Below are positions 1 through 63,882 of a DNA stretch of 63,882 nucleotides, one piece after another. The stretch is taken from IMG/VR virus record IMGVR_UViG_3300033412_000012, positions 1-63,882 of that record; one strand, given 5' to 3'. Below the pieces are notes generated by a model that had not been told where the DNA came from, made no database searches, and saw only the letters and a list, made by a program, of their open reading frames with translations. The translations under genes were made by a program, and so were the position numbers. The stretch comes from a virus (taxonomy: Duplodnaviria; Caudoviricetes). Each line of letters opens with the position of its first letter. The first letter of the stretch is position 1.

Positions 1-336
1 CGAGTACAAGTCGCCGACATTTTCGTGCAGCACCTTTGCGCATTCGGGATCGAGCGGGCGCTGTTTGTCAGCAAGCTGCTGTAGGGCGCCATTCATCCGC
101 CCCGTCGCACCGGCAGACTCAATCGCCGCCATTACCTTAAGCACTTGCGCGGGATCGCCGAAGATCGTCACGCCTTCGTGCTTGCGGATAGCGTGGCTCG
201 ACAACACGCGCAGGGTTGTTTCGTTCGCACCGGCAGACTGGTGGGCGGCCTCAAGTACGTCGATTCGCTTTTCAAGGTCTTTGATAATGTCGTCAACGAA
301 TCGCCGCGAGCCTTTGTAAATTGCCACGTCAAGCAT
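1..336 (-). CDS. hypothetical phage protein (runs off window edge)
   Basis: Not in the ORF track. ATG at 336 overlaps the previous stop (ATGCTTGA); open frame MLDVAIYKGSRRF... to position 1. Confidence 0.6.
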   Translation of the reverse strand, partial: MLDVAIYKGSRRFVDDIIKDLEKRIDVLEAAHQSAGANETTLRVLSSHAIRKHEGVTIFGDPAQVLKVMAAIESAGATGRMNGALQQLADKQRPLDPECAKVLHENVGDLYS

Positions 337-928
337 CGCTTCCCCCTTTCGCAGCAGCGCGGTCGATGCGCTCGATTTCGGCGAGGATCAGCGCGCCGGC
401 TTTGACGAGATCGCGGCGCGGTGTCGTAGGCTTCCACCACGACTTGCGCCACGGCCACGAGGTCGGCGGCGCTCCCTTTGGCATCGGGAACAGGCCCGCA
501 GACGCATAGGAAGCCGCTACGGCGTAGGATGCGGCGGCCATAGGCAATTGGCCGCCATCGTGTTCGTCATCGTGTTTCAGCGTCCATCCTTCCTGCTCGA
601 TCTGCCGGCGGCGCTCGGCCAGCACATCCCGCGCCGCCTCGCTCATCGTCGGGGCAGTGGCGAGCCTGTCGCGCAGCAAGTGAAGCCAGTTCTCGCAACT
701 TTCCGTGTCGCCGTGCTCGTTGCAATACAGTGCCTGCGCGATGATTTCGGGGTTGCTGCCTTTGTAGGTATCGACAGGCTCCCGCCCCTCAGCAGGCGCA
801 GCGCTGGCGCGCTCAATGTCTCGCGCGAAGTCGAAGAGCCACGGGTTGTATTTCGGCTCTTCGCCGACTCTGTAGCTTTCGATAGGGTATTTCTTTGCGA
901 TCTCTAAAACCTGATCATGCGTCAGCAT
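329..928 (-). CDS. hypothetical phage protein with conserved C-terminal module (ARDVLAERRRQ...EGW...HDD...WPW...RRDLVKAGALILAEIERIDR)
   Basis: 199-aa ORF; module is common in proteobacterial phages; translationally coupled to neighbours. Confidence 0.8.
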   Translation of the reverse strand: MLTHDQVLEIAKKYPIESYRVGEEPKYNPWLFDFARDIERASAAPAEGREPVDTYKGSNPEIIAQALYCNEHGDTESCENWLHLLRDRLATAPTMSEAARDVLAERRRQIEQEGWTLKHDDEHDGGQLPMAAASYAVAASYASAGLFPMPKGAPPTSWPWRKSWWKPTTPRRDLVKAGALILAEIERIDRAAAKGGSDA

Positions 929-1208
929 TTACGGTCTCCGTGGCTTCATTGAGCAGTGCTCGCGTAGTCGAAATGACATGCCGCATGAACTGCCGGTCGG
1001 TAGGACGAGTGAAACCTTTGGCAAGCTTTTCGAGAGCATCGAAAACGGCGGAATCCGAAGCAGGCGCAGCGCTGGCGGCGATACCAGACACGAAATCGAT
1101 AATCCGATTGATCTGTCTCGGACGGCTCTCGCTACTTTCCATCACCGCCGCGATACCGTATTCGAGGATCAGCGTTTTCAGTTCGTTACGTTGTTCGTCA
1201 GTCAGCAT
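915..1208 (-). CDS. hypothetical protein
   Basis: Start MLTDEQ with AAGGAG RBS; overlaps flanking genes. Confidence 0.65.
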   Translation of the reverse strand: MLTDEQRNELKTLILEYGIAAVMESSESRPRQINRIIDFVSGIAASAAPASDSAVFDALEKLAKGFTRPTDRQFMRHVISTTRALLNEATETVNADA

Positions 1209-1584
1209 GACCGTCTCCTTTGGCGGCGAGAAGTGCGTACATCGCTTTGCCGGCCTCTCGGTCTGTTGCGCTCGTGCTCTTGCAGTAACCTGCTGCGTAA
1301 AATTCAAGGCGGCTACGCACATCATCGCTCAGCCCGCGCGCCGCTTGCTGCTCGCTGGCGGGTTGCGGAGCGGCGCTTTGCTTTCGTTTTAGCAACCGAA
1401 TATCGTGCGCCGGCCCATCACTCTGTAATCCGTATCGGTCACATATGCCGGCCGCTGCTTCCAGCGCCTCGTCGGCCGATACGGCTGCGTCGTCGGTTTG
1501 GAGGGGAAATTTGTGCTGGATTTTCAGCAAGCGGGCGAGCCGCCGCAGTTGCGCGGCGACGCGTATGTCATGAGTGGTGGTCAT
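1198..1584 (-). CDS. hypothetical protein
   Basis: 128-aa ORF in a coupled run of genes. Confidence 0.6.
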   Translation of the reverse strand: MTTTHDIRVAAQLRRLARLLKIQHKFPLQTDDAAVSADEALEAAAGICDRYGLQSDGPAHDIRLLKRKQSAAPQPASEQQAARGLSDDVRSRLEFYAAGYCKSTSATDREAGKAMYALLAAKGDGHAD

Positions 1585-1629
1585 GGAAAGCCTGTCGGGT
1601 CGATGATGAGGTACTACCAGAACGGTCGG

Positions 1630-1764
1630 CTATCCTCCTGCATGAACCGGGGCAACGCCCGGGGAAATGATGTTGACGGCGCACTCACGCAATAAGTGCT
1701 CGATCAGACCGCCTTTCCCGCCCAACTCCAGCAGGTCCAGCAGGTAGCGCGCGTACCAGGACAT
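1630..1764 (-). CDS. 44-aa small protein MSWYARYLLDLLELGGKGGLIEHLLRECAVNIISPGVAPVHAGG
   Basis: Below ORF-track cutoff; strong GGAGGAG RBS; fills the gap between genes. Confidence 0.55.
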   Translation of the reverse strand: MSWYARYLLDLLELGGKGGLIEHLLRECAVNIISPGVAPVHAGG

Positions 1765-1804
1765 GGTAGGTCTCCTCCAGTAGTGCAAAGTACCACTGGA
1801 GACC

Positions 1805-2410
1805 TCAAGCAGCGGCCAACTCGAGGTCTCCTACAGCGTAGTTCTGCAACGCAGCACGAGCCTGGATCACTACTCTGCCGCGTGAGCATTGGACCCAACC
1901 TTGCCGTTCGAAGCGGGCCAAGGCATCGGTGACTGTTTCACGGCGCAAGTCAACGGCATTGGCGACCGTTTGCTGCGTGAGCGGCAAGTCGTCCAGTCCA
2001 AACCCGAGCAAATAGCGCGCAATGGAGCGCGAGCACGACTGCGTAGCCAGCTGCGACAAGTTCTCGATGGCGCGACAGTGCAGACGTGCCGCCTCGGACG
2101 TCAATACGTGGCGGAACGCTGCCACGTGCAGCAAGCCCGACGAGACCGTGTACAGATAACCCGGCAGACGCACCTGCAGCAAAGCCGAGTAAGGCTCCGC
2201 CCACGTGCATTCGCCTGGGCGCACCAGGACCGCGTCGACCAGATCGGGAGTCACAAGAGCCAGCACGGCAGTCACTGGAAAATAAGTCATCTGTTGTCGC
2301 ATTGCGTAGCCGTCGCCGACTTCCATCAGTTGCACATACTGACGCAACTCCGGGTCGTGCTCCAACAGTTGCGCCAACACTCGGTTACGAACTGCCACAG
2401 TCTCGATCAT
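1805..2410 (-). CDS. Crp/Fnr-family transcriptional regulator
   Basis: C-terminal Crp-type HTH (LPLTQQTVANAVDLRRETVTDALARFERQGWVQCSRGRVVI); N-terminal YFPVTAV resembles the cNMP-binding fold; GGGGG RBS before MIETV. Confidence 0.8.
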   Translation of the reverse strand: MIETVAVRNRVLAQLLEHDPELRQYVQLMEVGDGYAMRQQMTYFPVTAVLALVTPDLVDAVLVRPGECTWAEPYSALLQVRLPGYLYTVSSGLLHVAAFRHVLTSEAARLHCRAIENLSQLATQSCSRSIARYLLGFGLDDLPLTQQTVANAVDLRRETVTDALARFERQGWVQCSRGRVVIQARAALQNYAVGDLELAAA

Positions 2411-2436
2411 GATAGCCCCCGATAATCGGTTTGGGT

Positions 2437-2724
2437 TTATGAGTATACGAGCACGATAGCTCTGGGATTTTGCCATTCCCAGAAGCCGCCGTGCTGCTGC
2501 GCGAACTGCTCCAACTCGGGCGCGATCCACGGGTAGCCGCCGTGATGTTCACCGTAGTAATCGGCAAAATTTGGCCCGTCCTCGGCCGACACGTACAGCT
2601 GTCCGCCCCGCACGAAAACGGTCGGTGAGACCTCGACCAGATCATACGGGAATTGAGCGCCGACGCCTTCGCGCTTGATCGCGCGAAGTTGCTCGGCCAA
2701 CTGCTCCAGTTGTTGCGAATTCAT
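2437..2724 (-). CDS. hypothetical protein
   Basis: Start MNSQQ with GGAG RBS; ATGA overlap. Confidence 0.75.
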   Translation of the reverse strand: MNSQQLEQLAEQLRAIKREGVGAQFPYDLVEVSPTVFVRGGQLYVSAEDGPNFADYYGEHHGGYPWIAPELEQFAQQHGGFWEWQNPRAIVLVYS

Positions 2725-2984
2725 GGCTGCTCCAGTGCGGATTTGACGTCCGCAATCAAGTTGTCCGACGACAAGCGGCCCAGACAAGGCTTCGGACCGG
2801 GGCCGAGCACGAACGGCAAGCGCCCGTCACCCATCGGAACGTTGATTGCCACGCGATCAGTCAGCCACAGCCAGCAATCGCCACTGTCGGTACGCGTCAA
2901 GGACACAATGACCAGCCCGGCCGCGACAACCTCGCGAGCTACCTGAGCGACACGGAATTCAATAGGACCCGATGTGAAATTCAT
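2721..2984 (-). CDS. hypothetical protein
   Basis: Start MNFTS with GAGGG RBS. Confidence 0.6.
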   Translation of the reverse strand: MNFTSGPIEFRVAQVAREVVAAGLVIVSLTRTDSGDCWLWLTDRVAINVPMGDGRLPFVLGPGPKPCLGRLSSDNLIADVKSALEQP

Positions 2985-2994
2985 GACGCCACCC

Positions 2995-3195
2995 TCATGA
3001 CCAGTTGTCGATCTTGCCTTCATTAGCCAGCGCGTGCATCAAGCATTCGCCCAATTCCTTGGCCGCCTGGGCGTAAGTCAGCCCAGCTTTTACTTGCAGT
3101 CCGTAAGTCACTTTAAATCGTTTGGGGTTGGTTTTGCCGTAGGATTCTTGCTCCAGTTTTATCTGTCGTGCTTCATCGTTATAGCAGAGGGTCAT
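2995..3195 (-). CDS. hypothetical protein
   Basis: Start MTLCY with GGAG RBS, downstream of an AT-rich promoter-like segment. Confidence 0.7.
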   Translation of the reverse strand: MTLCYNDEARQIKLEQESYGKTNPKRFKVTYGLQVKAGLTYAQAAKELGECLMHALANEGKIDNWS

Positions 3196-3235
3196 GTCGA
3201 ACTCCGAAAGCGCCGCCTGAGTGGCAGTACGCTTT

Positions 3236-3268
3236 ATTAGAACACAGAGAGCACAAGTATTATACAAA
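3236..3268 (-). promoter_or_regulatory. promoter-like element (TATAAT plus CTTGTGCTCTnTGTG box)
   Basis: Minus strand TTGTATAATACTTGTGCTCTCTGTGTTCTAAT; 14/16 match to the spacer of the promoter at 7748-7776. Confidence 0.5.
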
Positions 3269-3325
3269 CTGAGGAGACGCCGCGATGCTATTTGGGAAAC
3301 AGAGCCGAATCGGGGCCGTGCTTGA

Positions 3326-3559
3326 TCATCGGCGCTTGCGAGGTCGTGCTGACCACGCCCAGTTAAACTGTCGACCCAGCACGGGGGCGTCAGGCGGCAA
3401 CACGACGCAGTGCAGCCGGCGCGGCTGGCCGTCTCGCAGATCGATTTGGAAAATTCGGTAGCGCCGACCCGTGCCCGTGACGCATTCGTCGTCTTCCTCG
3501 GGCAACGGCCCGTTCCAGAACTTGACCGTCAGCTTAGTCGGGTCCCAAGCAGCCTTCAC
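3326..3559 (-). CDS. hypothetical protein
   Basis: GTG start overlapping the previous stop; AAGGA RBS. Confidence 0.65.
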   Translation of the reverse strand: MKAAWDPTKLTVKFWNGPLPEEDDECVTGTGRRYRIFQIDLRDGQPRRLHCVVLPPDAPVLGRQFNWAWSARPRKRR

Positions 3560-3885
3560 AACGATTCCTTAGCACCGCCGTCCGCGTATTCGTACAGACG
3601 GGCGCGGATGCCGAAATCGAACGCCGTGGCTGAGCTGATGACGGGAGTGGACTCGTCGTCCAGCTTGTAGTACGCCGCGTGTCCACAGTTGCGCAGCATG
3701 CGGTCCGCATAGACGTATCCGTCTACCCAGGCACGTGCATCGGACAAGACGCGCCGAGCCAGAAAGTACGAGCGCAGGAAAAGGACAATCCGGACGCGGA
3801 ACTTCATGGCTCGACCAAACTGCGAGTTTGCCACCCGGGCTTGCCACAATACAGCTGCCAGATGCGAGGCGTGACGCTGATCCAC
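3556..3885 (-). CDS. hypothetical protein (start may be 3807)
   Basis: ORF in a coupled run. Confidence 0.5.
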   Translation of the reverse strand: MDQRHASHLAAVLWQARVANSQFGRAMKFRVRIVLFLRSYFLARRVLSDARAWVDGYVYADRMLRNCGHAAYYKLDDESTPVISSATAFDFGIRARLYEYADGGAKESL

Positions 3886-4205
3886 GTCGGGTCTGGTTCG
3901 CCGAGCGACGGCTCAGGACGAATCTGATACTGAACGATGGGTTTGGTGACGGGGGTCGGCCCGGTGGACTGACGACGCAACCGCTCCAGTTCGTCCAACT
4001 CGGAGCGCAGAGCAGCCGCCACTGCGATCACCAGTTCGTCAACGCGAGCCTCGTTGTCGATGATGCGCACCATCGAGTGGCCCGGACTGGACTCGTGTCG
4101 TGCCACTGGTCGGGGACAGTCGTAAGCTTCGGAGCCGAGCGTCACCACGATGGCGTTGACGAGCCTATGGCGTAACTCCTCGGACAGCTTGTGTTGAAAC
4201 TTCAT
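3804..4205 (-). CDS. hypothetical protein
   Basis: AGGAG RBS; 133 aa. Confidence 0.65.
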   Translation of the reverse strand: MKFQHKLSEELRHRLVNAIVVTLGSEAYDCPRPVARHESSPGHSMVRIIDNEARVDELVIAVAAALRSELDELERLRRQSTGPTPVTKPIVQYQIRPEPSLGEPDPTWISVTPRIWQLYCGKPGWQTRSLVEP

Positions 4206-4262
4206 GGAGTCGGTCTCCTGTCGGCAGTGGTGTCCTCCGAAACGCGGCAGGAGCGCTTAGCA

Positions 4263-4457
4263 CTACTGGCCAGAAAGTTCCGAGCGGCGTCGTCGCGACG
4301 TGCCAAACAGGGTCGTCAACTGACGCGGCAGCACTTCAGGAGCCGGCGCGTGCATGGCGCAGTGCCACTTGTTGCCGTCTGACCGGAACAAAATGAAGCC
4401 ACGCTCGGGACCGGCGCCGCACCGGCAACACCGCATCGGAGAATCGCGTCCGCTCAT
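4263..4457 (-). CDS. small Cys/His (Zn-finger-like) protein
   Basis: CCRC...WHCAMH motif; ATGA overlap. Confidence 0.45.
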   Translation of the reverse strand: MSGRDSPMRCCRCGAGPERGFILFRSDGNKWHCAMHAPAPEVLPRQLTTLFGTSRRRRSELSGQ

Positions 4458-4618
4458 GAGCGTTGCGCAGCCGCCACTGCGCGTTGGCGGCGTTCGCGTC
4501 CCTGGCGCATGAAATCGAGCCGGTCGCGCTTGCTGCAGCGCGCGCTGAACGACCAGCATGCACCTGCGCCGAGCGAGACCGGCAACCAGCAAGCAGCGAG
4601 GAGGGCGACGATGGTCAT
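4454..4618 (-). CDS. 54-aa protein with hydrophobic N-terminus (MTIVALLAACWLPVSLGAG...)
   Basis: Below cutoff; ATGA overlaps at both ends. Confidence 0.45.
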   Translation of the reverse strand: MTIVALLAACWLPVSLGAGACWSFSARCSKRDRLDFMRQGRERRQRAVAAAQRS

Positions 4619-4833
4619 GGCGAGTCCGGAGTGACGGCGGGGTCACGAATCAGTTCAGGAACCGGGCGCTCGGAGTCGAGCGATTGCCCAGATTCTTTTC
4701 CCTTAAAGAACTCGATCAGCTCTTGTGCGAAGCCCTGATAGTCGGACAGCGGCGACAGATGATACTTCATGGCGATAGCCGCCACTTCAGCCGGCGTAAC
4801 GAGGACGATTTTGATGGCGGCCACGGCGGTCAA
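4615..4833 (-). CDS. hypothetical protein
   Basis: TTG start overlapping the previous stop; GGAG RBS. Confidence 0.45.
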   Translation of the reverse strand: MTAVAAIKIVLVTPAEVAAIAMKYHLSPLSDYQGFAQELIEFFKGKESGQSLDSERPVPELIRDPAVTPDSP

Positions 4834-5102
4834 TCTCCGGCGTGAAGTGGCGTGATCGAGACGCGCTCGAGCTGGTCCGCGCACTGGCGCCGGAACGCCG
4901 CTAGGCACGAATCACACAGCGACATGCTGCCCATCAACCCGTCGTCGCCCGGCGAAGTCTCCACGAGGATCACCGTGGGCTCATTGGTGCAACGCTCGAG
5001 CCCTGGCCGACCGCCGAGCGTCATGAACGTGCAACCGTTTGGGCGCAGTGCTTGACAGCGCGTCAGGTCGGGCGGCTCAAGCGCAGTCGATTCAGTAGTC
5101 AT
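4830..5102 (-). CDS. Cys-rich hypothetical protein
   Basis: 90-aa ORF with CQA...RC...CDSC. Confidence 0.7.
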   Translation of the reverse strand: MTTESTALEPPDLTRCQALRPNGCTFMTLGGRPGLERCTNEPTVILVETSPGDDGLMGSMSLCDSCLAAFRRQCADQLERVSITPLHAGD

Positions 5103-5108
5103 GGCAAT

Positions 5109-5312
5109 TCATCCGGTCGTGGCGGCCTGTCTGAGCCGTAAGTTGCGAAGCCGCCGTTGCCGCACGGCCGTTTTGTCCTGACGACGGCGCCGCGCCTTCG
5201 ACGCGAGCCCCGCCGCTAAAGACGGCCGAGACGACCGTGCCACCGAATTGGAAGGGTCGATCGCCTGCTGGATCGCGTCGAGTTCGTTAAGCCACGATTT
5301 CTTCGGCTTCAT
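5109..5312 (-). CDS. basic hypothetical protein
   Basis: GAGGTG RBS. Confidence 0.55.
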   Translation of the reverse strand: MKPKKSWLNELDAIQQAIDPSNSVARSSRPSLAAGLASKARRRRQDKTAVRQRRLRNLRLRQAATTG

Positions 5313-5643
5313 GCGTCACCTCGTAGCGCCCCCGGTTGGCCAGCAGTCGCTGCCGGCAAGCCAGCTGCATTGCAGCCAAGTTAGCACGACCGCTGTAGTT
5401 GACGCCGTACCCAGCCGTCAAGTCCGGCGCCGGCAAGGCAGTCAGCGACCAACGTCCGAACGGACCGTGACAGCTGACGGCGACCGAACCGTCGTCCTTG
5501 AGTCGATTCAGGGCGTTGCTGACACGCACGCGCGGCCACGCCAGCGCGACAGCGATGTCGACCGAACGCGGCGCTATCGGGTGGACGCGGCGCAAGTACT
5601 GCGCGACTGTGGCGAGCGCTTCGCCATGAGCGAGGCGAGACAT
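5287..5643 (-). CDS. putative winged-helix DNA-binding protein
   Basis: SVDIAVALAWPRVRVSNALNRLKDDG is wHTH-like; GGAGG RBS. Confidence 0.55.
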   Translation of the reverse strand: MSRLAHGEALATVAQYLRRVHPIAPRSVDIAVALAWPRVRVSNALNRLKDDGSVAVSCHGPFGRWSLTALPAPDLTAGYGVNYSGRANLAAMQLACRQRLLANRGRYEVTHEAEEIVA

Positions 5644-5644
5644 T

Positions 5645-6268
5645 TTAGACCTCCGGCGGATTGTCGTCGGCGGCCTTCTGGATGACTGCGTGAAACGAGC
5701 TGTCGTAATAGCTTTTCAAGCGAGGACTGCTGCCAACTCGCAAAATCCAGTCTCGCGTGGCGTCATCCTGGCAGATCGTGACCACCATATCAGACCCGTT
5801 CTCGATATAACCGCACAGGCGGCGGACCGCTTGCAGCAGCTTCGCATCCCGCTCCTGTTCCGATTGAACCGACGAAGCCGCGCGTACGAACGAGACTGGG
5901 CCGTCCTGTCGCACTACTATTATCACTTCTGAGGGTTTAGCTCCTGTTTCCGCGACGAAGCATTCGAGGTAAAACTCCTGGTCGCGAACGATGCGCCGAT
6001 AACGCTCCTCGCCAATGGCAACCAGCGCTTCGGAAGTCGAGGCCGTCCCCAACTTGTCTTGCCGCTGCGCTAACATCAGTCGCAACCGCTCGATACGACG
6101 GAACGTCGACTCGATTTCGACTGGCGTCGGCTCTCGGCCGCTGGGGAAACGGAATGTCTTTTGCGACATCGCATTCGCGCCGTCGGTGAGACGCGCGATT
6201 TCATTGACCAGCATACCTGCGATGATTTGGTCGTCAGTTTGGGTGTCTTCCCTGTAGGGGCGATTCAT
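5645..6268 (-). CDS. hypothetical protein
   Basis: Start MNRPY with GAGGAG RBS. Confidence 0.65.
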   Translation of the reverse strand: MNRPYREDTQTDDQIIAGMLVNEIARLTDGANAMSQKTFRFPSGREPTPVEIESTFRRIERLRLMLAQRQDKLGTASTSEALVAIGEERYRRIVRDQEFYLECFVAETGAKPSEVIIVVRQDGPVSFVRAASSVQSEQERDAKLLQAVRRLCGYIENGSDMVVTICQDDATRDWILRVGSSPRLKSYYDSSFHAVIQKAADDNPPEV

Positions 6269-6759
6269 ATGTTGTTCTCCTCGATCCAGACACGCCGCAC
6301 GTCGACGCTCGTCGGCGAGAGCGCTAGGTATTCGTCGTAGGTAATGGAACGCCACGAAGTCGAGTCAGGATTACGAGCTTCATAGCCCGGGCGTAGCGCT
6401 ATGGCTGCAGTGCCGTCTTTGAACGACCGCCCGAGCGGCACCATCGCAAACGCGACGACCGCGTAGTCGTCCGCATCGCGCGCTGGTCCCGTCCATTGGG
6501 GCTCGGTACGGAAGTAGGAGACGTTGCCGCCGAAGTCGTCTCTCTCCGAATCCATGAAAGTCGCGCATTCGCCTTTGACGTACGCTGTCCGACGCGCCGA
6601 CACGTAGCGATACACCGTGCTCAAACGTGCCCCGTGCGGCATGCCGGGGCTGCGGGTCAGGGTCTCGGGCGTCGACGCCGTGAAGTTCGACCGCACGTCC
6701 GGCAAATACAGGCCAGTCGATTCCTGACGCACCGCGTAAACCATCGTAAGGTCTATCAT
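6265..6759 (-). CDS. hypothetical protein
   Basis: 164 aa; ATGA overlaps. Confidence 0.65.
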   Translation of the reverse strand: MIDLTMVYAVRQESTGLYLPDVRSNFTASTPETLTRSPGMPHGARLSTVYRYVSARRTAYVKGECATFMDSERDDFGGNVSYFRTEPQWTGPARDADDYAVVAFAMVPLGRSFKDGTAAIALRPGYEARNPDSTSWRSITYDEYLALSPTSVDVRRVWIEENNI

Positions 6760-7043
6760 CGCAAATTCCCCGAGCCGTGACAGTCATCACACGGCGTGAT
6801 CCCCCAGGGAGGGTTGTCGTAATAGCCGCGCCCGTAACACGCGTCGCAAATGCCGGCGCGTCGTAATCGATTGAGACGACGGTCTATTGCTTCCTGGCTT
6901 TCGGACGGAAACCAAGGCGAATCCTGGCGTCGCTTGGGGCGCAGCGCTCGATAACCAGCTCCAGCTAGATCGCCAAGCTTCCAGAGCGACAGAACGACCA
7001 TCACCAGATACAACGCGAACAGAAGGGCAGTGGACGCTCTCAT
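6756..7043 (-). CDS. membrane-anchored protein with CxxCxGxG zinc-finger repeats
   Basis: N-terminal TM segment; CDACYGRG...CDDCHGSG. Confidence 0.6.
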   Translation of the reverse strand: MRASTALLFALYLVMVVLSLWKLGDLAGAGYRALRPKRRQDSPWFPSESQEAIDRRLNRLRRAGICDACYGRGYYDNPPWGITPCDDCHGSGNLR

Positions 7044-7705
7044 GGGCGGTGCTCCGCATAGTTGCGCCAAGCTCGTTTGACATAGCCGTCGTAACGCTCG
7101 AGGCGGTTGTCCAGCACTTTAGAGTGAGGAGTTTCCTTGGCGCCGTCGACGAATTTGACAAGGTTTTTCTGACGCATGTGCGGCATCAAGTGCACGCAGT
7201 CGACGCCACGGTACGCCAAGTAGTCCGCGATCATGCTACGATGGCAACGCCACCATTGACACTCACAGCACATGATCGCGACGTTCTCGCGTGCGCCTCG
7301 CTCGATCAGCCGGTCGGCCGCCGCCAAGAAGCCGTGCGTGCTTTGGAAGTAGCTGTAGTCGCGCAGCCCGGTGTTGGTCCAGGACGGCCGGTCAGTCGGC
7401 GCTTCCTCGGCCGCGATGCGCTGCTTGGGGAACTTGCGGCCCAAGTACAGACGCAATTCGACGCCGTACTGTGACATTTCGTCGGCCAGATCGGCGTGAC
7501 TCTCGTTCCAGCCGCCCAACTCGGGCCACCACTCGTAGCTGATGCCGGCCGCCGGCACCCACTGCTGCAACGCCTCACGGTTGTGTTGTGGCCAGCGCGA
7601 ACCCGGATGCGAACGCGTGTCGATCAAAGTCGTGAAATGATCGCCGGCCAGCGTCAGGAAATCCTTCTCCGAAAACGTCGAATGCCCGATAGTGAAAATA
7701 GTCAT
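7040..7705 (-). CDS. DUF488-family protein
   Basis: IFTIGHS, LIDTRSHP, ELGG and MCCE...WWRCHR motifs. Confidence 0.85.
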   Translation of the reverse strand: MTIFTIGHSTFSEKDFLTLAGDHFTTLIDTRSHPGSRWPQHNREALQQWVPAAGISYEWWPELGGWNESHADLADEMSQYGVELRLYLGRKFPKQRIAAEEAPTDRPSWTNTGLRDYSYFQSTHGFLAAADRLIERGARENVAIMCCECQWWRCHRSMIADYLAYRGVDCVHLMPHMRQKNLVKFVDGAKETPHSKVLDNRLERYDGYVKRAWRNYAEHRP

Positions 7706-7747
7706 GTTGACTGCCCCGCCGAGAATTTTGGTTAGCCCTACCCTTCT

Positions 7748-7776
7748 ATTGTAGCACACAGAGCACAAGAGTACAA
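7748..7776 (-). promoter_or_regulatory. sigma70-type promoter
   Basis: TTGTAC-N17-TACAAT with extended -10 TG, directly upstream of DUF488. Confidence 0.7.
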
Positions 7777-7779
7777 GGG

Positions 7780-8271
7780 TTACTCCTGATCGTACTCGCT
7801 GGGCAACCGGCGCACGCGGCGTTCTTCGATCATTGCACCGAGCGACAGCAGCGTGGCTATTGCCCAGGCGCCAGCTCCCAACACGCTATTCGCGATAGCG
7901 GCGGAGGGCGCCACCAAGAACGCCACGTAAGTTAGCTTGCACAGCACGTGCAGTGTCTGATCGCAGTTGAACGAAATGCGCCTCGTGCATTTGACGTAGT
8001 CGATGACGGCGTGCAGGACGAACTCTACGGCGCCCAGCATCACCGAGCCCGTCACCAATGCCACGCCGCCCGCATGAATCAGCGCGTGGGCGGGCAGCAC
8101 CCAGTACCAGAACTGCCGCCCGAACGCCGTCGCCGGGTTCTTGGCTTGCGCGACGAAATCGTTTTGCAGCGCGAAGTCGCACACGGCATGCGACACCAGT
8201 AACCAGAACGTCATCCGCTCGAGTTGCTGCCACTCGTTGACAGTGCCAACCATCCACCAGATAGTGCTCAT
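7780..8271 (-). CDS. DUF3307-family membrane protein
   Basis: HAVCDFALQ...HALIH...HAVIDYVK...DQTLH motifs and several TM helices. Confidence 0.8.
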   Translation of the reverse strand: MSTIWWMVGTVNEWQQLERMTFWLLVSHAVCDFALQNDFVAQAKNPATAFGRQFWYWVLPAHALIHAGGVALVTGSVMLGAVEFVLHAVIDYVKCTRRISFNCDQTLHVLCKLTYVAFLVAPSAAIANSVLGAGAWAIATLLSLGAMIEERRVRRLPSEYDQE

Positions 8272-8849
8272 GCCGGTTCACCCCGGTCAATGGCTGGCTG
8301 ACTGGGCAACAAGCGAGCCAATTCGTACAGCGAGCGGCGCAACTGCCAAGCTTCGGCCGGAGTCTGAACGCTCGCCAGAGCGTGCACAGCGTCGATAGCT
8401 TGCCACAGGAGTTCGCTGTCCTGCAATGCCGAGACGTGATGCTCGATCATGTCGCGTAGCATAGCTTCGCGGCGGGTGTCGTCGTACTCAGCACGAAACA
8501 AGTAAGGCAGACCCTCGCACAGCGTGCCCTTGTATTCGAGGCGGAGCGTATCATTCGATGCCTTGGCCGACAGGCGCGGCACGGCCGGCCGTGCCAGCTT
8601 CTCGCCGCATGGCGTCAGCTTGGCCACTTTTAGGTCCGGATCCAACAAGCTGCGCTCCCAGAGAAGTAGGCCGGCGTTCTCGAGCCGCCGTACCATGACG
8701 TATGTGATCACGCCGGTCGTGGAGTTAACCGTGTAAGGACCAACGTTGGACTTGGCCGATTGCTGCAATTGTGAGCCATTGGCCAGCGATTTGCACCAGT
8801 TACGCATTGCCGGAGTAATCGTACTTTTCTTGTTGGTTTGAATCGTCAT
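8268..8849 (-). CDS. hypothetical protein
   Basis: Start MTIQT with GGAGG RBS. Confidence 0.6.
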   Translation of the reverse strand: MTIQTNKKSTITPAMRNWCKSLANGSQLQQSAKSNVGPYTVNSTTGVITYVMVRRLENAGLLLWERSLLDPDLKVAKLTPCGEKLARPAVPRLSAKASNDTLRLEYKGTLCEGLPYLFRAEYDDTRREAMLRDMIEHHVSALQDSELLWQAIDAVHALASVQTPAEAWQLRRSLYELARLLPSQPAIDRGEPA

Positions 8850-8850
8850 G

Positions 8851-9165
8851 TTACTTTGTCCTCCAGATTCGGACGACTTCACGGCCGTCCTCAGTTTGCT
8901 TGCGTTGCATGAACTCGCGGTCGTCGGTGACGCCGCGCAACGCGTTCGACAAACGCACGGCCGCGCGCCCGGTATCGGGATCGACCGGCACCGTGGTTGA
9001 TTGCCCGACCGCCATCTTGAGCAGCGCCTCGCGCAGCTGAACCGACGCGCCGACGCGTTTGCCGATGGCCGGGGCCGGCACGGCATCATCGATCTTGAAC
9101 TCGGACGTCTTGGTGAGCGGTCGCAGCGCTTGCGCGCTCGGGGTTTTCCTGCCTGCCATGAACAT
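8851..9165 (-). CDS. small putative DNA-binding phage protein
   Basis: FKIDDAVPAP...MAVGQS...VRIWRTK pattern; AGGAG RBS. Confidence 0.65.
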   Translation of the reverse strand: MFMAGRKTPSAQALRPLTKTSEFKIDDAVPAPAIGKRVGASVQLREALLKMAVGQSTTVPVDPDTGRAAVRLSNALRGVTDDREFMQRKQTEDGREVVRIWRTK

Positions 9166-9176
9166 AACTCCTATAG

Positions 9177-9563
9177 TCATTTGCCGTCTCCACGGCGCAA
9201 TGAACGCATGCCGACTCGCGACAGCACCATCCGTTGCAGTTGCTCCACCAAGTCTTGAAAGGCACAAAAGTCGGCTTCGGCGGCCGATCCCGGCTCGAAC
9301 GTGCTGCCTCCAAGCAGAAGATGGAACTCGTCGGAGCAAGTACCGAGCAACTCCACTAAGCGACGCTCCTCAGGCGACAGCAAGACGTGGCGCAATTCCT
9401 GCCGAACGGCCCGCCGCAAATCGTCGCCGACCAGACCGATCGCTCGCTGAATGACTTCGGAAGTCAAGTCGCGAGTCGGGCGCCCACTCGTGTTGAACAA
9501 GTCAACGGCCTGAGAACACAAGGCGTCAAGCAACTTGCTAGTTTGGTCTGACAAAATTTTCAT
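9177..9563 (-). CDS. hypothetical protein
   Basis: AGGAG RBS; 128 aa. Confidence 0.65.
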   Translation of the reverse strand: MKILSDQTSKLLDALCSQAVDLFNTSGRPTRDLTSEVIQRAIGLVGDDLRRAVRQELRHVLLSPEERRLVELLGTCSDEFHLLLGGSTFEPGSAAEADFCAFQDLVEQLQRMVLSRVGMRSLRRGDGK

Positions 9564-9623
9564 AGTGACTCCTGAACTGTTGGTCCTCTTATGTACTGAC
9601 CAACGCTCCGGGGCTCAGTTCCA

Positions 9624-10319
9624 CTACTTGCGCGGAAATAGGGCTTGGTTGACTTGGCCGGAGTATTGAGCGCCCAAATGCTGGTAAGCCGCCTCAGCTC
9701 CCAGTTGCAAAGCGGCCGCAAACCACGCTTGCAGCTTGCGTTCGTAGTCCCGGTAGAAGCGGTCACTGTCCTGCGCCGCAAGCAGCGCCCGGCTCCAGAC
9801 GGCCGGATCGGGCACGAACGCGGTCGCAGCCGGCCAACCCAGCGGCGGCGAAGTCTGCACGTCGTCCGCGATGGTCGGCCCTCCGGGCGAGACCATGCCA
9901 CGCGCGAGGCCGGCAATGGTAGACAGCAGCAAGGCGTGTTCGGATTTGGGATCACTGGCGTAAGCCGAAGTCGCCAGGAAAGCGATGCGACGGGCCAGCG
10001 CGTCGCGTTTGCCTTCCTCGATGGCAGCCTCCTCGGCGGCGTGCTCCCAAGCCGCGTCCTGGCTGTCATAGATCGCTGGCGACTGACGCGAACCCTTGCA
10101 CCAGACCCAGCGGTTGAACGACCCGAACGGCACGACCGCATAGCCGCGCGTGCCTGCGTAGGCAGCCGTGGCCGATTCACGACTCACGGCACTGGCCGCG
10201 CCATGAAAGTAGCGTTGCAACTGCTCGTGCGTGAACTCGACGCGTCCGGTCGACACTGACGACACAGTGGCCCCGACTTGCTGGGCCAGACGCAAAACGC
10301 TATCGGAAGGGATATCCAC
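9624..10319 (-). CDS. hypothetical protein
   Basis: GTG start with AAGGAG RBS; 231 aa. Confidence 0.65.
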   Translation of the reverse strand: MDIPSDSVLRLAQQVGATVSSVSTGRVEFTHEQLQRYFHGAASAVSRESATAAYAGTRGYAVVPFGSFNRWVWCKGSRQSPAIYDSQDAAWEHAAEEAAIEEGKRDALARRIAFLATSAYASDPKSEHALLLSTIAGLARGMVSPGGPTIADDVQTSPPLGWPAATAFVPDPAVWSRALLAAQDSDRFYRDYERKLQAWFAAALQLGAEAAYQHLGAQYSGQVNQALFPRK

Positions 10320-10379
10320 ACGGGGCTCCTTGGTTCGTTGTACTCGGACACGAACGACGAGACCCGCGCTCGCAAAACT

Positions 10380-12746
10380 TTAGGAAAGGTGGCGGATGGT
10401 GGCGTCGATATCGGCGTGAACGGCGTCCGTAATCTTGTTCGAGGCCGGATCGAACGAGCCCGAGTTACCAATAGCCGACTTGACCTGCGCTGGACTGAAT
10501 GCAGTCCACGAGTCGCCAACTCCTTCCCATTTGCCATCAGTTGGCGACACGCCATCGTATCCTAACTCTTTCAAATGTGCAGTTAACCGTCTGCCAATAC
10601 TCTTCTCCACCTCGGCCCAGCTTTCCCCGGACGCGATAAGATCGTTGACCAGTTGCATCTTGATCTTCATGGCATCGTCAAAACCAATCGGGTTAACGAT
10701 CCGCATGTACATCGGCATCACGTTCCCTCCGTCGTGGACGCGGACGTTTCCGACTACGGTATGAGTGTAATTGTTGGCAATCTCCTTGTTGGACGTCGCG
10801 TAGATGCCAATGCCGACCGTACCGTGATCAAACGTCCCGAAGCGTCCGGAGTCAAACGTCGAGAAGTCCTTCTTGGTGCCGTGGTAGACAATTAGAGGCT
10901 TGCCATTGGAGTCCACGACCTTGGACTTGTCGAACCAGCGTTTGAATTCAGGCGTGTCGGTTTGATTAGCCTCACGGAGACGGCGAAATTTCAACGAAAC
11001 CACTCCAGAGACTTCCCGCTCGATCTGAGCGTAGACCTCTCGAGCGGCTTCCACAATGTCGTCAGAGTCCGGGTCGTACTTACCCGAGTTGCCGATCGCC
11101 GACTTAATCTGGGTCGAGTTGAACACCACGTATATCGGGTGGGCGATGGCTCCCTTGGTGCCGGGCTCGACTACCTTGTAGCTGCCGTCTTTCATGCGCT
11201 TGACATACTCGGTGCTGATTACACCGTCGTAACCAGCGCGCTCAACGGCGGTAAGAGCGTCCTTGCTCATGCCACCATATTCGCGGCTCTGGCCGAATTG
11301 TCCAGGATCTCGATTGCCGTACTTGGCCTTCGCATCGGCGATGTTATCAATAACGAGCGGATTCTGTATGCTGAGGTAAACTGGCATGATGTTGATGCGC
11401 TTCGGGTTTCCTTTCCAGTCCTGATCGGCCTGGAAATTTTTCCCGTAGTCGGCGTAGATGTTGACTCCCTCCACGTCAGTGAAGTAGAACCCGTAACCAG
11501 CCATGCCCTTGCGCTGCTGGCTCTTATCGAACACGCCGAAGTCACCATAGACGGTGACGTGGTAGACTCGTTCCGGGTTGCCCGAAGAATCCACTACCTG
11601 GGAATTCTTGAACCACGACTTGAACTCAGCCGAATCCGTCGGTGCCGCCTCCTCCACGCTATCGATAAGGCTGGAGCTGGTCGGGTCAAAGTTGCCCGAG
11701 TTGCCAGTAGCGCTTTTAATCTGATTGGGACGGAACGCCACATATTCGGTCGGATTGCCCGCCTTGCCGCGCACGATGATGCCGTCATAACCCTGAGCGA
11801 CGAGGTCATCCTGGATCTTCTGCGCTGCGTCGTGATCGCGCGGAATGCCTTCGAATGCGTCGTAATTGTCGACCTCGAGCGGGTTTTGCAACGACAGGTA
11901 AACCGCGTAGACTACCGGCTCGCCGCCATGATCGCTGTGAGCCACTTCGGCATAACCGCTGGCCCATTCAGGGTCGTCCATGAAGTAGAAACCTTTGCCA
12001 GCAAAGCCGAAATCGCTGGCCTTGCCGAGCGTGCCGGGGTCGAACTCGGCGAAGTCGGCGTTGGAGCCGTGGTAGACGCGCAAGGGATTGCCCTCGGCGT
12101 CAACCACTTTTGACTGCTTGAACCAGCGTTGGAACTCAGGCGTACTAGTCTGGCTCTCAGCTTCGGCCAGCGATTCTTTCGACACAATACGGATCTGGGA
12201 CGGCTCGAACACAATATACGATTCGGACTCGCCAGATACTATCATGCCGCCCACGGCACGCGATCCGACCCTGGCCCGATAGATGACTCCGTCAAATCCA
12301 GCAGCACGGATCAGCTTTTCGGCGCGCTGCGGACTGGTCGAGTCGATCGCGTTTTGCATATAACAACAGGGCGTCCCATACTCATCCTTGCTGACGTACA
12401 GTTTGGCCCCGGCGAGCTTCTTGGCCAAGGCGAATTCGGGTGAGCCTTCACTCACAATCTCGTCAGCCTTAAGTGGGCGGTCCATGGTGAGCTGGACCGT
12501 GTACACCATCGGAGCCTTGCCCTTGCGTGCGACCTCGTCGTCGTGCGCATAACGGGCAGCGAACTCACGGTCGGCCGAGAAGTGAATGCCAAATCCCAAC
12601 TGCTCGCCCTTGCGGTAATGGGATTTGAAGTCGTCGAAGCCGCCGTTGCGGGTGCCGTGATAGGCGATCAAGACGGCCTCGATTACGACTTGAGCGGTTT
12701 CGAAGCGTCGGCGGCGGAAGCGGAGAGTCATGATCGGAGCAGTCAA
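10380..12746 (-). CDS. polyvalent-type protein with four tandem ADP-ribosyltransferase-like (ART-PolyVal) domains
   Basis: Four copies of YH[GV][TS]...GxG[FI][YH][FA]...A..Y...[VP]YL...NP...GYDG[IV]...Y[VI][AV]F...QIKS; three are preceded by FxxWFxxSxVVDxxGxP. Confidence 0.8.
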   Translation of the reverse strand: MTAPIMTLRFRRRRFETAQVVIEAVLIAYHGTRNGGFDDFKSHYRKGEQLGFGIHFSADREFAARYAHDDEVARKGKAPMVYTVQLTMDRPLKADEIVSEGSPEFALAKKLAGAKLYVSKDEYGTPCCYMQNAIDSTSPQRAEKLIRAAGFDGVIYRARVGSRAVGGMIVSGESESYIVFEPSQIRIVSKESLAEAESQTSTPEFQRWFKQSKVVDAEGNPLRVYHGSNADFAEFDPGTLGKASDFGFAGKGFYFMDDPEWASGYAEVAHSDHGGEPVVYAVYLSLQNPLEVDNYDAFEGIPRDHDAAQKIQDDLVAQGYDGIIVRGKAGNPTEYVAFRPNQIKSATGNSGNFDPTSSSLIDSVEEAAPTDSAEFKSWFKNSQVVDSSGNPERVYHVTVYGDFGVFDKSQQRKGMAGYGFYFTDVEGVNIYADYGKNFQADQDWKGNPKRINIMPVYLSIQNPLVIDNIADAKAKYGNRDPGQFGQSREYGGMSKDALTAVERAGYDGVISTEYVKRMKDGSYKVVEPGTKGAIAHPIYVVFNSTQIKSAIGNSGKYDPDSDDIVEAAREVYAQIEREVSGVVSLKFRRLREANQTDTPEFKRWFDKSKVVDSNGKPLIVYHGTKKDFSTFDSGRFGTFDHGTVGIGIYATSNKEIANNYTHTVVGNVRVHDGGNVMPMYMRIVNPIGFDDAMKIKMQLVNDLIASGESWAEVEKSIGRRLTAHLKELGYDGVSPTDGKWEGVGDSWTAFSPAQVKSAIGNSGSFDPASNKITDAVHADIDATIRHLS

Positions 12747-12769
12747 AAAGGCGCTCCGATACGGTTCAT

Positions 12770-13006
12770 TCAGTCGATTTCAACCGCGAGGCGCGGCGAG
12801 CCGAAACAGTTAAACGCCGTCATTTGGGCTTCGGTCTTGACCACGAACTCGGTGCGCCCGTCAGGCGTGGCCACCGGCTGACCGTCCGGCTCAAACATGC
12901 GAAACACGTCGCCCACACGTAAGCGCGCCAGCCCGGCCACCGAAACCCACTGGTAGTCGGAGTTCAACACTTCTATCGTTCGCTTCGGTTCATCCGGAGT
13001 GGTCAT
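12770..13006 (-). CDS. hypothetical protein
   Basis: 78 aa; LRVGDVFRMFEPDG; ATGA overlap. Confidence 0.65.
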   Translation of the reverse strand: MTTPDEPKRTIEVLNSDYQWVSVAGLARLRVGDVFRMFEPDGQPVATPDGRTEFVVKTEAQMTAFNCFGSPRLAVEID

Positions 13007-13590
13007 AACTTGAGTCCTAGGAGTTGAGTCGGATCAGGAGACGAGCGCTGCCAGTCGCCGTCGCACGCCACGAACATCACGTCATGCCGGCTCTCGGCAT
13101 CGAGTCGCAACAACTGCGCGCCGTCTTCGGCATAGATCGACAGCATATCGGTGATGTTGGGCGTCGGACCGTCCAACAGGGCCACGCCGCCTTGCCCGTC
13201 CGGACGCCCGATGGCGTACATGATACCGGGCGCGGACGGCTGGCGCACGACTGACTTGATGTTCTCGCGGCGCATCTGGCCCAGCACCGTGGCCGGCGTT
13301 GCATTGACGTGCGCCCCTTCCAAGCCGTTCAGCTGAATGTCCACTTTCTGCACGAACGATTGCAGCGTGCGCTCGGCGCGTAACGCCCGCGTGAGCAAAT
13401 ATGTTACCAAGTCCACCAAGTCGCCCTTGGAGTGGCGCTCGCCGACCAGCACGGTGGCCACGTTGTGGGGGCCGTGATCGCCGGTACGGAACGGGTGCGA
13501 TTGCTCGACTTGCTGCTGGGTCACGTACAACGCTTGGTCGCGCTCGAGCAAGTGGGCGCGGTGGTCAGGAATGTTATCGGAAGTCGTCAT
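13003..13590 (-). CDS. hypothetical protein
   Basis: Start MTTSD with GGAG RBS. Confidence 0.65.
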   Translation of the reverse strand: MTTSDNIPDHRAHLLERDQALYVTQQQVEQSHPFRTGDHGPHNVATVLVGERHSKGDLVDLVTYLLTRALRAERTLQSFVQKVDIQLNGLEGAHVNATPATVLGQMRRENIKSVVRQPSAPGIMYAIGRPDGQGGVALLDGPTPNITDMLSIYAEDGAQLLRLDAESRHDVMFVACDGDWQRSSPDPTQLLGLKL

Positions 13591-13787
13591 GATTCGATTG
13601 CTCCAATCGGGAGTAAGACGGGCGGTATCCAACGTACCCCACGTATCAGAGCAGAGGGACACTAGTACAGTCAAGACGATGTTGGACCCGAGCCTCTCCG
13701 AGGCGTTCCCGGGATGGCCCCGCTGCTAGGGTAGCTCAGCCCACTCGACAGCGGCACGGAGGGCCATCCGGAGCAGTCGACGCAGTA

Positions 13788-14066
13788 TCAGACGGGTGGC
13801 CGGTAGCCGGCGTCGAGCAGCTGGTCCGTGGCATGTGTCCAGCCGCACATGTACCAGCGATAGTCGCGCGCGTTGACTTCGCCTCGGCAGTGCATGCAGC
13901 GGTAACGAGCCCGATGCGCGGGCAGCCCACCGACTGGTACGAACCCATGGTTGGAGCACGACGCCAGCCGCGCTTGGTTGACGCGTGCCTCCTCCCACAG
14001 CCGTTGCACGTCGTCTTTCGTCAAACCCGACAAGTTCGCCATCGTCGCGATTCCATCAGCCGGCAT
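13788..14066 (-). CDS. small zinc-binding hypothetical protein
   Basis: CSNH...YRCMHC motif. Confidence 0.6.
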   Translation of the reverse strand: MPADGIATMANLSGLTKDDVQRLWEEARVNQARLASCSNHGFVPVGGLPAHRARYRCMHCRGEVNARDYRWYMCGWTHATDQLLDAGYRPPV

Positions 14067-14454
14067 AAGTCAGGATCTCCCGGTATTGCAAGTCGGTCAA
14101 GCCGAGCCCCGGGATCGAGATCGCAATCGACAACTCGACCGAGTTGGAGTCTGGATTGACGATCAAGCCCGAATTGGAAAAGTCGATAGCGACGCGTGGC
14201 TCTTGCGTTTCCAAAGCGATCAGCTTGGCGTGAAACGCTCCCGCCATATCGGTTTCATCCATTTGGGCCAGCTCGAACAGCATGTCGTCGATCCCGAGCC
14301 CGACCGTCGGATCGAACAGCCACTCGCCCGGCCGGCTGTGGAGCAGGAAGTATACCGCCTGCATGACATCGTCGCCGTCTTGGACGGTCGGCCAGCTCGC
14401 ACTCGAGCGGTACACGGCATTGACATCGGAGAAAACGTAAGTGAGCGAAGACAT
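14056..14454 (-). CDS. baseplate wedge subunit, gp25/GPW-like
   Basis: RPGEWLFDPTVG...LFE...EPRV signature. Confidence 0.85.
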   Translation of the reverse strand: MSSLTYVFSDVNAVYRSSASWPTVQDGDDVMQAVYFLLHSRPGEWLFDPTVGLGIDDMLFELAQMDETDMAGAFHAKLIALETQEPRVAIDFSNSGLIVNPDSNSVELSIAISIPGLGLTDLQYREILTYAG

Positions 14455-14495
14455 GGAGCAGCACCGAAGTCGAGTAAGCGAACGGTTCGAGCGCG

Positions 14496-14795
14496 TCAGT
14501 AGAAATCCGACACGAAACTGCCTTCGACGATGTGGCCGTCGATGTCGCCACGCACGCGGTCACCGATTTCGGCCACCGGAATCGCATCGTCGAACACCAC
14601 CGAGCTAGCTGTCACGACAACACCCGTGTGGCCGCAACGGCCGACCGCCAAGTCGCCTAACCGCACTTCCGACAAGCCGTCGGACGAGCACACGGCCGAG
14701 CCCTGCACGAGCCAGCCGGTCATGGCAATCGGACCGCCATCGTGAGCGAAGCAGCGGCCCATCCAGGCGTCGCCGAGACGAGCTTGGCGAGGCAT
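14496..14795 (-). CDS. PAAR-like spike tip protein
   Basis: Three ARLGD/VRLGD/PVAEIGD repeats with Cys/His. Confidence 0.85.
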   Translation of the reverse strand: MPRQARLGDAWMGRCFAHDGGPIAMTGWLVQGSAVCSSDGLSEVRLGDLAVGRCGHTGVVVTASSVVFDDAIPVAEIGDRVRGDIDGHIVEGSFVSDFY

Positions 14796-15466
14796 CAGGG
14801 CACCCAGGCCGAGACTGAGGAGTTGAACGACGAAATGCTGCCGGACAGCCCGAGCGAGTTGCCGACGTGCACGGAAATGGCCGAGACGTTGGCGGAAGTC
14901 ATGCGCGGCATGTCGCCTTGCGCGTCCGCGATTGAGTTGACGGCATCGCGCGCCTGCGCCACCGCCGGGGCGAACTGGTCGACTGCCGAGCCAATCACGT
15001 TGATGCCGTTAAGCACCAGACACGGGCTGCGCATCAGTCCGATGGCGCACCCGATGGCGGCCACGGCATTATCGAACGCAGACACTAGCGCAGCGGCGGC
15101 CGACAGCGCGGTGGCTAAATCGGCCGCCACGGTCTGAATCGCGGCCAGGATTTGCTCCACCGTTGAGCTGGCTTGTGCCTGCAACACCAACGGCTGCAGC
15201 ATCGATCCGGATTGCATGGCCTGAATGAAAGCCAGCAGGTTTTGCAATGCCACGCAGGGCTGCCCGTTGGTCAGCGCCTCGAGCGACACCGTGGCGGTCG
15301 AGCGCAGTGCGTCGCCCAGCGCGGCCACGTTGGTCTGCACGCCGCCCGCGATCTGGGACGACAGCGAATCGAGTGCGGACTGGGCGGAGGAGTAGCCGGT
15401 CGGATCGCTTGTCTGGTAAGCGTTGACCGACAGCTGAATCAAAGCGATTTGGTCCGTATAGCTCAT
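14795..15466 (-). CDS. Ala/Ser-rich baseplate-region protein
   Basis: 223 aa; lies between spike and PAAR genes. Confidence 0.65.
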   Translation of the reverse strand: MSYTDQIALIQLSVNAYQTSDPTGYSSAQSALDSLSSQIAGGVQTNVAALGDALRSTATVSLEALTNGQPCVALQNLLAFIQAMQSGSMLQPLVLQAQASSTVEQILAAIQTVAADLATALSAAAALVSAFDNAVAAIGCAIGLMRSPCLVLNGINVIGSAVDQFAPAVAQARDAVNSIADAQGDMPRMTSANVSAISVHVGNSLGLSGSISSFNSSVSAWVP

Positions 15467-15822
15467 GACATCCGGTTGCCGTTGCTGATGCGCCCGGCCA
15501 GCGTGCCGGGCGGCTGGTTGTTCGGATAGCCGCGCGCGATCAAGTAGTCGTGCGCTTGCTGTGCCGCAATGGAACCCACGGCGCCGCCGACCACGCTGCC
15601 GACGGCCGCCCCCTCGACGATGCTGGTCGGGCCGGGTTCCTGGCGACGGAACGTCAAGTAAGACAGCACGAACACGATCCAGCCCAGCACAGGCACGGCA
15701 CCCGGCCCGCGCGTGGCCAGCCGCTGCAAGTACAAGGCAGTCAGCACGGCCAGCACCAAGCGCACGACGGCGGACCCGATCAGGAGCGCCACGAAACCGT
15801 ATAACAGATAGTAGACAATCAT
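15463..15822 (-). CDS. small membrane protein (moron)
   Basis: Two hydrophobic segments plus a Gly-zipper; GGGAG RBS; tandem TTGACA upstream. Confidence 0.6.
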   Translation of the reverse strand: MIVYYLLYGFVALLIGSAVVRLVLAVLTALYLQRLATRGPGAVPVLGWIVFVLSYLTFRRQEPGPTSIVEGAAVGSVVGGAVGSIAAQQAHDYLIARGYPNNQPPGTLAGRISNGNRMS

Positions 15823-15888
15823 TGCAGTACTCCCAGTTAGATTGCTACCTGTCAAGCGTGTCAACCACGCCAGCCACTACTTGCCGGC

Positions 15889-16608
15889 TCAGGCGGGGCC
15901 TTGATTGTTGATCACGGGGGCCGTATTGCTGATTTCGGTGCCGGCTTGGTTGGAAAGAGTTCCGGACACGGACGTGGTCAGGTCGCCCTGCACCGTGACG
16001 GTCTTGGTCTGGCAAGTTTCGACAATCGTGCCCTGGACGGTCCGCGTGACGTTGCCCTGGACCGTCTCGGTAAGGTTGCCGGGATAAGTGACGGTCACGT
16101 CACCGGCGTCATCAACAGTAACGTGGAACCCGGAGTGATGGTGAATGTCCCATATACCCGTCTGCTTGTTGATCCGGAACCAGTCAGCACGATTGTTTTT
16201 CCAGCCATATGAGTGGGGGTAGTCCTGCAGCAATTCGGCCGGCATCGCCTGTTGCGTCGTCGCCGTCGCCGTGTATTGCCCCTCGGCCGGGTTGTTATTC
16301 CTGAACCGCACGCTGACCACTGTGCCAACTTCTGGCACGTCCAGGCTGGCGACGCCGGCCGGCCGGGCCGGCGCGATCCAGGGTAGCCCAGTCTGACCGG
16401 CTGCCGCCGGCTGCTTGGCCACGCGTGTGTATTTGCCAACACGCGCACCGGCTGAGACCACCGTCAACTGATCGGTCATGACGCCCGGGATTGCCACGCG
16501 AATCCGCCCCAACTGACGCGGGTCGGCGTTGTCGACGACCGTCGCCAGAACATCGCCGGCCAGCAGCGGTCGGGTCTGCTGGACCAGATCCTGAAAGTTG
16601 AGCATCAC
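15889..16608 (-). CDS. baseplate central spike (gp5/gpV-like OB fold plus beta-helix)
   Basis: ATVVDNADPRQLGRIRV...VPEVGTVVSV; C-terminal TVQGN repeats; HHSG. Confidence 0.85.
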   Translation of the reverse strand: MMLNFQDLVQQTRPLLAGDVLATVVDNADPRQLGRIRVAIPGVMTDQLTVVSAGARVGKYTRVAKQPAAAGQTGLPWIAPARPAGVASLDVPEVGTVVSVRFRNNNPAEGQYTATATTQQAMPAELLQDYPHSYGWKNNRADWFRINKQTGIWDIHHHSGFHVTVDDAGDVTVTYPGNLTETVQGNVTRTVQGTIVETCQTKTVTVQGDLTTSVSGTLSNQAGTEISNTAPVINNQGPA

Positions 16609-16619
16609 GGATCTCCTGA

Positions 16620-17738
16620 TCAGGAATAGGTGACGTTCTCGCGCGACAGCACGAAGAAACGCTCGGTCAGGGTGGCCGTATAAACGCGGCGCACTTCGGT
16701 CACGCAGTAGTTGCCGATGTTGGGGTTGGCAGCCGGCGTGAACGACCGGTCGAAATACGAGACATAATCGAGCAGCCGCACGTCGACGCTGGCCTCGAGC
16801 GTCGACACTTCCACCGAATAGCGCTGCAAGCTGAGCAGCTTCTGGACGTTGGAGTAGTAAGCCGCGTGATAACCCGCGTAGTGGTTGTCCGGATCGAATG
16901 CCGCTTGGAACCCGACCGATTCAGCCGACGTGTCCAGCGCCGCGCGCGTCATCGTGTTGGTGACGGCCGACTGCTGAGTCGTGAATTGTCCAGTGACGGG
17001 ATCGAAGCCCGATAGCGAAGCACTCGTGCCCAGCGTCGAACTGACCGATGAAAACTTGCGGCCCGTGTTTTTGACCAACAACGTAGGCACCGAACCCGCC
17101 GAGGGTGCGGCGCCCGGCCGCCCGGTCGGGTCGTTGACCGTGGTCAGCAGAGCGCGCGCGGCGGCGTTCGGCGCGGGCGTCTCAGTCAAGCGCAGCTCGC
17201 CGAACCAGTTGATTCCGACCAGCAACGCCGCATCGGTGCGCGTCAGCTTCGAATGCAACCACACGTCCATCAGCAGGCTGCGGTCACTGCGGCCGGCTTG
17301 CACCCAAGCTTGAGCGTCCTGCGTGCCAGTGACTTCGTCCAACGCGTTCAGCGCTTGCAACGACGGCAAGGCAGCAATCACATGATGCGACGCCCCCTGC
17401 CAGATGGCATCGCGCTGCGTGGTGACGAACTGCGGCAAGTCCAACACGCCGTTGATGACGATCGATTCGGCGTCCATCGGGTCGTGCAGATACTCGACCG
17501 CGTACCCCGTGGCGGACAATGCCGGATTGCCTGCTTCGATCACGTTCAAGCCGATCGGAACGCGGTCGTACAGCAAACGCAGCAAATCGCGATCCGGACG
17601 ACTGAGTTTCACTTGAAAAGCGGGCAGGGTGCCATCGGCCCGCTCTTTGAGAATCAGGTATGGCATCGACGTCGACTCGACGCGAAACACGGCACCGGTC
17701 GGACTCGTCAGCAGCAAGTATTTGGAGGAGAAGGACAC
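16620..17738 (-). CDS. putative baseplate hub protein (gp27/GpD-like)
   Basis: Size, position before the spike, and GNYCVTEVRR C-terminal motif. Confidence 0.6.
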   Translation of the reverse strand: MSFSSKYLLLTSPTGAVFRVESTSMPYLILKERADGTLPAFQVKLSRPDRDLLRLLYDRVPIGLNVIEAGNPALSATGYAVEYLHDPMDAESIVINGVLDLPQFVTTQRDAIWQGASHHVIAALPSLQALNALDEVTGTQDAQAWVQAGRSDRSLLMDVWLHSKLTRTDAALLVGINWFGELRLTETPAPNAAARALLTTVNDPTGRPGAAPSAGSVPTLLVKNTGRKFSSVSSTLGTSASLSGFDPVTGQFTTQQSAVTNTMTRAALDTSAESVGFQAAFDPDNHYAGYHAAYYSNVQKLLSLQRYSVEVSTLEASVDVRLLDYVSYFDRSFTPAANPNIGNYCVTEVRRVYTATLTERFFVLSRENVTYS

Positions 17739-17739
17739 G

Positions 17740-18081
17740 TCAGGCCGCCGGCAAGAAAGCTTGATAAGTGGCGTTCTGCGCGACCAAGTACAGCAAGTCA
17801 TCCAGCCCGAACAGATTCAACGTCGATGGCAGCACGCGCGGATTAGACACGCCATTGTACAGCAGCAGCAGGAACCAGTAGCGCACGTTGCCGTAAGCCT
17901 TGAAAGCTACGTTGTCGATCCGGTCGAATGACGCGATGCCGATGCGAGCGCGCACGGGCAGCGCCAGAAACGCGTCTTCGAAACCCGAAGTCAGCACATC
18001 TGGCCCTTCCGACGTGTTGGCATAGAACGACGCGAAAGTGTAGTTCTCGTCGTTGACGACCGGCAGCACAGTCAAGTCCAT
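17740..18081 (-). CDS. baseplate wedge protein, gp53/LysM-like
   Basis: DRIDNVAFKAYGNVRYWFLLLLYNGVSNP motif. Confidence 0.8.
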   Translation of the reverse strand: MDLTVLPVVNDENYTFASFYANTSEGPDVLTSGFEDAFLALPVRARIGIASFDRIDNVAFKAYGNVRYWFLLLLYNGVSNPRVLPSTLNLFGLDDLLYLVAQNATYQAFLPAA

Positions 18082-18085
18082 CGCG

Positions 18086-18943
18086 TCAGACCCCCAAGTA
18101 GCGTTTCAAATCGACGTTGTGCGAAATCGCCGTGCGCGTCTTGACGTGCATGAACAAACCAGCCATATAAGGCTTGCCGTCGACCGTGATGACGCGCGAG
18201 AAGTCCGCGCTGATGTTAGTCACGACCAAGTCGTCTACCGTTAGCCAGTTGCCGACCAGCAACGACACGCCCAGCGAGCCGCCGAACTGGCCGTCGATTG
18301 TCATGCCGTATGGACCGGTGAACACGCCATTGGATTCTTGCGACACCACCGCTTCCGCCAAGTCGTAATAACGCTGTACGACGCTTTGCTCACCAGATGT
18401 GCCGACGCGGATCAGCGTAAAGCGCAAGTCGTTTTCCCAATATTGACCGTCCGAGAAGTCCCAAGCCAGCGCCGACGCGGCCTTGTTGGCCGATAGCAGC
18501 TTGGTGGCCAGGGCGCCGGCCGAACGACCAAGCAAATTGGCACCGGCCGACAGCGCGTTGCTGAGCGTGGCGTTGCTGGCGCGGCCGGCCGCGCGGCCAG
18601 CCAGTGAACCCAGCTTGTTGCCAAGAGCCGTCCCGACTCCAGCGGCTGCGTTCTGGACCAGCTGCGCCGTGGCGGCCGGCAAGAACTGCGCGTGAATGTT
18701 CAAGTTAATGTCGTTTTCCAGGATGCCGACTGCGAACGTCGTGCCGTTGCGCTGCAAGCGAAACACATGACCACCGCCGAGCTGGTGCAAGACGCGCTCG
18801 TACAGTGGCGACGTGGTGCCGAGCGTCGGCAACGCCGATCCGACGGCAGCTTGGCCGCTGCTGCGCGTAGTCGGGATTGGACTTGGCGCGTTGACGGGCG
18901 CGTTGTTTTGCTGGACGGGCGTGCTCATAAGGAAGTCGCTCAA
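18086..18943 (-). CDS. putative tail tube initiator/baseplate protein
   Basis: Follows the tape measure gene; LVVTNISADFS...GKP motif. Confidence 0.55.
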   Translation of the reverse strand: MSDFLMSTPVQQNNAPVNAPSPIPTTRSSGQAAVGSALPTLGTTSPLYERVLHQLGGGHVFRLQRNGTTFAVGILENDINLNIHAQFLPAATAQLVQNAAAGVGTALGNKLGSLAGRAAGRASNATLSNALSAGANLLGRSAGALATKLLSANKAASALAWDFSDGQYWENDLRFTLIRVGTSGEQSVVQRYYDLAEAVVSQESNGVFTGPYGMTIDGQFGGSLGVSLLVGNWLTVDDLVVTNISADFSRVITVDGKPYMAGLFMHVKTRTAISHNVDLKRYLGV

Positions 18944-21069
18944 CTAAAGACGCTCAGGTTGAACAGCATCAAACCGATTGACGAAAAATCGGACGGGGCA
19001 CGGCCGTGATCAGGCACCGCAGGAGCAGCTGGTACTTGCACGACTGGTGCCACGGCGGCGGGTTCGACCGGCGCCGGAGCAGCCGACGCCTTCGCCAGCT
19101 GCTGCACATCGGGGTTCGTCACGGCGCGTGCCTGTACTGTCGGCCGAGCTGCCCGTGCCCGCTGCTCGGCCGCGTCGAGCGCCAGCAGCGACGACTCCTC
19201 GTGGCGTTCACGCTTCAGCACTTCGGCACGGACGGTAGGAGACGACGACTTGAACAAGGCGGAGTTATGCGCTTGTTTATACTCCTGCACGGCCGTCACG
19301 ATCTGCGCGTCGGTCAGCGCATCGACATCCTTGCCCGCCAGCGCATTGCGGATCACGGAAGTCTTGCCCCCGAACTGCACCGCCGTCGACCAGACGGCGT
19401 CTTGTACGGCCGCCCCGCGCTTGGACAAGTCGATACCGTTGCGCGCCAGCTGCGCGCGTTGCACGTCGAAGTGAGTGCGTTTGATGTAATCGTGCTGAGC
19501 CTGTGCGAACTTAGGGTCATGCGCCGCAACTTGTTGCCAGCGCTCGTTGAACGCGGCCGTCCCAGCTTCCAGTCCAGCAAACTGCTGTCCATACGCGCTC
19601 GAGCGCAGGAAGTCCTGCACCACGCCTTTCTTCGACGACATCTGGTAGGTGCCATACGAGACCCCGCCCGCATCGCCTTTGCCGGACGACACTGTACCGG
19701 CGCCGCCCCGGCCCGACTCATAGCGCTTGGACGTGGCGCCCAGCGCCCAGTCTTTGACGTCCGACAGCACTTGCTCGGTCTTGCTGGCTGCTGCTTCCAC
19801 AGTGCTGCGCACTTGCCGTGCTGCGCGCTGGCCGCGCGCCGCCAACGGCGCCAGCTGACCGGCCGCAGTGGCCGAGCGGTCGCCCGTCACTGCTTTGGCA
19901 ACGCCATCGGCGGCGCGCGTCAAGACTTCACCTAGCCCCACGTGCTGCCAGTCGATGTTCTGGAACGCAGTGCTGAAACTCGTGCTGATACGGTCGATCA
20001 GGCCATCGTTGCCCAGCACTGACTCTTTGAACCCATCCACTGCGTCACCAATCCGGTCGACCTGACGACCCAGCGCCGAACCGGGCTTGTCGAACCAATC
20101 GGCCAAGCCGCCTGTCATCGTCCCGAGCAGCGCGTGCGCCATCGCACGCGTGGACGACTGCGTATCGTAGGAGCGACGCAGTTCGGCACGTGCCTGCGGA
20201 TTCCACAGCGCCCGGACCGAATCGATGCGGCGCTCCAAGCTACTGGCCACGGCCGTAGCAATTGCATGGCTAGTCTTTGGAGCGTGGCGGTTTAACTCGT
20301 TGATCGCGAACTCAGACAGGCCGAATGAGGCATTCGACAGTCCCTGACGCCCGGCTTCCAATACGCGGTAGCCGGCGTTGTCCTGCCCGTACTTGGCCCG
20401 CATATCGGCCTCGGACTCGTGCGCCGCGTGCCACGCGCCAATGCCACCCGACACGAGCGCATAACCGAGTGGGCCGGACAGGGCCGACACGAGACGCGAA
20501 CCAGCCAGCCGCGTCAGTCCTGCGCCGCCAGCCGCCAGCGCCCGGCCGCCCCCTTCCAACGCACCGCCAGCCAGTCCGCCGCGCACGGCTCCGGCCACTT
20601 GACCGGCGTTACCGAGCCGCGCCATGCTGGTGCCGACCGCTTCGATCACGCCACCGATCAGCCCCTTGGCACCGCCAGCCGACTCGAGCACTCGACCGCC
20701 GACTTGACTGACCACGGCCGAGCCCAGCGCGCCTATCGACGAGCCGCCGGCCGAACGCAGCCGGTCGATCGACTCGTGAATACGGCGCAGCAGCTCGGTC
20801 TGGTGGTCAAGCCGCCCGAGCAAAGCCCGCTGGCGTTCGTTCTCCTGCTCCTGGACGACACGCGCCTGCCGCTCCGGATCAACGCGAGAGAAGCCGCGCG
20901 ACACTTGCAGATCGACCGGCCCGACGCGCGACGGACCTTCGTCTTCCGCGTCGCGCGCAGCCATCTCGGTGCGATTGCCGGCCGGGTCGCTGAGCGTCGC
21001 CAGGGAAGCCGACACTTGATCCAAGGCCGTATACAAGCCGCGTTTCATGACCGGGTATGGGATTGCCAT
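18940..21069 (-). CDS. tape measure protein with C-terminal lysozyme-like (VgrG3-type) peptidoglycan hydrolase domain
   Basis: Gly/Ala-rich helical N-part; SKRYESGRGGAGTVSSGKGDAGGVSYGTYQM...AVQDAVWSTAVQFG. Confidence 0.8.
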   Translation of the reverse strand: MAIPYPVMKRGLYTALDQVSASLATLSDPAGNRTEMAARDAEDEGPSRVGPVDLQVSRGFSRVDPERQARVVQEQENERQRALLGRLDHQTELLRRIHESIDRLRSAGGSSIGALGSAVVSQVGGRVLESAGGAKGLIGGVIEAVGTSMARLGNAGQVAGAVRGGLAGGALEGGGRALAAGGAGLTRLAGSRLVSALSGPLGYALVSGGIGAWHAAHESEADMRAKYGQDNAGYRVLEAGRQGLSNASFGLSEFAINELNRHAPKTSHAIATAVASSLERRIDSVRALWNPQARAELRRSYDTQSSTRAMAHALLGTMTGGLADWFDKPGSALGRQVDRIGDAVDGFKESVLGNDGLIDRISTSFSTAFQNIDWQHVGLGEVLTRAADGVAKAVTGDRSATAAGQLAPLAARGQRAARQVRSTVEAAASKTEQVLSDVKDWALGATSKRYESGRGGAGTVSSGKGDAGGVSYGTYQMSSKKGVVQDFLRSSAYGQQFAGLEAGTAAFNERWQQVAAHDPKFAQAQHDYIKRTHFDVQRAQLARNGIDLSKRGAAVQDAVWSTAVQFGGKTSVIRNALAGKDVDALTDAQIVTAVQEYKQAHNSALFKSSSPTVRAEVLKRERHEESSLLALDAAEQRARAARPTVQARAVTNPDVQQLAKASAAPAPVEPAAVAPVVQVPAAPAVPDHGRAPSDFSSIGLMLFNLSVFS

Positions 21070-21073
21070 GTCG

Positions 21074-21217
21074 TCACTGCTCCGTGCTCAGCTTGCGATG
21101 CAACGAAACGAGTTCATTCCACTCGTGGTAAAAACGCTGCTGGATCGTGTCGAGCGGTTGATGAAACTCACGCATCAAAACTAATTCTAGATGCAAGATC
21201 TCTTGGAGCGGAACGAA
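21074..21217 (-). CDS. putative +1 frameshift extension of the tail chaperone (FVPLQEILHLELVLMREFHQP...; gp51/GT-like)
   Basis: 47-codon +1-frame ORF read from the CCC_TTT_CGT site, ending 4 nt before the TMP start. Confidence 0.55.
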   Translation of the reverse strand, partial: FVPLQEILHLELVLMREFHQPLDTIQQRFYHEWNELVSLHRKLSTEQ

Positions 21218-21893
21218 AGGGGAACACAGAATCGACCGCGACCACGACTCTGCCCTCCTTTTGTTCCTCGTTCGGGTCCGTCCGGCTCAGCTTCGGGTGC
21301 ACGACAGCGTCCAGCATCAGGTACTCGTAGATGACTTGCTCCAGCGCTTGCGCGTCGGGTTCGCCGAGCTGGGCAACGAACTCTCGCATCGCTGCGACAT
21401 CGGGCGGCAGCACGTATTTGTGGATCAGGTCGTCGCCGAGCCCAAGTTGCTCGAGCTGCGCCAAATGCCCGAGCGTCGGCAACGTCAAACGCACGAAGTC
21501 GCCGTTGGAGAGTTGAAACTTGAGTGGCAACGCTTTGACGCGTACGTCCTCGAATTCAACGTCGCGCAAGTTGAAAGCTTGGCGCTTGGACGCGCCGTCC
21601 GAATCGGGGAAATCCACTTCGAAGTCATTCGTTTCGACCGTCGACAGCAACCGCAGCACCAGAATAAACTGAAAGTCGTCGAAGTATAGCTCTGACTTGG
21701 CGAAGTTGGTCCGGATACCGTCCAGCGTAATCTCGTACTTGACTTCGGAAGCCACCGACTTGTCCGACAGCAACTTGACTTCGCCGTGCGTGTAGGGCCG
21801 ATACTCGACTTTCGGCACCGGCGTCAAGCGATCGTATCCGAAGAATTGACTGGGCAAACCGGTGACTGCGATCCAGTGATGGTGAACGGTCAT
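21168..21893 (-). CDS. baseplate hub/tail assembly chaperone (T4 gp26-like)
   Basis: LPSQFFGY...YRPYTHGEVKLL...DFQFILVLR...LPTLG; lies between tube and TMP genes. Confidence 0.75.
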   Translation of the reverse strand: MTVHHHWIAVTGLPSQFFGYDRLTPVPKVEYRPYTHGEVKLLSDKSVASEVKYEITLDGIRTNFAKSELYFDDFQFILVLRLLSTVETNDFEVDFPDSDGASKRQAFNLRDVEFEDVRVKALPLKFQLSNGDFVRLTLPTLGHLAQLEQLGLGDDLIHKYVLPPDVAAMREFVAQLGEPDAQALEQVIYEYLMLDAVVHPKLSRTDPNEEQKEGRVVVAVDSVFPFRSAPRDLASRISFDA

Positions 21894-21914
21894 GCTCGAA
21901 CTCCTCAAGAATAT

Positions 21915-22406
21915 TTAAGGCGCAATCAGCGCCGATGCCAACGCCAACTTGACGTGCACAGTCGGGATCTCCGCCACTGAATTGCCCGTCAGCTTGTACT
22001 CACCCAATAAGAATACCAAGTCGGACCACGATTGCACGATATTCTTGGCCCGATCCAACAACTGAAATTCGGCAGTGCGCACGCACTGCATGAGCGGCTG
22101 CTGCATCCCTTCGCTCGACATTGAGCGAGCCCAGTCAACGCACCAGTTCAGCACGTCACGAGACTCGGAGTCGAGCAAGTCCATTTCGACCACCGGCGAA
22201 GCGTGCGCGTCGGGCAACGGCAACATCAGCACTTGGAACGGCGACGGCACCTCCTTGCGACTGACGGACACCACCGGACGGGAATAGTTAGTGGCCGGCA
22301 CCCAATCGCTGAAGCCCGGAATCGGATGGCCCGGAAAACGCACCTCCCACAAGTCGGTACGACCCCAATTAACCGCACGGACTTGATCGATGGTAATGGC
22401 AGGCAC
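21915..22406 (-). CDS. tail tube-like protein (second paralog)
   Basis: IDQVR...LWEVRFP N-terminus parallels the tube gene. Confidence 0.65.
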   Translation of the reverse strand: MPAITIDQVRAVNWGRTDLWEVRFPGHPIPGFSDWVPATNYSRPVVSVSRKEVPSPFQVLMLPLPDAHASPVVEMDLLDSESRDVLNWCVDWARSMSSEGMQQPLMQCVRTAEFQLLDRAKNIVQSWSDLVFLLGEYKLTGNSVAEIPTVHVKLALASALIAP

Positions 22407-22425
22407 GGGATCTCCAAATACAGTT

Positions 22426-22455
22426 CAGGTCGAGGGCGACCACTCCCTCGACCTG
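22426..22455 (-). terminator. hairpin after tail tube gene
   Basis: CAGGTCGAGGG/CCCTCGACCTG 11-bp inverted repeat; U-tract weak. Confidence 0.5.
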
Positions 22456-22475
22456 TTCCTACGAAGCCCGGATCG

Positions 22476-23006
22476 TCACGACGCGAAGTTCACGCCGACT
22501 GGACCATCGTCGAAGTAGGTGTACGCGAGTTTCATGCCCATGCCGACGATCTTGTTTTCCGAGTTCATTTCGCCCGGTTTGTAGTCTTCCAGGAAGGCGC
22601 CGTACAACAAGTACACCCAGACCGGGTTGTCGTTGCCGTCCAGACGCGTCAGCTGGACCGGACAAGTGACTTGATCGATCGACTGTTGGCGGCCGGTGCG
22701 CGTCTGCCAACACAGTTCACGCCAGCCCTTGACGGCGCTGTGCATGTACATGTCGATCGTTTCGTAGGCTTCCAACTCGATGCCTTCCGAGTACTCGGAA
22801 GCGCCCGGCACGCGGACGCGCTGACCACGCACGTTCGCCTCCAGCCGCTTGTTGTGCAGCACCGGGACGCCGGCCGACTCGCAGCGCAAGTTAATGCCGG
22901 TCGAGTCGGGCGACCCCGGAATGCCATTCGGGAACACCAAGTCCCAGCGGATCGATTGCAGGAAGTCCGCGAGACCGCGCACCTGCTCTTGGTTTGGCTT
23001 CGCCAT
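22476..23006 (-). CDS. tail tube protein (T4 gp19-like)
   Basis: Follows the sheath; LRCESAGVP...YLLYGAF...LAYTYF; 176 aa. Confidence 0.85.
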   Translation of the reverse strand: MAKPNQEQVRGLADFLQSIRWDLVFPNGIPGSPDSTGINLRCESAGVPVLHNKRLEANVRGQRVRVPGASEYSEGIELEAYETIDMYMHSAVKGWRELCWQTRTGRQQSIDQVTCPVQLTRLDGNDNPVWVYLLYGAFLEDYKPGEMNSENKIVGMGMKLAYTYFDDGPVGVNFAS

Positions 23007-23022
23007 GATTCAGTAGGCTCCT

Positions 23023-24597
23023 TTAAGAGTAGGTTACACCGGTCGGATCGATCGCCAGCGTGAAGTTGATGAACTCCATACCTTTGGCCGGCTGCAGCCG
23101 CAGCAACACATTCAGCGTATAGTTGTCCACGTCGGCGTTCGAGTTGTTGGTGTTGTCGCACACGGTTTCGTACGCATACACGCCGCCTCTGCCCTGCACG
23201 CCCGACATGAAGTTGTCGATCTTGTTGACGATGCGCAAGCGCTCGTCCGGCAAGTTCAGATTGAACAACTCGCCTTCCAGGTATTGCTGGATCGACGGCT
23301 TGAGCACGCAAAACAGCATGCGCACGTTGACGCGGTCGCGCGCCGACGGCGGGAACGACAGCGTCTTTTGGCCCCAGATCAGGATGCCGTCCGACGTGAA
23401 CCGGATCGGGTTGATGCCGGCGTCGTACATCAAAGCCATGTCGCCATCGTCCAACACGTGCTGCACGCCAACGGCATTGAGCATCGCGCCGCGTCCGTAA
23501 CCGGCCGGCGGCACCCACGCTTCGTAGTTGGTATAAGTGAAGTTGATCGACGCGGACGCGTAACCGGAAGCTCCGATGAAGACGTTCTTGTCGTTGAACT
23601 TGTCGTATACCTCGACCGTCGGCCCGTACACAGCCGCGTAACTGGAGTTGCTGTTGAACCCGGTGCGCCACGTGACCGCGTCCTGCGCGTACGTGATCGG
23701 GCTTTGCATCGTGGCGTAATTGACCGAGCACAGCGCGATACAATCACCGCGCTGCTCGGCAATCGAGATCAGCTCGAGCTTGGTCGAATCGGCCGAGTCG
23801 CCGTGATCGAGCAGCATCGTGCACGGGTACGCCGCTTTGTTCAAGAACAAGTCGTACGCCTGCTCGATCTGGCCGGCCGTCGTCGCCGTGCCGTCCGCAC
23901 CGCCAGACAACGCTAGCGGGGCGGCGGGAGATCCAGTCGGGAAATCCGGCATGATCGTGGGATCGACCGCCAGATTGTCGATGACTGCCACGTAAGCCGA
24001 ACTTTTGAGCACGTCTTCGATGTAAGCCGAGTTGCCCGAGCCGTCCTTGACTTGTTGGCGCGAGACCTTCCACGTCTCCATCAAGACCGAGTCCAGATAG
24101 ACGAGCAGATTGAAATGACCAGCAAACTCGGGGCGTGTCGTCGCTTGCGGCAGCACTTTGAGCCGATTGCCCCACGAGCCCGGATCGGTCAGCTTGCCCT
24201 GCGCCGCGTAGACCAGGAACAAGCCGTCGGCCGTAAACACGTAGGTGGTAGGATCGGACACCGGCGCTGCCGGGACTGTGCTCGCAGCCGTGGCCGTGGC
24301 CTTGTTGGCTTGAACCGCTGCGACTTGGTAGCCGGCATTGGCGGGCTTGACGACCCACAGCTTGTTGCCGCGCGTCAAGTAAATCAGCGCTTGCTGATAG
24401 GCTTGCGACGAGCCCGGCTTGACCGTGCTGTCAATCGAGAACGTAGCCAGCAGCTTGCCCGGGCCGGTGACCAACACCGGCTTGCCGAGCGGACCGCGCG
24501 CGGCGTCCGGAATCGCGATAGCGCCATACAGACCCGGGAACGGGGTCGGCAACGCGCTGTTGTCCTGTTCGGACGTAGTTACCGAGGCGAACGTCAT
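23023..24597 (-). CDS. contractile tail sheath protein
   Basis: WVPPAGYGRG, GINPI, IWGQKTL, DRVNVRML and VCDNTNN motifs. Confidence 0.95.
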   Translation of the reverse strand: MTFASVTTSEQDNSALPTPFPGLYGAIAIPDAARGPLGKPVLVTGPGKLLATFSIDSTVKPGSSQAYQQALIYLTRGNKLWVVKPANAGYQVAAVQANKATATAASTVPAAPVSDPTTYVFTADGLFLVYAAQGKLTDPGSWGNRLKVLPQATTRPEFAGHFNLLVYLDSVLMETWKVSRQQVKDGSGNSAYIEDVLKSSAYVAVIDNLAVDPTIMPDFPTGSPAAPLALSGGADGTATTAGQIEQAYDLFLNKAAYPCTMLLDHGDSADSTKLELISIAEQRGDCIALCSVNYATMQSPITYAQDAVTWRTGFNSNSSYAAVYGPTVEVYDKFNDKNVFIGASGYASASINFTYTNYEAWVPPAGYGRGAMLNAVGVQHVLDDGDMALMYDAGINPIRFTSDGILIWGQKTLSFPPSARDRVNVRMLFCVLKPSIQQYLEGELFNLNLPDERLRIVNKIDNFMSGVQGRGGVYAYETVCDNTNNSNADVDNYTLNVLLRLQPAKGMEFINFTLAIDPTGVTYS

Positions 24598-24600
24598 TGC

Positions 24601-24885
24601 TTAAGCCCCCACGACGAAAACACCAGCGGGCAGCGCGATCTGGCGGCCGTCGGCATCAGTGATTTTGGATTTCTCAATCGAGCGGACACCGTGGTGCGGC
24701 AGCGACAACTCCTCGCCGTCGGTCAACTTGATCGGGACGCTATAGTTCAAGCGCGACGCGAGGCGCACCAATACGTCGACGCTCGGAGCGGTCGACTGGA
24801 CGGGCTCGGGCGTCACCGGAGCCGTCGAGACCGGCTCCACTTGCGGCGCGGACGTGGCTCCCGTGTCCTGAGTTTCAGCCATCAT
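24601..24885 (-). CDS. hypothetical structural-module protein
   Basis: AGGAG RBS; 94 aa. Confidence 0.65.
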   Translation of the reverse strand: MMAETQDTGATSAPQVEPVSTAPVTPEPVQSTAPSVDVLVRLASRLNYSVPIKLTDGEELSLPHHGVRSIEKSKITDADGRQIALPAGVFVVGA

Positions 24886-24945
24886 GCTACTCCTGGATGT
24901 TAGGATGTACGGCTAGAGTATTCTGCACAGACGGTTCACCCGCGC

Positions 24946-25713
24946 TCAGGGCAACGGGTTAGGCGGATTTGAACTCGTGATCGTGCTCGTCTCGTCGTAT
25001 TCCGTTACTGTTCCGCCGGTGTTGGTAACTTGCAAGTCGAGGTTGACCGTGTTGAAGCGCTTGGTCGAGTACGGCTGGCCGGACACCAGGAATCCCTGCA
25101 CACGCAACCCGAACGTCACGCTGTACAACTGACGGGCATCAGTCGAGTAAGGCTTGGCGCGGCTATTCTCATAATCGACGTAGTATGTGCCGCGCAGCGC
25201 GACCGACTGGCCGGCCGGCACGTAGGCTGCGAAATCGAGCGGGTAATCGAACTGGATGCCGTTGACGAAACTCAGAAACAAGAATTCGATCCAGTTCTCC
25301 GCTTCCGCGAACGTGCGACACACGAAGACCGCTTCATAATCCACCGAGACGGGAACCACCGGCGCCAAGACGGCGCCGTATTGGTCTTCGAACAACTTCA
25401 TGGTGAACCCACGGTTGGAGCGACCAGCTCCGGGCACGCGGCTGATGGCACTGCGCACGAGTGCCAGGAACGGCACTACGTTGGGTTTAATGGCAGGCGG
25501 GGCAGGTTGTCCGGCAGCTTGGGCGGCAGCAGCGGCGGCAGCTGCCGCATCGGCTTGATTGCGCTGCACGAAATCGATCAAGTCGTCCAAGTCATCGAGC
25601 GAGTTGCCGATGCAGACCGTGATCGGCTCGACCGTCGGCAACTTCGCTGCGACTTGCGACTTCCAGTCGGTCAGCAGCCCTTCGGTGATTGAAACCAGCG
25701 AGGTCTTTCCCAT
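24946..25713 (-). CDS. putative tail terminator/completion protein (gp15-like)
   Basis: Position before the sheath; PVVPVSVDY...YSVTFGLRVQGFL pattern. Confidence 0.6.
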   Translation of the reverse strand: MGKTSLVSITEGLLTDWKSQVAAKLPTVEPITVCIGNSLDDLDDLIDFVQRNQADAAAAAAAAAQAAGQPAPPAIKPNVVPFLALVRSAISRVPGAGRSNRGFTMKLFEDQYGAVLAPVVPVSVDYEAVFVCRTFAEAENWIEFLFLSFVNGIQFDYPLDFAAYVPAGQSVALRGTYYVDYENSRAKPYSTDARQLYSVTFGLRVQGFLVSGQPYSTKRFNTVNLDLQVTNTGGTVTEYDETSTITSSNPPNPLP

Positions 25714-25786
25714 GTCGGCACTCGTTTAACTAGTACCGACAGGGTTCCTCGGAGCGTTGGGGCTCCGAGGTCCAGCAAGCGCCGCC

Positions 25787-26584
25787 TTATTGAGGCGGCT
25801 GATCCGATTCCAAATCCACGCCACGATCCGCGAAAAACTTGGCCATACTGGTTTGCATGGCGGCGTGCAGAGCGTCAGCTTGTACTTGTACCAAGTGCGT
25901 GAAAGCCTGTGCAGCGTGGAAGTCACCCGTATCGCGCGCGACTTGCTCGAGCGAGTTACGCAGGATCACAAACATTTGCTCATGCGGGTCGGATTGCGCA
26001 TCCGCCGTCTGGGCTGCCAGCGGCGTGGCCGGCGCGGCATCGACGATGGTCGTGGCCGAAGCGATGGCCACGGCGGCCGGGTCGGCCGCTTGAGCTGCCA
26101 GTTCCGGCGTGGGTGACGTGGTCGGGGCAGGCTGGGCGGGCGGCGGGTAGACCGCGTGCGCCGGCATCTGGGCGTCCGGCGTGCGGACGACATCGGCGGT
26201 TGCGGCCACCGGAGCGGCGCTCGCGTCGTCCACGGCTACCGCCACGACGGGAGCAACGGGCTCAGCGGCGGCGGCTTCGGTCGTCACGGTCTCGACCACC
26301 GGCGTGACCGGCTCGGCAGCAGGTTCAGCCGGAGCGTCAGCGGCGGCAGGAGCGGGAGCTTCGGTAACCGGCTCCGACGACGGCGGCAGCGAGGATTGCG
26401 CCGACGAGGTCGATGCAGAAGCGTCGGCGTTTCCCGCGTCGCTGGCGAGGGCGGCTTGCGGCGGTGCGTCCACGCTGGCTTGAGCTGCGGTCTCCGTCGT
26501 GTCTTGAGTCGTCGACTCGGGAGCCGGGGTTTGCTCAGGGGTAGGGGCGCCGTTCTGGTCGGGCGTGGCGTTCAAATCGGACAT
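25787..26584 (-). CDS. acidic Ala/Pro/Thr-rich low-complexity protein
   Basis: AGGAG RBS; composition. Confidence 0.7.
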   Translation of the reverse strand: MSDLNATPDQNGAPTPEQTPAPESTTQDTTETAAQASVDAPPQAALASDAGNADASASTSSAQSSLPPSSEPVTEAPAPAAADAPAEPAAEPVTPVVETVTTEAAAAEPVAPVVAVAVDDASAAPVAATADVVRTPDAQMPAHAVYPPPAQPAPTTSPTPELAAQAADPAAVAIASATTIVDAAPATPLAAQTADAQSDPHEQMFVILRNSLEQVARDTGDFHAAQAFTHLVQVQADALHAAMQTSMAKFFADRGVDLESDQPPQ

Positions 26585-26679
26585 CGTGTGACTCCTGAAG
26601 TGGCGAGTAGGATACTGGAGGTTCCAGCGCGGAGCAGTAAAGCGCGACAGTACCCAGCCGGTTCTAGTCGCGCGCGCAC

Positions 26680-27165
26680 TCAGGACCGTGGCAATCCGAC
26701 ATTAAACACGGCGGCCAGCGGATCGTCACAATTCTCCTCGTACATAGCGTCGTGCAGCGCGGATGCAATCGCGTAATCGGCTGCGCCCTGCGGGTCGAGG
26801 AACACGTCGACGCCGGGATCCTGGCCGCCCTGCAACGCTCGCAGCTGTCCCGCCACGCCCGCCGTGGCGCGCAGGAACGCCAAGTCAGGATCGGACTGCT
26901 CACGCGCGGCTTGCTCACATAAGTCACGCAACCCACGAGCAGACGGTGCGCGAGCGCGTTCGCAATCCTCACGTTCTTGTTGGCGCGGCGGGTAAGACAA
27001 GTTGGACGCGCACGGGTCCGGATCGGCGGCCGGTCGATAATCCCAAGTGCCGTGATTGTCGCCCTTGTGCGACTTTGGGCAGGCAATGAACTTGCCGCGC
27101 GAACCGGACCGCACGATCAGCCGAGTCTGACACTTCGGGCAATAAATGGGAGCGGGTTTCCTCAT
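26680..27165 (-). CDS. protein with topoisomerase I-type C4 zinc ribbon
   Basis: CPKC...LIVRSGSRGKFIACP. Confidence 0.65.
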   Translation of the reverse strand: MRKPAPIYCPKCQTRLIVRSGSRGKFIACPKSHKGDNHGTWDYRPAADPDPCASNLSYPPRQQEREDCERARAPSARGLRDLCEQAAREQSDPDLAFLRATAGVAGQLRALQGGQDPGVDVFLDPQGAADYAIASALHDAMYEENCDDPLAAVFNVGLPRS

Positions 27166-27410
27166 AGCGCCTCCGCTGTTTCCGTAAGTGACTGCGCAAT
27201 TCGCAGCAACGCCGCGCGTAGCTGGTCTTTGGTCATGACTCGCTCCGCGATGCGGCCCAGCAGCTGGTACTTGTCGTCACCGAGCGCCATGACGGTCATG
27301 ATCGGGCGTGCCGCGTCCAGACCGAACACGATGCTGGTACTCTGACGGCTGCCGGCTCCCGTCACCAGACGGCGCGGATCGCGCGACGGATCAACCTGTG
27401 GCTTGGCCAT
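27162..27410 (-). CDS. hypothetical protein
   Basis: GAGG RBS; coupled to neighbours. Confidence 0.55.
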   Translation of the reverse strand: MAKPQVDPSRDPRRLVTGAGSRQSTSIVFGLDAARPIMTVMALGDDKYQLLGRIAERVMTKDQLRAALLRIAQSLTETAEAL

Positions 27411-27714
27411 GAGTGCCTCGCCGCAAGTCAGGGCGCTCGAGCAGGAACTCGATGAAAGCGTTGGTGCCGTCCACGCAAGTCGATCGCATTTCCTCTACGA
27501 GCCATTTGCCGTGTTCCCAGACATGAATGTTGTCGACCCACAATTCGATGGCCGGCCCTTCCGACGTGAGCCAGTGGCAAAAGCGCCTCCAGTCGTAAAC
27601 CTGCCGCACGCCGTCCTGGTCGACGCGACTCAAGTCGCCTTCGAACGCAAAATTGCGGGAATGACTAGTTCCGAACGCTTTGTCGCACGGGCATTTCCAA
27701 ACGACGCGCATCAT
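27391..27714 (-). CDS. hypothetical protein
   Basis: AGGAG RBS. Confidence 0.6.
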   Translation of the reverse strand: MMRVVWKCPCDKAFGTSHSRNFAFEGDLSRVDQDGVRQVYDWRRFCHWLTSEGPAIELWVDNIHVWEHGKWLVEEMRSTCVDGTNAFIEFLLERPDLRRGTHGQATG

Positions 27715-27770
27715 AGTGCTCCTGGATTGACTGTACTCGTAACAACGAGTACGAAGTCAGCAGCACTACG

Positions 27771-28256
27771 TCACGGTTTGACGAACAACATCACTTTCTT
27801 GGAATACGGATACAAGTGCTGACCGACGAGCACCTCGTACACTTGACAAGTGACTTGCTGCACGGCAGACGACTGAATTCCGATCAAGTTGTACGGAATG
27901 TCGATTTGATCGCCGACGTTGATGAGGGTGCCGAGCTTGACGAGCGCTGGAAACTTGATATCAGGGCCGGCGTCCATCGACAAGTTGGATTCGCTGGCCG
28001 TCGACTGCGCTTGGTCCAATATGCGCACCACTTCGGAAAAATCGATCACGAAAGTGGCCGGCGCTGTTGTCCATTGGGCTTGAGGCGAATCGACCAGCAA
28101 GTCGCCGAACACGTCGCGACGCGCCGAGCCGGTCGTCACGAGGCGCCGTAGATCGAGCTGGACGCCGCGCAAATCGACATAGGCTTCGTATTGTAGTTGC
28201 TTGACGCGAGCAACCGTCGCGGCCAAATTCTGCAACAGACCGAGCTGCATCCCCAT
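27771..28256 (-). CDS. putative neck/head-closure protein (gp14-like)
   Basis: RDVFGD...INVGDQIDIP pattern; position. Confidence 0.5.
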   Translation of the reverse strand: MGMQLGLLQNLAATVARVKQLQYEAYVDLRGVQLDLRRLVTTGSARRDVFGDLLVDSPQAQWTTAPATFVIDFSEVVRILDQAQSTASESNLSMDAGPDIKFPALVKLGTLINVGDQIDIPYNLIGIQSSAVQQVTCQVYEVLVGQHLYPYSKKVMLFVKP

Positions 28257-28260
28257 GAGG

Positions 28261-28725
28261 TCACTGCTCCTCGTCGTCCGGAACGGCTACCGGCTCGCTG
28301 TCGTCAGGCTCGGTCCCCAAGTCGTCGGATTCAGCGCCGCCGGTCTCGGGCTCGGCCCCGACGCCACCGATGGCGTCGCTGGTTGGATCAAACGAGAACG
28401 ACATGGCGCCCGCCACTGCAACTTGCGAGTCCGGAACGTCCGGCTCGATGGGAGCGCGCGTCAGCAACGCCACGATGTCCTGGACCGGCACACCGGTGAA
28501 CACTACTGCTTCGGCTTCCAGCTCGCCCTTCTCGTCTGAGCACGCGAAGATCTTGTCCAAGTCGTTCTTGTTGACGTTGCCGTCCAGCATGATCGAAGTG
28601 ACCGCCACTTGGTCGCCATCGACGATCAGATAACAAACGCCTTCAGCCACGAAATCCGAGACCAGCTGGTATACTTCGGCCGTTGGAGGGTAACCCTCCG
28701 GGTGAATTCGTTGCAGACGTTCCAT
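28261..28725 (-). CDS. acidic hypothetical protein
   Basis: 154 aa. Confidence 0.65.
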   Translation of the reverse strand: MERLQRIHPEGYPPTAEVYQLVSDFVAEGVCYLIVDGDQVAVTSIMLDGNVNKNDLDKIFACSDEKGELEAEAVVFTGVPVQDIVALLTRAPIEPDVPDSQVAVAGAMSFSFDPTSDAIGGVGAEPETGGAESDDLGTEPDDSEPVAVPDDEEQ

Positions 28726-28766
28726 GGCAGCGGTCGACCGGTTGGTGAGTAAACGACAGACGGTTC

Positions 28767-29204
28767 TCAGTTGTTGAAAACCAGAATCATCTGGTCGATG
28801 ATTGCCAGCGGCGGCAGGAACTGCAGCGCCTGCACGAGTTCCTGCGCCGACTCCTCGCTCAAGTGACCGTCGCGCGCGATCTTTTCCGCCACCATCATGA
28901 TGTCGCGCGATACTGTGACGACTTGGTGCAGCTGCTGGTTCTGGTGCAACAGGATCGTCGCTTTGTTGTACGTGTCGATCACCTGTTGTTGCAGCACGTC
29001 GAACTGCTTAGCCATGGCTTCGGCTTTCGCGGGCGTGATGGTACGCACTTGGCGCAGCCGGGCCGTGTTGGCAGCGCGTTGATCGTTCATTTGATCGAGC
29101 GTCATCGAGCGGTTGACCAGACCGTACATCGGATGGCGCGGATCGTCACGCGCGATGGTGCTCGAAGCGGACATGTGAGTAGGATCTTGGACATTCGTGC
29201 TCAT
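28767..29204 (-). CDS. coiled-coil hypothetical protein
   Basis: AAGGA RBS; ATGA overlap. Confidence 0.65.
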   Translation of the reverse strand: MSTNVQDPTHMSASSTIARDDPRHPMYGLVNRSMTLDQMNDQRAANTARLRQVRTITPAKAEAMAKQFDVLQQQVIDTYNKATILLHQNQQLHQVVTVSRDIMMVAEKIARDGHLSEESAQELVQALQFLPPLAIIDQMILVFNN

Positions 29205-29698
29205 GGGGATTCCTTGATGCGTTGGAAAGGTTTATTGCTCATGGCGTCGGCGCGACGGTTTTGTTCGCGTGGCACCCAGACAAGCTTGATCGATTCGAAT
29301 TGGGCCGACAACAGCCAGACTTTGTTGCGGAAGGGCGCCAGCGTTTGTTGCTTGAGTTGCCACCTGCCCATGGTCTGATAAATCACGAGTTGCGAATCGC
29401 CCCGTACCACGACGCGCCGAGCACCGCGCGCATGCAGCTCTTTCAAGCAACAAATCAGTGCTTCATATTCGGCCTGATTGGAAGTGCCGACGCCAGTGCG
29501 CAAGCAGCCCTCGAACTCGCGCCCGTCAGGCGCCAGGACCCACCAGCCAGCCGCTTTGTCGCGTTGTTGCTTGATGGCACCGTCGAACCAGCCGCGCCAG
29601 ACGCCGGCCGGATCTTCGTCGATGCCGTCCAAGTCGGTCACGGTGCGCCGTCGGGTCTGCTCGTCGAGCAGCGAGTCTACTTCGGCAAATCGAGTCAT
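29201..29698 (-). CDS. ribonuclease HI
   Basis: WFDGA, TSNQAEYEAL, GDSQLV and WVPREQNRRADA catalytic motifs. Confidence 0.9.
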   Translation of the reverse strand: MTRFAEVDSLLDEQTRRRTVTDLDGIDEDPAGVWRGWFDGAIKQQRDKAAGWWVLAPDGREFEGCLRTGVGTSNQAEYEALICCLKELHARGARRVVVRGDSQLVIYQTMGRWQLKQQTLAPFRNKVWLLSAQFESIKLVWVPREQNRRADAMSNKPFQRIKESP

Positions 29699-29769
29699 GA
29701 AGGCAGATAGCAGTGAGGGCGCCAACCCGATAAACGGGCTGCGCCCTCGCCACAACACTACAGCAGTTG

Positions 29770-30471
29770 CTAAGTGCCGTCCGACGGCGTCTCGGCTCGC
29801 CCGTCTGCTGCGGCCGGGCCAGTGGCCGAGACCGAACCCGGAGCGCCGCGCGCCGGCGAGACTGGCGTATCGCGAGTCGGGTTCGGCCGGAACGCGTCAG
29901 GCCGCGCCGGCTGCTGCTGGACTTTCTGCGGCACTTGCAAGCGCTGAGTGATGCGGCCCGAATCAAGCAGGAGTTTAGCAAAAGACGTGATGTGCTTGCA
30001 GCACCCGGGGATCTTGCTCGGCGTATTGCGGTTCGGGACGCCCGTCCCTTTCGGGACCGGAATCTTGAGGGGGCGCCGGGCGTGGCAGTTGTTCAGAACA
30101 TTCCACCGCATGTACGTGAACAAGTAGTCCGGACAACTGCATGAGACACGCACCGGCGAGTCGTTGTAAGCGGGTTTTTGCTTCGCTTGTACGTCGCAGT
30201 CGAAAAAGAAAATCGCGACGTGATAGCGCCGGTCCGAGTTGAGCGAGTGCACGTCGGCGTCGTATTGGTAGGACCGGATGCCCGCCATGGGTGTTACTTT
30301 GACGTCGCTGTAGCGGTAGTTGGCCGTGTCGGCGCGCGTTTTGGAAATCGGCGTGACGCGGTCCATGCCGCGCACCAAGTCGTCTAGTGTCAGCGCGGCC
30401 TTGCCTTCGACGAGCAACCCGCGCTCGTACAGCACCATTATGTCCAAGTCTTCATCGAGCGGTTCGCTCAC
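29770..30471 (-). CDS. SWIM-type zinc finger protein
   Basis: PVRVSCSCPDY...PGCCKHI. Confidence 0.75.
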   Translation of the reverse strand: MSEPLDEDLDIMVLYERGLLVEGKAALTLDDLVRGMDRVTPISKTRADTANYRYSDVKVTPMAGIRSYQYDADVHSLNSDRRYHVAIFFFDCDVQAKQKPAYNDSPVRVSCSCPDYLFTYMRWNVLNNCHARRPLKIPVPKGTGVPNRNTPSKIPGCCKHITSFAKLLLDSGRITQRLQVPQKVQQQPARPDAFRPNPTRDTPVSPARGAPGSVSATGPAAADGRAETPSDGT

Positions 30472-30501
30472 GTCAGCTCTCCTAGAATGTTTAAGACGCC
30501 G

Positions 30502-31029
30502 TCACACTTGCTCTTGCACGTACCCGGCTTGTACCTGCAAGTGGTACAGAGCCACCAGATGGCGGCACAAGCCCGCGATGCGCAGCGGGTTTTTCTTCGG
30601 CTCGGGCTGGTTCTTGGGCGCAAATCCCGTGTGAACGTCTTGCTCGCGGTTCGCTTTCAGGAAGTTGTCCACGTATTCGCTGCATTTGCAGCCGACACGG
30701 ACCGGGTTGTCTATTGAGCCGACGCGCTTCGGATCGCTTACCCCGTAATACTGGATGATAGTCTTGAACACCTTGCCGTCGGGTCCGATGACATCGACCG
30801 CCGAATCGATTTTCTTCATGAACGGCGTATAATCCCACTTCAGACCGGTCATGTTGAAGCGACTGGGCTTGCCTTGATTGTACGCGGCCGGCAGAATTTG
30901 CTCCGTGTTGTCTAGCAAGTCGGCCATTGCAAGCTCGGTGCGGCTCTCCTCCGCCCTTTTGTCGTCGTTATTTGAAGAAAGATCCACAATCTCGGACTGG
31001 TTCGGATCGGCCATGATATCAAACGGCAT
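30502..31029 (-). CDS. SWIM-type zinc finger protein (paralog)
   Basis: PVRVGCKCSEY...AGLCRHL. Confidence 0.75.
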   Translation of the reverse strand: MPFDIMADPNQSEIVDLSSNNDDKRAEESRTELAMADLLDNTEQILPAAYNQGKPSRFNMTGLKWDYTPFMKKIDSAVDVIGPDGKVFKTIIQYYGVSDPKRVGSIDNPVRVGCKCSEYVDNFLKANREQDVHTGFAPKNQPEPKKNPLRIAGLCRHLVALYHLQVQAGYVQEQV

Positions 31030-31312
31030 AGCTATTTCCTTTCTTGATATTTATCTTGGCCGGGATCACAGCCCAATTATACCAAACGTGCAAACCGCAC
31101 ACTAATTTGCCACGTAGCGGGACTACTTTTTCCAACAGTTTAGAAGCCTGCTTACGAAGTGAATCACACGATCGGCAAACGTTCGCCCTTCCATCAGGTT
31201 TGTCGCGCCGTCTCGAAAATTCAAGAACGCCCTTAACCTCAGTGCAACAGCGGCACCTCTTGTCGGTACGTGCTTCATCAACAGCGATTGATGCGGTGGA
31301 TTCGATGATCAT
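31019..31312 (-). pseudogene. degenerate HNH homing endonuclease
   Basis: CRCC...CRSC Zn finger joined directly to VVPLRGKLVCGLHVWYN...N..KGN; the catalytic DH is missing; low GC. Confidence 0.6.
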
Positions 31313-31411
31313 GGGAGCGGTTATCGGTTGGTTATTCCTCACACTGGTGCGGTTCCCGTCCGACGCGTCTCTCGGCACTAGGCCCATCACGTCACTTGAG
31401 GAGTCAATCAG

Positions 31412-31639
31412 ATGAAAGGATTTCCGCCGCTCGGATTCATGTATATCGATGAGTCGCAGTTCGCTCAAGTCAATCGAATCACGCGCGTCGAAGGCGTCGA
31501 GCAGAAATTCGAAGACGGTCGCAACGCCAAGACGCGCATCCACTTCGACGACGGCACCAGCACGCTGTCGACCTGGACGCTCGACAAAATGTTTCAACGC
31601 GTCGACGAGTTGCTGACCACACGCCCCAGCAGCCACTGA
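31412..31639 (+). CDS. hypothetical protein (opposite-strand moron)
   Basis: GAGGAG RBS; 75 aa; converges on the neck gene. Confidence 0.65.
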   Translation: MKGFPPLGFMYIDESQFAQVNRITRVEGVEQKFEDGRNAKTRIHFDDGTSTLSTWTLDKMFQRVDELLTTRPSSH

Positions 31640-31642
31640 TCC

Positions 31643-32482
31643 TCACCCCTTCGTTGCGGCAATGAACTCCACTGCTCGCAACATTTCCTCCGACCGCTGT
31701 TTGGCAAACTCGAGCGCCCGCTCGAGTTGGTCGGTACTGATCTGAAAGTCGTCCTGTCCCTTGAACGAGCCCGTCTTGCGAATCGCCAGCATGCGCTCGT
31801 AATACTGGATGCCGACCAACCAGGAGACCAATTCGGTATGCCGCAGCGGGATATCCTCGAGGCTGGACGAGCCGACCCCGAACGTCACCGCCACGAAGCA
31901 CGAGCCGCCTACCACAATGCGCACGACATTATTCGACACGTCCTCCTCGTAGTGCAAATCGCCCACGTTCATGTCGATCAACGTCGCGTTCAAGTTCATG
32001 CGCACCGGATCGAAGTTCGGAATCGCGTAGTTCAAGCCCAGCAAGTAGTCGTCGAAACGGCTCTGGCCCAGCTGGTTGCGCACCGCGTACGACAGCACGC
32101 CGACGTAGAAATACTTGCCTGTATAGTCGTTCGGAGCGGCGACTGACGGGTCGGCGTTGGTCGGGTCGTAGACATTGCCGTTATAGGGCGTCTCGATGAA
32201 CGGTTGCGACAGATTGGTCGAGCCGGTCTGGGCCAACGAGTAGTCGGGGTCGGTGGCCGGCCCGAAGTCCGGCATCACCGAATCGATACTGATGGCGATT
32301 TCGCGCTCACCCCAGAAGTTGTATTGCTTGGTCACTTGCAGCGGCACGTGCGAATAATACTTGATGAGCGCCGGCAGGATGTCCAAGTTGGAGTCGACTG
32401 CTTGCTCCTGCGGCAGCACGGGAGCCCCCAACGGCGCGAGCAGCCGCGCCGTCACCAGATCCAGCCGAGTCGGCAGTGCCAT
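31643..32482 (-). CDS. putative neck/head-tail adaptor protein (gp13-like)
   Basis: 279 aa; ALIKYYS N-terminal motif; position downstream of the MCP region. Confidence 0.55.
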   Translation of the reverse strand: MALPTRLDLVTARLLAPLGAPVLPQEQAVDSNLDILPALIKYYSHVPLQVTKQYNFWGEREIAISIDSVMPDFGPATDPDYSLAQTGSTNLSQPFIETPYNGNVYDPTNADPSVAAPNDYTGKYFYVGVLSYAVRNQLGQSRFDDYLLGLNYAIPNFDPVRMNLNATLIDMNVGDLHYEEDVSNNVVRIVVGGSCFVAVTFGVGSSSLEDIPLRHTELVSWLVGIQYYERMLAIRKTGSFKGQDDFQISTDQLERALEFAKQRSEEMLRAVEFIAATKG

Positions 32483-32492
32483 TTAAACCCTC

Positions 32493-33551
32493 CTAGTCGC
32501 CCACGTCCTCCACGTCGAGGAAGTAGCCGATAAAACCCGACAATCGGTGATCGTCATGCGGCAGCACCAACCCGTCCGGGCCGCCCGGCACCACGACCCC
32601 GCCCAAATTCTGCGTTTGCCCGCTCTTGGTCCGATAACGCTTGCTGCGCGTGTTGAGCGGCGGTAGCGACTCGGCGATTGAACGGGCGACGTGAAGCGGT
32701 TCTGCTGACCGGTCAGGATAATCGAGGAATACGTTGCTCAAACCCAGACGCACCAGCTCGGCCGCGACATCGCGACTGGTCGTGTGAATCGTGACGCCTT
32801 CATGCATCAGCAACGACGACAGCGTGCGACGTTCGTGCGTCACTGCCCCGGTCGCGCCGCCGGAATCGGAACTGACCGGCTCCGGAGGCGAAGCGGATGC
32901 GGCGGACGGATCGGACACAGGCGACGACAAGACGATCCGCGCCATATCAACGTCGACAGTGAGGCGGCCGTCGGCGATGCTGTCGGCCGGGTTGTTAGTG
33001 GCATCGCACACGACGGTGTACGGCAGAGCTTGGCTGGTGGCATCGGCCAGCGCGTCGGCCAGCTCCGCGATCTTGCTGTCGATCAGGTCGCCAGCAATCG
33101 GGCCGGCGCCCTCCGAGGGCTCCAGCAAGTGATGAATCGACTCGTACGCTTCCACCCAATCGGCCAGTTGCTGCAGTTCGTCATGGCGCGCGTCGTCGTG
33201 CGTCGCCATGACTTGCCGCAAGGCGGCTAGCTGCTCCTGGTACTGATCCGGCGTCGCGACAGTCGGATCGATCACTTCGACGATGTCAAGGCCGACTCCA
33301 GGCTCGCCAGTTGCCGTTTCACTTCCGTCAACAACGCCCGAGTCTGCTCCAGTTGTTGCTCGGCCTGCTCGATCTGCGGGCAGCGGCTCGACAGCGGCAA
33401 CGGGTACAGGATCAGCAATGGCAGAATCGGGTCCCTTAGCGGACTTCTTGGCGCTTTGTTCACGTTGCCACTCCTCAAGCTTGGTTTGATAAGCGTCTTT
33501 GACGGCTTGACTGGCGTATTTCGACGGCGGGGTTGGCTTCTTGAGTGCCAT
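32493..33551 (-). CDS. acidic hypothetical protein with a sheath-like VVCDATNN segment
   Basis: AGGAGG RBS; 352 aa. Confidence 0.7.
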   Translation of the reverse strand: MALKKPTPPSKYASQAVKDAYQTKLEEWQREQSAKKSAKGPDSAIADPVPVAAVEPLPADRAGRATTGADSGVVDGSETATGEPGVGLDIVEVIDPTVATPDQYQEQLAALRQVMATHDDARHDELQQLADWVEAYESIHHLLEPSEGAGPIAGDLIDSKIAELADALADATSQALPYTVVCDATNNPADSIADGRLTVDVDMARIVLSSPVSDPSAASASPPEPVSSDSGGATGAVTHERRTLSSLLMHEGVTIHTTSRDVAAELVRLGLSNVFLDYPDRSAEPLHVARSIAESLPPLNTRSKRYRTKSGQTQNLGGVVVPGGPDGLVLPHDDHRLSGFIGYFLDVEDVGD

Positions 33552-33653
33552 GCGGGCCTCCTGAATACAGCTGTCGGCCGCGCGGCGGTATCGCCGTCGG
33601 CCTCGAGCAGGTTGGTCGGTACATTACTGGCGTCCGGACGCCAGAGCGGCGCG

Positions 33654-34019
33654 TCACGCCTCCTCTGCGTCGCCGCGCCGCCGCAAATTACACAACGCGT
33701 TGGTCAGTTGCATGCGCAAAAGAGCCCCGGACATGTGCGCGTAGCGCTCAACCATGGCCGGCGGCAGCAGCGCTTTCAAGTCGTCGATCGACTTTTCCTT
33801 CAAATGCGTGCGGTACTCGGATTCGGACACCACGTGCTGGCTCGACTCGTCTGGGAACACGACGCGGCGGCGCAGTGTAACAAACCCGCCCGTGCACCAA
33901 GTGTCACTGACTCCCTTCAAACGCACTTTCTCAGGGTTGTCGTCCACGTTCTCCGCGATCAAGTAACACTCGAGGCCGTTGTAGTAGACGATGCGGGGTG
34001 GAGCGGCGGTGTCATTCAT
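33654..34019 (-). CDS. hypothetical protein
   Basis: GAGGA RBS; ATGA overlap. Confidence 0.65.
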   Translation of the reverse strand: MNDTAAPPRIVYYNGLECYLIAENVDDNPEKVRLKGVSDTWCTGGFVTLRRRVVFPDESSQHVVSESEYRTHLKEKSIDDLKALLPPAMVERYAHMSGALLRMQLTNALCNLRRRGDAEEA

Positions 34020-34348
34020 GGGGTCAATCCTCGTAGGCAGGCCAGCGCATAGTCGTCATCACTCGCCGAGACGGGCCGGACAGTGGCGCCCGGGCGGTCG
34101 AGACGCTTGGTCAACATGTGCAGCATCACAGACTCGGGCACGATGCGCACGCGGTTGAACCGCAGTCCGTCGGCTTGCAGGCGACGGCGCGCATCCTCGG
34201 GCGAATCGAACCGCACAGCCGCGCCCGGTGTCTCGGTCCAGTAAGCGCCACCGGAGAATCGGTCGTTGACGTTGCGGTCGCGCAAAGCGATCTGCGTTCC
34301 TGGATGACGACGCGAGTCCTGTACGATACAGAATTTGGTGGAAGTCAT
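34016..34348 (-). CDS. hypothetical protein
   Basis: Start MTSTK with GGAG RBS. Confidence 0.65.
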   Translation of the reverse strand: MTSTKFCIVQDSRRHPGTQIALRDRNVNDRFSGGAYWTETPGAAVRFDSPEDARRRLQADGLRFNRVRIVPESVMLHMLTKRLDRPGATVRPVSASDDDYALACLRGLTP

Positions 34349-34656
34349 CGTGCTCTCCGTTTGAGCGACCGGTAGTGACGCCGAATCTGGCTCCACTCGT
34401 CACCAGTCAGCGCGGCCAGTCCGAGTTCGGCCAAATACTTGTCGATCATGACACGATGATGCGCGTCGGACGGGTCGAACTTGATGCCGGCACGCGCCAG
34501 CTTCTCCAGCTCGGCCGGGCACAACTTGACTTCTCGGTGCCACTCCGGCGTCCCCACTTCGGGCATCAGATCGACGCACAACGTCGTCGGCACGGCGGCC
34601 GTGGTGAAGATTTGCGGACGGCCGCCGGCCGTCCGAACAATGAGGCCAAAGTCCAT
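34345..34656 (-). CDS. hypothetical protein
   Basis: Start MDFGL; coupled. Confidence 0.55.
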   Translation of the reverse strand: MDFGLIVRTAGGRPQIFTTAAVPTTLCVDLMPEVGTPEWHREVKLCPAELEKLARAGIKFDPSDAHHRVMIDKYLAELGLAALTGDEWSQIRRHYRSLKRRAR

Positions 34657-34661
34657 CGCCG

Positions 34662-35333
34662 TCACGCCTTGGTAGCCCGCTCGGCGGCACGCGCGCGTTT
34701 GGCCGCGCGCTCGGCCAGCAGTTGTTTTTGCTCGGCCGCGTCCAGCTTGTGCCACGGCCGGATCAGATTGCCCAGGTTCATACGCTGCTGGCCCGGGTTC
34801 AAATGCTGGTACAGCGCCTTGAGTTCCATTTCGATGGTATTAGCCTCAGGCATGCCCGAGTGACCAACCTTCGGGTGAATCCAGGCCGTCATGTCCTCGG
34901 CCACGACCTTGTAGCACTCCTCGAGCGACTTGTTGCGGAACAGCTGGGCCACTTTATCGCCACAATCGATCACCTTGCTGCCCGATGCTGTTTTGACGTC
35001 GGTGCGCTCGTAGCGCTGCTTGTAGCCCGACTTGACAATCGAGCGCGTCGACGCGTCATCGGCCGGCTTAGCAGCCTCGGCGGCAGCCTGCTTCTCGGCG
35101 AAGCGGTGATGCGGCGTGACCGGCGCTTCCACCTTGCGACCAGGAGCGGCATGCGCGTCGGTCGGCTGGGCGCGCTTCTTGAGCGGCGCGACGGCGTTGG
35201 CTGGCAAATCAAACAGCTGACTGTTGCGCACTTTCTGCGGCTTGCCGGCCACGTCAATGGTGCTCCAGCCGCCAGCCACGGCAATCACGTTAACCGGCTG
35301 ACCGTTGAACAACTTGGTGATCGTCTGCGTCAT
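34662..35333 (-). CDS. conserved hypothetical phage protein (DCGD...YQHLNPGQQRMNLGN)
   Basis: GGGAG RBS; downstream of a strong promoter. Confidence 0.75.
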   Translation of the reverse strand: MTQTITKLFNGQPVNVIAVAGGWSTIDVAGKPQKVRNSQLFDLPANAVAPLKKRAQPTDAHAAPGRKVEAPVTPHHRFAEKQAAAEAAKPADDASTRSIVKSGYKQRYERTDVKTASGSKVIDCGDKVAQLFRNKSLEECYKVVAEDMTAWIHPKVGHSGMPEANTIEMELKALYQHLNPGQQRMNLGNLIRPWHKLDAAEQKQLLAERAAKRARAAERATKA

Positions 35334-35406
35334 GATGTCTACTCCCGAGAATGTGGTGAATGGTCGGCCGCGCTCCAGTGGCGTCATTGCCGGTACTACA
35401 GAACGA

Positions 35407-35435
35407 AGTATACCAGCGCAACACTATCCGTGCAA
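35407..35435 (-). promoter_or_regulatory. sigma70-type promoter
   Basis: TTGCAC-N17-TATACT with extended -10 TG. Confidence 0.7.
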
Positions 35436-35461
35436 TTCAACGACAGGGTCACTTGGAAATG

Positions 35462-35488
35462 CCTGAGGCCCGTCGGACGGGCCTCAGG
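35462..35488. terminator. perfect 13-bp inverted repeat, probable terminator
   Basis: CCTGAGGCCCGTC-G-GACGGGCCTCAGG. Confidence 0.6.
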
Positions 35489-35531
35489 AGCATGCACTAC
35501 CCGAAAATTCTTTTCGGACGGGGCTTGGCGG

Positions 35532-35720
35532 TCATCTACTCAATCGAATCAGCGCGCGCCGATATTGAATCACCCAGCGCGTGGCAAACTGCAACGACAG
35601 ACCGTGTTCGTACATTTCGGTCACGGCTTTCTGCTCCGGCGGTGTCAGCACGCCGCCAGTTTTATGGGTCCGCAGATCATGCCGGACCCAATGCAGAAAG
35701 CGATCCAAGTCCAATCTCAT
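35532..35720 (-). CDS. hypothetical protein
   Basis: GGAG RBS; ATGA overlap. Confidence 0.55.
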   Translation of the reverse strand: MRLDLDRFLHWVRHDLRTHKTGGVLTPPEQKAVTEMYEHGLSLQFATRWVIQYRRALIRLSR

Positions 35721-36613
35721 CGCTCCAACGTGTATACTTCAGTCGGGCAACCCGCTCGTGGGGGCGTGATCGCGGTCAACCGGAACCGCAATCCAGGTTT
35801 CAGCAAGAATTCGTCCTGCGCGTTTTCCGGGTGCTCGGGGTTGCTGTGCGACAGCTGACGCCCGTACGACGCACCCGGTGTCAATATGAACTTGAGAATG
35901 ATGTACTCGTCTTCGCCGCCGTTGGGCTCGATCACGCCCTGCTGCAACGCTTGCCACGACATGGCGGTCGACTGCATAGCCGGAAAATCGATCCAGTCGC
36001 CTACCTGATGGCGCTCCCAGCCGTACACGGCGCGCGGTCCGAACAGCGCCCGATACGTGACCAGCCGTCGCGTTAGCACAGGCGCCGCACGCAAGTACTC
36101 GTCCAGCTCGGGCGATTCGAGCGCCGCGCTGATCCACGCGTCGATGGCGTCCTGCACCTCGGGGCTCGAGTCCCCGGCGACCGCTTCGCCCAGTTCGCCG
36201 ATCAGACCCTCGTCGGCCGCGCGCCGGGCGAGCGCGGCGTCCGACACTTCGGGATGCTCCCGCGCGTACTTGCGCGCCCGCACGATGTCGACGCGGAGCG
36301 TGTCGCGGCCCTGCGCCAGCGCGGCCAGCGCGCGGTGACGGCCGTCGTGCAGGCCGACTTGCAAACGCCCGTCGGGGCGCTCTTTGACCGACAGCATCGG
36401 ATTAGCATCCCAGCGGTCGAGCTGTGCGAGCCGCGCCACCTTGTCCCGGTCGGCCAGCGGGCCGCCTTGGTGCCCGAACGGCACCGCAAGGTCCAGAAAT
36501 TGCTGCGGCGACATCTCGACGGTGTTGCCGCTGACCAGCTTGTAGCCTTCACCGAGTAGCCGCCGGACGGCCGCGTTGACGTCGTCGTGAACTTCCTGCA
36601 TGATCGCCCCCAT
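35717..36613 (-). CDS. ParB/Srx-like domain fused to an R-S-E ADP-ribosyltransferase (VIP2/Alt-like)
   Basis: PMLSV...HDGRHRALA; TYRA...MQSTA...QDEFLLKPGLRFRL. Confidence 0.75.
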   Translation of the reverse strand: MGAIMQEVHDDVNAAVRRLLGEGYKLVSGNTVEMSPQQFLDLAVPFGHQGGPLADRDKVARLAQLDRWDANPMLSVKERPDGRLQVGLHDGRHRALAALAQGRDTLRVDIVRARKYAREHPEVSDAALARRAADEGLIGELGEAVAGDSSPEVQDAIDAWISAALESPELDEYLRAAPVLTRRLVTYRALFGPRAVYGWERHQVGDWIDFPAMQSTAMSWQALQQGVIEPNGGEDEYIILKFILTPGASYGRQLSHSNPEHPENAQDEFLLKPGLRFRLTAITPPRAGCPTEVYTLER

Positions 36614-36642
36614 ATCAGTACCGGGCGGACGGTTCGAGCCCG

Positions 36643-36963
36643 TCAGAACGTGATCGGCTGGGCGACGGCGCGCACCAAAAACATGACGCCTTCCTGGAAC
36701 GACTGCTGAGCACGTGCGTGCCACCGCTGCGGGTCGGCCCGCTCCAACCGGCTCTGCTCGACTTCCAGATCGGTACGACGGCGCGCGTCGACGTAGACGT
36801 GATCGTCGAGGTGACAAGCGAAAGCTTGTTGCTCCAGATAGAGCGTGACTTCCGCCAGCAATTCCTCCAGCTCGGCTCCCTTTTGCTTGACTTTGTTCAT
36901 CAAGTCGATCTCGTCCTGTGACAGCTCCCGATAACCCGAGATCTTGCGATGCTGGTTGTCCAT
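36643..36963 (-). CDS. acb2: anti-CBASS cyclic-oligonucleotide sponge Acb2
   Basis: MDNQHRKISGYRELSQDEIDLMN...RW...Q.G.M.LVRAVAQP.TF closely matches the Acb2 consensus. Confidence 0.9.
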   Translation of the reverse strand: MDNQHRKISGYRELSQDEIDLMNKVKQKGAELEELLAEVTLYLEQQAFACHLDDHVYVDARRRTDLEVEQSRLERADPQRWHARAQQSFQEGVMFLVRAVAQPITF

Positions 36964-36988
36964 CCAGACTCTCCTCAGTTTAATCTGA

Positions 36989-37291
36989 CTAAATGCGGCG
37001 CAAATGACCGCCGCGAATCTCCGCCATCAAATCAGCCAGCTTAGCACCAGCTCGCCGTTTAACTTTGGTGCCGACCAGTGGATGCTCACTGATCGACTCA
37101 TAATCAAACCGCCCCGTCATGTTGTCCACTTGCAAGACTTGCAAACGATACGACCGGACTGGTTCGACCGTAACTTCGGAGTCTGGCGATAGTACCTGTT
37201 GGCCGCCGACTTGCAAGTAACGGCCGGGCTCAACCGCTTCGTATACTTGGCCGGGTTCAACGAGGACGCCTTCGTGTTTGACGCTAGTCAT
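36989..37291 (-). CDS. hypothetical protein
   Basis: Start MTSVK; ATGA overlap. Confidence 0.55.
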   Translation of the reverse strand: MTSVKHEGVLVEPGQVYEAVEPGRYLQVGGQQVLSPDSEVTVEPVRSYRLQVLQVDNMTGRFDYESISEHPLVGTKVKRRAGAKLADLMAEIRGGHLRRI

Positions 37292-37491
37292 AGCCGCTTT
37301 ACTTCGATTGAATAAGCAGGCACGCCGTCGACGTGAACGATGGCCGTCTTTCCTGGCTCGACGAACTCGATGACCGCTTTCAGCACGTCGCTGGTCACGT
37401 CTTGACCGCCGCCTCGAAACGTCAATCCGTCTTTCGATGGGGTCCCGGCGTGAATGCGCCCGGACAACGCCATTGTGGCCACGCGGATCAT
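37288..37491 (-). CDS. conserved small phage protein (LSGRIHAG...DVTSDVLKAV)
   Basis: AGGA RBS; ATGA overlap. Confidence 0.7.
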   Translation of the reverse strand: MIRVATMALSGRIHAGTPSKDGLTFRGGGQDVTSDVLKAVIEFVEPGKTAIVHVDGVPAYSIEVKRL

Positions 37492-39020
37492 TGCGGATTC
37501 CTATCGATGGTAGTGCTGTCAGTAGACGCTGGCGACAAGTCCAGCACGAATGAGGTGTTGCCACAGTCCCAGATACGCAGCCAGCCAGCCGCGTCCATAT
37601 TGGCATGCTCGGTCAAACCGGGATCGTACGACGCCAGCTTCTTGGCCAGCTCCGACTTGCGAAACCCGTAGCGGTGGTGGCGCCGCGCTGGATCAGACGA
37701 GCGGAAATACCAATAGTTCGGCGCCGAGTGCTGCACTTGCACAAAACCGGACTTGCCGTAGACATCGCCGTCTGACCAGCGCCGGTCGGCATAAGTCAGC
37801 AAGCGTTGCGGCGCGCGCACGGCGATGAAACACTTCAGGATCTTTTGCCAGCCGCCCGGCACCGACACGTGCGGCAACACCGCGTAGCGGCCCACGTTCC
37901 AGTCGCAGTCGGAGCGCCCGCCGGCAATCGACGGCCGGCCGAACGTGGCCACTGCGATCAGCTCCTCGCCCAGCACCAACCCATACCGGACTGGCGAGCC
38001 ATCCGCGCCCTGCAAGTGGTAGCGCTCCAGAAAGTCATGCGCGCGCCCGCGCTCGAGCAATTCGACCCGACACTGACGAGCATGCACGCGCCGCACGGCC
38101 GGGTCGCCAACCAGCCGCGCCAGTTTGGAGCGCACCACGGCCGGCCGATTCAGCCACTCGTCCTCGAAAATCGTGATCAGCCGATAGCCGGCCGCGTTGC
38201 AGCGCTCCAGCTTGTCCAGGTGCTTGCGCTTACCAACGCGCTGCTCCGAGTGCCAGTACAGCCCGCAGTACTCGATGGCGACGCGCTGCTCGGGCAGCAC
38301 GATGTCTAGCTCGAACGGCGCTATAATGATGCGGTCGCGCCGCACGACGGCGACCCCGAGAGACTCCAGGTAATCCGCGATGCTAGTCTCGGGCTTGGAA
38401 ATCGCACTGACGCACTTCGGGCAGTTGGCGCCCTGCGCATGGTCGCCGGCCCACTGCTCGAACACGCCGTGCTTGAGGCAGCGAATCTCGATGCGCGCAT
38501 TAATGCCTCGGTACACCGACCCGCCATAATCGTAGTCCGCGAAGTTGTCCGGGTGCGACTGGCGGGCGCGAGTCAGGAAGTGGTCTTTGTCGCGCGTCAT
38601 CCTGGTCGATAACTGCTCGGAGACGCGTCGGTAAGCCCCGGCGGCATGACGCTGGCGTGTCACTTCGGCCATCTGCGCCCGAACCTCGGGCGTGTATCGC
38701 GCCGCCATTTTGGCCTTGGACTCCACCGTCGCCAACGTGGCGGTCAACGTGGCCGCGATCTTGGCGCGCACCGCCGGATCGGATGCCTTCACGGCGGCAG
38801 CACAGCGCTGCGAGCAGCACTCCGCGTACCCCTTCCCAGCCGAAAGGAATCGGGTCTGGTTTCCGCAGTTCCGACAGCTGCCCTCTCCTGCACGGCGGAC
38901 GTGCTCGTCGTAGTAAGATTGGGGATCAACGTCGGAGTGACGCAGTCCGACGTGACGGCTCATATAAGCCGGGCGGACTGGATGGGAGCAGTACGGGCAC
39001 GGTATCGTCTGGTGGTCCAT
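37488..39020 (-). mobile_element. free-standing Hef-like homing endonuclease (Zn fingers, PD-(D/E)xK/Vsr-like nuclease, GNAT/Mom-like C-terminus)
   Basis: CPYC..H..H; CLKHG...CPKC; ELDIVLPE..VAIEYCGLYWH; TYADRRWS.G.VY...IWDCG. Confidence 0.8.
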
Positions 39021-39032
39021 AGTGGCAGGGCT

Positions 39033-39065
39033 GATAAAGTTCGGGGCGGATTGCTCCGCCCCGAA
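39033..39065 (-). terminator. intrinsic terminator after MCP
   Basis: TTCGGGGCGGA-GCAA-TCCGCCCCGAA followed by CTTTAT. Confidence 0.75.
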
Positions 39066-39100
39066 ACGTCCCGCATCAACTTCGCACTATTTCCAGGCGT

Positions 39101-40522
39101 TTAAGCTACGTAGTTGGACACGGTCCCTTTAAGATAGTAGCCGGCATTGTTGATGATGGTCGTATAAAGGCTCATCATACCTTGCTGGTTGCTCAAGTCC
39201 GGAGCCTGGAACACCGGGCTAGCGTACAGGGGCACCCACTCCGCGAGGATGGCCGCTGCATCGCCGACCACGTAGCCTTTGAAGCCGACCACGTACGTCG
39301 TGAGCGACATCGACGGCACCTTGATGATGGCGACCGTGCCATCGCGCAGCGTGCCGATCTTGTGCGGACCAACTGGCGCCACCACGTCCGACGGCTCGAA
39401 TCCAGCGCAGTTGCGGAACAGATCGGCCGCGTAGTTGCCGCACAGGATCCAGCTCACGCCACCACGACCCATCGTCAGCTGGATCTTGGACTCGGCATAG
39501 TTGAGCTTCAGCTCGATTTCGGCGTAGCGCGCCAGTTTCGAGTAGTTGCTCGGCGGCGTCGCGTCGAAGTTCAGGTTCGTGTCGGACGTGGCAGCCGCGA
39601 CGATCTTGTTGATCAGGTCCATGTCCCGCTCTTGCTTGATGAAGCTCGAGACGAGGTTGGCCAGCGTGTCAGGGATGTCCAGGTCCAGGTGCGAAGCGGC
39701 AGCCAACTGCGCTTGCGTCGACCATTGGACGCGCAACGGGTGCGGTTGAGCCGTGACCGGGATCAGCGACAACTGAATGTCGAGCGAGCGCATCTGGCTC
39801 GTGTTCTGCTCCGAGTCGTAGCGGAACGAGCCCGTGACCGACACCGAGTTGGCGACGGCGGCTGACGTGTTGACCGTGATCGCGCCGGTCGTGTAGTTGA
39901 CCGTCGAGCCCGCAGCGATGCCCGTACCCGTAATGACGCCCGAGCCGTTGTCCTGGCCCGAAATCGTGCCGTCGCTGGACGACACGAGCAGCGTGCCCGG
40001 ACGCATCGGGACCGGAGCGGCAGTGGCCGTGAACGTGGTCAGCGTGCCGTTGCCGGTGCCGATCACGACGGTCGTGTTTTCCGACGCGTAGGTGCCGTCC
40101 GTGACGTGCTGGAACACTTGCTGACCGGCCGTAACGCCGGCGGCCGAGTTCGTGTACACCGGGCGCACCACGAAGATTTCGCCGTTCTGACGGTCGATCG
40201 GCTGAATGTCGACCAGCTCGTGCGCGATCAGGTTCGGATAGAAAATGCGCACGAGGTCGACGACCTTGGGCACCAGCTGGCCGAGCGCGTTCGAAAACGT
40301 CGACTCCAGGCGCGGATCACGGCGCACCGCGTCCATGAACACCGCCTGATTCTCCATGATCTGCAGCGTCGCTTTGGCGCGAGCCTTGACGCGCTGATCG
40401 GAGTGCTCCAGCATGTTGAGCAACGACTTGTACTTGGTCTTCCACGAGCGATTGGACTCGAGGATCGCTGCAACGCGCTGTTCGCTGCGGCGTTCGGTGT
40501 CCCGCGTGTTTTCCGTCATCAT
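39101..40522 (-). CDS. major capsid protein (T4 gp23-like)
   Basis: QIMENQ, LVRIFYPNLIAHELVDIQPI, PVTAQPHPLRVQWS and WVPL motifs. Confidence 0.92.
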   Translation of the reverse strand: MMTENTRDTERRSEQRVAAILESNRSWKTKYKSLLNMLEHSDQRVKARAKATLQIMENQAVFMDAVRRDPRLESTFSNALGQLVPKVVDLVRIFYPNLIAHELVDIQPIDRQNGEIFVVRPVYTNSAAGVTAGQQVFQHVTDGTYASENTTVVIGTGNGTLTTFTATAAPVPMRPGTLLVSSSDGTISGQDNGSGVITGTGIAAGSTVNYTTGAITVNTSAAVANSVSVTGSFRYDSEQNTSQMRSLDIQLSLIPVTAQPHPLRVQWSTQAQLAAASHLDLDIPDTLANLVSSFIKQERDMDLINKIVAAATSDTNLNFDATPPSNYSKLARYAEIELKLNYAESKIQLTMGRGGVSWILCGNYAADLFRNCAGFEPSDVVAPVGPHKIGTLRDGTVAIIKVPSMSLTTYVVGFKGYVVGDAAAILAEWVPLYASPVFQAPDLSNQQGMMSLYTTIINNAGYYLKGTVSNYVA

Positions 40523-40620
40523 GATATCGGTCTGCCTATTTAGAGAGGTGATGGTGAAACGTGTTGCCGAGAATTTTTAGGCAATTCAAGATTTTTAAAT
40601 TCGGTCCCTGCCGTGCCGCT

Positions 40621-41991
40621 TTAAAACCAGCCCTGGTGCGGCTGCTCGTCAGACGCCGCGCGCGAGCGGTCGACGCGACCGTGTTTGGTTTCGCGCAGCA
40701 TGCCGTCGTGCGGATCGCGGATCGTGCGCACCACGCGCGCGTCAGTCGCGGACGACTCGCTGACCGCGTTGCCGTTGCGTCCTGTGGAGACGACCGGCGT
40801 CGTCGGAGCCGTGACGGGTTTGGGTTGCTTTTTGAGGCGGGCGTTTTCGACCACGCCGTGCGCCGCGATGCGAGTCGCGTGGCGGTACTTGACCACTTGA
40901 CGAGCCGCTTCGGTGACGGCCACCGAACGCGCCAGCTTGTGCTCGGCCGCGATCTTGACTGCGGCGTCGTACTTGCTTTGCAGCGCCTCGAGCTGCTTGG
41001 TCGCTTCGTCGAGCTTGGCCTGCAACGACTTGGCCATCGTGACGGCCGCGTCGCCGCGCGAGCGCTCTTTGACGAGCTTGGCGGCAGCGTCGGCGGTGCG
41101 GGCCTCGAGCGCCGAAATGCGCGTGGTGGTGTCGGCCATCACGCGCCGGAACAACTTGGTCGAACGGCGATGCGCTTCGACCGCCTCGATCAACTTCTTG
41201 TCGGCGTCAGGCTCGGCGGCGGCCGACTCGAATACCTGATTCTTGCCCGTTTCCCACTCGCGGTAGGCGTCGGCCAGCTCGCGGCCGGACGACTTCGACT
41301 CGGACAACGCGGTTTCAACGGCGGCAGCACGCTTGAACGCGTCCACCTTGTTCGGCTCAGCTTTGAGCAGGGTGATTTGCTCGCGCACGTACTGTCGGAG
41401 ATCCATCGCAGTTTTCCCTTCCACAATAGGAGTGTTTGATTGTCGGTTCCGCGTCGACTCGACCACTTGCGGAGCCGTGCGAATCCGAGCCGACGGCTGC
41501 GCCACGCAGTCGGTGCCCAAATATTCGTAGTCGTCTTGAATATTGCCGTAGTTGTCAATCGATCCCATGCCGCGAATCGAAACACCAAACGCCGCTTGCG
41601 CTTCCACCAGCGCGCGCAAATCGCGCCCGGCGGCCGTATCGAGAATTTCCCACTCGTTCATCAAGTAGCCGTCCTCGCACCACGCGTTGGTGACGATGTG
41701 GGAGGCTTGCCCGGGCGTCACGTACGGCGTCTCGGCCGGATGCTCGTTGACGGAACTGAGCAGCGAGCGCTCTTTGAACGCGTCCGACGCGTTGCGGCAG
41801 GCCGACTCCATGATGGTGGTCGAGTAGACACGCTGGTTCTCGTTCTTGACGTCCAGCGTGGTGGCCGGCAACTTCACTTTGAGGCGGGAGCCGGACGACT
41901 CGACGATGTACGCGGCCGTGTGGCTTTTCGACGCGGCGACCGAATTGGGCGCGACGACAATATGTTCGACCAGCAGTTGTTTGGACATCAT
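40621..41991 (-). CDS. prohead protease (gp21-like) fused to coiled-coil scaffold
   Basis: KNENQRVY, NEHP, ASHIV, ILDT..G, GVSIRGMG and DCVAQPS motifs; C-terminal coiled coil. Confidence 0.9.
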   Translation of the reverse strand: MMSKQLLVEHIVVAPNSVAASKSHTAAYIVESSGSRLKVKLPATTLDVKNENQRVYSTTIMESACRNASDAFKERSLLSSVNEHPAETPYVTPGQASHIVTNAWCEDGYLMNEWEILDTAAGRDLRALVEAQAAFGVSIRGMGSIDNYGNIQDDYEYLGTDCVAQPSARIRTAPQVVESTRNRQSNTPIVEGKTAMDLRQYVREQITLLKAEPNKVDAFKRAAAVETALSESKSSGRELADAYREWETGKNQVFESAAAEPDADKKLIEAVEAHRRSTKLFRRVMADTTTRISALEARTADAAAKLVKERSRGDAAVTMAKSLQAKLDEATKQLEALQSKYDAAVKIAAEHKLARSVAVTEAARQVVKYRHATRIAAHGVVENARLKKQPKPVTAPTTPVVSTGRNGNAVSESSATDARVVRTIRDPHDGMLRETKHGRVDRSRAASDEQPHQGWF

Positions 41992-42030
41992 TGACCCTTC
42001 AAGCATTGGATTCCCTGCCGAGCAGGTTCC

Positions 42031-42342
42031 TCATGCAGTTGCACACAGCGCCACTAAAATGTAGGCTTTAGTGTTGGTGGACGCCAGATTGAACAGCGGC
42101 GCGGCCGACACCAACAGCCGCATGGTGGCCGCGTCGAGCGAATCGACGAAGTCGGCACAATCCTCCAGGCGCTTGCCTTCCACTTGACCGCGCATGTCGG
42201 CCAGCCGCTTGTAGTGCTCGGGCGTGAACTTGGTAGCCGACACGCGCTCCATCAGTTGCCCGAAGCGCGGGCCGTACTGGCGGACGACTTCGGCCGAGCC
42301 GCAAATACGGATTCGACACGACACGCGCGGAAACTCAGTCAT
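42031..42342 (-). CDS. hypothetical head-module protein
   Basis: AAGGAG RBS. Confidence 0.65.
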   Translation of the reverse strand: MTEFPRVSCRIRICGSAEVVRQYGPRFGQLMERVSATKFTPEHYKRLADMRGQVEGKRLEDCADFVDSLDAATMRLLVSAAPLFNLASTNTKAYILVALCATA

Positions 42343-42354
42343 CGCAGCGCTCCT

Positions 42355-43944
42355 TCACTGGCGGCAAACGTCGAGCAGGTTGGCCACGCGCAGCGGATGG
42401 TGCGCGGTGACCGACTCGTACAACGACGAAATGACCGACGGGTCCGAGTCAGGCGTGGCCGAAGCGTCCACCAGCTCGAACGGCGCCCCCACCAGCGAGC
42501 AGATGCGGCGGATTTCATCGCGCGAGATCTTGTATGCTTCACTGCCGCCTTGCGAATGCAGCGACACGTAAGTGTTGATGAGCGACATCACGTCCTGATA
42601 GGACTGCACGAGTTCGGACGAAATATACGGGCTCTTTTTGATCGACACTTCCACTTTGAGCGTGGACAAGTCGCCGCCGACGTAGAACGCGATCAGCAAG
42701 ATCAGTTGGCGCAGGCCCAGGCAATACGCTTCCGACACCGGGATCAGCGTCCGGGCGAACTTGATATCCTGCTGCTTGAGCGTCATCGGGCGCGTCGCGC
42801 CTTGTCCATCGTCGGCCAGAAAGAATCCCTTCGGCATGCGGCTGGCGTTGTACAGCTTGTCGCGGAAATAGTTGACGTCGTCCACCGTGCCCGCTTCGAT
42901 GGACGTGGCCAGCTTCTTGACGTCGAACCCGGCCGGCACCCACAAGTACTCGGTCATGCCGTAATCCTGGTTGCGCGTAACGCGCTGGTTCGAATTGCTT
43001 TGTCCCAGAATGATGGTCTTGATCGTGTTCTTGAGGTTGGACAGTCGCGCCAGCACCGACGCCGGATCGCCGCCGACGCCGGGCACCGACACCGCGATCC
43101 GGTCGACGCGCGACGCGCGCGTGACGGCCAGCAGTTGTTCCAGCACAGTCAGCTGCTCGAACGGGATGCGCATCTTCTCGAGAATCGACAGACCATATGG
43201 ATAAGTGTCGCGGTTGCGGATCGAGAAGAACGAAAATTCCCAGGGTTTCAAGTCCCGCTCGAGCGGCTGATCCGACACGGCTTCGTTAGGGGCCAGCTTG
43301 AAAATCTTGGCGGCGGACGCTTCGACTTTGTACTTGGTCGCCGGCACGAACGACAGGAAAATGTTGTTGGGCTCGATGGGCCGGTCGATCTTGACGCCGG
43401 TCTGGGCCGTGGCTTCCTGGATCTGGACCAGCTCCGAACCCTGCGCCGCGTGGATCGTGTAAGCGAAGTCGCCGTTCTTGCACAGCGAGCGCACGTCCTC
43501 GCGCGCCGAAGTCAGCACGTTGTTGGCTTCCAGCACCTGCATGACGCGCTCGCGGATCTTCTCGTCCGAAATCTGGATCTGAATCGAATTCTTGAGCGAG
43601 TCGACGATGGTCAGCGTCTCGTCCGCGTAAGTGTCGAGTACGACCGCGCCCTCGGCGCCGGCCGAGTCCATCCGTTCGTACGAACCCAGACGCGCGTCGC
43701 GGTTGTTGGTCTTGGCACCCGACTGATCCCACAGGCGCTCCCACTTGTTGGAAAAGCCGGTGCCTTCGTCGCGTCCGATGTCGCGCGGAATGGGAATGAC
43801 TTCGCCGTCCTTGGAGACGGCCACGTCATATCCCATCTTGTCGGCCAGCGCCGCCAGATCAGCCGGCGTCGCCCCGGTCTGCGCTTTGGTCCGGAACGGG
43901 CTCAGACGCCGGATCAGACCCGTGGTGATCTTGGTATCGGCCAT
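42355..43944 (-). CDS. portal protein (T4 gp20-like)
   Basis: LDTYADE, PYGLSILE, EYLWVP, DDVNYFRDKLYNASRMPK and QQDIKFARTL motifs. Confidence 0.92.
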   Translation of the reverse strand: MADTKITTGLIRRLSPFRTKAQTGATPADLAALADKMGYDVAVSKDGEVIPIPRDIGRDEGTGFSNKWERLWDQSGAKTNNRDARLGSYERMDSAGAEGAVVLDTYADETLTIVDSLKNSIQIQISDEKIRERVMQVLEANNVLTSAREDVRSLCKNGDFAYTIHAAQGSELVQIQEATAQTGVKIDRPIEPNNIFLSFVPATKYKVEASAAKIFKLAPNEAVSDQPLERDLKPWEFSFFSIRNRDTYPYGLSILEKMRIPFEQLTVLEQLLAVTRASRVDRIAVSVPGVGGDPASVLARLSNLKNTIKTIILGQSNSNQRVTRNQDYGMTEYLWVPAGFDVKKLATSIEAGTVDDVNYFRDKLYNASRMPKGFFLADDGQGATRPMTLKQQDIKFARTLIPVSEAYCLGLRQLILLIAFYVGGDLSTLKVEVSIKKSPYISSELVQSYQDVMSLINTYVSLHSQGGSEAYKISRDEIRRICSLVGAPFELVDASATPDSDPSVISSLYESVTAHHPLRVANLLDVCRQ

Positions 43945-44375
43945 TACTTCCTCAGTTCAAAGACGAGCTGTTCGCCGTGGACGGTGTTGCTGACGATGTG
44001 AGCCCGCCCGTTGATCGGAGCCAACACCAGCATCAGGTAGATTTTGTTGCCGGCTTCGACGGCCGTTTCGGTCAGCAGAATGTCGCAACTAGTAGCGGTG
44101 AACTCCAGTTCGTAATCGGCCGGCACTGGAATGTGGTTCGACACGAACATCAGGCAGTGTTCTGGCTCGCGTACCGAGTCGTCCAGCCTGACGCGCACTT
44201 GATTGGGGCCGACTGCGACGACGCGCACGCAATCGCCTTTGTAGAACTTGTCAGCGCAACTGATGGAGAACGCTTGGCGCATGCTCCAGTAGTTGTAGAT
44301 ATGTGATCCGTTGAACTTGACGTTCGAATCGTAGATCACGCGGGCAACGACGCCGACAGGATCTTGCGCGAGCAT
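43944..44375 (-). CDS. hypothetical protein
   Basis: GAGG RBS; TAATG overlap with portal. Confidence 0.65.
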   Translation of the reverse strand: MLAQDPVGVVARVIYDSNVKFNGSHIYNYWSMRQAFSISCADKFYKGDCVRVVAVGPNQVRVRLDDSVREPEHCLMFVSNHIPVPADYELEFTATSCDILLTETAVEAGNKIYLMLVLAPINGRAHIVSNTVHGEQLVFELRK

Positions 44376-44472
44376 ATTGGGGACCTCGGAATGTGTCTTT
44401 GTACAGGTTCTAGGTCCGAATACGCCGAGGGCCGGTCGCCCGGCCCTCCTGTGAAACTAGCAGTCTCTCGAG

Positions 44473-46119
44473 TTAAGCCCCCGGACCTCCCGGAATCGGA
44501 CCGCCATACATGCGCTGGAAGGCATCACCCAGACCGTCGATCAAGTCTTCCCACGATGACGAGTCCCTGATCACCTGCTCGTACGTGCTGGCAATTGCTT
44601 CCTTCTCGTCTGCAAAAGTCTCGCCTTCCTCGTCGGCGAATTCTTTGGTTTGGTCCACCAGAACACGCGCCAGCTGGTCCATCACCCCGTCGAACGACAA
44701 GTCAGACTCTCGAATACCGCGTTTGAATGATTCCCCCAAGCCGTACTTTTTGAGCAATCGTCCAAGAGCTTCCTCGGCTTGATCGTTCAACGCGTCCCAA
44801 AATTCCGCGTCGTCTCGCGCCAAGTCCCGGATCTCCTCGAGACCGTGCTTGACGGTCTCGTCCTCCGGTAAATCGATGTCGTCGTCCATTCCTGAGTAAT
44901 CCACCGCCCAGCGCCGAACGATTTCGTCGAACAAGTCTTCGTAGCTAACCTGCGACAGATCGACCGCCCCTGCTTCGCCGACCGGCTTGTAGCCTTTGCC
45001 GCGCATGATCTTGGACGCGGGGTCACGCAACGGATTGCCCTCGGCCATGCTGGCCGCCGGCAACAACCAACCAGTACCGCGTCCCGTAAAACTTCTCACG
45101 ATGAACATGCCGACGCGGTCGCGTTCGACATCGCCCTGTTTGCGAAAAGCGCGAAAGCTCGTACCCAAGTCTACTGTGATGTGGTATCCAGCCTCCTTTG
45201 CTGCCGCTTCCCAGGAATCGAAGTCTTTATATTTCACCGCCCCGTCCGGGGCTGGTTTCGGACCGGGTTTGCCAGCTTCGGTTGCGGGCTTCGGCTCCGG
45301 GTCACGGTAGGAATCCACCTCGATGTTGCTGCCCTGGTCGGTAATCCACTTCTCGCGCGCGGCGTCAGTCTTGAACGCCTTGCGTTTCATCTTTCCGTTG
45401 TTGTCGACGTAAGCCACCTCGTACTCGCCCTGCTCCGCTTCGGTCGCGGACGGCGTGTGGCCGGCCTCGATATCGGCCATCGCATCGACGACGAAGTGGG
45501 CGTCGTCCGAGTTGTGCAGATGGAGCTTGCTGCCCTGGATTTCATGCTCGACGCCGTGCTGTTGGAGCAACCTCTTGAGCGGCTCGGTCTTGTCCGAGGC
45601 GAATCCCGATAGATCGATGTCGGTCGCATCAGCGAGCAATTCCGACCCCTCGCGAATTGCCTGCCCGAAGCGCTTGCCTTCGGCTTCGCCGACACCGAGT
45701 CGACCTTTGATTCGACCCTGCTGGCCGAACCAAGACTTCGCTTCGGCGAGTGAGACAAAGCCGTGGCCGCCGTTGTCCTCGAGCACTTGTCCACGGTCCG
45801 ACACCACATAAAAGCGCCCGGCCATCGGCAAGTGCATCGTCGCGGCCACCGCTTCGCGCATGTTCTTGGCAAACTGCGCCATCTTGCGCACATGCGCGTC
45901 TTTCGATTTTAGTCCCTTCTCGATATCGGCATTGGTAATGGGGGAGTCGGGAGACTTGCCGAGCCACTTGTGGAATGCGCCCTTTTTGATGTCGTCCTTC
46001 TCGGCAATTCGATTGTTCGACAGCGGCGCGTGCCCGTTGATGCCCTTGTGCGTCTGGATGCGCTCGGTCAACGCCTGGAAGGCGGACCGAGCAGCATCGC
46101 GTGTCTTACGGTGCGTCAT
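44473..46119 (-). CDS. modular acidic protein, probable internal head protein
   Basis: 548 aa of short modules separated by xxE-A/S/G linkers. Confidence 0.7.
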   Translation of the reverse strand: MTHRKTRDAARSAFQALTERIQTHKGINGHAPLSNNRIAEKDDIKKGAFHKWLGKSPDSPITNADIEKGLKSKDAHVRKMAQFAKNMREAVAATMHLPMAGRFYVVSDRGQVLEDNGGHGFVSLAEAKSWFGQQGRIKGRLGVGEAEGKRFGQAIREGSELLADATDIDLSGFASDKTEPLKRLLQQHGVEHEIQGSKLHLHNSDDAHFVVDAMADIEAGHTPSATEAEQGEYEVAYVDNNGKMKRKAFKTDAAREKWITDQGSNIEVDSYRDPEPKPATEAGKPGPKPAPDGAVKYKDFDSWEAAAKEAGYHITVDLGTSFRAFRKQGDVERDRVGMFIVRSFTGRGTGWLLPAASMAEGNPLRDPASKIMRGKGYKPVGEAGAVDLSQVSYEDLFDEIVRRWAVDYSGMDDDIDLPEDETVKHGLEEIRDLARDDAEFWDALNDQAEEALGRLLKKYGLGESFKRGIRESDLSFDGVMDQLARVLVDQTKEFADEEGETFADEKEAIASTYEQVIRDSSSWEDLIDGLGDAFQRMYGGPIPGGPGA

Positions 46120-46152
46120 GATTTTAATCTCTCAGTCGGTGTCTGGTCCCAT

Positions 46153-46179
46153 ACAGAAGCGGGGCGACTAACGCCCCGC
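46153..46179 (-). terminator. intrinsic terminator
   Basis: GCGGGGCG-TTAGT-CGCCCCGC followed by TTCTGT. Confidence 0.55.
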
Positions 46180-46211
46180 ACTACTGCATGAATTGCCGGC
46201 GACGCTCGGCG

Positions 46212-47345
46212 TCAATGAGCCATCAAAATGAACGAATACTTGTCGACCGGATATTCAGCGTCGCCGTCGAGCGTGACCGCCTCGGCCGTCATCTTGAACA
46301 CGACACCTTGATCGACCTTCTTGCGTCCGGCGCCGTGACCTTCGTAGACGCGCACGAAGCTACCCGGCGTGCAATATTTGGGATTGGTCTTCTCGACCAG
46401 AACGCCGTTGTCAGTCGTCGAGGCGTTCTGGCTTTCACGCACCGACCCCAAGTCACCGCCGTTCGAATCGAGCGTGCCCGCGCCGGACGGTTTGACGATG
46501 CTGTCCGAGCCTTCGAAGCCGGGTTCGTCATCTGCCTTGACGTCGGTTTGAACGTGCTGCTGCCCGATCTCGCTGGCCGACTGATTCGTCACGCCATCAT
46601 TGACACCCGTCTGGTCGACGGCTCCCGATGCTTGGTCGGTCGCTTGATCGCCACTCTTGATCGTGGTGTCGACGTCCAACGCGTCCGCCTCACGCATGAT
46701 ATCGCGCATCACCGACGCGCGCAACCGCGAAGTTTCCGTGGCCACGGCCGCGCGGCGAGCTGGAGCGGCGGGACGGCGCACGCCACGACGACCCGATTCG
46801 CCCAAGTCCATGTCGCCCACTTGGCCCTGACCGTCGTCGGCCAGCGCACCGTCGACCGCGTCGATGTCGTCGCCCGGCACCACGTTGGCGTCGTCCGCGC
46901 CGGCTGCCGTGGCCGCGTCCTCGGGCGAATCGAACGGACCAAAGAAGATCTGACCACCCTTGATGTCGATCGACGCGTCACCCGGGCTGTCGGGGTCGAC
47001 CACCAGATAGAACTTGTCGTCCTCGAGTTCTTCCTTGCGGTATGCTTTCTTGCCCTTCAGGAGCGATTCCCGAGTCACTTGGCGCGGCTGGTTGGTGCGG
47101 AATTTCATCGTGTTTTCCTCAAACGTATCGTCGTCTTCATCCGCCTGAGTCAGGTCGGAAATATGAAAGGACGCTTTGTTGCCGGATTGCAGGCGGACGA
47201 CGGCGAACTTCTGGGACGGAGCGAGGTAGTCGACGACGCCCGTCTCGCCCTTGTACTGCACGTTGCCCGTCACCTCGACGAAGTCGCCCGGCTGGAGTTC
47301 TCCATCAGCCGCTTCGGCTCGCCGCCTCGATCCAACTGTTGCCAT
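46212..47345 (-). CDS. acidic protein with KOW/SH3-like domains, probable internal head protein
   Basis: LQPGDFVEV..G...GETGVV; start MATVG after GAGG; second RBS+ATG at 47108. Confidence 0.7.
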   Translation of the reverse strand: MATVGSRRRAEAADGELQPGDFVEVTGNVQYKGETGVVDYLAPSQKFAVVRLQSGNKASFHISDLTQADEDDDTFEENTMKFRTNQPRQVTRESLLKGKKAYRKEELEDDKFYLVVDPDSPGDASIDIKGGQIFFGPFDSPEDAATAAGADDANVVPGDDIDAVDGALADDGQGQVGDMDLGESGRRGVRRPAAPARRAAVATETSRLRASVMRDIMREADALDVDTTIKSGDQATDQASGAVDQTGVNDGVTNQSASEIGQQHVQTDVKADDEPGFEGSDSIVKPSGAGTLDSNGGDLGSVRESQNASTTDNGVLVEKTNPKYCTPGSFVRVYEGHGAGRKKVDQGVVFKMTAEAVTLDGDAEYPVDKYSFILMAH

Positions 47346-47427
47346 TTGCCTGCTAGTCCTCAACAAAGCACCCAAATTCCCGCCTACTGCTGCGGTCCCT
47401 TGGCCGGTTCGTGCAACGCCCGGCCGA

Positions 47428-47826
47428 TCATCCCTGCTTGTCAAATTGACCGACCACGCGGTCGTCCACCACGGCCAGCACCAGCCGGTCCGAGTCCCGG
47501 AATTCGACGCCTGGATACTGCTCGCGCATCCGTCGTTGCCAATCGTCCAGTTCCGCTTCGGGTCCCAGACCGACGACGCCGAAGAAATCTGAGCACTTCT
47601 GATCGAAGCATCCAACTGCGCCCGTGTCAGCGTCGTATGTGCTGACCACGGCGCCGTCGTACTCGGCCGACGATAGCGGCCCGTTCTGTAGGAACGTGAC
47701 GCCTGGATACATGCCCGTCACTGCCCGCTGCCACCCATCCAAGTCATAATCTCCGACGGTGCCCTCGAGGACTTCCTCGTCGGCCTTGGACAGACGCTTT
47801 TCGGTCAGCGACGGCGCGCTTTTGGG
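47428..47826 (-). CDS. -1-frame ORF with two copies of the repeat domain also found in the AAA protein
   Basis: LDGWQ..YPGVTF...YDG.VVSTYD and LDDWQ..YPGVEF...VDDRVVGQFD; no convincing start of its own. Confidence 0.55.
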   Translation of the reverse strand, partial: PKSAPSLTEKRLSKADEEVLEGTVGDYDLDGWQRAVTGMYPGVTFLQNGPLSSAEYDGAVVSTYDADTGAVGCFDQKCSDFFGVVGLGPEAELDDWQRRMREQYPGVEFRDSDRLVLAVVDDRVVGQFDKQG

Positions 47827-50800
47827 CGCCGCTTACTCCCGCGTTGTTCGGTCTTGACGATGGTCGTCGGAGCCGCTGCTGACTTGGTGCGTTCCCGCAC
47901 TTCGCGCGCCGGATTCAGGCCCATGTACTGGCACGCCTTGGCGAACTCGTTGAACGCGCGCGTGACTTGCGCCCGGCGAGAAGCCGGAGCCTGATCGCCG
48001 AACTCCTCGTTGCAAGCGCGGTCGAGCTGGTCGTACTTCTCCCACAGACGGTCGAGTTGGTCGCGCGTGATTTTGGACTCGCGCCGAGCCGAATCGGACG
48101 GCGTCCAGATCGAGGTGTTGATTGCGCCTCGGCCGTGCATGTCGTCCCACCAAGCCACTGGAATGCGGCGCGCGCCGGCCAGTTGGTATTGAGTCAACTG
48201 CGGCGCGACGACCTGCGACTGCACGTCCGCGCCGAACTTGGCCTGCAAATCGCGGATGAACGCTTTGTTGTCCGTATAAGGTTGCCAACCGTGACTGCCG
48301 TCCTGATTGGCTTCGCGTTGCAACGATTCCTGCTGCGTCGAAAAGAAGTCGAACGCGGTCATAATCATGGCGCGCGTGACGGGCTCCAACGTCTCGAAAT
48401 CCGAGCGCGTGGCGAGCGACAGGATATCGTCGACCGAATACTCACCCGACAGACTGGACAGAATTTCTGCAACAGGCTTCCCGAAGAACGCCACCTGCAG
48501 CTCCTCGTCATCGGCGGACTTCAGGTCGGCCGGAGCTTGCGGCGCGGTTGCGGACCCGGGATTACCGACCGTGCCGGCGGTAGGGTCCGGCTGCACTTCC
48601 GCCTCCATCACGCCCGAGTCCAGATCGCCGAGGTAGGTGCCGATGACGCGTCCGTCGACACACGCAGTCGTCGTTTTGCCATCCTGCTCAAAAGTCGCGC
48701 CCGGATTAGCCGCCGCAATCTGCGACTTCCACTGCTCGTAGCCGCAAATTGTCACGGGCTCCTGGGTCTGCTCAGTGGATTCAGTCAGCATACGCAGCCC
48801 GGCGGATTTGACACCGGTTTTAGCGGCCTGCTCCAACAGCGCATCGAGACGCTGCTCAGTCCAGCGGTTGCTAGCCTTGCCTTCTGTCAGATTGCGCAGG
48901 ATGCGTTGCACTGACGCCTCGAACGAACGGCCGTAGCAGTAGACCGACGCGATCAGCTCGCGCATCTGGGCAAAACTCATGCCGTCGGTCGCTCCGGCAA
49001 TTTCGCGAATTCGCTCAGCGCCTTCCTTCTTGGCCAACTTGTGCGTGAAGTAGGCCAACCGACCCGCCAGCGGCAGCGATTTCACTTCTACTTTGGTGTC
49101 GAATCGGCCCGACCGCATCACGCGCGGCGGCAGACGCTCCGGATAATTGGTCGTGCCGAGCACCAGCACCCCGTTCATCTGGTCACCGCCGTCCATCAGC
49201 TCCAGCACCGCGTGCTCGTTGTAACTGCACACCTCGTCCATGTCTTCCATGACGACCAGCGCGCGGCGTTCGGGCTCGACTTCTTTGAATTCGCGCAGAC
49301 CAGTAACCACCAGTCCCATATTGCGCATGCCCATGAACACGACCGTATCCTGCGCCACGGCCGCTTCGGTGACTTGCTTGATCAGACACGACTTGCCCAT
49401 GCCGGGCTGGCCGAACATCAGCACGCCGCGCTTGTGGGTCAATCCCATTTCCTGGAACACATCAGCCAAGCCCCAGAAGCGATTGATTTCTTCGTGGATC
49501 GCGTTCAGCCGCTCGTCTTCGAACTGGAGCAACTCGTCCGAGTTGACGTCGATCTTTTCGAAGTAGATACCAGCCATCGACTCCTTGATCTGGTAGACGC
49601 CCGCCTCGAGCGTCGGGCGCGTGCGCCGGACCGTCGACAGCTGGTTACCGGAATCGGCGTATTGAACGAGTACGCGCTCGCGCTTGGTGGCCGCTTCGCA
49701 CAGCGCCTTGGAGGCCGTTGCAGGCGGCCGGGCGATGGTCCAGCAGCGCGGACCGGATTCCGTCTTGCCGATTTCACGGCCCTTGCCGTCGCCACCATCG
49801 ATGTAAGTCGACAGCGGGTTGCCGTCATCGTCCATCGACGTGTAAACGTCGGCATCGCCAACTTTGGTCTTGGCGATGTTGGCAGCCGCATCGTTGTCGT
49901 CCTGCGAGTTTTGCCAGTCGTCACGCGACGTGGTGTCGTCGAATGACGACTCGCCGGTCGGGACCAGCGACGCAGGCAATTGCACATCGGGTTCATTGCA
50001 ATCGACCGAGCCGACCGAAATGGTCTGCACTTGCCCGGTGGTCGGATCGCCGATGACGATGCCGATTTCGAGCGATTCGGCGAAGTCGTGTTCGAACACC
50101 CACGCTTGTTGAGCTTCGGATTGAGTGCCGAATGGCCCGCCGACCGGGCGCCGCGTCGCGCGGTCGATCACTGCGTAACGTTTCATGTTGGATTCCTTGG
50201 TAGGACGTTGATCCGGCTGATGCGGGGCCAGCTCCCGCTGCCATTCCTGTTCAGTCTCGCCCGGCACGGCGGCACTCGACGCCGTGGCCGGCGTGAACCC
50301 GAGCGCGGCCGAAGTCAGTTCGAACACCGTTCCCGAACTGGTCGCCGGGTCCCATGCCCCGATCAACCGGCCGTCCAGCAGCGCCTGTTCGACGCCGCCG
50401 TCGACCTTGCTGTAGACGATGCCGTCCGGAAACGACTTGCGCCACGTCTCGTAGTCTTCCATGTAGCCCATTTCGGACCCCGTGTAGACCGGACGCTCGT
50501 CGCCCTGGATGCCGCCCTCGGGCCACTCGGCGTCCTGCGGCAGGTCGGGCGACAACGGGATGCCGTCGATGGTCTGTTCCGGACCAGTGCCCATCGAAAT
50601 GCCACCCGCGACAGCCTCAGACGGACCCCCGGGGACACCCGGAGGAGGCCCTTCGCCCTCGGGCGGTACGAAGGTAGGGAGCGACTGGGGCGAGCCCGAC
50701 GAAGGGGCCGCGTCGGGCTCGCCGGCCGGCTCCAGAGCGGCGGACGACGGATCGGGCTGCGCCCCTTGCAGCGTGGCATTGGCGCGCAAGTAGGGAATGA

Positions 50801-50948
50801 CGTTGGCCGGGAAGTACTGTCCCATCTGTTCGAGCGTGCTGTACAACTCGTCCAGGTCCACGCCCGGGTTTGTCTTGTAGAGTTGAGCGACGCCGTTCAA
50901 CTCCAGCTCAAGCGTGCCGGCGCTCGGATTGGCGGTAATCTTCGCCAT
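47805..50948 (-). CDS. large modular protein with central classic AAA+ ATPase domain and repeated ~45-aa domains
   Basis: Walker A GQPGMGKS, Walker B VVMEDMD, TTN and RSGRFD motifs. Confidence 0.85.
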   Translation of the reverse strand: MAKITANPSAGTLELELNGVAQLYKTNPGVDLDELYSTLEQMGQYFPANVIPYLRANATLQGAQPDPSSAALEPAGEPDAAPSSGSPQSLPTFVPPEGEGPPPGVPGGPSEAVAGGISMGTGPEQTIDGIPLSPDLPQDAEWPEGGIQGDERPVYTGSEMGYMEDYETWRKSFPDGIVYSKVDGGVEQALLDGRLIGAWDPATSSGTVFELTSAALGFTPATASSAAVPGETEQEWQRELAPHQPDQRPTKESNMKRYAVIDRATRRPVGGPFGTQSEAQQAWVFEHDFAESLEIGIVIGDPTTGQVQTISVGSVDCNEPDVQLPASLVPTGESSFDDTTSRDDWQNSQDDNDAAANIAKTKVGDADVYTSMDDDGNPLSTYIDGGDGKGREIGKTESGPRCWTIARPPATASKALCEAATKRERVLVQYADSGNQLSTVRRTRPTLEAGVYQIKESMAGIYFEKIDVNSDELLQFEDERLNAIHEEINRFWGLADVFQEMGLTHKRGVLMFGQPGMGKSCLIKQVTEAAVAQDTVVFMGMRNMGLVVTGLREFKEVEPERRALVVMEDMDEVCSYNEHAVLELMDGGDQMNGVLVLGTTNYPERLPPRVMRSGRFDTKVEVKSLPLAGRLAYFTHKLAKKEGAERIREIAGATDGMSFAQMRELIASVYCYGRSFEASVQRILRNLTEGKASNRWTEQRLDALLEQAAKTGVKSAGLRMLTESTEQTQEPVTICGYEQWKSQIAAANPGATFEQDGKTTTACVDGRVIGTYLGDLDSGVMEAEVQPDPTAGTVGNPGSATAPQAPADLKSADDEELQVAFFGKPVAEILSSLSGEYSVDDILSLATRSDFETLEPVTRAMIMTAFDFFSTQQESLQREANQDGSHGWQPYTDNKAFIRDLQAKFGADVQSQVVAPQLTQYQLAGARRIPVAWWDDMHGRGAINTSIWTPSDSARRESKITRDQLDRLWEKYDQLDRACNEEFGDQAPASRRAQVTRAFNEFAKACQYMGLNPAREVRERTKSAAAPTTIVKTEQRGSKRRPKARRR

Positions 50949-50960
50949 GCGAGGCTCCGC

Positions 50961-51860
50961 TCAGTTGGAATACAGCAAGTTGAAGCGGCGGCGGCGCTTG
51001 GTCAGACCCACTTTGAACTTCTCGCCCGACTCGATCAGCGTCAGCCGGTCGGCGGCCACGATGATGCGCTTGGCTTCGACCACGCCATTCAGCGTCGAAA
51101 CGATCTCGACTTGAGCCGCATCGGCCGCTTCATTGTAAGACACCACGCGACCGACGCGTTCGGCCTTGCCGTCTTGCCATGCCACGTGCGCTTCCTCGAT
51201 TTCAGGCATGCCGGACGGCGCCCCCAGCTGCTGGTCGTCGACACCGTTACCGAGATCGCCGCCTTGATCGTCATCCTCGGCTCCGGCCGCCGTCGTGCCG
51301 TCCTCGGATTTGGGCGCCTTGATCAGGGCGTCGACTTGGTCGAGCAAGCGGCTGGCTTCATCGGCGTTGCCGGCCTCGAGCGCCGCGTCGACTTGACGCA
51401 GCAAGTCATCCACGCGTTGCTTGCCGGCTTGATCCAATTCCCACGACGACGCTTCGGCCACCAGCCGGCGCGACTCGACCGTGGCCGCTGCCGAATAATT
51501 ACGCCCACCCGTTATTGTCCCGGACGGCTTGTCGAACTGCTCGGGCTGCACACCTTCCTGGCCGGTCGTGACGGGTTCTTCCTCGACCACCGAGAACGTC
51601 ATCACGTCAGCGCCATCAACGGCGCCGTCTTTGGGCTCGGACACGCTGTAACCCGCATCGCGCAGGAACCCGACAATGCGCGACACTTTCTCGCGCGACT
51701 GCTTGTCCTTCTGCCCCAGGAACACAGTTACTTGCTGGCGGTCAAAGTCGTAGCGCGTGCGCAGCCCGGCGATGCCCAAATACGAGGTGATCGCGGTTTC
51801 GACCAGCGATCGCTTGTCCTTTTCCAGCTGGCCGGACAGGCGCAGTTCATGCAATTTCAT
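50961..51860 (-). CDS. acidic probable head-core protein
   Basis: GGAG RBS before MKLHE; many xxE-A/S/T motifs. Confidence 0.65.
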   Translation of the reverse strand: MKLHELRLSGQLEKDKRSLVETAITSYLGIAGLRTRYDFDRQQVTVFLGQKDKQSREKVSRIVGFLRDAGYSVSEPKDGAVDGADVMTFSVVEEEPVTTGQEGVQPEQFDKPSGTITGGRNYSAAATVESRRLVAEASSWELDQAGKQRVDDLLRQVDAALEAGNADEASRLLDQVDALIKAPKSEDGTTAAGAEDDDQGGDLGNGVDDQQLGAPSGMPEIEEAHVAWQDGKAERVGRVVSYNEAADAAQVEIVSTLNGVVEAKRIIVAADRLTLIESGEKFKVGLTKRRRRFNLLYSN

Positions 51861-51885
51861 GTTGTCAGGACTCCGTCGCTGCAAT

Positions 51886-52245
51886 TCAGAGGATTCGCCC
51901 CATCACTTCGGCGTGGAAGGCGGCGAGTTGATCTGGCGTCATTTCAGCCTGTTCAGCAATCGCCGCTGGAGACATCAGGCGACCGAGGACGGCCTCCGGC
52001 GACGCCTGAACGACGGGGGGCGTGCCAGCGAGCGAATTTTTGAGGTCCAACCGCACCGGCCGGCCGGCGAACAAGAGGTGTTGAATCTTGTCCACCCGGT
52101 CCGCCGAGAAGTTGGCCGCGAGAATAGTTTTCACGAAATCGAAGCCGTACACCGTGTACGTGTCCGCGATCAAGTCGTGCACCAGGAACGACTGGTCGTC
52201 GAAGTTGTACTGCAAATCGTACACCGAGTTGAGGCTGTCATTCAT
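51886..52245 (-). CDS. hypothetical protein
   Basis: 119 aa; heads the head operon. Confidence 0.65.
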   Translation of the reverse strand: MNDSLNSVYDLQYNFDDQSFLVHDLIADTYTVYGFDFVKTILAANFSADRVDKIQHLLFAGRPVRLDLKNSLAGTPPVVQASPEAVLGRLMSPAAIAEQAEMTPDQLAAFHAEVMGRIL

Positions 52246-52339
52246 GCTAATGTTCCACCAGTACTGACAAGGTTCTGGCCGAGTAGTGCGGATGGCCAGC
52301 GGCGCGTCTTAGAGTACCACAACCCACAGGAGCACAACA

Positions 52340-52522
52340 ATGCCATCTTTACGCGAACAACTGAATGTGCTGCTCGACTCGCTGCCACTGGAGCAAGCGC
52401 AGCAGCAAGCGATTACCGCGTTCCGCGAAGCGCTGCCGACGCCGGAATTGCGCACAGCGTTCGACACGCTGTACATCATCCTGACTTATCCGTCCGACCG
52501 GACGGCCGCCATCACCCCATAA
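52340..52522 (+). CDS. small hypothetical protein (opposite strand)
   Basis: AGGAG RBS; 60 aa. Confidence 0.55.
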   Translation: MPSLREQLNVLLDSLPLEQAQQQAITAFREALPTPELRTAFDTLYIILTYPSDRTAAITP

Positions 52523-52715
52523 TCAGTCGTTTCGCCGTGACCGACTGACTCGCTTCATCCAGACTCACCACCACTTTCGCGCCGTGCTTGGCGCGCAGCG
52601 CCTGCACGATGCGTTCGGCGGCGGCCCGATCGACTTGGTTGGACTCGTTCAACGGCGCCACGGCCGCCGCATCGGCCGCCAGCTCGGCATCGCGAATTTT
52701 CACTGTGAAAGCCAT
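52512..52715 (-). CDS. small hypothetical protein
   Basis: GGGAGG RBS before MAFTV. Confidence 0.7.
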   Translation of the reverse strand: MAFTVKIRDAELAADAAAVAPLNESNQVDRAAAERIVQALRAKHGAKVVVSLDEASQSVTAKRLIMG

Positions 52716-52735
52716 TTCTACCTCCCTCATAAGGC

Positions 52736-52758
52736 GAGGCCCCGGCAATCGGGGCCTC
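52736..52758 (-). terminator. hairpin after nrdB
   Basis: GAGGCCCCG/CGGGGCCTC inverted repeat. Confidence 0.5.
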
Positions 52759-52786
52759 TTACCCGGTTACTGACAGCACGGTGATA

Positions 52787-53776
52787 TCACGCGCTCACTA
52801 GCGTGGCCGGACGGCGCCAGATGTCGGCCGACGAGCCCGTCATGGCGCCTTTGGCGTAGTCGATCACGCGCATTTTGAAGAAATCAGCGATTTGCACGCC
52901 GGACAACTGCTCGGCCATCCAGTCCTCCACCGTCGAGTGCTGGATTTGGAAGATGTCTTTCAGGCCAAGACTGTGCAGGCGGCGCCCGGCGATGCGGCGC
53001 GTGTATTGCTTGGTTTCCTCGGCCGTCATGCCGCGCACGTCACCCATTTCGAACGCCAAGTCGATGAATTTATCTTCCATCGACACGCCGTCTTCGAAGA
53101 TCCCGTAGATGGCGGACTTGAGCGAGTCGTTCCACAGACCCGGGTTTTCTGAAATGAACTGGCGAAACAGCCACGACGTGCCTTCGCAATGCAGCGATTC
53201 GTCCCGGATCGACCACGACACGATCTGTCCCATTCCGTTCATCATGCCGTGACGCGGGAAGTTGAGCAGCATCGAGAACAGCGCGAACAAGCTGACGCCT
53301 TCGCCCAACCCCGAGAACGCCGCCAGCGAGCGCGCCACTTCGTACGGGTTGTCGTGGTTGAACTGCATCAAGTAGTCGTGCTTGTCCTTCATTTCCTTGT
53401 AGTCCAGGAACGCCGAGTAAGTCGTCTCGGGCATCCCGATGGTATCTAGCAGATAGGAATAAGCGTGCTGGTGGACCGACTCCATGTTGGCGAACGCGCG
53501 CAACATCATGGAAATTTCTTCGTTCTTGAAGAACGGCAAGTAAGTGTTGGTATACGCTTCGTTCGCGATTTCGCGGTCCACTTCCGTGAAGAAACGGAAG
53601 ATATGGGTGAGCAGGTTGCGCTCGCGGTCGGCCAGCTTGTTCTTCCAGTGATCGATGTCGGCCGCCAACGAAATTTCTTCAGGCAGCCAATGAATTTGCT
53701 GCTGGATCTTGTAGTATTCGAAAGCTTCCGGGTAAACGAACGGCTTGTACCAACCCTTTGGTTGCTGCATCGACAT
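52787..53776 (-). CDS. nrdB: ribonucleotide reductase class I beta subunit
   Basis: HWLPEE, FFTEVD, MESVH..AY, EGVSLF, RDESLH and DFF..R..DY motifs. Confidence 0.95.
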   Translation of the reverse strand: MSMQQPKGWYKPFVYPEAFEYYKIQQQIHWLPEEISLAADIDHWKNKLADRERNLLTHIFRFFTEVDREIANEAYTNTYLPFFKNEEISMMLRAFANMESVHQHAYSYLLDTIGMPETTYSAFLDYKEMKDKHDYLMQFNHDNPYEVARSLAAFSGLGEGVSLFALFSMLLNFPRHGMMNGMGQIVSWSIRDESLHCEGTSWLFRQFISENPGLWNDSLKSAIYGIFEDGVSMEDKFIDLAFEMGDVRGMTAEETKQYTRRIAGRRLHSLGLKDIFQIQHSTVEDWMAEQLSGVQIADFFKMRVIDYAKGAMTGSSADIWRRPATLVSA

Positions 53777-53863
53777 GGTTGTTGCTCCTGAGTTCAGATA
53801 AAGGACGACCCGCTGGCTGGCGGAGCCGAACGGGTCGTCACTACGAGTCACTACGAGGCGGAT

Positions 53864-55690
53864 TCAGCCTTGGCAGCCCAAGCATTCGGAGTACTTCTCA
53901 GCATCGTTGGCCGCCGGTTGCCCGAGCGAAATCTCGCGCCGCTGCGTCGAACGCGACACTTGATCGGCGACTTTGACCGAGATCGAACGGCAATAGTAGA
54001 CCGATTTAAGCCCGCGCTTCCAAGCGGCCAGCAACAAGCGATGCGCTTCTTGCCAGCTGATAGTCGGACGCAAGTACAAATTCAACGACTGAGCTTGATC
54101 GATGAATGGTTGGCGGTCAGCCGCATGTTGGATGTACCACATGGGGTCTGTCTCAAATGCAGTCTTGAACACGTCGCGATGCCAATCCGACATCCATTCG
54201 AATTGCTGCACCGAGCCCTCGTGCGCGATGATCGAACGCCATGTTTCGTCGGTGTCACGACCGTACTCGCGCAGCACGCGGATCAGGTGCTTGTTTTTGG
54301 CAATATAAGAGCCCGCTTCCGACTTGCTCAAGTAAGCGTTGGCGGCGTACTGCTCAGTGCTGGGCGACGTGTTGCCGCAGATTTTGCTGCTGGACGCATT
54401 CGGGGCCAGCGCCATCGTGTACGAGAAGCGTACCCCGTGCCCTTTGGCGTCGGGCGCCTCGCCGCGCTCGAGTGCCAGCTCGCGGTTGGCGATGTCGATG
54501 TGCGTACGCAAATGTGAGAAAATGTTGCGATTGGCCGATTGTGCCAGCGCCGACTCGAACGGAATATTCTTCGATTGCAGGTAGGAGTGGAATCCCATCA
54601 GACCAATACCGATCGAACGCTCGCGCGTCGCCGAGTTGACGGCACGCCACAATTCCTCCGGAGCGTGGTCGATGAAGTACTGCAGCACGTTGTCCAAAAA
54701 CTCGGCGATGTCGCGCAAAAACAGCGGGTCGTGGCGCCACTCGTCGAAGTACTCGGCGTTCGGGCTGAGCAAGCAGCACACGGCGGTGCGGTCTGGCGCC
54801 GTGACCAGCGTGATTTCGCTGCACAAGTTGGAATGATGGATACGAAGCCCGAGGTCTCGCAACCAAGGTTTGAGCCCTGCGTTCGACGTGTCGATGAAGT
54901 GCAGGTAAGGCTCACCCGTTTGCTGCCGAGTCGCAATGATGGCTTCCCACAGCGCCATCACTGAAATGGTCTTGGTGACCGCTTTCGAATGCGGGTCGAT
55001 CAATTGCCACTGATCGAGCGTGTCGAACACGTCGGCCGTCAACGGAGCACCACGGTATTCGCCAGTCGACAGCGCTTCGACGCGTTGCATGAACTCGTTC
55101 GACAAGTTGACGCCGTGGTGCAAATTCAAGCACTTGCGGTTCATGTCGCCACCGGTCGGCTTGCGCATCGTGACGAATTCCTCGATTTCGGGGTGGCTGT
55201 CGTCCAAGTAGGCGCAGTACGACGCTTTGCGCACGCCGGTCTGATTCACCGCTTCGATCTGAGCGTCGATCAACTTGAGCCAGGGCATGATGCCGCCTGA
55301 CTTGGCGCCTTTCGAAGTCTTGGTGCCGAGCCCTCGCAAGTGCCCCCAGTAACCGCCGATGCCGCCGCCTTCGGAGGCCAGGAAAGTGTTTTCCTTGACG
55401 TGATACATGATTTCGCGACGCGAGTCACCGACGTAGTTGAGTTCGCAACTGATCGGCAGGCCGCCACCGCGCGCGGCATTGGCCAAAGTCGGCGTCGCGT
55501 ACATGCACCAATGCCGGCTGACGTAACTGTAAATGCGCTGGGCATGCGCGTCATTACTGGCAAAAGCTTGCGCTGCCCGGGCGAAAGCTTGTTGTGGCGA
55601 CGTTTCGTCTTCCAGCATGTAGCTGGTTCGCAACGTTGCCAAGCCCTCAGGAGTAATGAGGGAGTCGAGGGATGGATCAATCTTGACCAT
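53864..55690 (-). CDS. nrdA: ribonucleotide reductase class I alpha subunit (no ATP cone)
   Basis: ATPTL, PISC, GGGIG, SNLCSEI, APNASS, KSVYY and C-terminal CLGC. Confidence 0.95.
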   Translation of the reverse strand: MVKIDPSLDSLITPEGLATLRTSYMLEDETSPQQAFARAAQAFASNDAHAQRIYSYVSRHWCMYATPTLANAARGGGLPISCELNYVGDSRREIMYHVKENTFLASEGGGIGGYWGHLRGLGTKTSKGAKSGGIMPWLKLIDAQIEAVNQTGVRKASYCAYLDDSHPEIEEFVTMRKPTGGDMNRKCLNLHHGVNLSNEFMQRVEALSTGEYRGAPLTADVFDTLDQWQLIDPHSKAVTKTISVMALWEAIIATRQQTGEPYLHFIDTSNAGLKPWLRDLGLRIHHSNLCSEITLVTAPDRTAVCCLLSPNAEYFDEWRHDPLFLRDIAEFLDNVLQYFIDHAPEELWRAVNSATRERSIGIGLMGFHSYLQSKNIPFESALAQSANRNIFSHLRTHIDIANRELALERGEAPDAKGHGVRFSYTMALAPNASSSKICGNTSPSTEQYAANAYLSKSEAGSYIAKNKHLIRVLREYGRDTDETWRSIIAHEGSVQQFEWMSDWHRDVFKTAFETDPMWYIQHAADRQPFIDQAQSLNLYLRPTISWQEAHRLLLAAWKRGLKSVYYCRSISVKVADQVSRSTQRREISLGQPAANDAEKYSECLGCQG

Positions 55691-55735
55691 GCTTGTATTG
55701 TTTCCAATGCGGGCGTATTCGATCAGGCCCGTCGA

Positions 55736-56377
55736 TCACGCGTGCTGATCGGCGATGCCCAGCTTTTGGTCGAAGATCAGGCGGAGAAGGAGGGCGCGAA
55801 ATTCAAACGGAAATGCCGGGTGAGGGAGCTTGTCGACGTACACTCGCAACGCCTGCTCCAAGCCCTCAACCACGAATTTCCAACGCTGGTCCGGGTAACG
55901 GTGGCCCAACCCCTGATTATGAAACGAGAATATGTACCCTTCAGTCAAATCGGCTGTCTTGACTAGGTGAGTAACCAGTTCACTCCAGTGACCGACGACG
56001 CCGCGCCGCTGCCAGAAGTTGACTTCGAGCTTGGAAAAAGCGTCCTTGATGGCCGGAATGCGCTTGGTCGGAGCCGGCGGATCGCCCAGTTCCCACTCTG
56101 GCAAGTCGTGCACCAGCGCGCAAATCAGAATATTGCGCTCCTCGACGGGATCCACTGCGCAGTCCGACTGCCCAAGCTCGCAGCGACACGCGACGAGCGC
56201 GCTGTACAACTTCAGCGCGATCATGGCCACGCGGTAGTGGTGCTCAGCGTTGTTCTGGTCGCGCATCGTGCGAACCATGTGATAACGTGACACGTGTGAC
56301 TGCGCAAAAATGTCGTCAAACTCGAGGCACGAAGCGCTGACCACGGGGTCATTCCGGAGATCCTCAAGCATCGCCAT
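55736..56377 (-). CDS. HD-domain deoxynucleotide phosphohydrolase (YfbR/DatZ-like)
   Basis: SHVSRY...QNNAEHHYRV...ALVHDLPE..LGDPPAPTK...KTADLTE...NQGLGH. Confidence 0.8.
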   Translation of the reverse strand: MAMLEDLRNDPVVSASCLEFDDIFAQSHVSRYHMVRTMRDQNNAEHHYRVAMIALKLYSALVACRCELGQSDCAVDPVEERNILICALVHDLPEWELGDPPAPTKRIPAIKDAFSKLEVNFWQRRGVVGHWSELVTHLVKTADLTEGYIFSFHNQGLGHRYPDQRWKFVVEGLEQALRVYVDKLPHPAFPFEFRALLLRLIFDQKLGIADQHA

Positions 56378-56870
56378 CCTCTGCCTTGACGTGGTACATC
56401 AAACCGTCGGCACGGAACTCCCAGCGGCGCGTTTCATTCAGAGCGATTTTGTCACGCAAGAACTGGTCGACGTCGAGCCCTTGCTGATAACCCACGTCAG
56501 CCGCCAGGATAATCGCGTCGGCAATTTCGGACCCATCGCCGGGGTTAGCCCACAACTCGGGCAGTTCGCGCATCGACAGGCGCACCAGCGTGTCCCACGG
56601 TTTGCGATTCGGAAATACTCGATCAGCCCATCGACCCGATTGCTCGACCAGCCCCGAAAAGGTTTCCCCGTAGCGATACAAGCGCTCGACTCTGGAAAAC
56701 CACTCGTCGGTGAAGTAGTGGAACCCGCCGCGATTGACGATTTCCATCTTGTGGCGGTTGACCGTGGTGTCGTAAGCGAGGCCGCGATACCGATAAACGC
56801 GGTTCGTATCGGTGAAGATACACAGGTCGCCAACACAAACGACGCGGGATTGCGGCTCGAGCGTGCTCAT
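56364..56870 (-). CDS. DUF550/MazZ-like (d)NTP pyrophosphohydrolase with N-terminal extension
   Basis: WADRVFP...RELPEL.ANPGD.SEIAD...DKIALNETRRW...YHVK. Confidence 0.75.
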   Translation of the reverse strand: MSTLEPQSRVVCVGDLCIFTDTNRVYRYRGLAYDTTVNRHKMEIVNRGGFHYFTDEWFSRVERLYRYGETFSGLVEQSGRWADRVFPNRKPWDTLVRLSMRELPELWANPGDGSEIADAIILAADVGYQQGLDVDQFLRDKIALNETRRWEFRADGLMYHVKAEDGDA

Positions 56871-57229
56871 GCGAGCGCTCGCTCTTTACGGCCCAGGACA
56901 GGTAGCGATTCGGCCGTGCGGTCAACGCGCAGGGCTTCCATCAGCATCATGTACTGGATGATGTCGAGGAAGCGCCCCTGCATGGGCTCGGAACGGTCGC
57001 GTTCGACGCCGTGCAGCAAATCGCGGCTATACGTAACGATGGACTGCCAGTGCTTGGCGGCCAGCACCATCACCACAGTTTCGGGAGGGATGCTCAGCAT
57101 GTCACCGAGCTGTTTGAAAGTGGACAGCTGGTCATCGGTGGCGCGATACTCGATGCCCTTGGTCTTGTTAATATGCTTGAGTTGAGCGAACAACTGCTCC
57201 TGCAGTTGTTCGAAGTCTTCGAATCGCAT
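56867..57229 (-). CDS. MazG-like/nucleotide-modification-associated (DUF1599-like) protein
   Basis: KGIEY....D.LSTF...KH...SEP...RFLDIIQY. Confidence 0.6.
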   Translation of the reverse strand: MRFEDFEQLQEQLFAQLKHINKTKGIEYRATDDQLSTFKQLGDMLSIPPETVVMVLAAKHWQSIVTYSRDLLHGVERDRSEPMQGRFLDIIQYMMLMEALRVDRTAESLPVLGRKERALA

Positions 57230-57392
57230 GAGTCGGGTCTCGCGTGAAGGAGTGGACAGCTTACCTGTCCTAACGCTTGAACCCGCCTACGCACTGACTT
57301 GCAGCTTGCCGTCCTGACGGCGGCGCCGTAGCGCTTCTGCCGGGCTCGTCGCTACTTAGATAGCGGCCACCAGCGACGAACCCGATGACGGG

Positions 57393-57983
57393 TCAGAACG
57401 GCACGTCGGCGGGCCGTTCCCAACGCACGCCTTCGATCACACAAGTCTCCAGGATTTGGACTTTGAAGTAACCAAACCGACTGCCGGGCTTTTGCTTGGC
57501 CGCTTCCTCGCAGTTACGCCGTGCCTGTTCGATCGTCCGCGAAAAATGGTACGGTGAACGGCCAGCCACTATGGCCAACCCGGGCAAGCCGCACGACCCC
57601 TCGTCCTCGATATCGGGCGGCACGATCTCCGCTACCACGTAGAGCGTATGGAGACCGCCCGGGAAGCACAAGTCGTGCAGCTGCGCAAACGTGAACTCGA
57701 CACTGGCCGAATGCATGCCGCTATCGTCATGCAGCGAATCACGCCACAGACTGTAACCCTTGCCGGTGTCACCCACCAAGACCGATTTCAAACGGCGCCC
57801 GCTGGCCGTGCGCTTGAAACTGACCACCTCGGGTTCGAAATCAGCGTCGTAAGACGGCCGATACAAGTAGTCAGGGAATCCCGGAATTTCCACAAAGCCG
57901 TTGCGCAGCCAGCCGGCCCGCGTCGTCGGCATTCCGTCGTCATCGCTGGCCGATGTGTAATCTTCTGCCACGTCCGCTTTCAT
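57393..57983 (-). CDS. hypothetical protein (NUMOD4-like EIPGFPDY segment)
   Basis: AGGAG RBS; ATGA overlap. Confidence 0.6.
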   Translation of the reverse strand: MKADVAEDYTSASDDDGMPTTRAGWLRNGFVEIPGFPDYLYRPSYDADFEPEVVSFKRTASGRRLKSVLVGDTGKGYSLWRDSLHDDSGMHSASVEFTFAQLHDLCFPGGLHTLYVVAEIVPPDIEDEGSCGLPGLAIVAGRSPYHFSRTIEQARRNCEEAAKQKPGSRFGYFKVQILETCVIEGVRWERPADVPF

Positions 57984-58366
57984 GACTCGCTCTCCTGCCG
58001 CGCGTTGGGGTTGCTCGGTCGCGTCTCGACGACGGTCTCGTAACGCCCCATGGCGAGCGGCACGGTCGGCACTTGCGACACCGTCAGCACGACGTTGTGC
58101 TCCGCTGCCAGAGCAACGAGACGATAGGCTTGAGCTTCAATGACGCCGGGCCAATAGTCAGCCGGAACGGTATCGCCCGGCTGTTCGGGATCGTCGCACC
58201 GGATCGTGAGATTCAAGCTACCCTTGTCGGCCAACCGCTGCAGTCGCTCGACTTCGTTTTTGAGAATCTGACGCTTCTCGTCGCGCGGAATGACTACGTA
58301 CTCGCGCTCGGCCACGTGTCCGTGCTCGTCGACGCCTAAGTGAGTATCTCGATTCGTGATGGTCAT
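57980..58366 (-). CDS. hypothetical protein
   Basis: GGAG RBS; AAEHNVVLTVSQVP..PLAMG. Confidence 0.65.
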   Translation of the reverse strand: MTITNRDTHLGVDEHGHVAEREYVVIPRDEKRQILKNEVERLQRLADKGSLNLTIRCDDPEQPGDTVPADYWPGVIEAQAYRLVALAAEHNVVLTVSQVPTVPLAMGRYETVVETRPSNPNARQESES

Positions 58367-58458
58367 GGATGGACTCCGGATAAGCCGACGGCGACCCCGC
58401 AGGGCCGCCGCCAGACTGGTTTACGTAACGATGAACGCGCCGCAGCGCGCGGGCACTA

Positions 58459-58965
58459 CTAGGACCCGAGCGTGTGGCCCAACTCCGACAGCAGCTTGCC
58501 GACTTTTTTGCGCAAACGCAGTGTCGACAACGAGCTGCCCGAGTTTTGGCAGGTGTAACCGAGCGCCGCCGCCATTTCCTGGACCGAATCCGGATAACTG
58601 TCGCCGCAGTAAAACACCGCCAGATTGGTGTTTTCCAGGTTCAGGTACTGCTCGAGCTGCTGCATACGGACCATCAGGAAAACAAACTTCGACTCCTGCG
58701 CGCTGGAGTTGGCCACGACGCGAGCCACCAGCTGATTGAACCCGACGTACTCGGACGGGTCGATGGCCGACTCGTCCTGACGCGTTTCCTGAATCACTTC
58801 GAAGTTGTCCGTCACTTCGCGCGACGTGAACTTGCGGTAGTAGTCGATCGCCCGATGCGTCGCCACCTTATGCGCGTGGCCCAGCTTGCGCCAGTAGTCG
58901 TACTCCTCACGGAAGATGGTTTTGCCGCCCTCGACCGAGGACACTCGTTCGGTATTATTGCCCAT
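58459..58965 (-). CDS. sigma-factor-like protein (region 2.4- and region 4-like segments)
   Basis: KVATHRAIDYYRK; SVQEMAAALGY...LRLRKKV. Confidence 0.55.
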   Translation of the reverse strand: MGNNTERVSSVEGGKTIFREEYDYWRKLGHAHKVATHRAIDYYRKFTSREVTDNFEVIQETRQDESAIDPSEYVGFNQLVARVVANSSAQESKFVFLMVRMQQLEQYLNLENTNLAVFYCGDSYPDSVQEMAAALGYTCQNSGSSLSTLRLRKKVGKLLSELGHTLGS

Positions 58966-59138
58966 GTCTGTAACCCCAATGTTCAGACGTGTTATTGCGG
59001 AGTCTCAGCAAGTCCGAGGTGCACAAGTCTCGTTCCGCTGAGTGGTAAGACAGCTGATTCTGCTGCCATAGCGCGTCGCTGTCCGGAGGCGCGCGTGGCG
59101 TAATGGTTCATGCGAGTCGAGCGAGCCGACTCAATCGC

Positions 59139-59462
59139 TCAAAACGGAAGTTCGTCGTCGACCTCGATGGGCCGCTGATGGTGGAGACCGAAGCGCCCCG
59201 CACACACGCCCGAACGAGGGTCCAAAGCCGCCCGGATGCCGCAACCGGCAGTGCGACGGCAGTCAAACGGGTCGTCAGTCGGACGCGCCACAATCGACCA
59301 GTCATCGTCATCGCACTGGTCGGTCAACTTTGAGGCCAAATAGGTGGCGTATTGCCAAGTCTCGAACGTGCCGAGGTCTTCCCAGACAGCTGAGGAAGAT
59401 CCGATCAGGGCGTCGGTGGAATGATGATAGCGAGGTTGGGTCACGACGATGCAGTAAGCCAT
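59139..59462 (-). CDS. hypothetical early protein
   Basis: AGGAG RBS directly below a promoter. Confidence 0.65.
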   Translation of the reverse strand: MAYCIVVTQPRYHHSTDALIGSSSAVWEDLGTFETWQYATYLASKLTDQCDDDDWSIVARPTDDPFDCRRTAGCGIRAALDPRSGVCAGRFGLHHQRPIEVDDELPF

Positions 59463-59506
59463 GGTGTTCTCCTATAATGCCATCTGGTCGGCAGGACTAC
59501 AGACGG

Positions 59507-59535
59507 ATTATACCATGCGACAGCCGTACCTACAA
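59507..59535 (-). promoter_or_regulatory. sigma70-type promoter
   Basis: TTGTAG-N17-TATAAT with extended -10 TG. Confidence 0.7.
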
Positions 59536-59554
59536 GTACCAACCAACGCGAAAG

Positions 59555-59930
59555 TGGCATCAGGATGCCGTCTATAGAACGATTGCCCGCGAGACGGGGC
59601 AGTTCGAGGAGTGTGGTAGCGCGACCACGCAGGAGGACTTGCGCGCTCAGCGGGTACGGCTCAGCGCGGGGTTCGGACAGCACAAGCGGATAAACCGAGG
59701 GACCCCTAGGGGTCCCTCGTGCAACGCAACAGATTGGGCTGAGCGTTGCAATCCACTGCCATGTGCAGGTAGGCAGGACTCGCGACGGCCCGACAGGAAA
59801 CTCCGACGCACCACACGTCTTCGCCGCGAGGACCCGCCTCGTCACCACTCTGAAACTCGCAAAGCAGTGGCGAGGTCAAGTCCAGTACACCAACAGTTCC
59901 TACTAAACGAGTCAGACCACCGACTCACCA
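59555..59930 (-). ncRNA. candidate structured non-coding RNA, unassigned
   Basis: Nested helices whose mismatches read as G-U pairs on the minus strand; no credible ORF. Confidence 0.5.
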
Positions 59931-59936
59931 ATCCAG

Positions 59937-60194
59937 TCAACGCGCGTACTGCTTGTTCCGCAAATCGAGCCGCCGCTGGATCTCGAGCGCACAATCGGTA
60001 CAAGTAACACAGCCTGCTTCGACGCGCTCTTTTTCCACGATTGCTTCGTCGCACTCCAAGCAACGACCAAGATTGGCTACCAGCTGCGCCGCCAGTTGAA
60101 CGTTGACTTCCCGAATTCGACGCGCCAACTCGTCCACGTCTCGCCGCTGCATATTCTCAGCGTGCTCGATAACCTCGTCTGAATTCACGTCCAT
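59937..60194 (-). CDS. DksA/TraR C4-type zinc finger protein
   Basis: GRCLECDEAI..ER......CTDC; GAGGG RBS before MDVNS. Confidence 0.8.
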   Translation of the reverse strand: MDVNSDEVIEHAENMQRRDVDELARRIREVNVQLAAQLVANLGRCLECDEAIVEKERVEAGCVTCTDCALEIQRRLDLRNKQYAR

Positions 60195-60276
60195 GCCCTC
60201 GTTGTTCAAACCTTGATAAGAATGAGGGCCGCTCGCGGCGGCCCTCAAGTGCTGCTGCTACGGCTCGGTTCCTATA

Positions 60277-61575
60277 TTAATGCGGAACGTCGTCGAAGTT
60301 GGCTTCACGCGTCGCGGCTTGACATTCGGTCTCGTGGGCACAGGTGATGCAGTCCGGATGCATGTCGCCGCCGCCGCTCATGACTTCCGGGTTCTTGCCG
60401 AAGGCCAGATCGCGATCATCGGACGGGCATTCTTTGATCGGGATCGTAGTACGTCGCGAGCCCTCGTTGCGAGCGCGGTCGTCCTCACGCTCGTCACTGC
60501 CACGAGTCCGCGTGCGCGAGCTGCCGCGCTCTTCGGTGTCACGACTGCGAGTCTCGCGCCGGTCATCGTCATCGCGACCACGGCGCTCGTCCGTGCGGCC
60601 ACGAGGGCTAGCGCGCGAATCGTCGCGCGGCGGCGGACGGCGGTCATCGTCGTCGCGGTTGAGTGCACCGCCCCGGTCGTCATCGCGGTCGTCTCGTCCA
60701 CGTCCACCTCGGTCATCATCGCGGCTGCTGCGAGTCTCGCGCCGGTCGTCTCCCTCACGGCCACGCGAACGCGAGCTGCCTCGGTCGTCATCGCGACCAC
60801 GGCCGCGCGAACCGCGATCATCCTCGCCTGGATCGAACGCCGTCCCGCGCTCCGCCAGCAGACGAGCCACGAACTTGCGGAACGATGCCAAGTCGTCATC
60901 GCCGATGTAGGACTTCGACGGCTCGCCTTCGTCGTAGTAAACGCGCGACAACGGGTATTCTTCGAAGTCGCGCGGCAACTCCGGCAGTTCATAGTCGCGC
61001 AAGTCGAACCCCCACGACGCCGAGCCTTTGTTGCCGCCCGTGAAAGTCAGCTTCAGGCCCTTGGCCTCCACTTCGGGATTCATGACTTGACGCAGGTCGT
61101 CGCGGTCCAGACCGGCGATGAAAGTCTGGAACGAAATGAACACACGCGGCGACAGCACGATGTAGCTGGCTTCCTTGACGCGCAGATACTTGCTTTCTTC
61201 GGCGTTGGTCTTGAAAATGTAGCCCGTGATGACGCCTTCCTCGCGATTCTTGAACTGCCACGCCTTGCCGTACTTGGCATCCTCGAGCTTCTTGACTTCC
61301 TTGCAGATGCGGCAGTGCTCACCTTCACACGGGACCCGGCCGCCCATGTCCTTGCCGAGGTTGTGCATGTTGATGACCCGCGCCGCGCGCAGACGCTTCT
61401 TGCCGGTTTCGGCCGACACGTGCAAGTCCGGCCAGATGCGCATCGTGTACGTACCTTCGTCGAGAAACATCAGCGGCGTGGTCGGGCGGTCGCCACCGAC
61501 TTTCTCGGTGTACGCTTTCGCTTCGTCACGCATCCCCTCGAACAGGGATTCGTCGTCGTATTTACTGCGGGCCAT
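60277..61575 (-). CDS. single-stranded DNA-binding protein (gp32-like) with Arg/Asp-rich tail
   Basis: GTYTMRIWP...H...PC....C.IC Zn core; G..LKLT; long RD-rich region. Confidence 0.7.
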   Translation of the reverse strand: MARSKYDDESLFEGMRDEAKAYTEKVGGDRPTTPLMFLDEGTYTMRIWPDLHVSAETGKKRLRAARVINMHNLGKDMGGRVPCEGEHCRICKEVKKLEDAKYGKAWQFKNREEGVITGYIFKTNAEESKYLRVKEASYIVLSPRVFISFQTFIAGLDRDDLRQVMNPEVEAKGLKLTFTGGNKGSASWGFDLRDYELPELPRDFEEYPLSRVYYDEGEPSKSYIGDDDLASFRKFVARLLAERGTAFDPGEDDRGSRGRGRDDDRGSSRSRGREGDDRRETRSSRDDDRGGRGRDDRDDDRGGALNRDDDDRRPPPRDDSRASPRGRTDERRGRDDDDRRETRSRDTEERGSSRTRTRGSDEREDDRARNEGSRRTTIPIKECPSDDRDLAFGKNPEVMSGGGDMHPDCITCAHETECQAATREANFDDVPH

Positions 61576-61659
61576 GGTTGACTCCTAGTCGTCGGTTGGT
61601 TGCCAGTGATCGGCGGATTTGATGCCCATTACTACGGCTGACACGCAGCCGTCACTACT

Positions 61660-63279
61660 TCAGAAAAACAAATCAGCGTTGCGGCGTTTGGGTTTCTTGC
61701 CGCGCCCAGCCCGGCCAAGTTCCTGGCCCAGACCAGTGGCGCCGTCAGTGACCCCAAGGACCAAGTCGCGGAACAAGTCGTTCCAGGATGGGTAGCGCAG
61801 CGCTGGATCAGTCTTGTAATACCCGACGATGGCTTCTTCGCGCGCCGCCGCCTGATTCTCCAGCACGTTGGAGCCCACGTCGTACAAGTTAACGACGACA
61901 GACCCGAGGCCGCCTCCCTTGCGCGTCGTGCGACCGGTGCGCTGGATCGTGCCGCGTGCTTTGCGACCTTCCGTCAGGAAGATCGTATTGAGCGATGGAA
62001 TATTGGCGCCTTCATTCAAGTGCTGCGTCACGATCAGCAAGTTGACGCGTCCGTCGGCCACGCGGTCTTTGATGTTGCCGGAAGTCAAAGTCGGGTCGTT
62101 CGAACGGATCTGGCCGGCGCCATACCAGCACACGCAGTCGTCCAGCCCTATTTGCTCCCAAATTTCGATGCCGTATTCCTTCTTTCCGACCGGGATCAAC
62201 GCTTGTCGCCCGGTCTTGGCCAGCGCCCGTGCTGCTCGGGCGATGGTAGCAATGCGATCCCGGTTGCCATAGACGAGCGGCGCGATGTAACGCCAGTCGG
62301 TCTTGCCGCCAATTTTCGGATCGTCCCAGACGAACGGGAACGACATCACGGTCGGCGTCTCGATATGCTCCTTGACTTTCTCAATCGGCACCGTATGCAG
62401 CACCGGGCCGCACGGCGCGACGGCGCGGGCCAAGTCAGGCGACAGTTCGTCGAAGCCCTTGCCGTACGAGTCCTGGTCTTCCTGCGTGAGCGTCGCCGAA
62501 AACCCGAACGAGCGGTGCAACTGCGGCAAGGCCCACAACAGCAGATTCCACGACTCGCAACTCCAATGGTGTGCTTCATCCGACAGCAGCACGCGAATCG
62601 TGTCGGCGTGCGGCACGAAGCCCGATTGCAAGTCGTTGTTGACAGCCGAAGCATGGGCGACGATCACACGACCTCGGTCCGGAAACTCATCCAAGTGTCG
62701 CAGCTTCGGATATTCGACGAACACGTCGTCCGGCACTCCGTATTGCTTCATGCGCTCGATGAAGTTGTCCAACGTCGGGATGCCTGGGGCAATGAACATC
62801 ACATTGCCGTGCTCCATTGCAGCCAGCGCCAGCGCCACTTCCATTTCGGTCTTGCCCGAGCCGACCGGTGCCTGCACGAGCCCGGCCCATTGGTTCAGCA
62901 CGTCGCGTAAGCAATCCTGCTGATAACCGCGCAACTGGTCCCACATCCACTGCGGAACGCGCAGCTCGGGCAACGCAGGCTTGTTCTTAATGCGCATCCG
63001 CAGGCCGCGCTCCCGGGCCAAATACAGGAGCGCCCCGAGCCCGACGACGGTGCGGCCGTTCAAGTCGGAAGCCAACGTCAGCGTGTACGACACGAAGCGC
63101 TTGCGGCGCTCCTCCTCGACCCATTCGAAGCGCTTCTCGACGTAATCGAACGACGGCAACAAGTCATCCGGAATGACGGCCAAGTAGCCGACCAGTTCGA
63201 TCTCGTGCATAGGAAATCCTGCTAGTTGAGCAGCGAGCGACGGAGCGTCATGAGCTGCTGATTCAACCCAACGCGTCAA
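61660..63279 (-). CDS. SF2 DNA helicase (UvsW/XPB-like)
   Basis: LRGYQ, APVGSGKT, DEAH, FSAT, EGANIP and QRTGRTTR motifs. Confidence 0.9.
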   Translation of the reverse strand: MTRWVESAAHDAPSLAAQLAGFPMHEIELVGYLAVIPDDLLPSFDYVEKRFEWVEEERRKRFVSYTLTLASDLNGRTVVGLGALLYLARERGLRMRIKNKPALPELRVPQWMWDQLRGYQQDCLRDVLNQWAGLVQAPVGSGKTEMEVALALAAMEHGNVMFIAPGIPTLDNFIERMKQYGVPDDVFVEYPKLRHLDEFPDRGRVIVAHASAVNNDLQSGFVPHADTIRVLLSDEAHHWSCESWNLLLWALPQLHRSFGFSATLTQEDQDSYGKGFDELSPDLARAVAPCGPVLHTVPIEKVKEHIETPTVMSFPFVWDDPKIGGKTDWRYIAPLVYGNRDRIATIARAARALAKTGRQALIPVGKKEYGIEIWEQIGLDDCVCWYGAGQIRSNDPTLTSGNIKDRVADGRVNLLIVTQHLNEGANIPSLNTIFLTEGRKARGTIQRTGRTTRKGGGLGSVVVNLYDVGSNVLENQAAAREEAIVGYYKTDPALRYPSWNDLFRDLVLGVTDGATGLGQELGRAGRGKKPKRRNADLFF

Positions 63280-63299
63280 ATCGTTCAGGCACTACTTCA

Positions 63300-63560
63300 C
63301 AAATATCGCGCGGTCGTGTTTCGCGTGCGTTCGCGCACCTACTCGCTCGCCCGCTCCTGCACGCCGCCGTGCGCGGAACTTCTGCCGATCAAATTTTTCC
63401 AAGTTACCAAGTTCAAAGAAATACCAAGGTCGCGCGCGCCCGCCCGCAGGAGCGGGCGCGCTCGCGCACGTAATGCGCTTACGCGTAGGAACGACCCCTT
63501 CCCCCAAACCCCCTCCCCCCACGACTCTGAAGTGCTCTCCGCCTCTCGAACCACGAATAG
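63300..63560. other. candidate replication origin/control region
   Basis: Divergent intergenic region with a 13-bp inverted repeat around AT-rich CCAAG repeats, and four C-tracts. Confidence 0.35.
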
Positions 63561-63641
63561 TCAAGTTGATAGGTAGTGCGCAGCCGATCTGTCTCGTTCG
63601 AGATTCGCAGCACTCGACCACCACAACCCAGGAATTCCATC

Positions 63642-63882
63642 ATGAACGAGACGACCGCCGATAAGCAGGCAAACGTCGTGCAGTACACAGACGAGCAAAT
63701 GGCTCTGATCGACTGCGACGCGGAAATGTTGATCGGAGAAGCACGAGCCGGTTGCGGCAAGACTTCCACTGCCAAAGGGTACGCGGAACGTCGCAAGAAT
63801 TACGACATGTTGTATCTGGCATTCAACCAGTCGACCAAGAAGGAAGGTGAGCGCAAGTTGCCGGCGAACGTGACCAGCAAGA
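63642..63882 (+). CDS. UvrD/SF1 helicase, N-terminal part (runs off window)
   Basis: Not in the ORF track. MNETTAD...YTDEQ...GEARAGCGKTST...LYLAFN; AGGA RBS. Confidence 0.85.
   Translation, partial: MNETTADKQANVVQYTDEQMALIDCDAEMLIGEARAGCGKTSTAKGYAERRKNYDMLYLAFNQSTKKEGERKLPANVTSK

Follow-up and report, generated by a model that had tools for sequence, protein, structure and literature searches.

The window analysed here is the whole of a linear virus record of 63,882 bases, with a CheckV completeness of 53 (about 53% of the genome). It contains a run of three overlapping genes on the minus strand, which is directly followed downstream, on the same strand, by the genes nrdA and nrdB for a ribonucleotide reductase (RNR; Table 1). 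This confirms the layout described in an earlier reading of the sequence alone (below: the sequence-only reading). The stop of the gene encoding a 120-aa protein overlaps the start of the gene for a 168-aa protein by 4 bases, and the 3' end of the latter overlaps the start of the gene for an HD-domain protein by 14 bases; together with the RNR pair, the three genes are probably co-transcribed. The module is covered by two strain variants (X3 and X6, contigs from other soil runs), and among the length differences listed near it there is a single one, a one-base insertion that X6 has between nrdA and the HD gene. Homologues of all three genes are kept in close relatives (63-72%, 59-68% and 66-77% identity, the last for the 120-aa protein).

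Table 1. Features of the module and of the adjoining region in which purZ is usually found
Feature	Positions	Strand	Matches and remarks
NrdB (RNR small subunit)	52787-53851	-	PF00268 1.7e-67; phrog_86 6.9e-76
NrdA (RNR large subunit)	53864-55690	-	PF02867 2.4e-97; PF00317
DatZ-type HD phosphohydrolase, 213 aa, predicted dATP triphosphohydrolase	55736-56377	-	6ZPA, phrog_7076
MazZ-1-type nucleotide diphosphohydrolase, 168 aa, predicted dGTP to dGMP	56364-56870	-	7ODY
120-aa all-helical protein	56867-57229	-	phrog_6802 6e-11
Usual purZ place	57230-58366	-	163-base gap and two ORFs without known function
Orphan ORF, 196 aa	57393-57983	-	no Pfam or PHROG family
Orphan ORF, 128 aa	57980-58366	-	no Pfam or PHROG family

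The phage and its relatives

The ATP cone is the domain by which dATP switches RNR off. The Pfam families recovered in the window are those of a class I RNR, and no ATP-cone family was listed for nrdA at E ≤ 0.1, which upholds the earlier description of a cone-less enzyme. The NrdA of Pelagibacter podophages shares about 51% identity with that of the window.

The sequence-only reading had taken the carrier for a T4-like myophage. This is not borne out by the capsid protein, which is best matched in three phages of about 114-118 kb: an uncultured phage (62%), Xanthomonas phage phiXF1 and Pseudomonas phage QdP_Psa3 (57.5% and 57.6%), the next matches being at 24-28% to diverse large phages. The window contains genes for a tail sheath and a tube and, judged by its genes, its phage is a contractile-tailed soil phage with relatives whose genomes measure about 115-120 kb. 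The uncultured phage (IMG/VR UViG 3300017646_000001, here G004; 117,656 bases, with terminal repeats and complete by CheckV) is the closest complete relative found, also with respect to the AAA protein (58%), the portal (48%), the protease (42%) and the sheath (28%). The nrdAB genes of the window are absent from G004, and NrdA is absent from phiXF1 and QdP_Psa3; the latter two, the cultured relatives, have neither purZ nor MazZ.

The three overlapping genes and their kin

In the PDB, the sole sequence match of the 168-aa protein was MazZ of phage S-2L (7ODY, E 5.7e-11); among the PHROGs it matched phrog_801 (1.8e-6), and with PF04447 it scored 21.6 bits, just short of the gathering score of 23. 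Twelve columns were invariant with seven MazZ proteins from purZ phages: W81, E102, E105, E115, D118, I121, L122, D125, K141, N145, R148 and W150. PMC8342488 names as functional residues of S-2L MazZ the metal ligands E35, E38, E50 and D53, furthermore R83, and the guanine determinants I56 and D60, which are common to all MazZ-1. The first five correspond to E102, E105, E115, D118 and R148, and the guanine determinants to I121 and D125; these seven are invariant in an alignment of 10 sequences. A tblastn search with the protein recovered 20 phage records, and purZ adjoined the match in 7 of the 8 that were examined. The protein is best described as a MazZ-1-type enzyme with a predicted specificity for the conversion of dGTP to dGMP. 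It carries in addition a beta-rich N-terminal domain of some 70 aa, for which the model shows strands at residues 16-64 (pLDDT 77-87). N-terminal fusions of MazZ-1 are reported as frequent in that same paper, and PMC12884076 (NAR 2026) describes DUF5664 as a common fusion partner of DUF550. An extra N-terminal domain is also found on the MazZ-1 of Acinetobacter phage SH-Ab 15497, Salmonella phage PMBT28, Klebsiella phage VLCpiS6a and Providencia phage Kokobel2, but it is neither the 70-aa domain of the window nor the phrog_6802 domain. These four are siphophages of 43-48 kb with the gene order purZ-mazZ-datZ, in which a family A polymerase adjoins purZ.

The HD protein has S-2L DatZ as its top match in the PDB (6ZPA, E 1.6e-6, versus 0.013 for E. 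coli YfbR) and, among the PHROGs, phrog_7076, 'dATP triphosphohydrolase' (4.7e-16, versus 4.9e-4 for the dNMP phosphatases of phrog_318), whereas its best Pfam family is PF12917, YfbR-like (36.8 bits, cut-off 25.9). Nine of its residues were invariant in a 14-sequence alignment (R31, H46, H90, D91, G98, D99, K105, K140 and D143), and the S-2L residues R19, Q29, A32, G74, P79, K81 and K116 are all kept. Present are thus the metal ligands of the HD domain and the residues R19, K81 and K116 (S-2L numbering), to which, among other residue roles, PMC8065100 assigns the binding of the triphosphate. The paper further describes Trp20 as the residue that selects deoxyribose and a bulky residue 22 as the barrier to the 2-amino group of G and Z. 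The corresponding residues of the window protein are Tyr32 and Met34, the latter a bulky one. Among the purZ-linked DatZ proteins of 39 IMG/VR loci, position 22 is Ile in 28, Leu in 5, Met in 4 and Val and Asn in 1 each; Met22 is likewise seen in the DatZ of Bm1, G004 and G006, all of them purZ-linked, and it may act like Ile22. Position 20 is Trp in all 39, Tyr in the purZ-linked DatZ of BUCT555 and Phe in that of G004, and Tyr20 variants on Z-enriched contigs are reported in a preprint (10.1101/2025.10.22.683976).

The same HD family is found in phages whose records lack purZ: the Chaseviridae Shewanella phage Spp001 and Aeromonas phage pAh6-C, MW202897 and Acinetobacter phage Ab1-TPeters. 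Their HD proteins, some of which are annotated 'dATP triphosphohydrolase', are 24-31% identical to that of the window, which is 23-28% identical to DatZ of cultured purZ phages. They have A, A, T and G at position 22, and tblastn with the window MazZ found no match in the four records. A phylogeny, as suggested in the sequence-only reading, was computed with IQ-TREE (quick search, 71 rows, including 9 purZ-linked DatZ and these 4 proteins). It separated 9/9 purZ-linked DatZ together with the window clade from 4/4 HD proteins of the purZ-less phages (SH-aLRT 82, moderate) and placed the window protein in a clade of 23 rows with the purZ-linked DatZ of G004 (SH-aLRT 97). In an earlier FastTree of 164 rows the window clade adjoined the no-purZ clade weakly (support 81) and DatZ did not form one group. 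A search with the window clade recovered four IMG/VR loci, with MazZ in 4/4 records and PF00709 (PurA/PurZ) in 3/4; the fourth breaks off 614 bases upstream of its own MazZ.

It could be argued that the HD protein and the 168-aa protein are no more than an ordinary YfbR-type 5'-deoxynucleotidase and a generic DUF550 house-cleaning enzyme, respectively, and that their adjacency is unrelated to base substitution; besides the Pfam result, the weaker match to E. coli YfbR would fit, which shares the R-aromatic and G-D-x-P-x-P-x-K motifs. This is highly improbable in view of the far better scores of DatZ in both comparisons, the overlapping mazZ-then-datZ order, which is that of Z clusters, and the place of the HD protein next to purZ-linked DatZ in the 71-row tree. 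We consider it a DatZ-type enzyme with a predicted specificity for dATP. Both assignments of the sequence-only reading, DatZ (from motifs that are indeed present) and MazZ/DUF550, agree with the sequence comparisons, the key residues and the phages in which relatives occur.

The 120-aa protein belongs to a family of unknown function according to PHROGs (phrog_6802) and had been called MazG-like. This part of the earlier reading is weak: Pfam and PDB sequence searches gave no match, Foldseek gave nothing at E ≤ 0.001, and an alignment with VIA-align found at best generic helical proteins (Z 6.7), which leaves as leads two Atlas structure rows, DUF1599 (TM 0.63) and PF18909 (TM 0.51), both 'under the bar'. 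AF2 models the protein as a helical bundle (pLDDT 72). The protein is 31% identical to residues 1-117 of a 242-aa ORF of G004, the C-terminal part of which matches MazZ, and given this fusion it may be an accessory part of MazZ. Homologues lie directly downstream of datZ in 3 of 80 IMG/VR PurZ loci.

The usual place of purZ

No match to PF00709 was found in the window, and tblastn with three PurZ proteins returned noise only (best E 0.17) and no remnant, so that the earlier statement that the window lacks purZ holds, for this fragment of the genome. The gene lies upstream of mazZ in 7/7 cultured mazZ-datZ phages examined and in G004, L082, L090 and L092, and is in the same record as the other Z genes in G005 and G006. 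The PurZ homologue that Z clusters usually have directly upstream of mazZ is absent from this place in the window, where the region of the gap and the two orphan ORFs shows no likeness to PurZ. The two ORFs gave no usable feature match in the Atlas (weak small-domain structure rows only) and have no homologues in G004, phiXF1 and QdP_Psa3.

The comparison with G004 is informative here. Its DatZ is in the same tree clade as that of the window and shares with it Met22 and the C-terminal Q-H-A, it has a domain of the 120-aa family as well as MazZ, and its PurZ keeps the motif G-S-x-G-K-G that is common to 6/6 aligned PurZ proteins; the Z proteins of the two phages are nevertheless only 30-36% identical. 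The gene order in G004 is purZ, the 120-aa-like domain fused to MazZ, and datZ, whereas in the window purZ is missing and the 120-aa gene is separate. On either side of this site, the window and G004 are collinear (a UvrD-like gene, a helicase and an SSB-like gene on the one side, mazZ-datZ and an AAA gene on the other). At the site itself the window lacks a 15-kb block of G004 that ends in purZ and that encodes, between the SSB-like gene and purZ, a dCMP deaminase, a RecA-like protein, a family A polymerase, a ligase and DnaB. This collinearity implies that the loss of the block could be a real deletion. On the other hand, no polymerase, DnaB-type helicase or ligase was found anywhere in the window, and since all of these are present in G004, the replication genes must be located elsewhere in the genome, and possibly purZ with them.

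If purZ had been lost, MazZ, DatZ and the RNR would reshape the nucleotide pools of a phage whose own DNA is canonical, for which early depletion of dATP and dGTP that halts host replication, or recycling of purine nucleotides, may serve as examples. The empty place, the missing block, the related HD proteins of the four purZ-less phages and the lack of the pathway in the cultured relatives are in line with this, but a catalytically intact dATP destroyer would leave the phage short of dATP for its own replication unless something takes the place of dATP. With the three genes conserved in relatives of only 59-77% identity, the HD protein clustering with purZ-linked DatZ, and purZ adjoining nearly all MazZ matches examined, we regard such a loss as unlikely. 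Quite unlikely is also that purZ was truly lost and a selected module of DatZ, MazZ and the accessory protein was kept with the cone-less RNR, be it with a synthetase of a new family or for a use of pool destruction other than Z.

Another modified purine, or Z made without an enzyme of the PurA family, would call for an unrecognised synthetase, perhaps an orphan ORF at 57393-58366. The two family-less ORFs are located exactly where purZ is expected, and Z phages with other sets of helpers, as well as a second route to dZMP, are described in PMC12884076. Moreover, the wider-family HD proteins of MW202897 and Ab1-TPeters adjoin genes annotated as pyrimidine hydroxymethylase, glucosyltransferase or thymidylate synthase. 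With such pyrimidine-modification neighbours in purZ-less phages, the either/or of the sequence-only reading (a Z genome or another substitution pathway) was a fair one. We nevertheless consider this explanation very unlikely, as the orphan ORFs resemble no nucleotide enzyme, the retained I56 and D60 of MazZ fit a supply of dGMP to PurZ, and the Pfam scans of window ORFs (sets of 7 and 60) yielded no other base-modification family. These scans also recovered none of the non-homologous helper enzymes of other Z systems, in which the logic is alike: dATP and dGTP are removed from the pool and a PurZ-type enzyme is fed.

A putative Z pathway in a contractile-tailed phage

Family membership, conserved residues, gene order and kinship together lead to the reading that the three overlapping genes provide the helpers of a pathway for DNA with 2-aminoadenine (Z). 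The 168-aa enzyme would supply PurZ with its substrate, dGMP, by conversion of dGTP, the HD enzyme would destroy dATP and thereby keep adenine out of the phage DNA, and the cone-less RNR would continue the supply of deoxynucleotides. We infer that the window phage has a Z genome, with purZ, together with the polymerase, in the part of the genome that the record does not sample (probability about 0.6).

Compared with the Z cluster of S-2L (purZ-mazZ-datZ), the window has the same succession of a MazZ-1-type gene and an overlapping DatZ-type HD gene, with conserved metal ligands, triphosphate-binding residues and guanine determinants. It differs in the absence of purZ upstream, in Tyr and Met instead of Trp and Ile at DatZ positions 20 and 22, and in three further features of the window: the 70-aa N-terminal domain of MazZ, the separate 120-aa gene that precedes it, and the linkage to nrdAB. 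S-2L is furthermore a 45-kb siphophage with a PrimPol, whereas the tail of the window phage is contractile and its relatives are larger, as described above.

Most descriptions of natural Z-DNA concern siphophages and podophages with genomes of about 40-80 kb. Only these two types are named for Z-DNA in the abstract of PMC8599892, neither 'myovir' nor 'jumbo' appears in the main text of PMC12884076 or in that of the above preprint, and our full-text literature search found no paper that describes a purZ cluster in a myophage. The present data suggest that the Z pathway occurs in a soil phage lineage equipped with genes for a tail sheath and a tube; in G004 it is complete and accompanied by a family A polymerase. 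In the window phage it would take a rearranged form, in which purZ is unlinked or lost, the accessory domain of MazZ is a gene of its own and an RNR is attached, and phrog_6802 would be a recurrent, uncharacterised companion of Z clusters. Should purZ prove to be absent, the phage would offer a natural test of the action of DatZ and MazZ without purZ.

Layout of the module and the proteins it encodes

The three overlapping genes that the sequence-only reading had placed directly upstream of nrdA and nrdB are borne out by the ORF coordinates (see the table), with overlaps of 4 bases between the 120-aa and 168-aa genes and 14 bases between the 168-aa and HD genes; nearly all window genes lie on the same, minus strand. 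The nrdA gene was likewise recovered as one without an ATP cone, as the ATP-cone family is not listed among its Pfam matches. All three upstream genes are kept in relatives at 59-77% identity; in the protein collection, contigs of closer relatives reach 56,124, 66,732 and 89,884 bases. A promoter and terminator scan of positions 52300-58600 gave sites that were no more numerous than in shuffles.

Genes of the module, with positions in the window
Gene	Position	Strand	Assignment
120-aa gene	57229-56867	-	ORF
168-aa gene	56870-56364	-	ORF
213-aa HD gene	56377-55736	-	ORF
nrdA	55690-53864	-	Pfam PF02867 + PF00317
nrdB	53851-52787	-	Pfam PF00268

The HD protein was above the Pfam threshold for the YfbR-like family, its best PHROG was phrog_7076 ('dATP triphosphohydrolase', 4.7e-16), and among all PDB sequences the DatZ of cyanophage S-2L (6ZPA) matched best (E 1.6e-6, with E. 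coli YfbR at 0.013). For S-2L DatZ, phosphate binding by R19, K81 and K116, sugar selection by W20 and exclusion of the 2-amino group by I22 have been described, together with contact of P79 to the base and conservation of Q29, A32 and G74 (PMC8065100). When 14 sequences are aligned, the window protein shows R31, Q41, A44, G98, K105 and K140 as well as the HD-motif residues; its positions 20 and 22 (S-2L numbering) are Tyr and Met, and the pairwise match to S-2L DatZ shows that the proline at position 79 is also kept. The 39 purZ-linked IMG/VR proteins have Ile (28), Leu (5), Met (4), Val (1) or Asn (1) at position 22, and four HD proteins found without purZ have Ala, Ala, Thr and Gly; the residue at this position supports the split between purZ-linked and no-purZ proteins. 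The Tyr at position 20 is unusual, since this position is Trp in 39/39 purZ-linked IMG/VR loci; elsewhere among purZ-linked DatZ it is Tyr in BUCT555 and Phe in G004, an uncultured complete phage (IMG/VR UViG 3300017646_000001). Plain sequence identity does not favour cultured DatZ, with which the window protein shares 23-28%; the corresponding range for the no-purZ proteins is 24-31%.

Among 1.84 billion representatives, a profile search yielded 1,271 HD relatives with E<=0.001, of which 87 reached E<=1e-10. In a FastTree phylogeny of 164 rows the position of the window clade, next to the no-purZ clade, was weak (support 81), and DatZ did not form one group. The HD alignment of the window clade, searched against IMG/VR, gave four loci, with MazZ in 4/4 records and PF00709, the PurA family that includes PurZ, in 3/4; the remaining record stops 614 bases short of the upstream neighbourhood in full, breaking off at that distance from its MazZ. 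After addition of these loci and omission of unlabelled representatives far from the window clade, a 71-row IQ-TREE phylogeny placed the window protein and the G004 DatZ in one 23-row clade (SH-aLRT 97) and split 9/9 purZ-linked proteins plus the window clade from 4/4 no-purZ proteins with moderate support (SH-aLRT 82). The best PDB match, the key residues, position 22 and this placement on the purZ-linked side together uphold the earlier description of the HD protein as DatZ-like. That the module would encode generic house-cleaning enzymes, a reading to which the YfbR-like family match could lend itself, appears very improbable beside these results.

A tblastn search of GenBank phages with the HD protein returned 57 records, which included known Z phages (phages with 2-aminoadenine, Z, in their DNA) as well as 21 Aeromonas and 5 Shewanella records; a PurZ query returned 201 records, and neither Aeromonas nor Shewanella was among the organism names listed for these. 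Twelve records were checked for PF00709, which was present in S-2L, SH-Ab 15497, VLCpiS6a, Bm1, PMBT28, BUCT555, Kokobel2 and the 735-kb LR756501 and absent from the Spp001, pAh6-C, MW202897 and Ab1-TPeters records. The match in LR756501 (256 bits) scores as an ordinary PurA would. It is separated by 300 kb from the MazZ-like ORF of this record (LR756501.1), a 98-aa DUF550-like ORF at 4983-5279 that adjoins a clamp-loader-like gene. In MW202897.1, without purZ, the HD gene adjoins genes annotated as pyrimidine hydroxymethylase and glucosyltransferase, and in Ab1-TPeters (PP763253.1), also without purZ, it adjoins thymidylate synthase and kinase annotations. The HD family thus occurs also without purZ, sometimes beside pyrimidine-modification annotations. 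Editing of the nucleotide pool without Z, to which the related HD proteins of these four records lend some weight, is a reading that we consider unlikely for the window phage but the foremost of the alternatives; in the 71-row phylogeny its HD protein groups with purZ-linked DatZ.

The 168-aa protein scored 21.6 bits for PF04447 in Pfam, slightly below the cut-off of 23, and its sole match among all PDB sequences was S-2L MazZ (7ODY, E 5.7e-11). For S-2L MazZ, E35, E38, E50 and D53 are described as metal ligands and I56 and D60 as guanine determinants, with R83 named besides (PMC8342488). All seven residues are invariant when the window protein is aligned with two close relatives and seven MazZ of purZ phages, and the assignment as MazZ/DUF550-like made in the sequence-only reading therefore stands. 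The protein carries about 70 additional N-terminal residues, modelled as a small beta-strand domain, and N-terminal fusions are described as frequent in MazZ-1 (PMC8342488). The catalytic part of its structure model is poor (mean pLDDT 57), and a complex prediction for the 168-aa and 120-aa proteins spoke neither for nor against an interaction (score 0.01).

For the 120-aa protein the label 'MazG-like' is unproven. It matches phrog_6802, of unknown function, and has a helical predicted fold for which neither Foldseek against the PDB nor the wide VIA-align search found a specific match; DUF1599 and PF18909 were obtained as Atlas leads. A 242-aa ORF of G004, which also matches phrog_6802, is 31% identical to the window protein over its first 117 residues (E 8e-14) and 36% identical to the window MazZ core over residues 149-240 (E 3e-13), so that the 120-aa and 168-aa genes have a single, fused counterpart in G004. 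Homologues were recovered in 3/80 IMG/VR PurZ loci (L082, L090 and L092), all with the gene order purZ, mazZ, datZ, 120-aa homologue. The sole matching GenBank phage, Microcystis phage Mel-JY34, is without PF00709, so that the 120-aa family also occurs outside Z phages. Fusion and neighbourhood show that the protein is linked to MazZ.

The place of purZ

The absence of purZ from the window was confirmed: Pfam gave no match to the PurA/PurZ family in the whole window, and tblastn with three PurZ proteins returned only noise. The gene is directly upstream of mazZ in 7/7 cultured mazZ-datZ phages examined, upstream of mazZ also in G004, L082, L090 and L092, and within the same record in G005 and G006. 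Its usual place is taken in the window by a gap of 163 bases and two ORFs (196 and 128 aa; 57393-58366, minus strand), both orphans: they have no Pfam or PHROG family, no homologue in G004 or the cultured relatives phiXF1 and QdP_Psa3, and no usable Atlas match.

The gene order in G004 is helicase, SbcCD-like, SSB-like, dCMP deaminase, RecA-like, family A polymerase, ligase, DnaB, HIRAN, PurZ, 242-aa ORF and DatZ. Its PurZ has a G-S-x-G-K-G motif in common with five cultured PurZ proteins. PurA has Asp at the S23 position of PurZ. This serine is described as conserved in, and unique to, PurZ (PMC8342488). Collinearity with G004 extends to both sides of purZ's place: a partial UvrD-like ORF at 63576-63881 matches a divergent G004 gene at 40814-40996, the helicase and then the SSB-like gene come next in both, and beyond mazZ-datZ both have an AAA protein, a 467-aa protein common to the two, portal, protease and capsid protein. 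Compared with G004, the window is without the dCMP deaminase-polymerase-purZ block and has gained nrdAB. A 432-aa protein (60277-61575, minus strand), which shows a Cys cluster resembling a zinc finger and a long tail rich in Arg, Asp and Ser, has no family in Pfam or PHROG and is 32% identical to the G004 protein at the position expected of SSB.

Polymerase, DnaB and ligase genes are all absent from the window. A polymerase gene is very probable for a phage of this size class that has a helicase, an SSB-like protein and an RNR of its own, and these replication genes should therefore lie in the unsampled part of the genome, where purZ may be located with them; a real deletion of the block is possible. 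Another purine pathway, or a synthetase that escaped recognition and for which the orphan ORFs would be candidates, is improbable. A Z-genome phage with purZ elsewhere in its genome is the reading that we favour, with a probability of roughly 60%.

Relatives, habitat and other genes

The structural genes (tail sheath, tube, baseplate parts, portal, protease and capsid protein) are those of a contractile-tailed phage that is not T4-like, and the earlier 'T4-like' label had to be dropped: the best GenBank capsid matches were Xanthomonas phage phiXF1 (113.5 kb; 57.5%) and Pseudomonas phage QdP_Psa3 (114.8 kb; 57.6%). Both are without purZ, MazZ, the 120-aa protein and nrdA, and phiXF1 gave only a weak HD match. 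G004 (117,656 bases, terminal repeats, completeness 100) is nearer to the window than either, with identities of 62% (capsid), 58% (AAA protein), 48% (portal), 42% (protease), 31% (helicase) and 28% (sheath). The window is the entire IMG/VR record, linear, 63,882 bases long and with a CheckV completeness of 53. The 63.9-kb record was rejected as a whole genome on the grounds of missing end repeats, missing replication genes and kin of 114-118 kb.

Single-protein and small-alignment searches of IMG/VR, JGI metagenomes and GTDB genomes found no close HD-family relatives and yielded at most two distant loci and one 1.3-kb fragment; a helicase search for close relatives found nothing, and the three relatives found through the capsid protein (G001-G003) are fragmentary and have neither purZ nor MazZ nor the HD protein. 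Comparison of 80 IMG/VR PurZ loci with 62 window genes gave no further shared genes beyond weak matches in L119 (capsid and protease) and L057 (one). The IMG/VR PurZ proteins nearest to that of G004 (38-39%) are in G009 (95,001 bases; locus L057) and G010 (250,817 bases; locus L059), both of them very large phage contigs; within 10 kb of either locus, the window DatZ, MazZ and 120-aa proteins have no match.

Word matches, among those listed, were found in 20 soil or rhizosphere runs from 12 studies, 5 of the runs having at least half of the words; one run may be where the window comes from. Contigs of four runs included strain variants. In X3, a soil run of another study, strain-variant contigs cover 44000-63882, and a contig of 3,152 bases extends 2.8 kb past the right end of the window.

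Several further genes, all on the minus strand, were recognized. A 106-aa protein (36643-36963) with an Acb2/Tad1 hairpin domain (PF24729, 1.1e-15; phrog_717) is a candidate sponge for cyclic nucleotides used as defence signals. A 788-aa protein (10380-12746) has four ART-PolyVal ADP-ribosyltransferase stretches (PF18760, 2e-90) and a 1,138-aa homologue in G004 at 69368-72784. Directly downstream of the major capsid gene lies a gene for a 510-aa homing/HNH endonuclease family protein (37488-39020; phrog_3339, 1e-91), which is missing at that place in G004, phiXF1 and QdP_Psa3. The baseplate region encodes a PAAR-like protein (14496-14795) and a protein of 709 aa whose C-terminal domain is VgrG3-like (18940-21069; PF21277, 7.9e-73).

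Proposed pathway and its setting

In the proposed pathway the RNR would, judging by its family, supply dNDPs; an RNR without an ATP cone is not shut off by dATP. MazZ, together with the accessory protein, would convert dGTP to dGMP, as its conserved residues suggest, PurZ, absent from the window, would lead from dGMP to the Z precursor, and DatZ would remove dATP. The enzymes and the pathway are already known. A description of a purZ cluster in a myophage was not found in the literature searched. What is new is the setting, a contractile-tailed soil phage lineage of about 115-120 kb, represented in complete form by G004, and, within it, an accessory gene split from mazZ, the linkage of the module to RNR and a mazZ-datZ pair without adjoining purZ. 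More widely, members of the HD family may serve the removal of canonical dNTPs in further base-replacement pathways.

What the first reader, a model, noticed from the sequence alone, without database searches (positions are those of the whole stretch)
59555..59930. Large multi-branched non-coding RNA candidate of unknown class
Seen: about 370 nt with no credible ORF in an otherwise tightly packed genome. On the minus strand, a long-range helix GGACUUG/CAAGUCC (59883-59877 with 59641-59635) encloses UCGCCAC/GUGGUGA. An inner GCGGGU/AUCCGC multiloop holds CUCGCGGCG/CGUCGCGAG, CUGCC/GGCAG, UGCAACGC/GCGUUGCA and a perfect 24-bp palindrome (59696-59719). A GUGUGGU/ACCACAC pseudoknot is possible. 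Mismatches resolve as G-U only on the minus strand, which indicates RNA-level selection. I could not match it to tRNA, tmRNA, RNase P, SRP or group I/II intron signatures.
Basis: partly seen in the sequence, partly recalled or inferred. Interest (0 to 1): 0.7.

Follow-up and report, generated by a model that had tools for sequence, protein, structure and literature searches.

The report
Phage intergenic hairpins, terminator and promoter
The flagged stretch is a real non-coding, hairpin-rich gap in a soil phage genome, but it reads best as an ordinary gene boundary (structured tail and terminator of one gene, then the promoter of the next), not as one large new RNA.

Summary
The window is a 63.9-kb, 61% GC viral contig (a myovirus by its tail sheath gene) with nearly all genes on the minus strand.

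**What holds up**
- The finding sits in a 474-nt gap (59463-59936) between a DksA-like zinc-finger gene and a 107-aa gene.
- The minus strand folds better than shuffles (z -3.5).
- No Rfam, tRNA or tmRNA match.

**What does not**
- The excess structure lies only in the 5' 249 nt (z -4.9). The 3' 196 nt have none (z -0.3).
His architecture is 15.6 kcal/mol worse than the minimum free energy fold.

**What the parts look like**
- The 24-bp palindrome belongs to a set of 13 intergenic perfect hairpins, most with T-rich tails on the minus side (here GUUUAU). These look like terminators.
- An extended -10 promoter (TGGTATAAT, 59515-59507) lies 45 nt before the 107-aa gene.

**Open point**
- This palindrome lies 217 nt after the nearest stop codon; 11 others lie 16-43 nt after one. 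A 190-245-nt terminator-ended small RNA is therefore possible (about 0.2).

No homologues could be fetched, so covariation is untested. Transcription of the region is not shown.

The parts
59937..60248 (-). Upstream gene: DksA-like C4 zinc-finger protein. 103 aa from TTG. More likely about 83-85 aa from an internal start near 60194/60188.
   Evidence: phrog_54 E 1.5e-5. The only homologue, P0006, is 83 aa and covers 81% of the query. No Pfam hit.
59909..59926 (-). H1: 7-bp hairpin 10 nt after the stop codon, followed by GUUUAG.
   Evidence: -10.1 kcal/mol, z -3.8 for a window chosen after the fact. The 50 nt after this stop fold to -11.4, which is unremarkable against genic 50-mers (mean -13.8).
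59830..59883 (-). H2: 22-bp imperfect hairpin with several G-U pairs, more stable on the minus strand.
   Evidence: -31.6 kcal/mol, z -4.74, 0 of 200 shuffles. Plus strand -23.7. Only 0.77% of 60-nt minus-strand windows reach -31. GGACUUG/CGGGUCC has p = 0.98.
59756..59830 (-). Weak or ambiguous pairings H3 (CUCGCGGCG/CGUCGCGAG) and H4 (CUGCC/GGCAG).
   Evidence: Segments located. Local folds z -0.92 and -0.35. H3 has p = 0.018 and H4 p = 0.88 in the 376-nt ensemble.
59720..59750 (-). H5: 8-bp hairpin UGCAACGC/GCGUUGCA, abutting the palindrome.
   Evidence: -14.1 kcal/mol, z -4.27. p = 0.97. Equally stable on the plus strand (-14.4).
59690..59719 (-). H6: perfect 10-bp stem with a 4-nt loop (the 24-bp palindrome) plus tail GUUUAU. 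Intrinsic-terminator type.
   Evidence: -22.6 kcal/mol, z -5.56. It is one of 13 intergenic perfect hairpins whose minus-side tails are T-rich (GTTTATCC; compare CTTTATCA at 39040 and TTCTTATC at 60223) and whose plus-side tails are not. The tool's terminator scan did not list it; I count 4 T in the first 8 tail bases, where that scan asks for 5.
59642..59668 (-). H7: imperfect palindrome carrying two copies of GCTSAGCG. A third copy lies at 59737-59745.
   Evidence: -15.7 kcal/mol, z -3.98. 3 of the window's 6 matches to [CG]GCT[CG]AGCG lie in the gap. Natural variant 59663 A>G weakens it on the minus strand (-15.7 to -12.5) and not on the plus strand.
59546..59695 (-). Spacer between terminator-type hairpin and promoter. 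No excess structure.
   Evidence: 59500-59695 folds at z -0.30, with 74 of 200 shuffles as good. All 5 natural substitutions on X7's listed contig for this stretch (59517-59835) fall at 59570-59682.
59507..59535 (-). Predicted sigma-70-type promoter of the 107-aa gene. Extended -10 TGGTATAAT at 59515-59507, possible -35 TTGTAG at 59535-59530.
   Evidence: TGNTATAAT occurs twice on the minus strand of the 63.9-kb window (59515 and 31084) and never on the plus strand. TGGTATACT occurs at 35415. In my gene map all three are intergenic, and the two exact copies lie about 45 nt before a start codon (my reading). The tool's own scan missed it because the -35 has fewer than 4 of 6 matches.
59139..59473 (-). 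Downstream gene (107 aa, no family) with ribosome-binding site AGGAG at 59473-59469 and ATG at 59462.
   Evidence: Homologues P0004 (99%) and P0005 (64%). Contigs from three metatranscriptome studies cover it: 59129-59453, 59130-59600 and 59114-59480.

Best explanation
The 474-nt gap is a composite gene boundary read on the minus strand, not one RNA gene.

1. After the DksA-like gene comes a roughly 245-nt non-coding, hairpin-rich tail (H1, H2, H5). It ends in a perfect 10-bp GC-rich hairpin followed by GUUUAU (H6, the 24-bp palindrome). H6 is the phage's usual terminator-type hairpin. It stops or attenuates transcription coming from the helicase / 432-aa / DksA-like genes and protects the RNA 3' end. 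The 22-bp H2 may serve as a stabiliser or a double-strand-specific processing site.
2. About 150 nt with no excess structure follow. They carry three GCTSAGCG words that could be a protein-binding site.
3. An extended -10 promoter (TGGTATAAT) restarts transcription about 45 nt before the 107-aa gene.

Shown: no coding capacity, local hairpin stability, membership of the palindrome in a repeated hairpin class oriented to the minus strand, and rarity and placement of the promoter word.

Inferred: that the hairpins act as terminators or stabilisers, that the promoter fires, and any role for H2.
For: - Non-coding.
- Structure lies in the 5' part only: z -4.86 for 59688-59936 against z -0.30 for 59500-59695.
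- Hairpin class: 25 perfect hairpins (stem 8 or more, loop 3-8) in the window, 13 of them intergenic.
- Of the 12 intergenic hairpins with a minus-strand gene upstream, 11 lie 16-43 nt after its stop codon.
- Leaving out the hairpin at 2667, whose gap may be coding, the other 12 average 3.25 T in the first 8 tail bases on the minus side and 1.5 on the plus side (my count).
- The tails of 59696, 39040 and 60223 read GTTTATC, CTTTATC and TTCTTATC.
- Promoter: TGNTATAAT occurs twice on the minus strand, never on the plus strand, both times in gaps before genes. With one or two mismatches allowed, 6 of 8 minus-strand hits are intergenic (one of them, at 31021, sits at a gene start) against 0 of 4 plus-strand hits.
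The best fold containing them is -154.9 against the minimum of -170.5.
- Phage transcriptomes are known to hold many terminators and short terminated RNAs (PMC11512511, passages read).
Against: - H6 lies 217 nt after the nearest stop. It is the only one of 12 such hairpins that is not within 43 nt, so the boundary model leaves an unusually long tail unexplained.
- Many of these hairpins sit 18-50 nt before the next start codon with no room for a promoter. They must be leaky, so calling them terminators is an inference.
- H6's U-tract is short, and the tool's terminator scan did not list it.
- The 249-nt tail is among the most stable stretches of the contig: 1 of 1027 windows with GC correction, 12 of 1027 with GC and G+U correction. 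That would also fit a functional RNA.
- One RNA-library contig (X11, 59130-59600) runs about 100 nt upstream of the predicted transcription start.
- No transcript ends were mapped.
Confidence: 0.58

Rival explanations
1. A discrete small RNA of about 190-245 nt on the minus strand, running from roughly 59930-59880 to about 59690. It would contain H2 and H5 and end at the H6 terminator. It could be cut from the 3' untranslated tail of the DksA-like mRNA or made from a promoter I could not recognise.
For: - H6 is the only one of 12 terminator-type hairpins that does not follow a stop codon within 43 nt. This implies about 217 nt of non-coding transcribed sequence ahead of it.
- 59688-59936 folds at z -4.86, and minimum free energy fold and centroid coincide.
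- It ranks 1 of 1027 windows (GC corrected) or 12 of 1027 (GC and G+U corrected).
- H2 gains 7.9 kcal/mol from G-U pairs on the minus strand.
- X7's listed contig for this stretch shows 0 changes in 59683-59835 (153 nt) against 5 in 59517-59682 (166 nt).
- Intergenic small RNAs under 250 nt have been reported in other phages (PMC11512511).
Against: - No promoter was found. The nearest word, TGGTGTACT (about 59896-59888, my reading of the minus strand), lacks the key A of the -10 hexamer.
- Without H6 the body is only z -1.89, with 9 of 200 shuffles as good.
- No homologue, so no covariation.
- Short U tail.
- The 0-against-5 split of substitutions is not significant at these numbers.
- Other parts of the contig are as structured.
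Confidence: 0.22
2. One reading: one roughly 370-nt multi-branched RNA (59930-59555). It is closed by GGACUUG/CAAGUCC, has an inner multiloop, and has a GUGUGGU/ACCACAC pseudoknot.
For: - All named segments exist and can pair.
- The whole stretch folds at z -3.53 on the minus strand.
- GUGUGGU/ACCACAC has p = 0.94 as a nested long-range helix in the 376-nt ensemble.
Against: - The closing and multiloop helices have p 0.02 or less, and forcing them costs 15.6 kcal/mol.
- The 3' half has no excess structure.
- A terminator-type hairpin sits in the middle.
- The 59663 A>G variant breaks an H7 pair on the minus strand.
Confidence: 0.04
3. A DNA-level element rather than an RNA. It could be a replication origin or protein-binding region next to the helicase and replication genes, or a relic left at a mosaic junction or by gene decay.
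For: - It lies beside the helicase gene.
- 3 of the window's 6 [CG]GCT[CG]AGCG words lie within about 100 nt.
- The perfect palindrome, H5 and H7 are as stable on the plus strand as on the minus strand.
- The 59663 A>G variant is tolerated on the plus strand or in duplex DNA.
- A contig in run X11 follows the window up to 59600 and then continues for 155 letters unlike it.
Against: - No AT-rich stretch: GC is 0.53-0.66 across the gap.
- No turn in cumulative GC skew here.
- Only three short repeats, noticed after the fact.
- No similarity in any minus-strand frame to 50,697 phage records at E up to 1.
- The loose end is one low-depth contig and may be an assembly chimera.
Confidence: 0.11
4. 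An unannotated small protein gene, for example the 57-aa ORF 59706-59879 (minus strand) whose stop codon lies in the loop of the palindrome.
For: - That frame is open for 72 codons up to the hairpin.
- Its codon score is the least negative of the three longer minus-strand ORFs inside the gap (-4.5).
Against: - TTG start with no ribosome-binding site, by my reading.
- Negative codon score.
- Among 1.84 billion representative proteins there were only 2 marginal hits (E 7e-5 and 1e-4), in many short stretches, to proteins of 1247 and 495 aa.
- No tblastn match in phages.
- An open frame of 72 codons has a chance of about 0.1 per frame at this GC content (my arithmetic).
Confidence: 0.03

Closest known systems
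Intrinsic (factor-independent) terminators and 3' hairpins between phage genes, as mapped in Pseudomonas phage transcriptomes. PMC11512511: abstract and passages read. PMC9163698: search listing only.
   Same: GC-rich perfect stem-loop followed by a T-rich tail on the coding strand. It recurs between genes of one phage, and the H6 tail matches the tails of the other hairpins.
   Different: The U-tract is short (GUUUAU). This copy sits 217 nt from the nearest stop codon, not 16-43 nt. Termination was not measured.
Extended -10 (TGnTATAAT) sigma-70 promoters. General knowledge, recalled.
   Same: Exact TGGTATAAT about 45 nt before the start codon. The word is rare and confined to gaps on the coding strand.
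   Different: The -35 is weak (TTGTAG). The host and its sigma factor are unknown, and activity was not tested.
Phage-encoded intergenic or UTR-derived small RNAs under 250 nt (PMC11512511, passages read).
   Same: Non-coding, ends at a terminator hairpin, and the size would fit.
   Different: That paper defined them from mapped transcript starts and ends. Here there are no mapped ends, no promoter and no conserved relatives.
RNase III processing hairpins between early genes of phage T7.
   Same: H2 is a roughly 22-bp near-continuous double-stranded stem in a gap of a multi-gene transcript.
   Different: No cleavage data and no sequence relation. This is resemblance only.
Large structured RNAs often found in phages or prophages, such as GOLLD and ROOL. 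Names recalled; I did not check which of them are in the Rfam copy searched.
   Same: A sizeable structured non-coding stretch in a phage.
   Different: No family in the Rfam library matched at gathering scores. The only hits at E up to 10 were Atu_C8 and GNAS-AS1_3. The stretch is much shorter than those RNAs, and there are no tRNA genes nearby.

Membership tests
Any Rfam 15 family (4227 models) | Covariance-model score at or above the family's gathering score | tested here: not met
   0 matches in the whole window. In E-value mode on 59300-60100 the best hit was Atu_C8 at 17.1 bits against a cut-off of 50, E = 2.
tRNA / tmRNA | ARAGORN cloverleaf or tmRNA call | tested here: not met
   0 genes in the window.
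Intrinsic terminator | GC-rich stem-loop | tested here: met
   10-bp perfect stem with 8 G-C pairs and a 4-nt loop. -22.6 kcal/mol, z -5.56.
Intrinsic terminator | U-rich tract directly after the stem on the transcribed strand | tested here: inconclusive
   The tail GUUUAUCC has 4 U in 8 by my count. The tool's scan asks for 5 of 8 and did not list this hairpin. The tail matches those of other intergenic hairpins of this phage.
Intrinsic terminator | Lies shortly after the end of a gene, oriented with it | tested here: not met
   The orientation fits, but it lies 217 nt after the nearest stop. 11 of the 12 hairpins tested lie 16-43 nt after one.
Intrinsic terminator | Transcripts end there | not testable with these tools
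   Only assembled contigs of RNA libraries were available. They cannot show transcript ends.
Extended -10 sigma-70 promoter | TGnTATAAT at a suitable distance before a gene | tested here: met
   TGGTATAAT at 59515-59507, ATG at 59462. 2 exact copies on the minus strand, 0 on the plus strand.
Extended -10 sigma-70 promoter | Transcription starts about 7 nt downstream | not testable with these tools
   Contigs from RNA libraries cover 59114-59480 and 59129-59453. One reaches 59600, beyond the predicted start.
Discrete small regulatory RNA | Own promoter or processing site, plus a terminator | tested here: inconclusive
   A terminator-type hairpin is present. No promoter was found by the tool or by word search.
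Discrete small regulatory RNA | Structure conserved with compensatory changes in relatives | not testable with these tools
   No relative's DNA could be fetched. The relatives known from protein searches are on record only from Logan assemblies, apart from one 1967-nt JGI contig that my metagenome scan did not return.
Protein-coding gene | Codon usage like the genome's genes, or homologues | tested here: not met
   ORFs in the gap score +0.02 to -0.61 per codon. No family hits for the two longest ORFs tested. No real homologue.

The most novel reading that the evidence does not exclude
The 5' two-thirds of the gap (about 59930/59880 to 59690, minus strand) encodes a new, terminator-ended structured RNA of about 190-245 nt. 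It would be made by a soil/rhizosphere myovirus lineage that has almost no sequenced relatives, and it sits between a DksA-like transcription factor gene and an early-type promoter. Its 22-bp G-U-containing hairpin and tandem 3' hairpins would be the functional core.
Probability: 0.2. Interest if true: 0.45.

Novelty: new member of a known kind. Interest (0 to 1): 0.22.

Why it matters
As read here it is ordinary. It gives a first sketch of the transcription signals of a poorly sampled soil phage lineage: a terminator-type hairpin class with YTTTATC tails, and TGGTATAAT promoters. These can guide annotation of this lineage.

If the long structured tail turns out to be a discrete RNA, it would add a phage small RNA from a lineage with no cultured relative closer than 26-28% protein identity. 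That would still be a new example of a known kind, not a new principle.

Tried and rejected
**Homologue hunts that found nothing**
- blastn of 59400-60000 against 50,697 phage records.
- Five viral-contig scans: the 432-aa protein, the 107-aa protein, the palindrome, alignment A1 and the helicase.
- Both metagenome-contig scans: the C-terminal alignment A2 and the palindrome.
- One genome-contig scan.
- Earlier notes of this scan.

**Protein searches gave only near-identical or few relatives**
- 432-aa protein: 3 hits.
- 107-aa protein: 2 hits.
- DksA-like protein: 1 hit.
- Their contigs could not be fetched.

**Nearest cultured phage**
- Xanthomonas phage phiXF1, at 26-28% protein identity.
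- It is tightly packed around the homologous gene, with no comparable gap.

**RNA libraries**
- Three metatranscriptome runs from three studies gave no contig in 59610-59939. They do cover the 107-aa gene, and one run covers the DksA-like gene.
- Coverage of the phage is patchy and shallow (depth about 2-5).
- Contigs cannot show absence, so this says nothing either way about transcription of the region.

**Other points**
- The 30-letter loose end at 59600 has no match in the window with up to 3 mismatches.
- The 21-nt direct repeat 59486-59506 / 59768-59788 (81%) did not extend into a convincing duplicated promoter.
- A test for hairpins in the 50 nt after every stop codon was too crude. It cut hairpins short and relied on my rough gene map, so I drew nothing from it except that H1 is unremarkable.
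- Covariation analysis (R-scape) was not run, because there is no alignment to run it on.

Full report
**Setting**

The window is a whole IMG/VR virus record of 63,882 nt. It is linear, and CheckV puts it at 53% complete. GC content is 61%. It carries tail sheath, major head, portal, protease, ribonucleotide reductase and helicase genes, nearly all on the minus strand. Runs that hold the stretch come from soil and rhizosphere. The nearest cultured phage is Xanthomonas phage phiXF1, at only 26-28% protein identity.

**The observation**

The finding (59555-59930) lies in a 474-nt gap, 59463-59936.
- Upstream, in the direction of transcription, is a DksA-like zinc-finger gene at 59937-60248 (phrog_54, E 1.5e-5).
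- Downstream is a 107-aa gene of no known family at 59139-59462.

The gap is non-coding by every test I could apply.
- All 9 ORFs of 30 aa or more that overlap it score +0.02 to -0.61 per codon on a codon model trained on the contig's long ORFs. Neighbouring genes score +0.17 to +0.49.
- Base composition by codon position shows no steady gene-like pattern across the gap, by my reading.
- The two longest ORFs hit no Pfam or PHROG family.
- The best candidate ORF (57 aa, 59706-59879) has no real homologue among 1.84 billion representative proteins.
- None of the three minus-strand frames matches 50,697 phage records at E up to 1.

The palindrome is perfect.

**Is it more than chance?**

Partly.
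On the plus strand it folds at -151.7 (z -2.77, 1 of 100).
- Against the contig itself (676 windows of 376 nt, regressed on GC), 6 of 676 minus-strand windows are as stable, against 175 of 676 on the plus strand. The single most stable minus-strand window of the contig is 59691-60066.
- The signal is not spread over the interval. 59688-59936 gives z -4.86. The same stretch without the palindrome gives z -1.89, with 9 of 200 shuffles as good. 59500-59695 gives z -0.30, with 74 of 200.
- The minus strand here is 60% G+U. With that in the regression, the 249-nt unit drops from 1 of 1027 windows to 12 of 1027.

In the ensemble of the 376-nt RNA:

| Helix | Pair probability |
|---|---|
| Closing helix GGACUUG/CAAGUCC | 0.019 |
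| Multiloop helix GCGGGU/AUCCGC | 0.000 |
| CUCGCGGCG/CGUCGCGAG | 0.018 |
| Local alternative GGACUUG/CGGGUCC (extends hairpin H2) | 0.98 |

The best structure that contains all his helices is -154.9 kcal/mol, against the minimum of -170.5. What survives is a row of local hairpins:
- H1, 59926-59909, -10.1 kcal/mol.
- H2, 59883-59830, -31.6 on the minus strand against -23.7 on the plus strand.
- H5, 59750-59720, -14.1.
- H6, the palindrome, -22.6.
- H7, 59668-59642, -15.7.

These windows were picked after seeing the fold, so their z-scores are flattering.

**What the palindrome is**

A scan for perfect hairpins (stem 8 or more, loop 3-8) finds 25 in the window, 13 of them intergenic.
- Leaving out the one at 2667, whose gap may be coding, the other 12 intergenic hairpins average 3.25 T in the first 8 tail bases on the minus side. 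On the plus side they average 1.5, which is about background (my count).
- The tails of 59696, 39040 (after the major head gene) and 60223 read GTTTATC, CTTTATC and TTCTTATC.
- Of the 12 with a minus-strand gene upstream, 11 lie 16-43 nt after its stop codon.

So the palindrome belongs to the phage's own terminator-type hairpin class on the minus strand. Many of these hairpins lie only 18-50 nt before the next start codon. They must therefore let part of the transcription through, and 'terminator' here means attenuator or 3'-end protector. This is inferred, not measured.

**What lies at the 3' end of the gap**

- TGNTATAAT occurs twice on the minus strand and never on the plus strand, at 59515 and 31084. 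TGGTATACT occurs at 35415.
- In my gene map all three are intergenic. The two exact copies lie about 45 nt before a start codon (my reading).
- With looser matching, 6 of 8 minus-strand hits are intergenic, one of them (31021) at a gene start. Of 4 plus-strand hits, none is.
- I read 59535-59507 as the promoter of the 107-aa gene. AGGAG at 59473-59469 is its ribosome-binding site.
- Contigs from RNA libraries of three studies cover that gene: 59129-59453, 59130-59600 and 59114-59480. Such libraries can contain DNA, and the runs were found using this stretch. This shows presence in RNA libraries, not a transcript map.

**Natural variation**

- One DNA run (X7) gave a contig over 59517-59835 with 5 changes: 59570, 59572, 59663, 59673 and 59682. 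That is 1.6%. The 7 other listed contigs of that run show 45 changes in 2271 nt, or 2.0%.
- All five changes lie in 59517-59682 and none in 59683-59835. This is a weak hint of constraint on the H3-H6 part.
- The change at 59663 sits in H7. It turns U-A into U-G on the plus strand and A-U into A-C on the minus strand. H7 goes from -15.7 to -12.5 on the minus strand and is unchanged on the plus strand.
- The whole-gap fold is hardly changed on the minus strand (-199.2 to -200.0) and improves on the plus strand (-179.2 to -184.9).

**Best reading**

I read the gap as a composite boundary (confidence 0.58):
- a long structured tail of the DksA-like transcript, ending at H6;
- a spacer that carries three GCTSAGCG words (3 of the window's 6 matches);
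- a promoter for the next gene.

**The loose thread**

H6 is 217 nt from the nearest stop codon, the single exception among 12. Something non-coding and unusually stable fills that space. The most interesting explanation my evidence allows is a 190-245-nt small RNA, either derived from the 3' tail or independently transcribed (0.22). The lack of a promoter and of any comparative or end-mapping data keeps it there.

**Comparison with what is known**

- Nothing in Rfam 15 matches, and there is no tRNA or tmRNA.
- The parts resemble intrinsic terminators, extended -10 promoters and the short terminated RNAs seen in phage transcriptomes. For Pseudomonas phage 201phi2-1 the paper reports 67 promoters, 132 terminators and 11 small RNAs under 250 nt, 3 of them intergenic (PMC11512511, abstract and passages read).
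- H2's 22-bp stem recalls the RNase III sites of phage T7. That is from memory and is only a resemblance.

**Limits**

- No relative's DNA could be obtained, so covariation is untested.
- Only assembled contigs of RNA runs were available, so transcript ends and levels are unknown.
- The gene map used for distances is my own crude one.

Noticed in passing
window 60277-61575 (-): A 432-aa protein with a conserved N-terminal domain (CEGEHCRICKE motif), a linker of about 150 aa rich in Arg, Asp and Ser, and a conserved Cys/His C-terminus ending FDDVPH. No Pfam or PHROG family. Only 3 homologues among 5.8 billion clustered proteins, and 26% identity to a hypothetical protein of Xanthomonas phage phiXF1.
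   Followed up: partly
window 59507-59515, 31076-31084, 35407-35415 (-): A small set of extended -10 promoter words (TGGTATAAT twice, TGGTATACT once), all in gaps before minus-strand genes. Two share CGTYCTGTAGT just downstream.
   Followed up: partly
window 22426-22455, 25747-25770, 35462-35488, 39040-39065, 44427-44448, 46159-46179, 52736-52758, 60223-60247: A class of perfect GC-rich hairpins 16-43 nt after minus-strand stop codons. Their tails are T-rich on the minus side, and they often lie too close to the next gene for a promoter. They are probably leaky terminators or 3'-end protectors.
   Followed up: partly
window 59139-59462 (-): The 107-aa gene of unknown function is recovered in contigs of rhizosphere metatranscriptome libraries from three different studies. 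Its homologues are P0004 (99%) and P0005 (64%) only.
   Followed up: partly
window about 59600: In RNA run X11 one contig ends exactly at 59600. Another record follows the window to 59600 and then continues for 155 letters unlike it. The first 30 of those letters match nothing in the window. This may be a mosaic junction in a relative or an assembly chimera.
   Followed up: partly
window 50677-50736: The most stable 60-nt window of the contig on both strands (-40.8 and -39.3 kcal/mol, a 13-bp stem) lies inside the 1047-aa gene.
   Followed up: no
window 63427-63486: Tandem strong hairpins (-38.6 kcal/mol on the minus strand) in the gap upstream of the helicase gene. This is the second most stable 60-nt window on the minus strand.
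   Followed up: no
window 37488-39020 (-): A 510-aa HNH / homing-endonuclease-like gene (phrog_3339, E 1e-91) directly downstream of the major head gene and its hairpin.
   Followed up: no
window 59486-59506 and 59768-59788: A 21-nt direct repeat at 81% identity. One copy is the start of the 107-aa gene's leader and the other lies inside the structured tail. The alignment does not extend convincingly.
   Followed up: yes
window 59072-60007 (+): A 311-codon frame with no stop on the plus strand runs across the whole gap. Its codon score is strongly negative (-0.36 per codon for the 225-aa ORF) and it has no family hit, so it is taken as chance in GC-rich DNA.
   Followed up: yes
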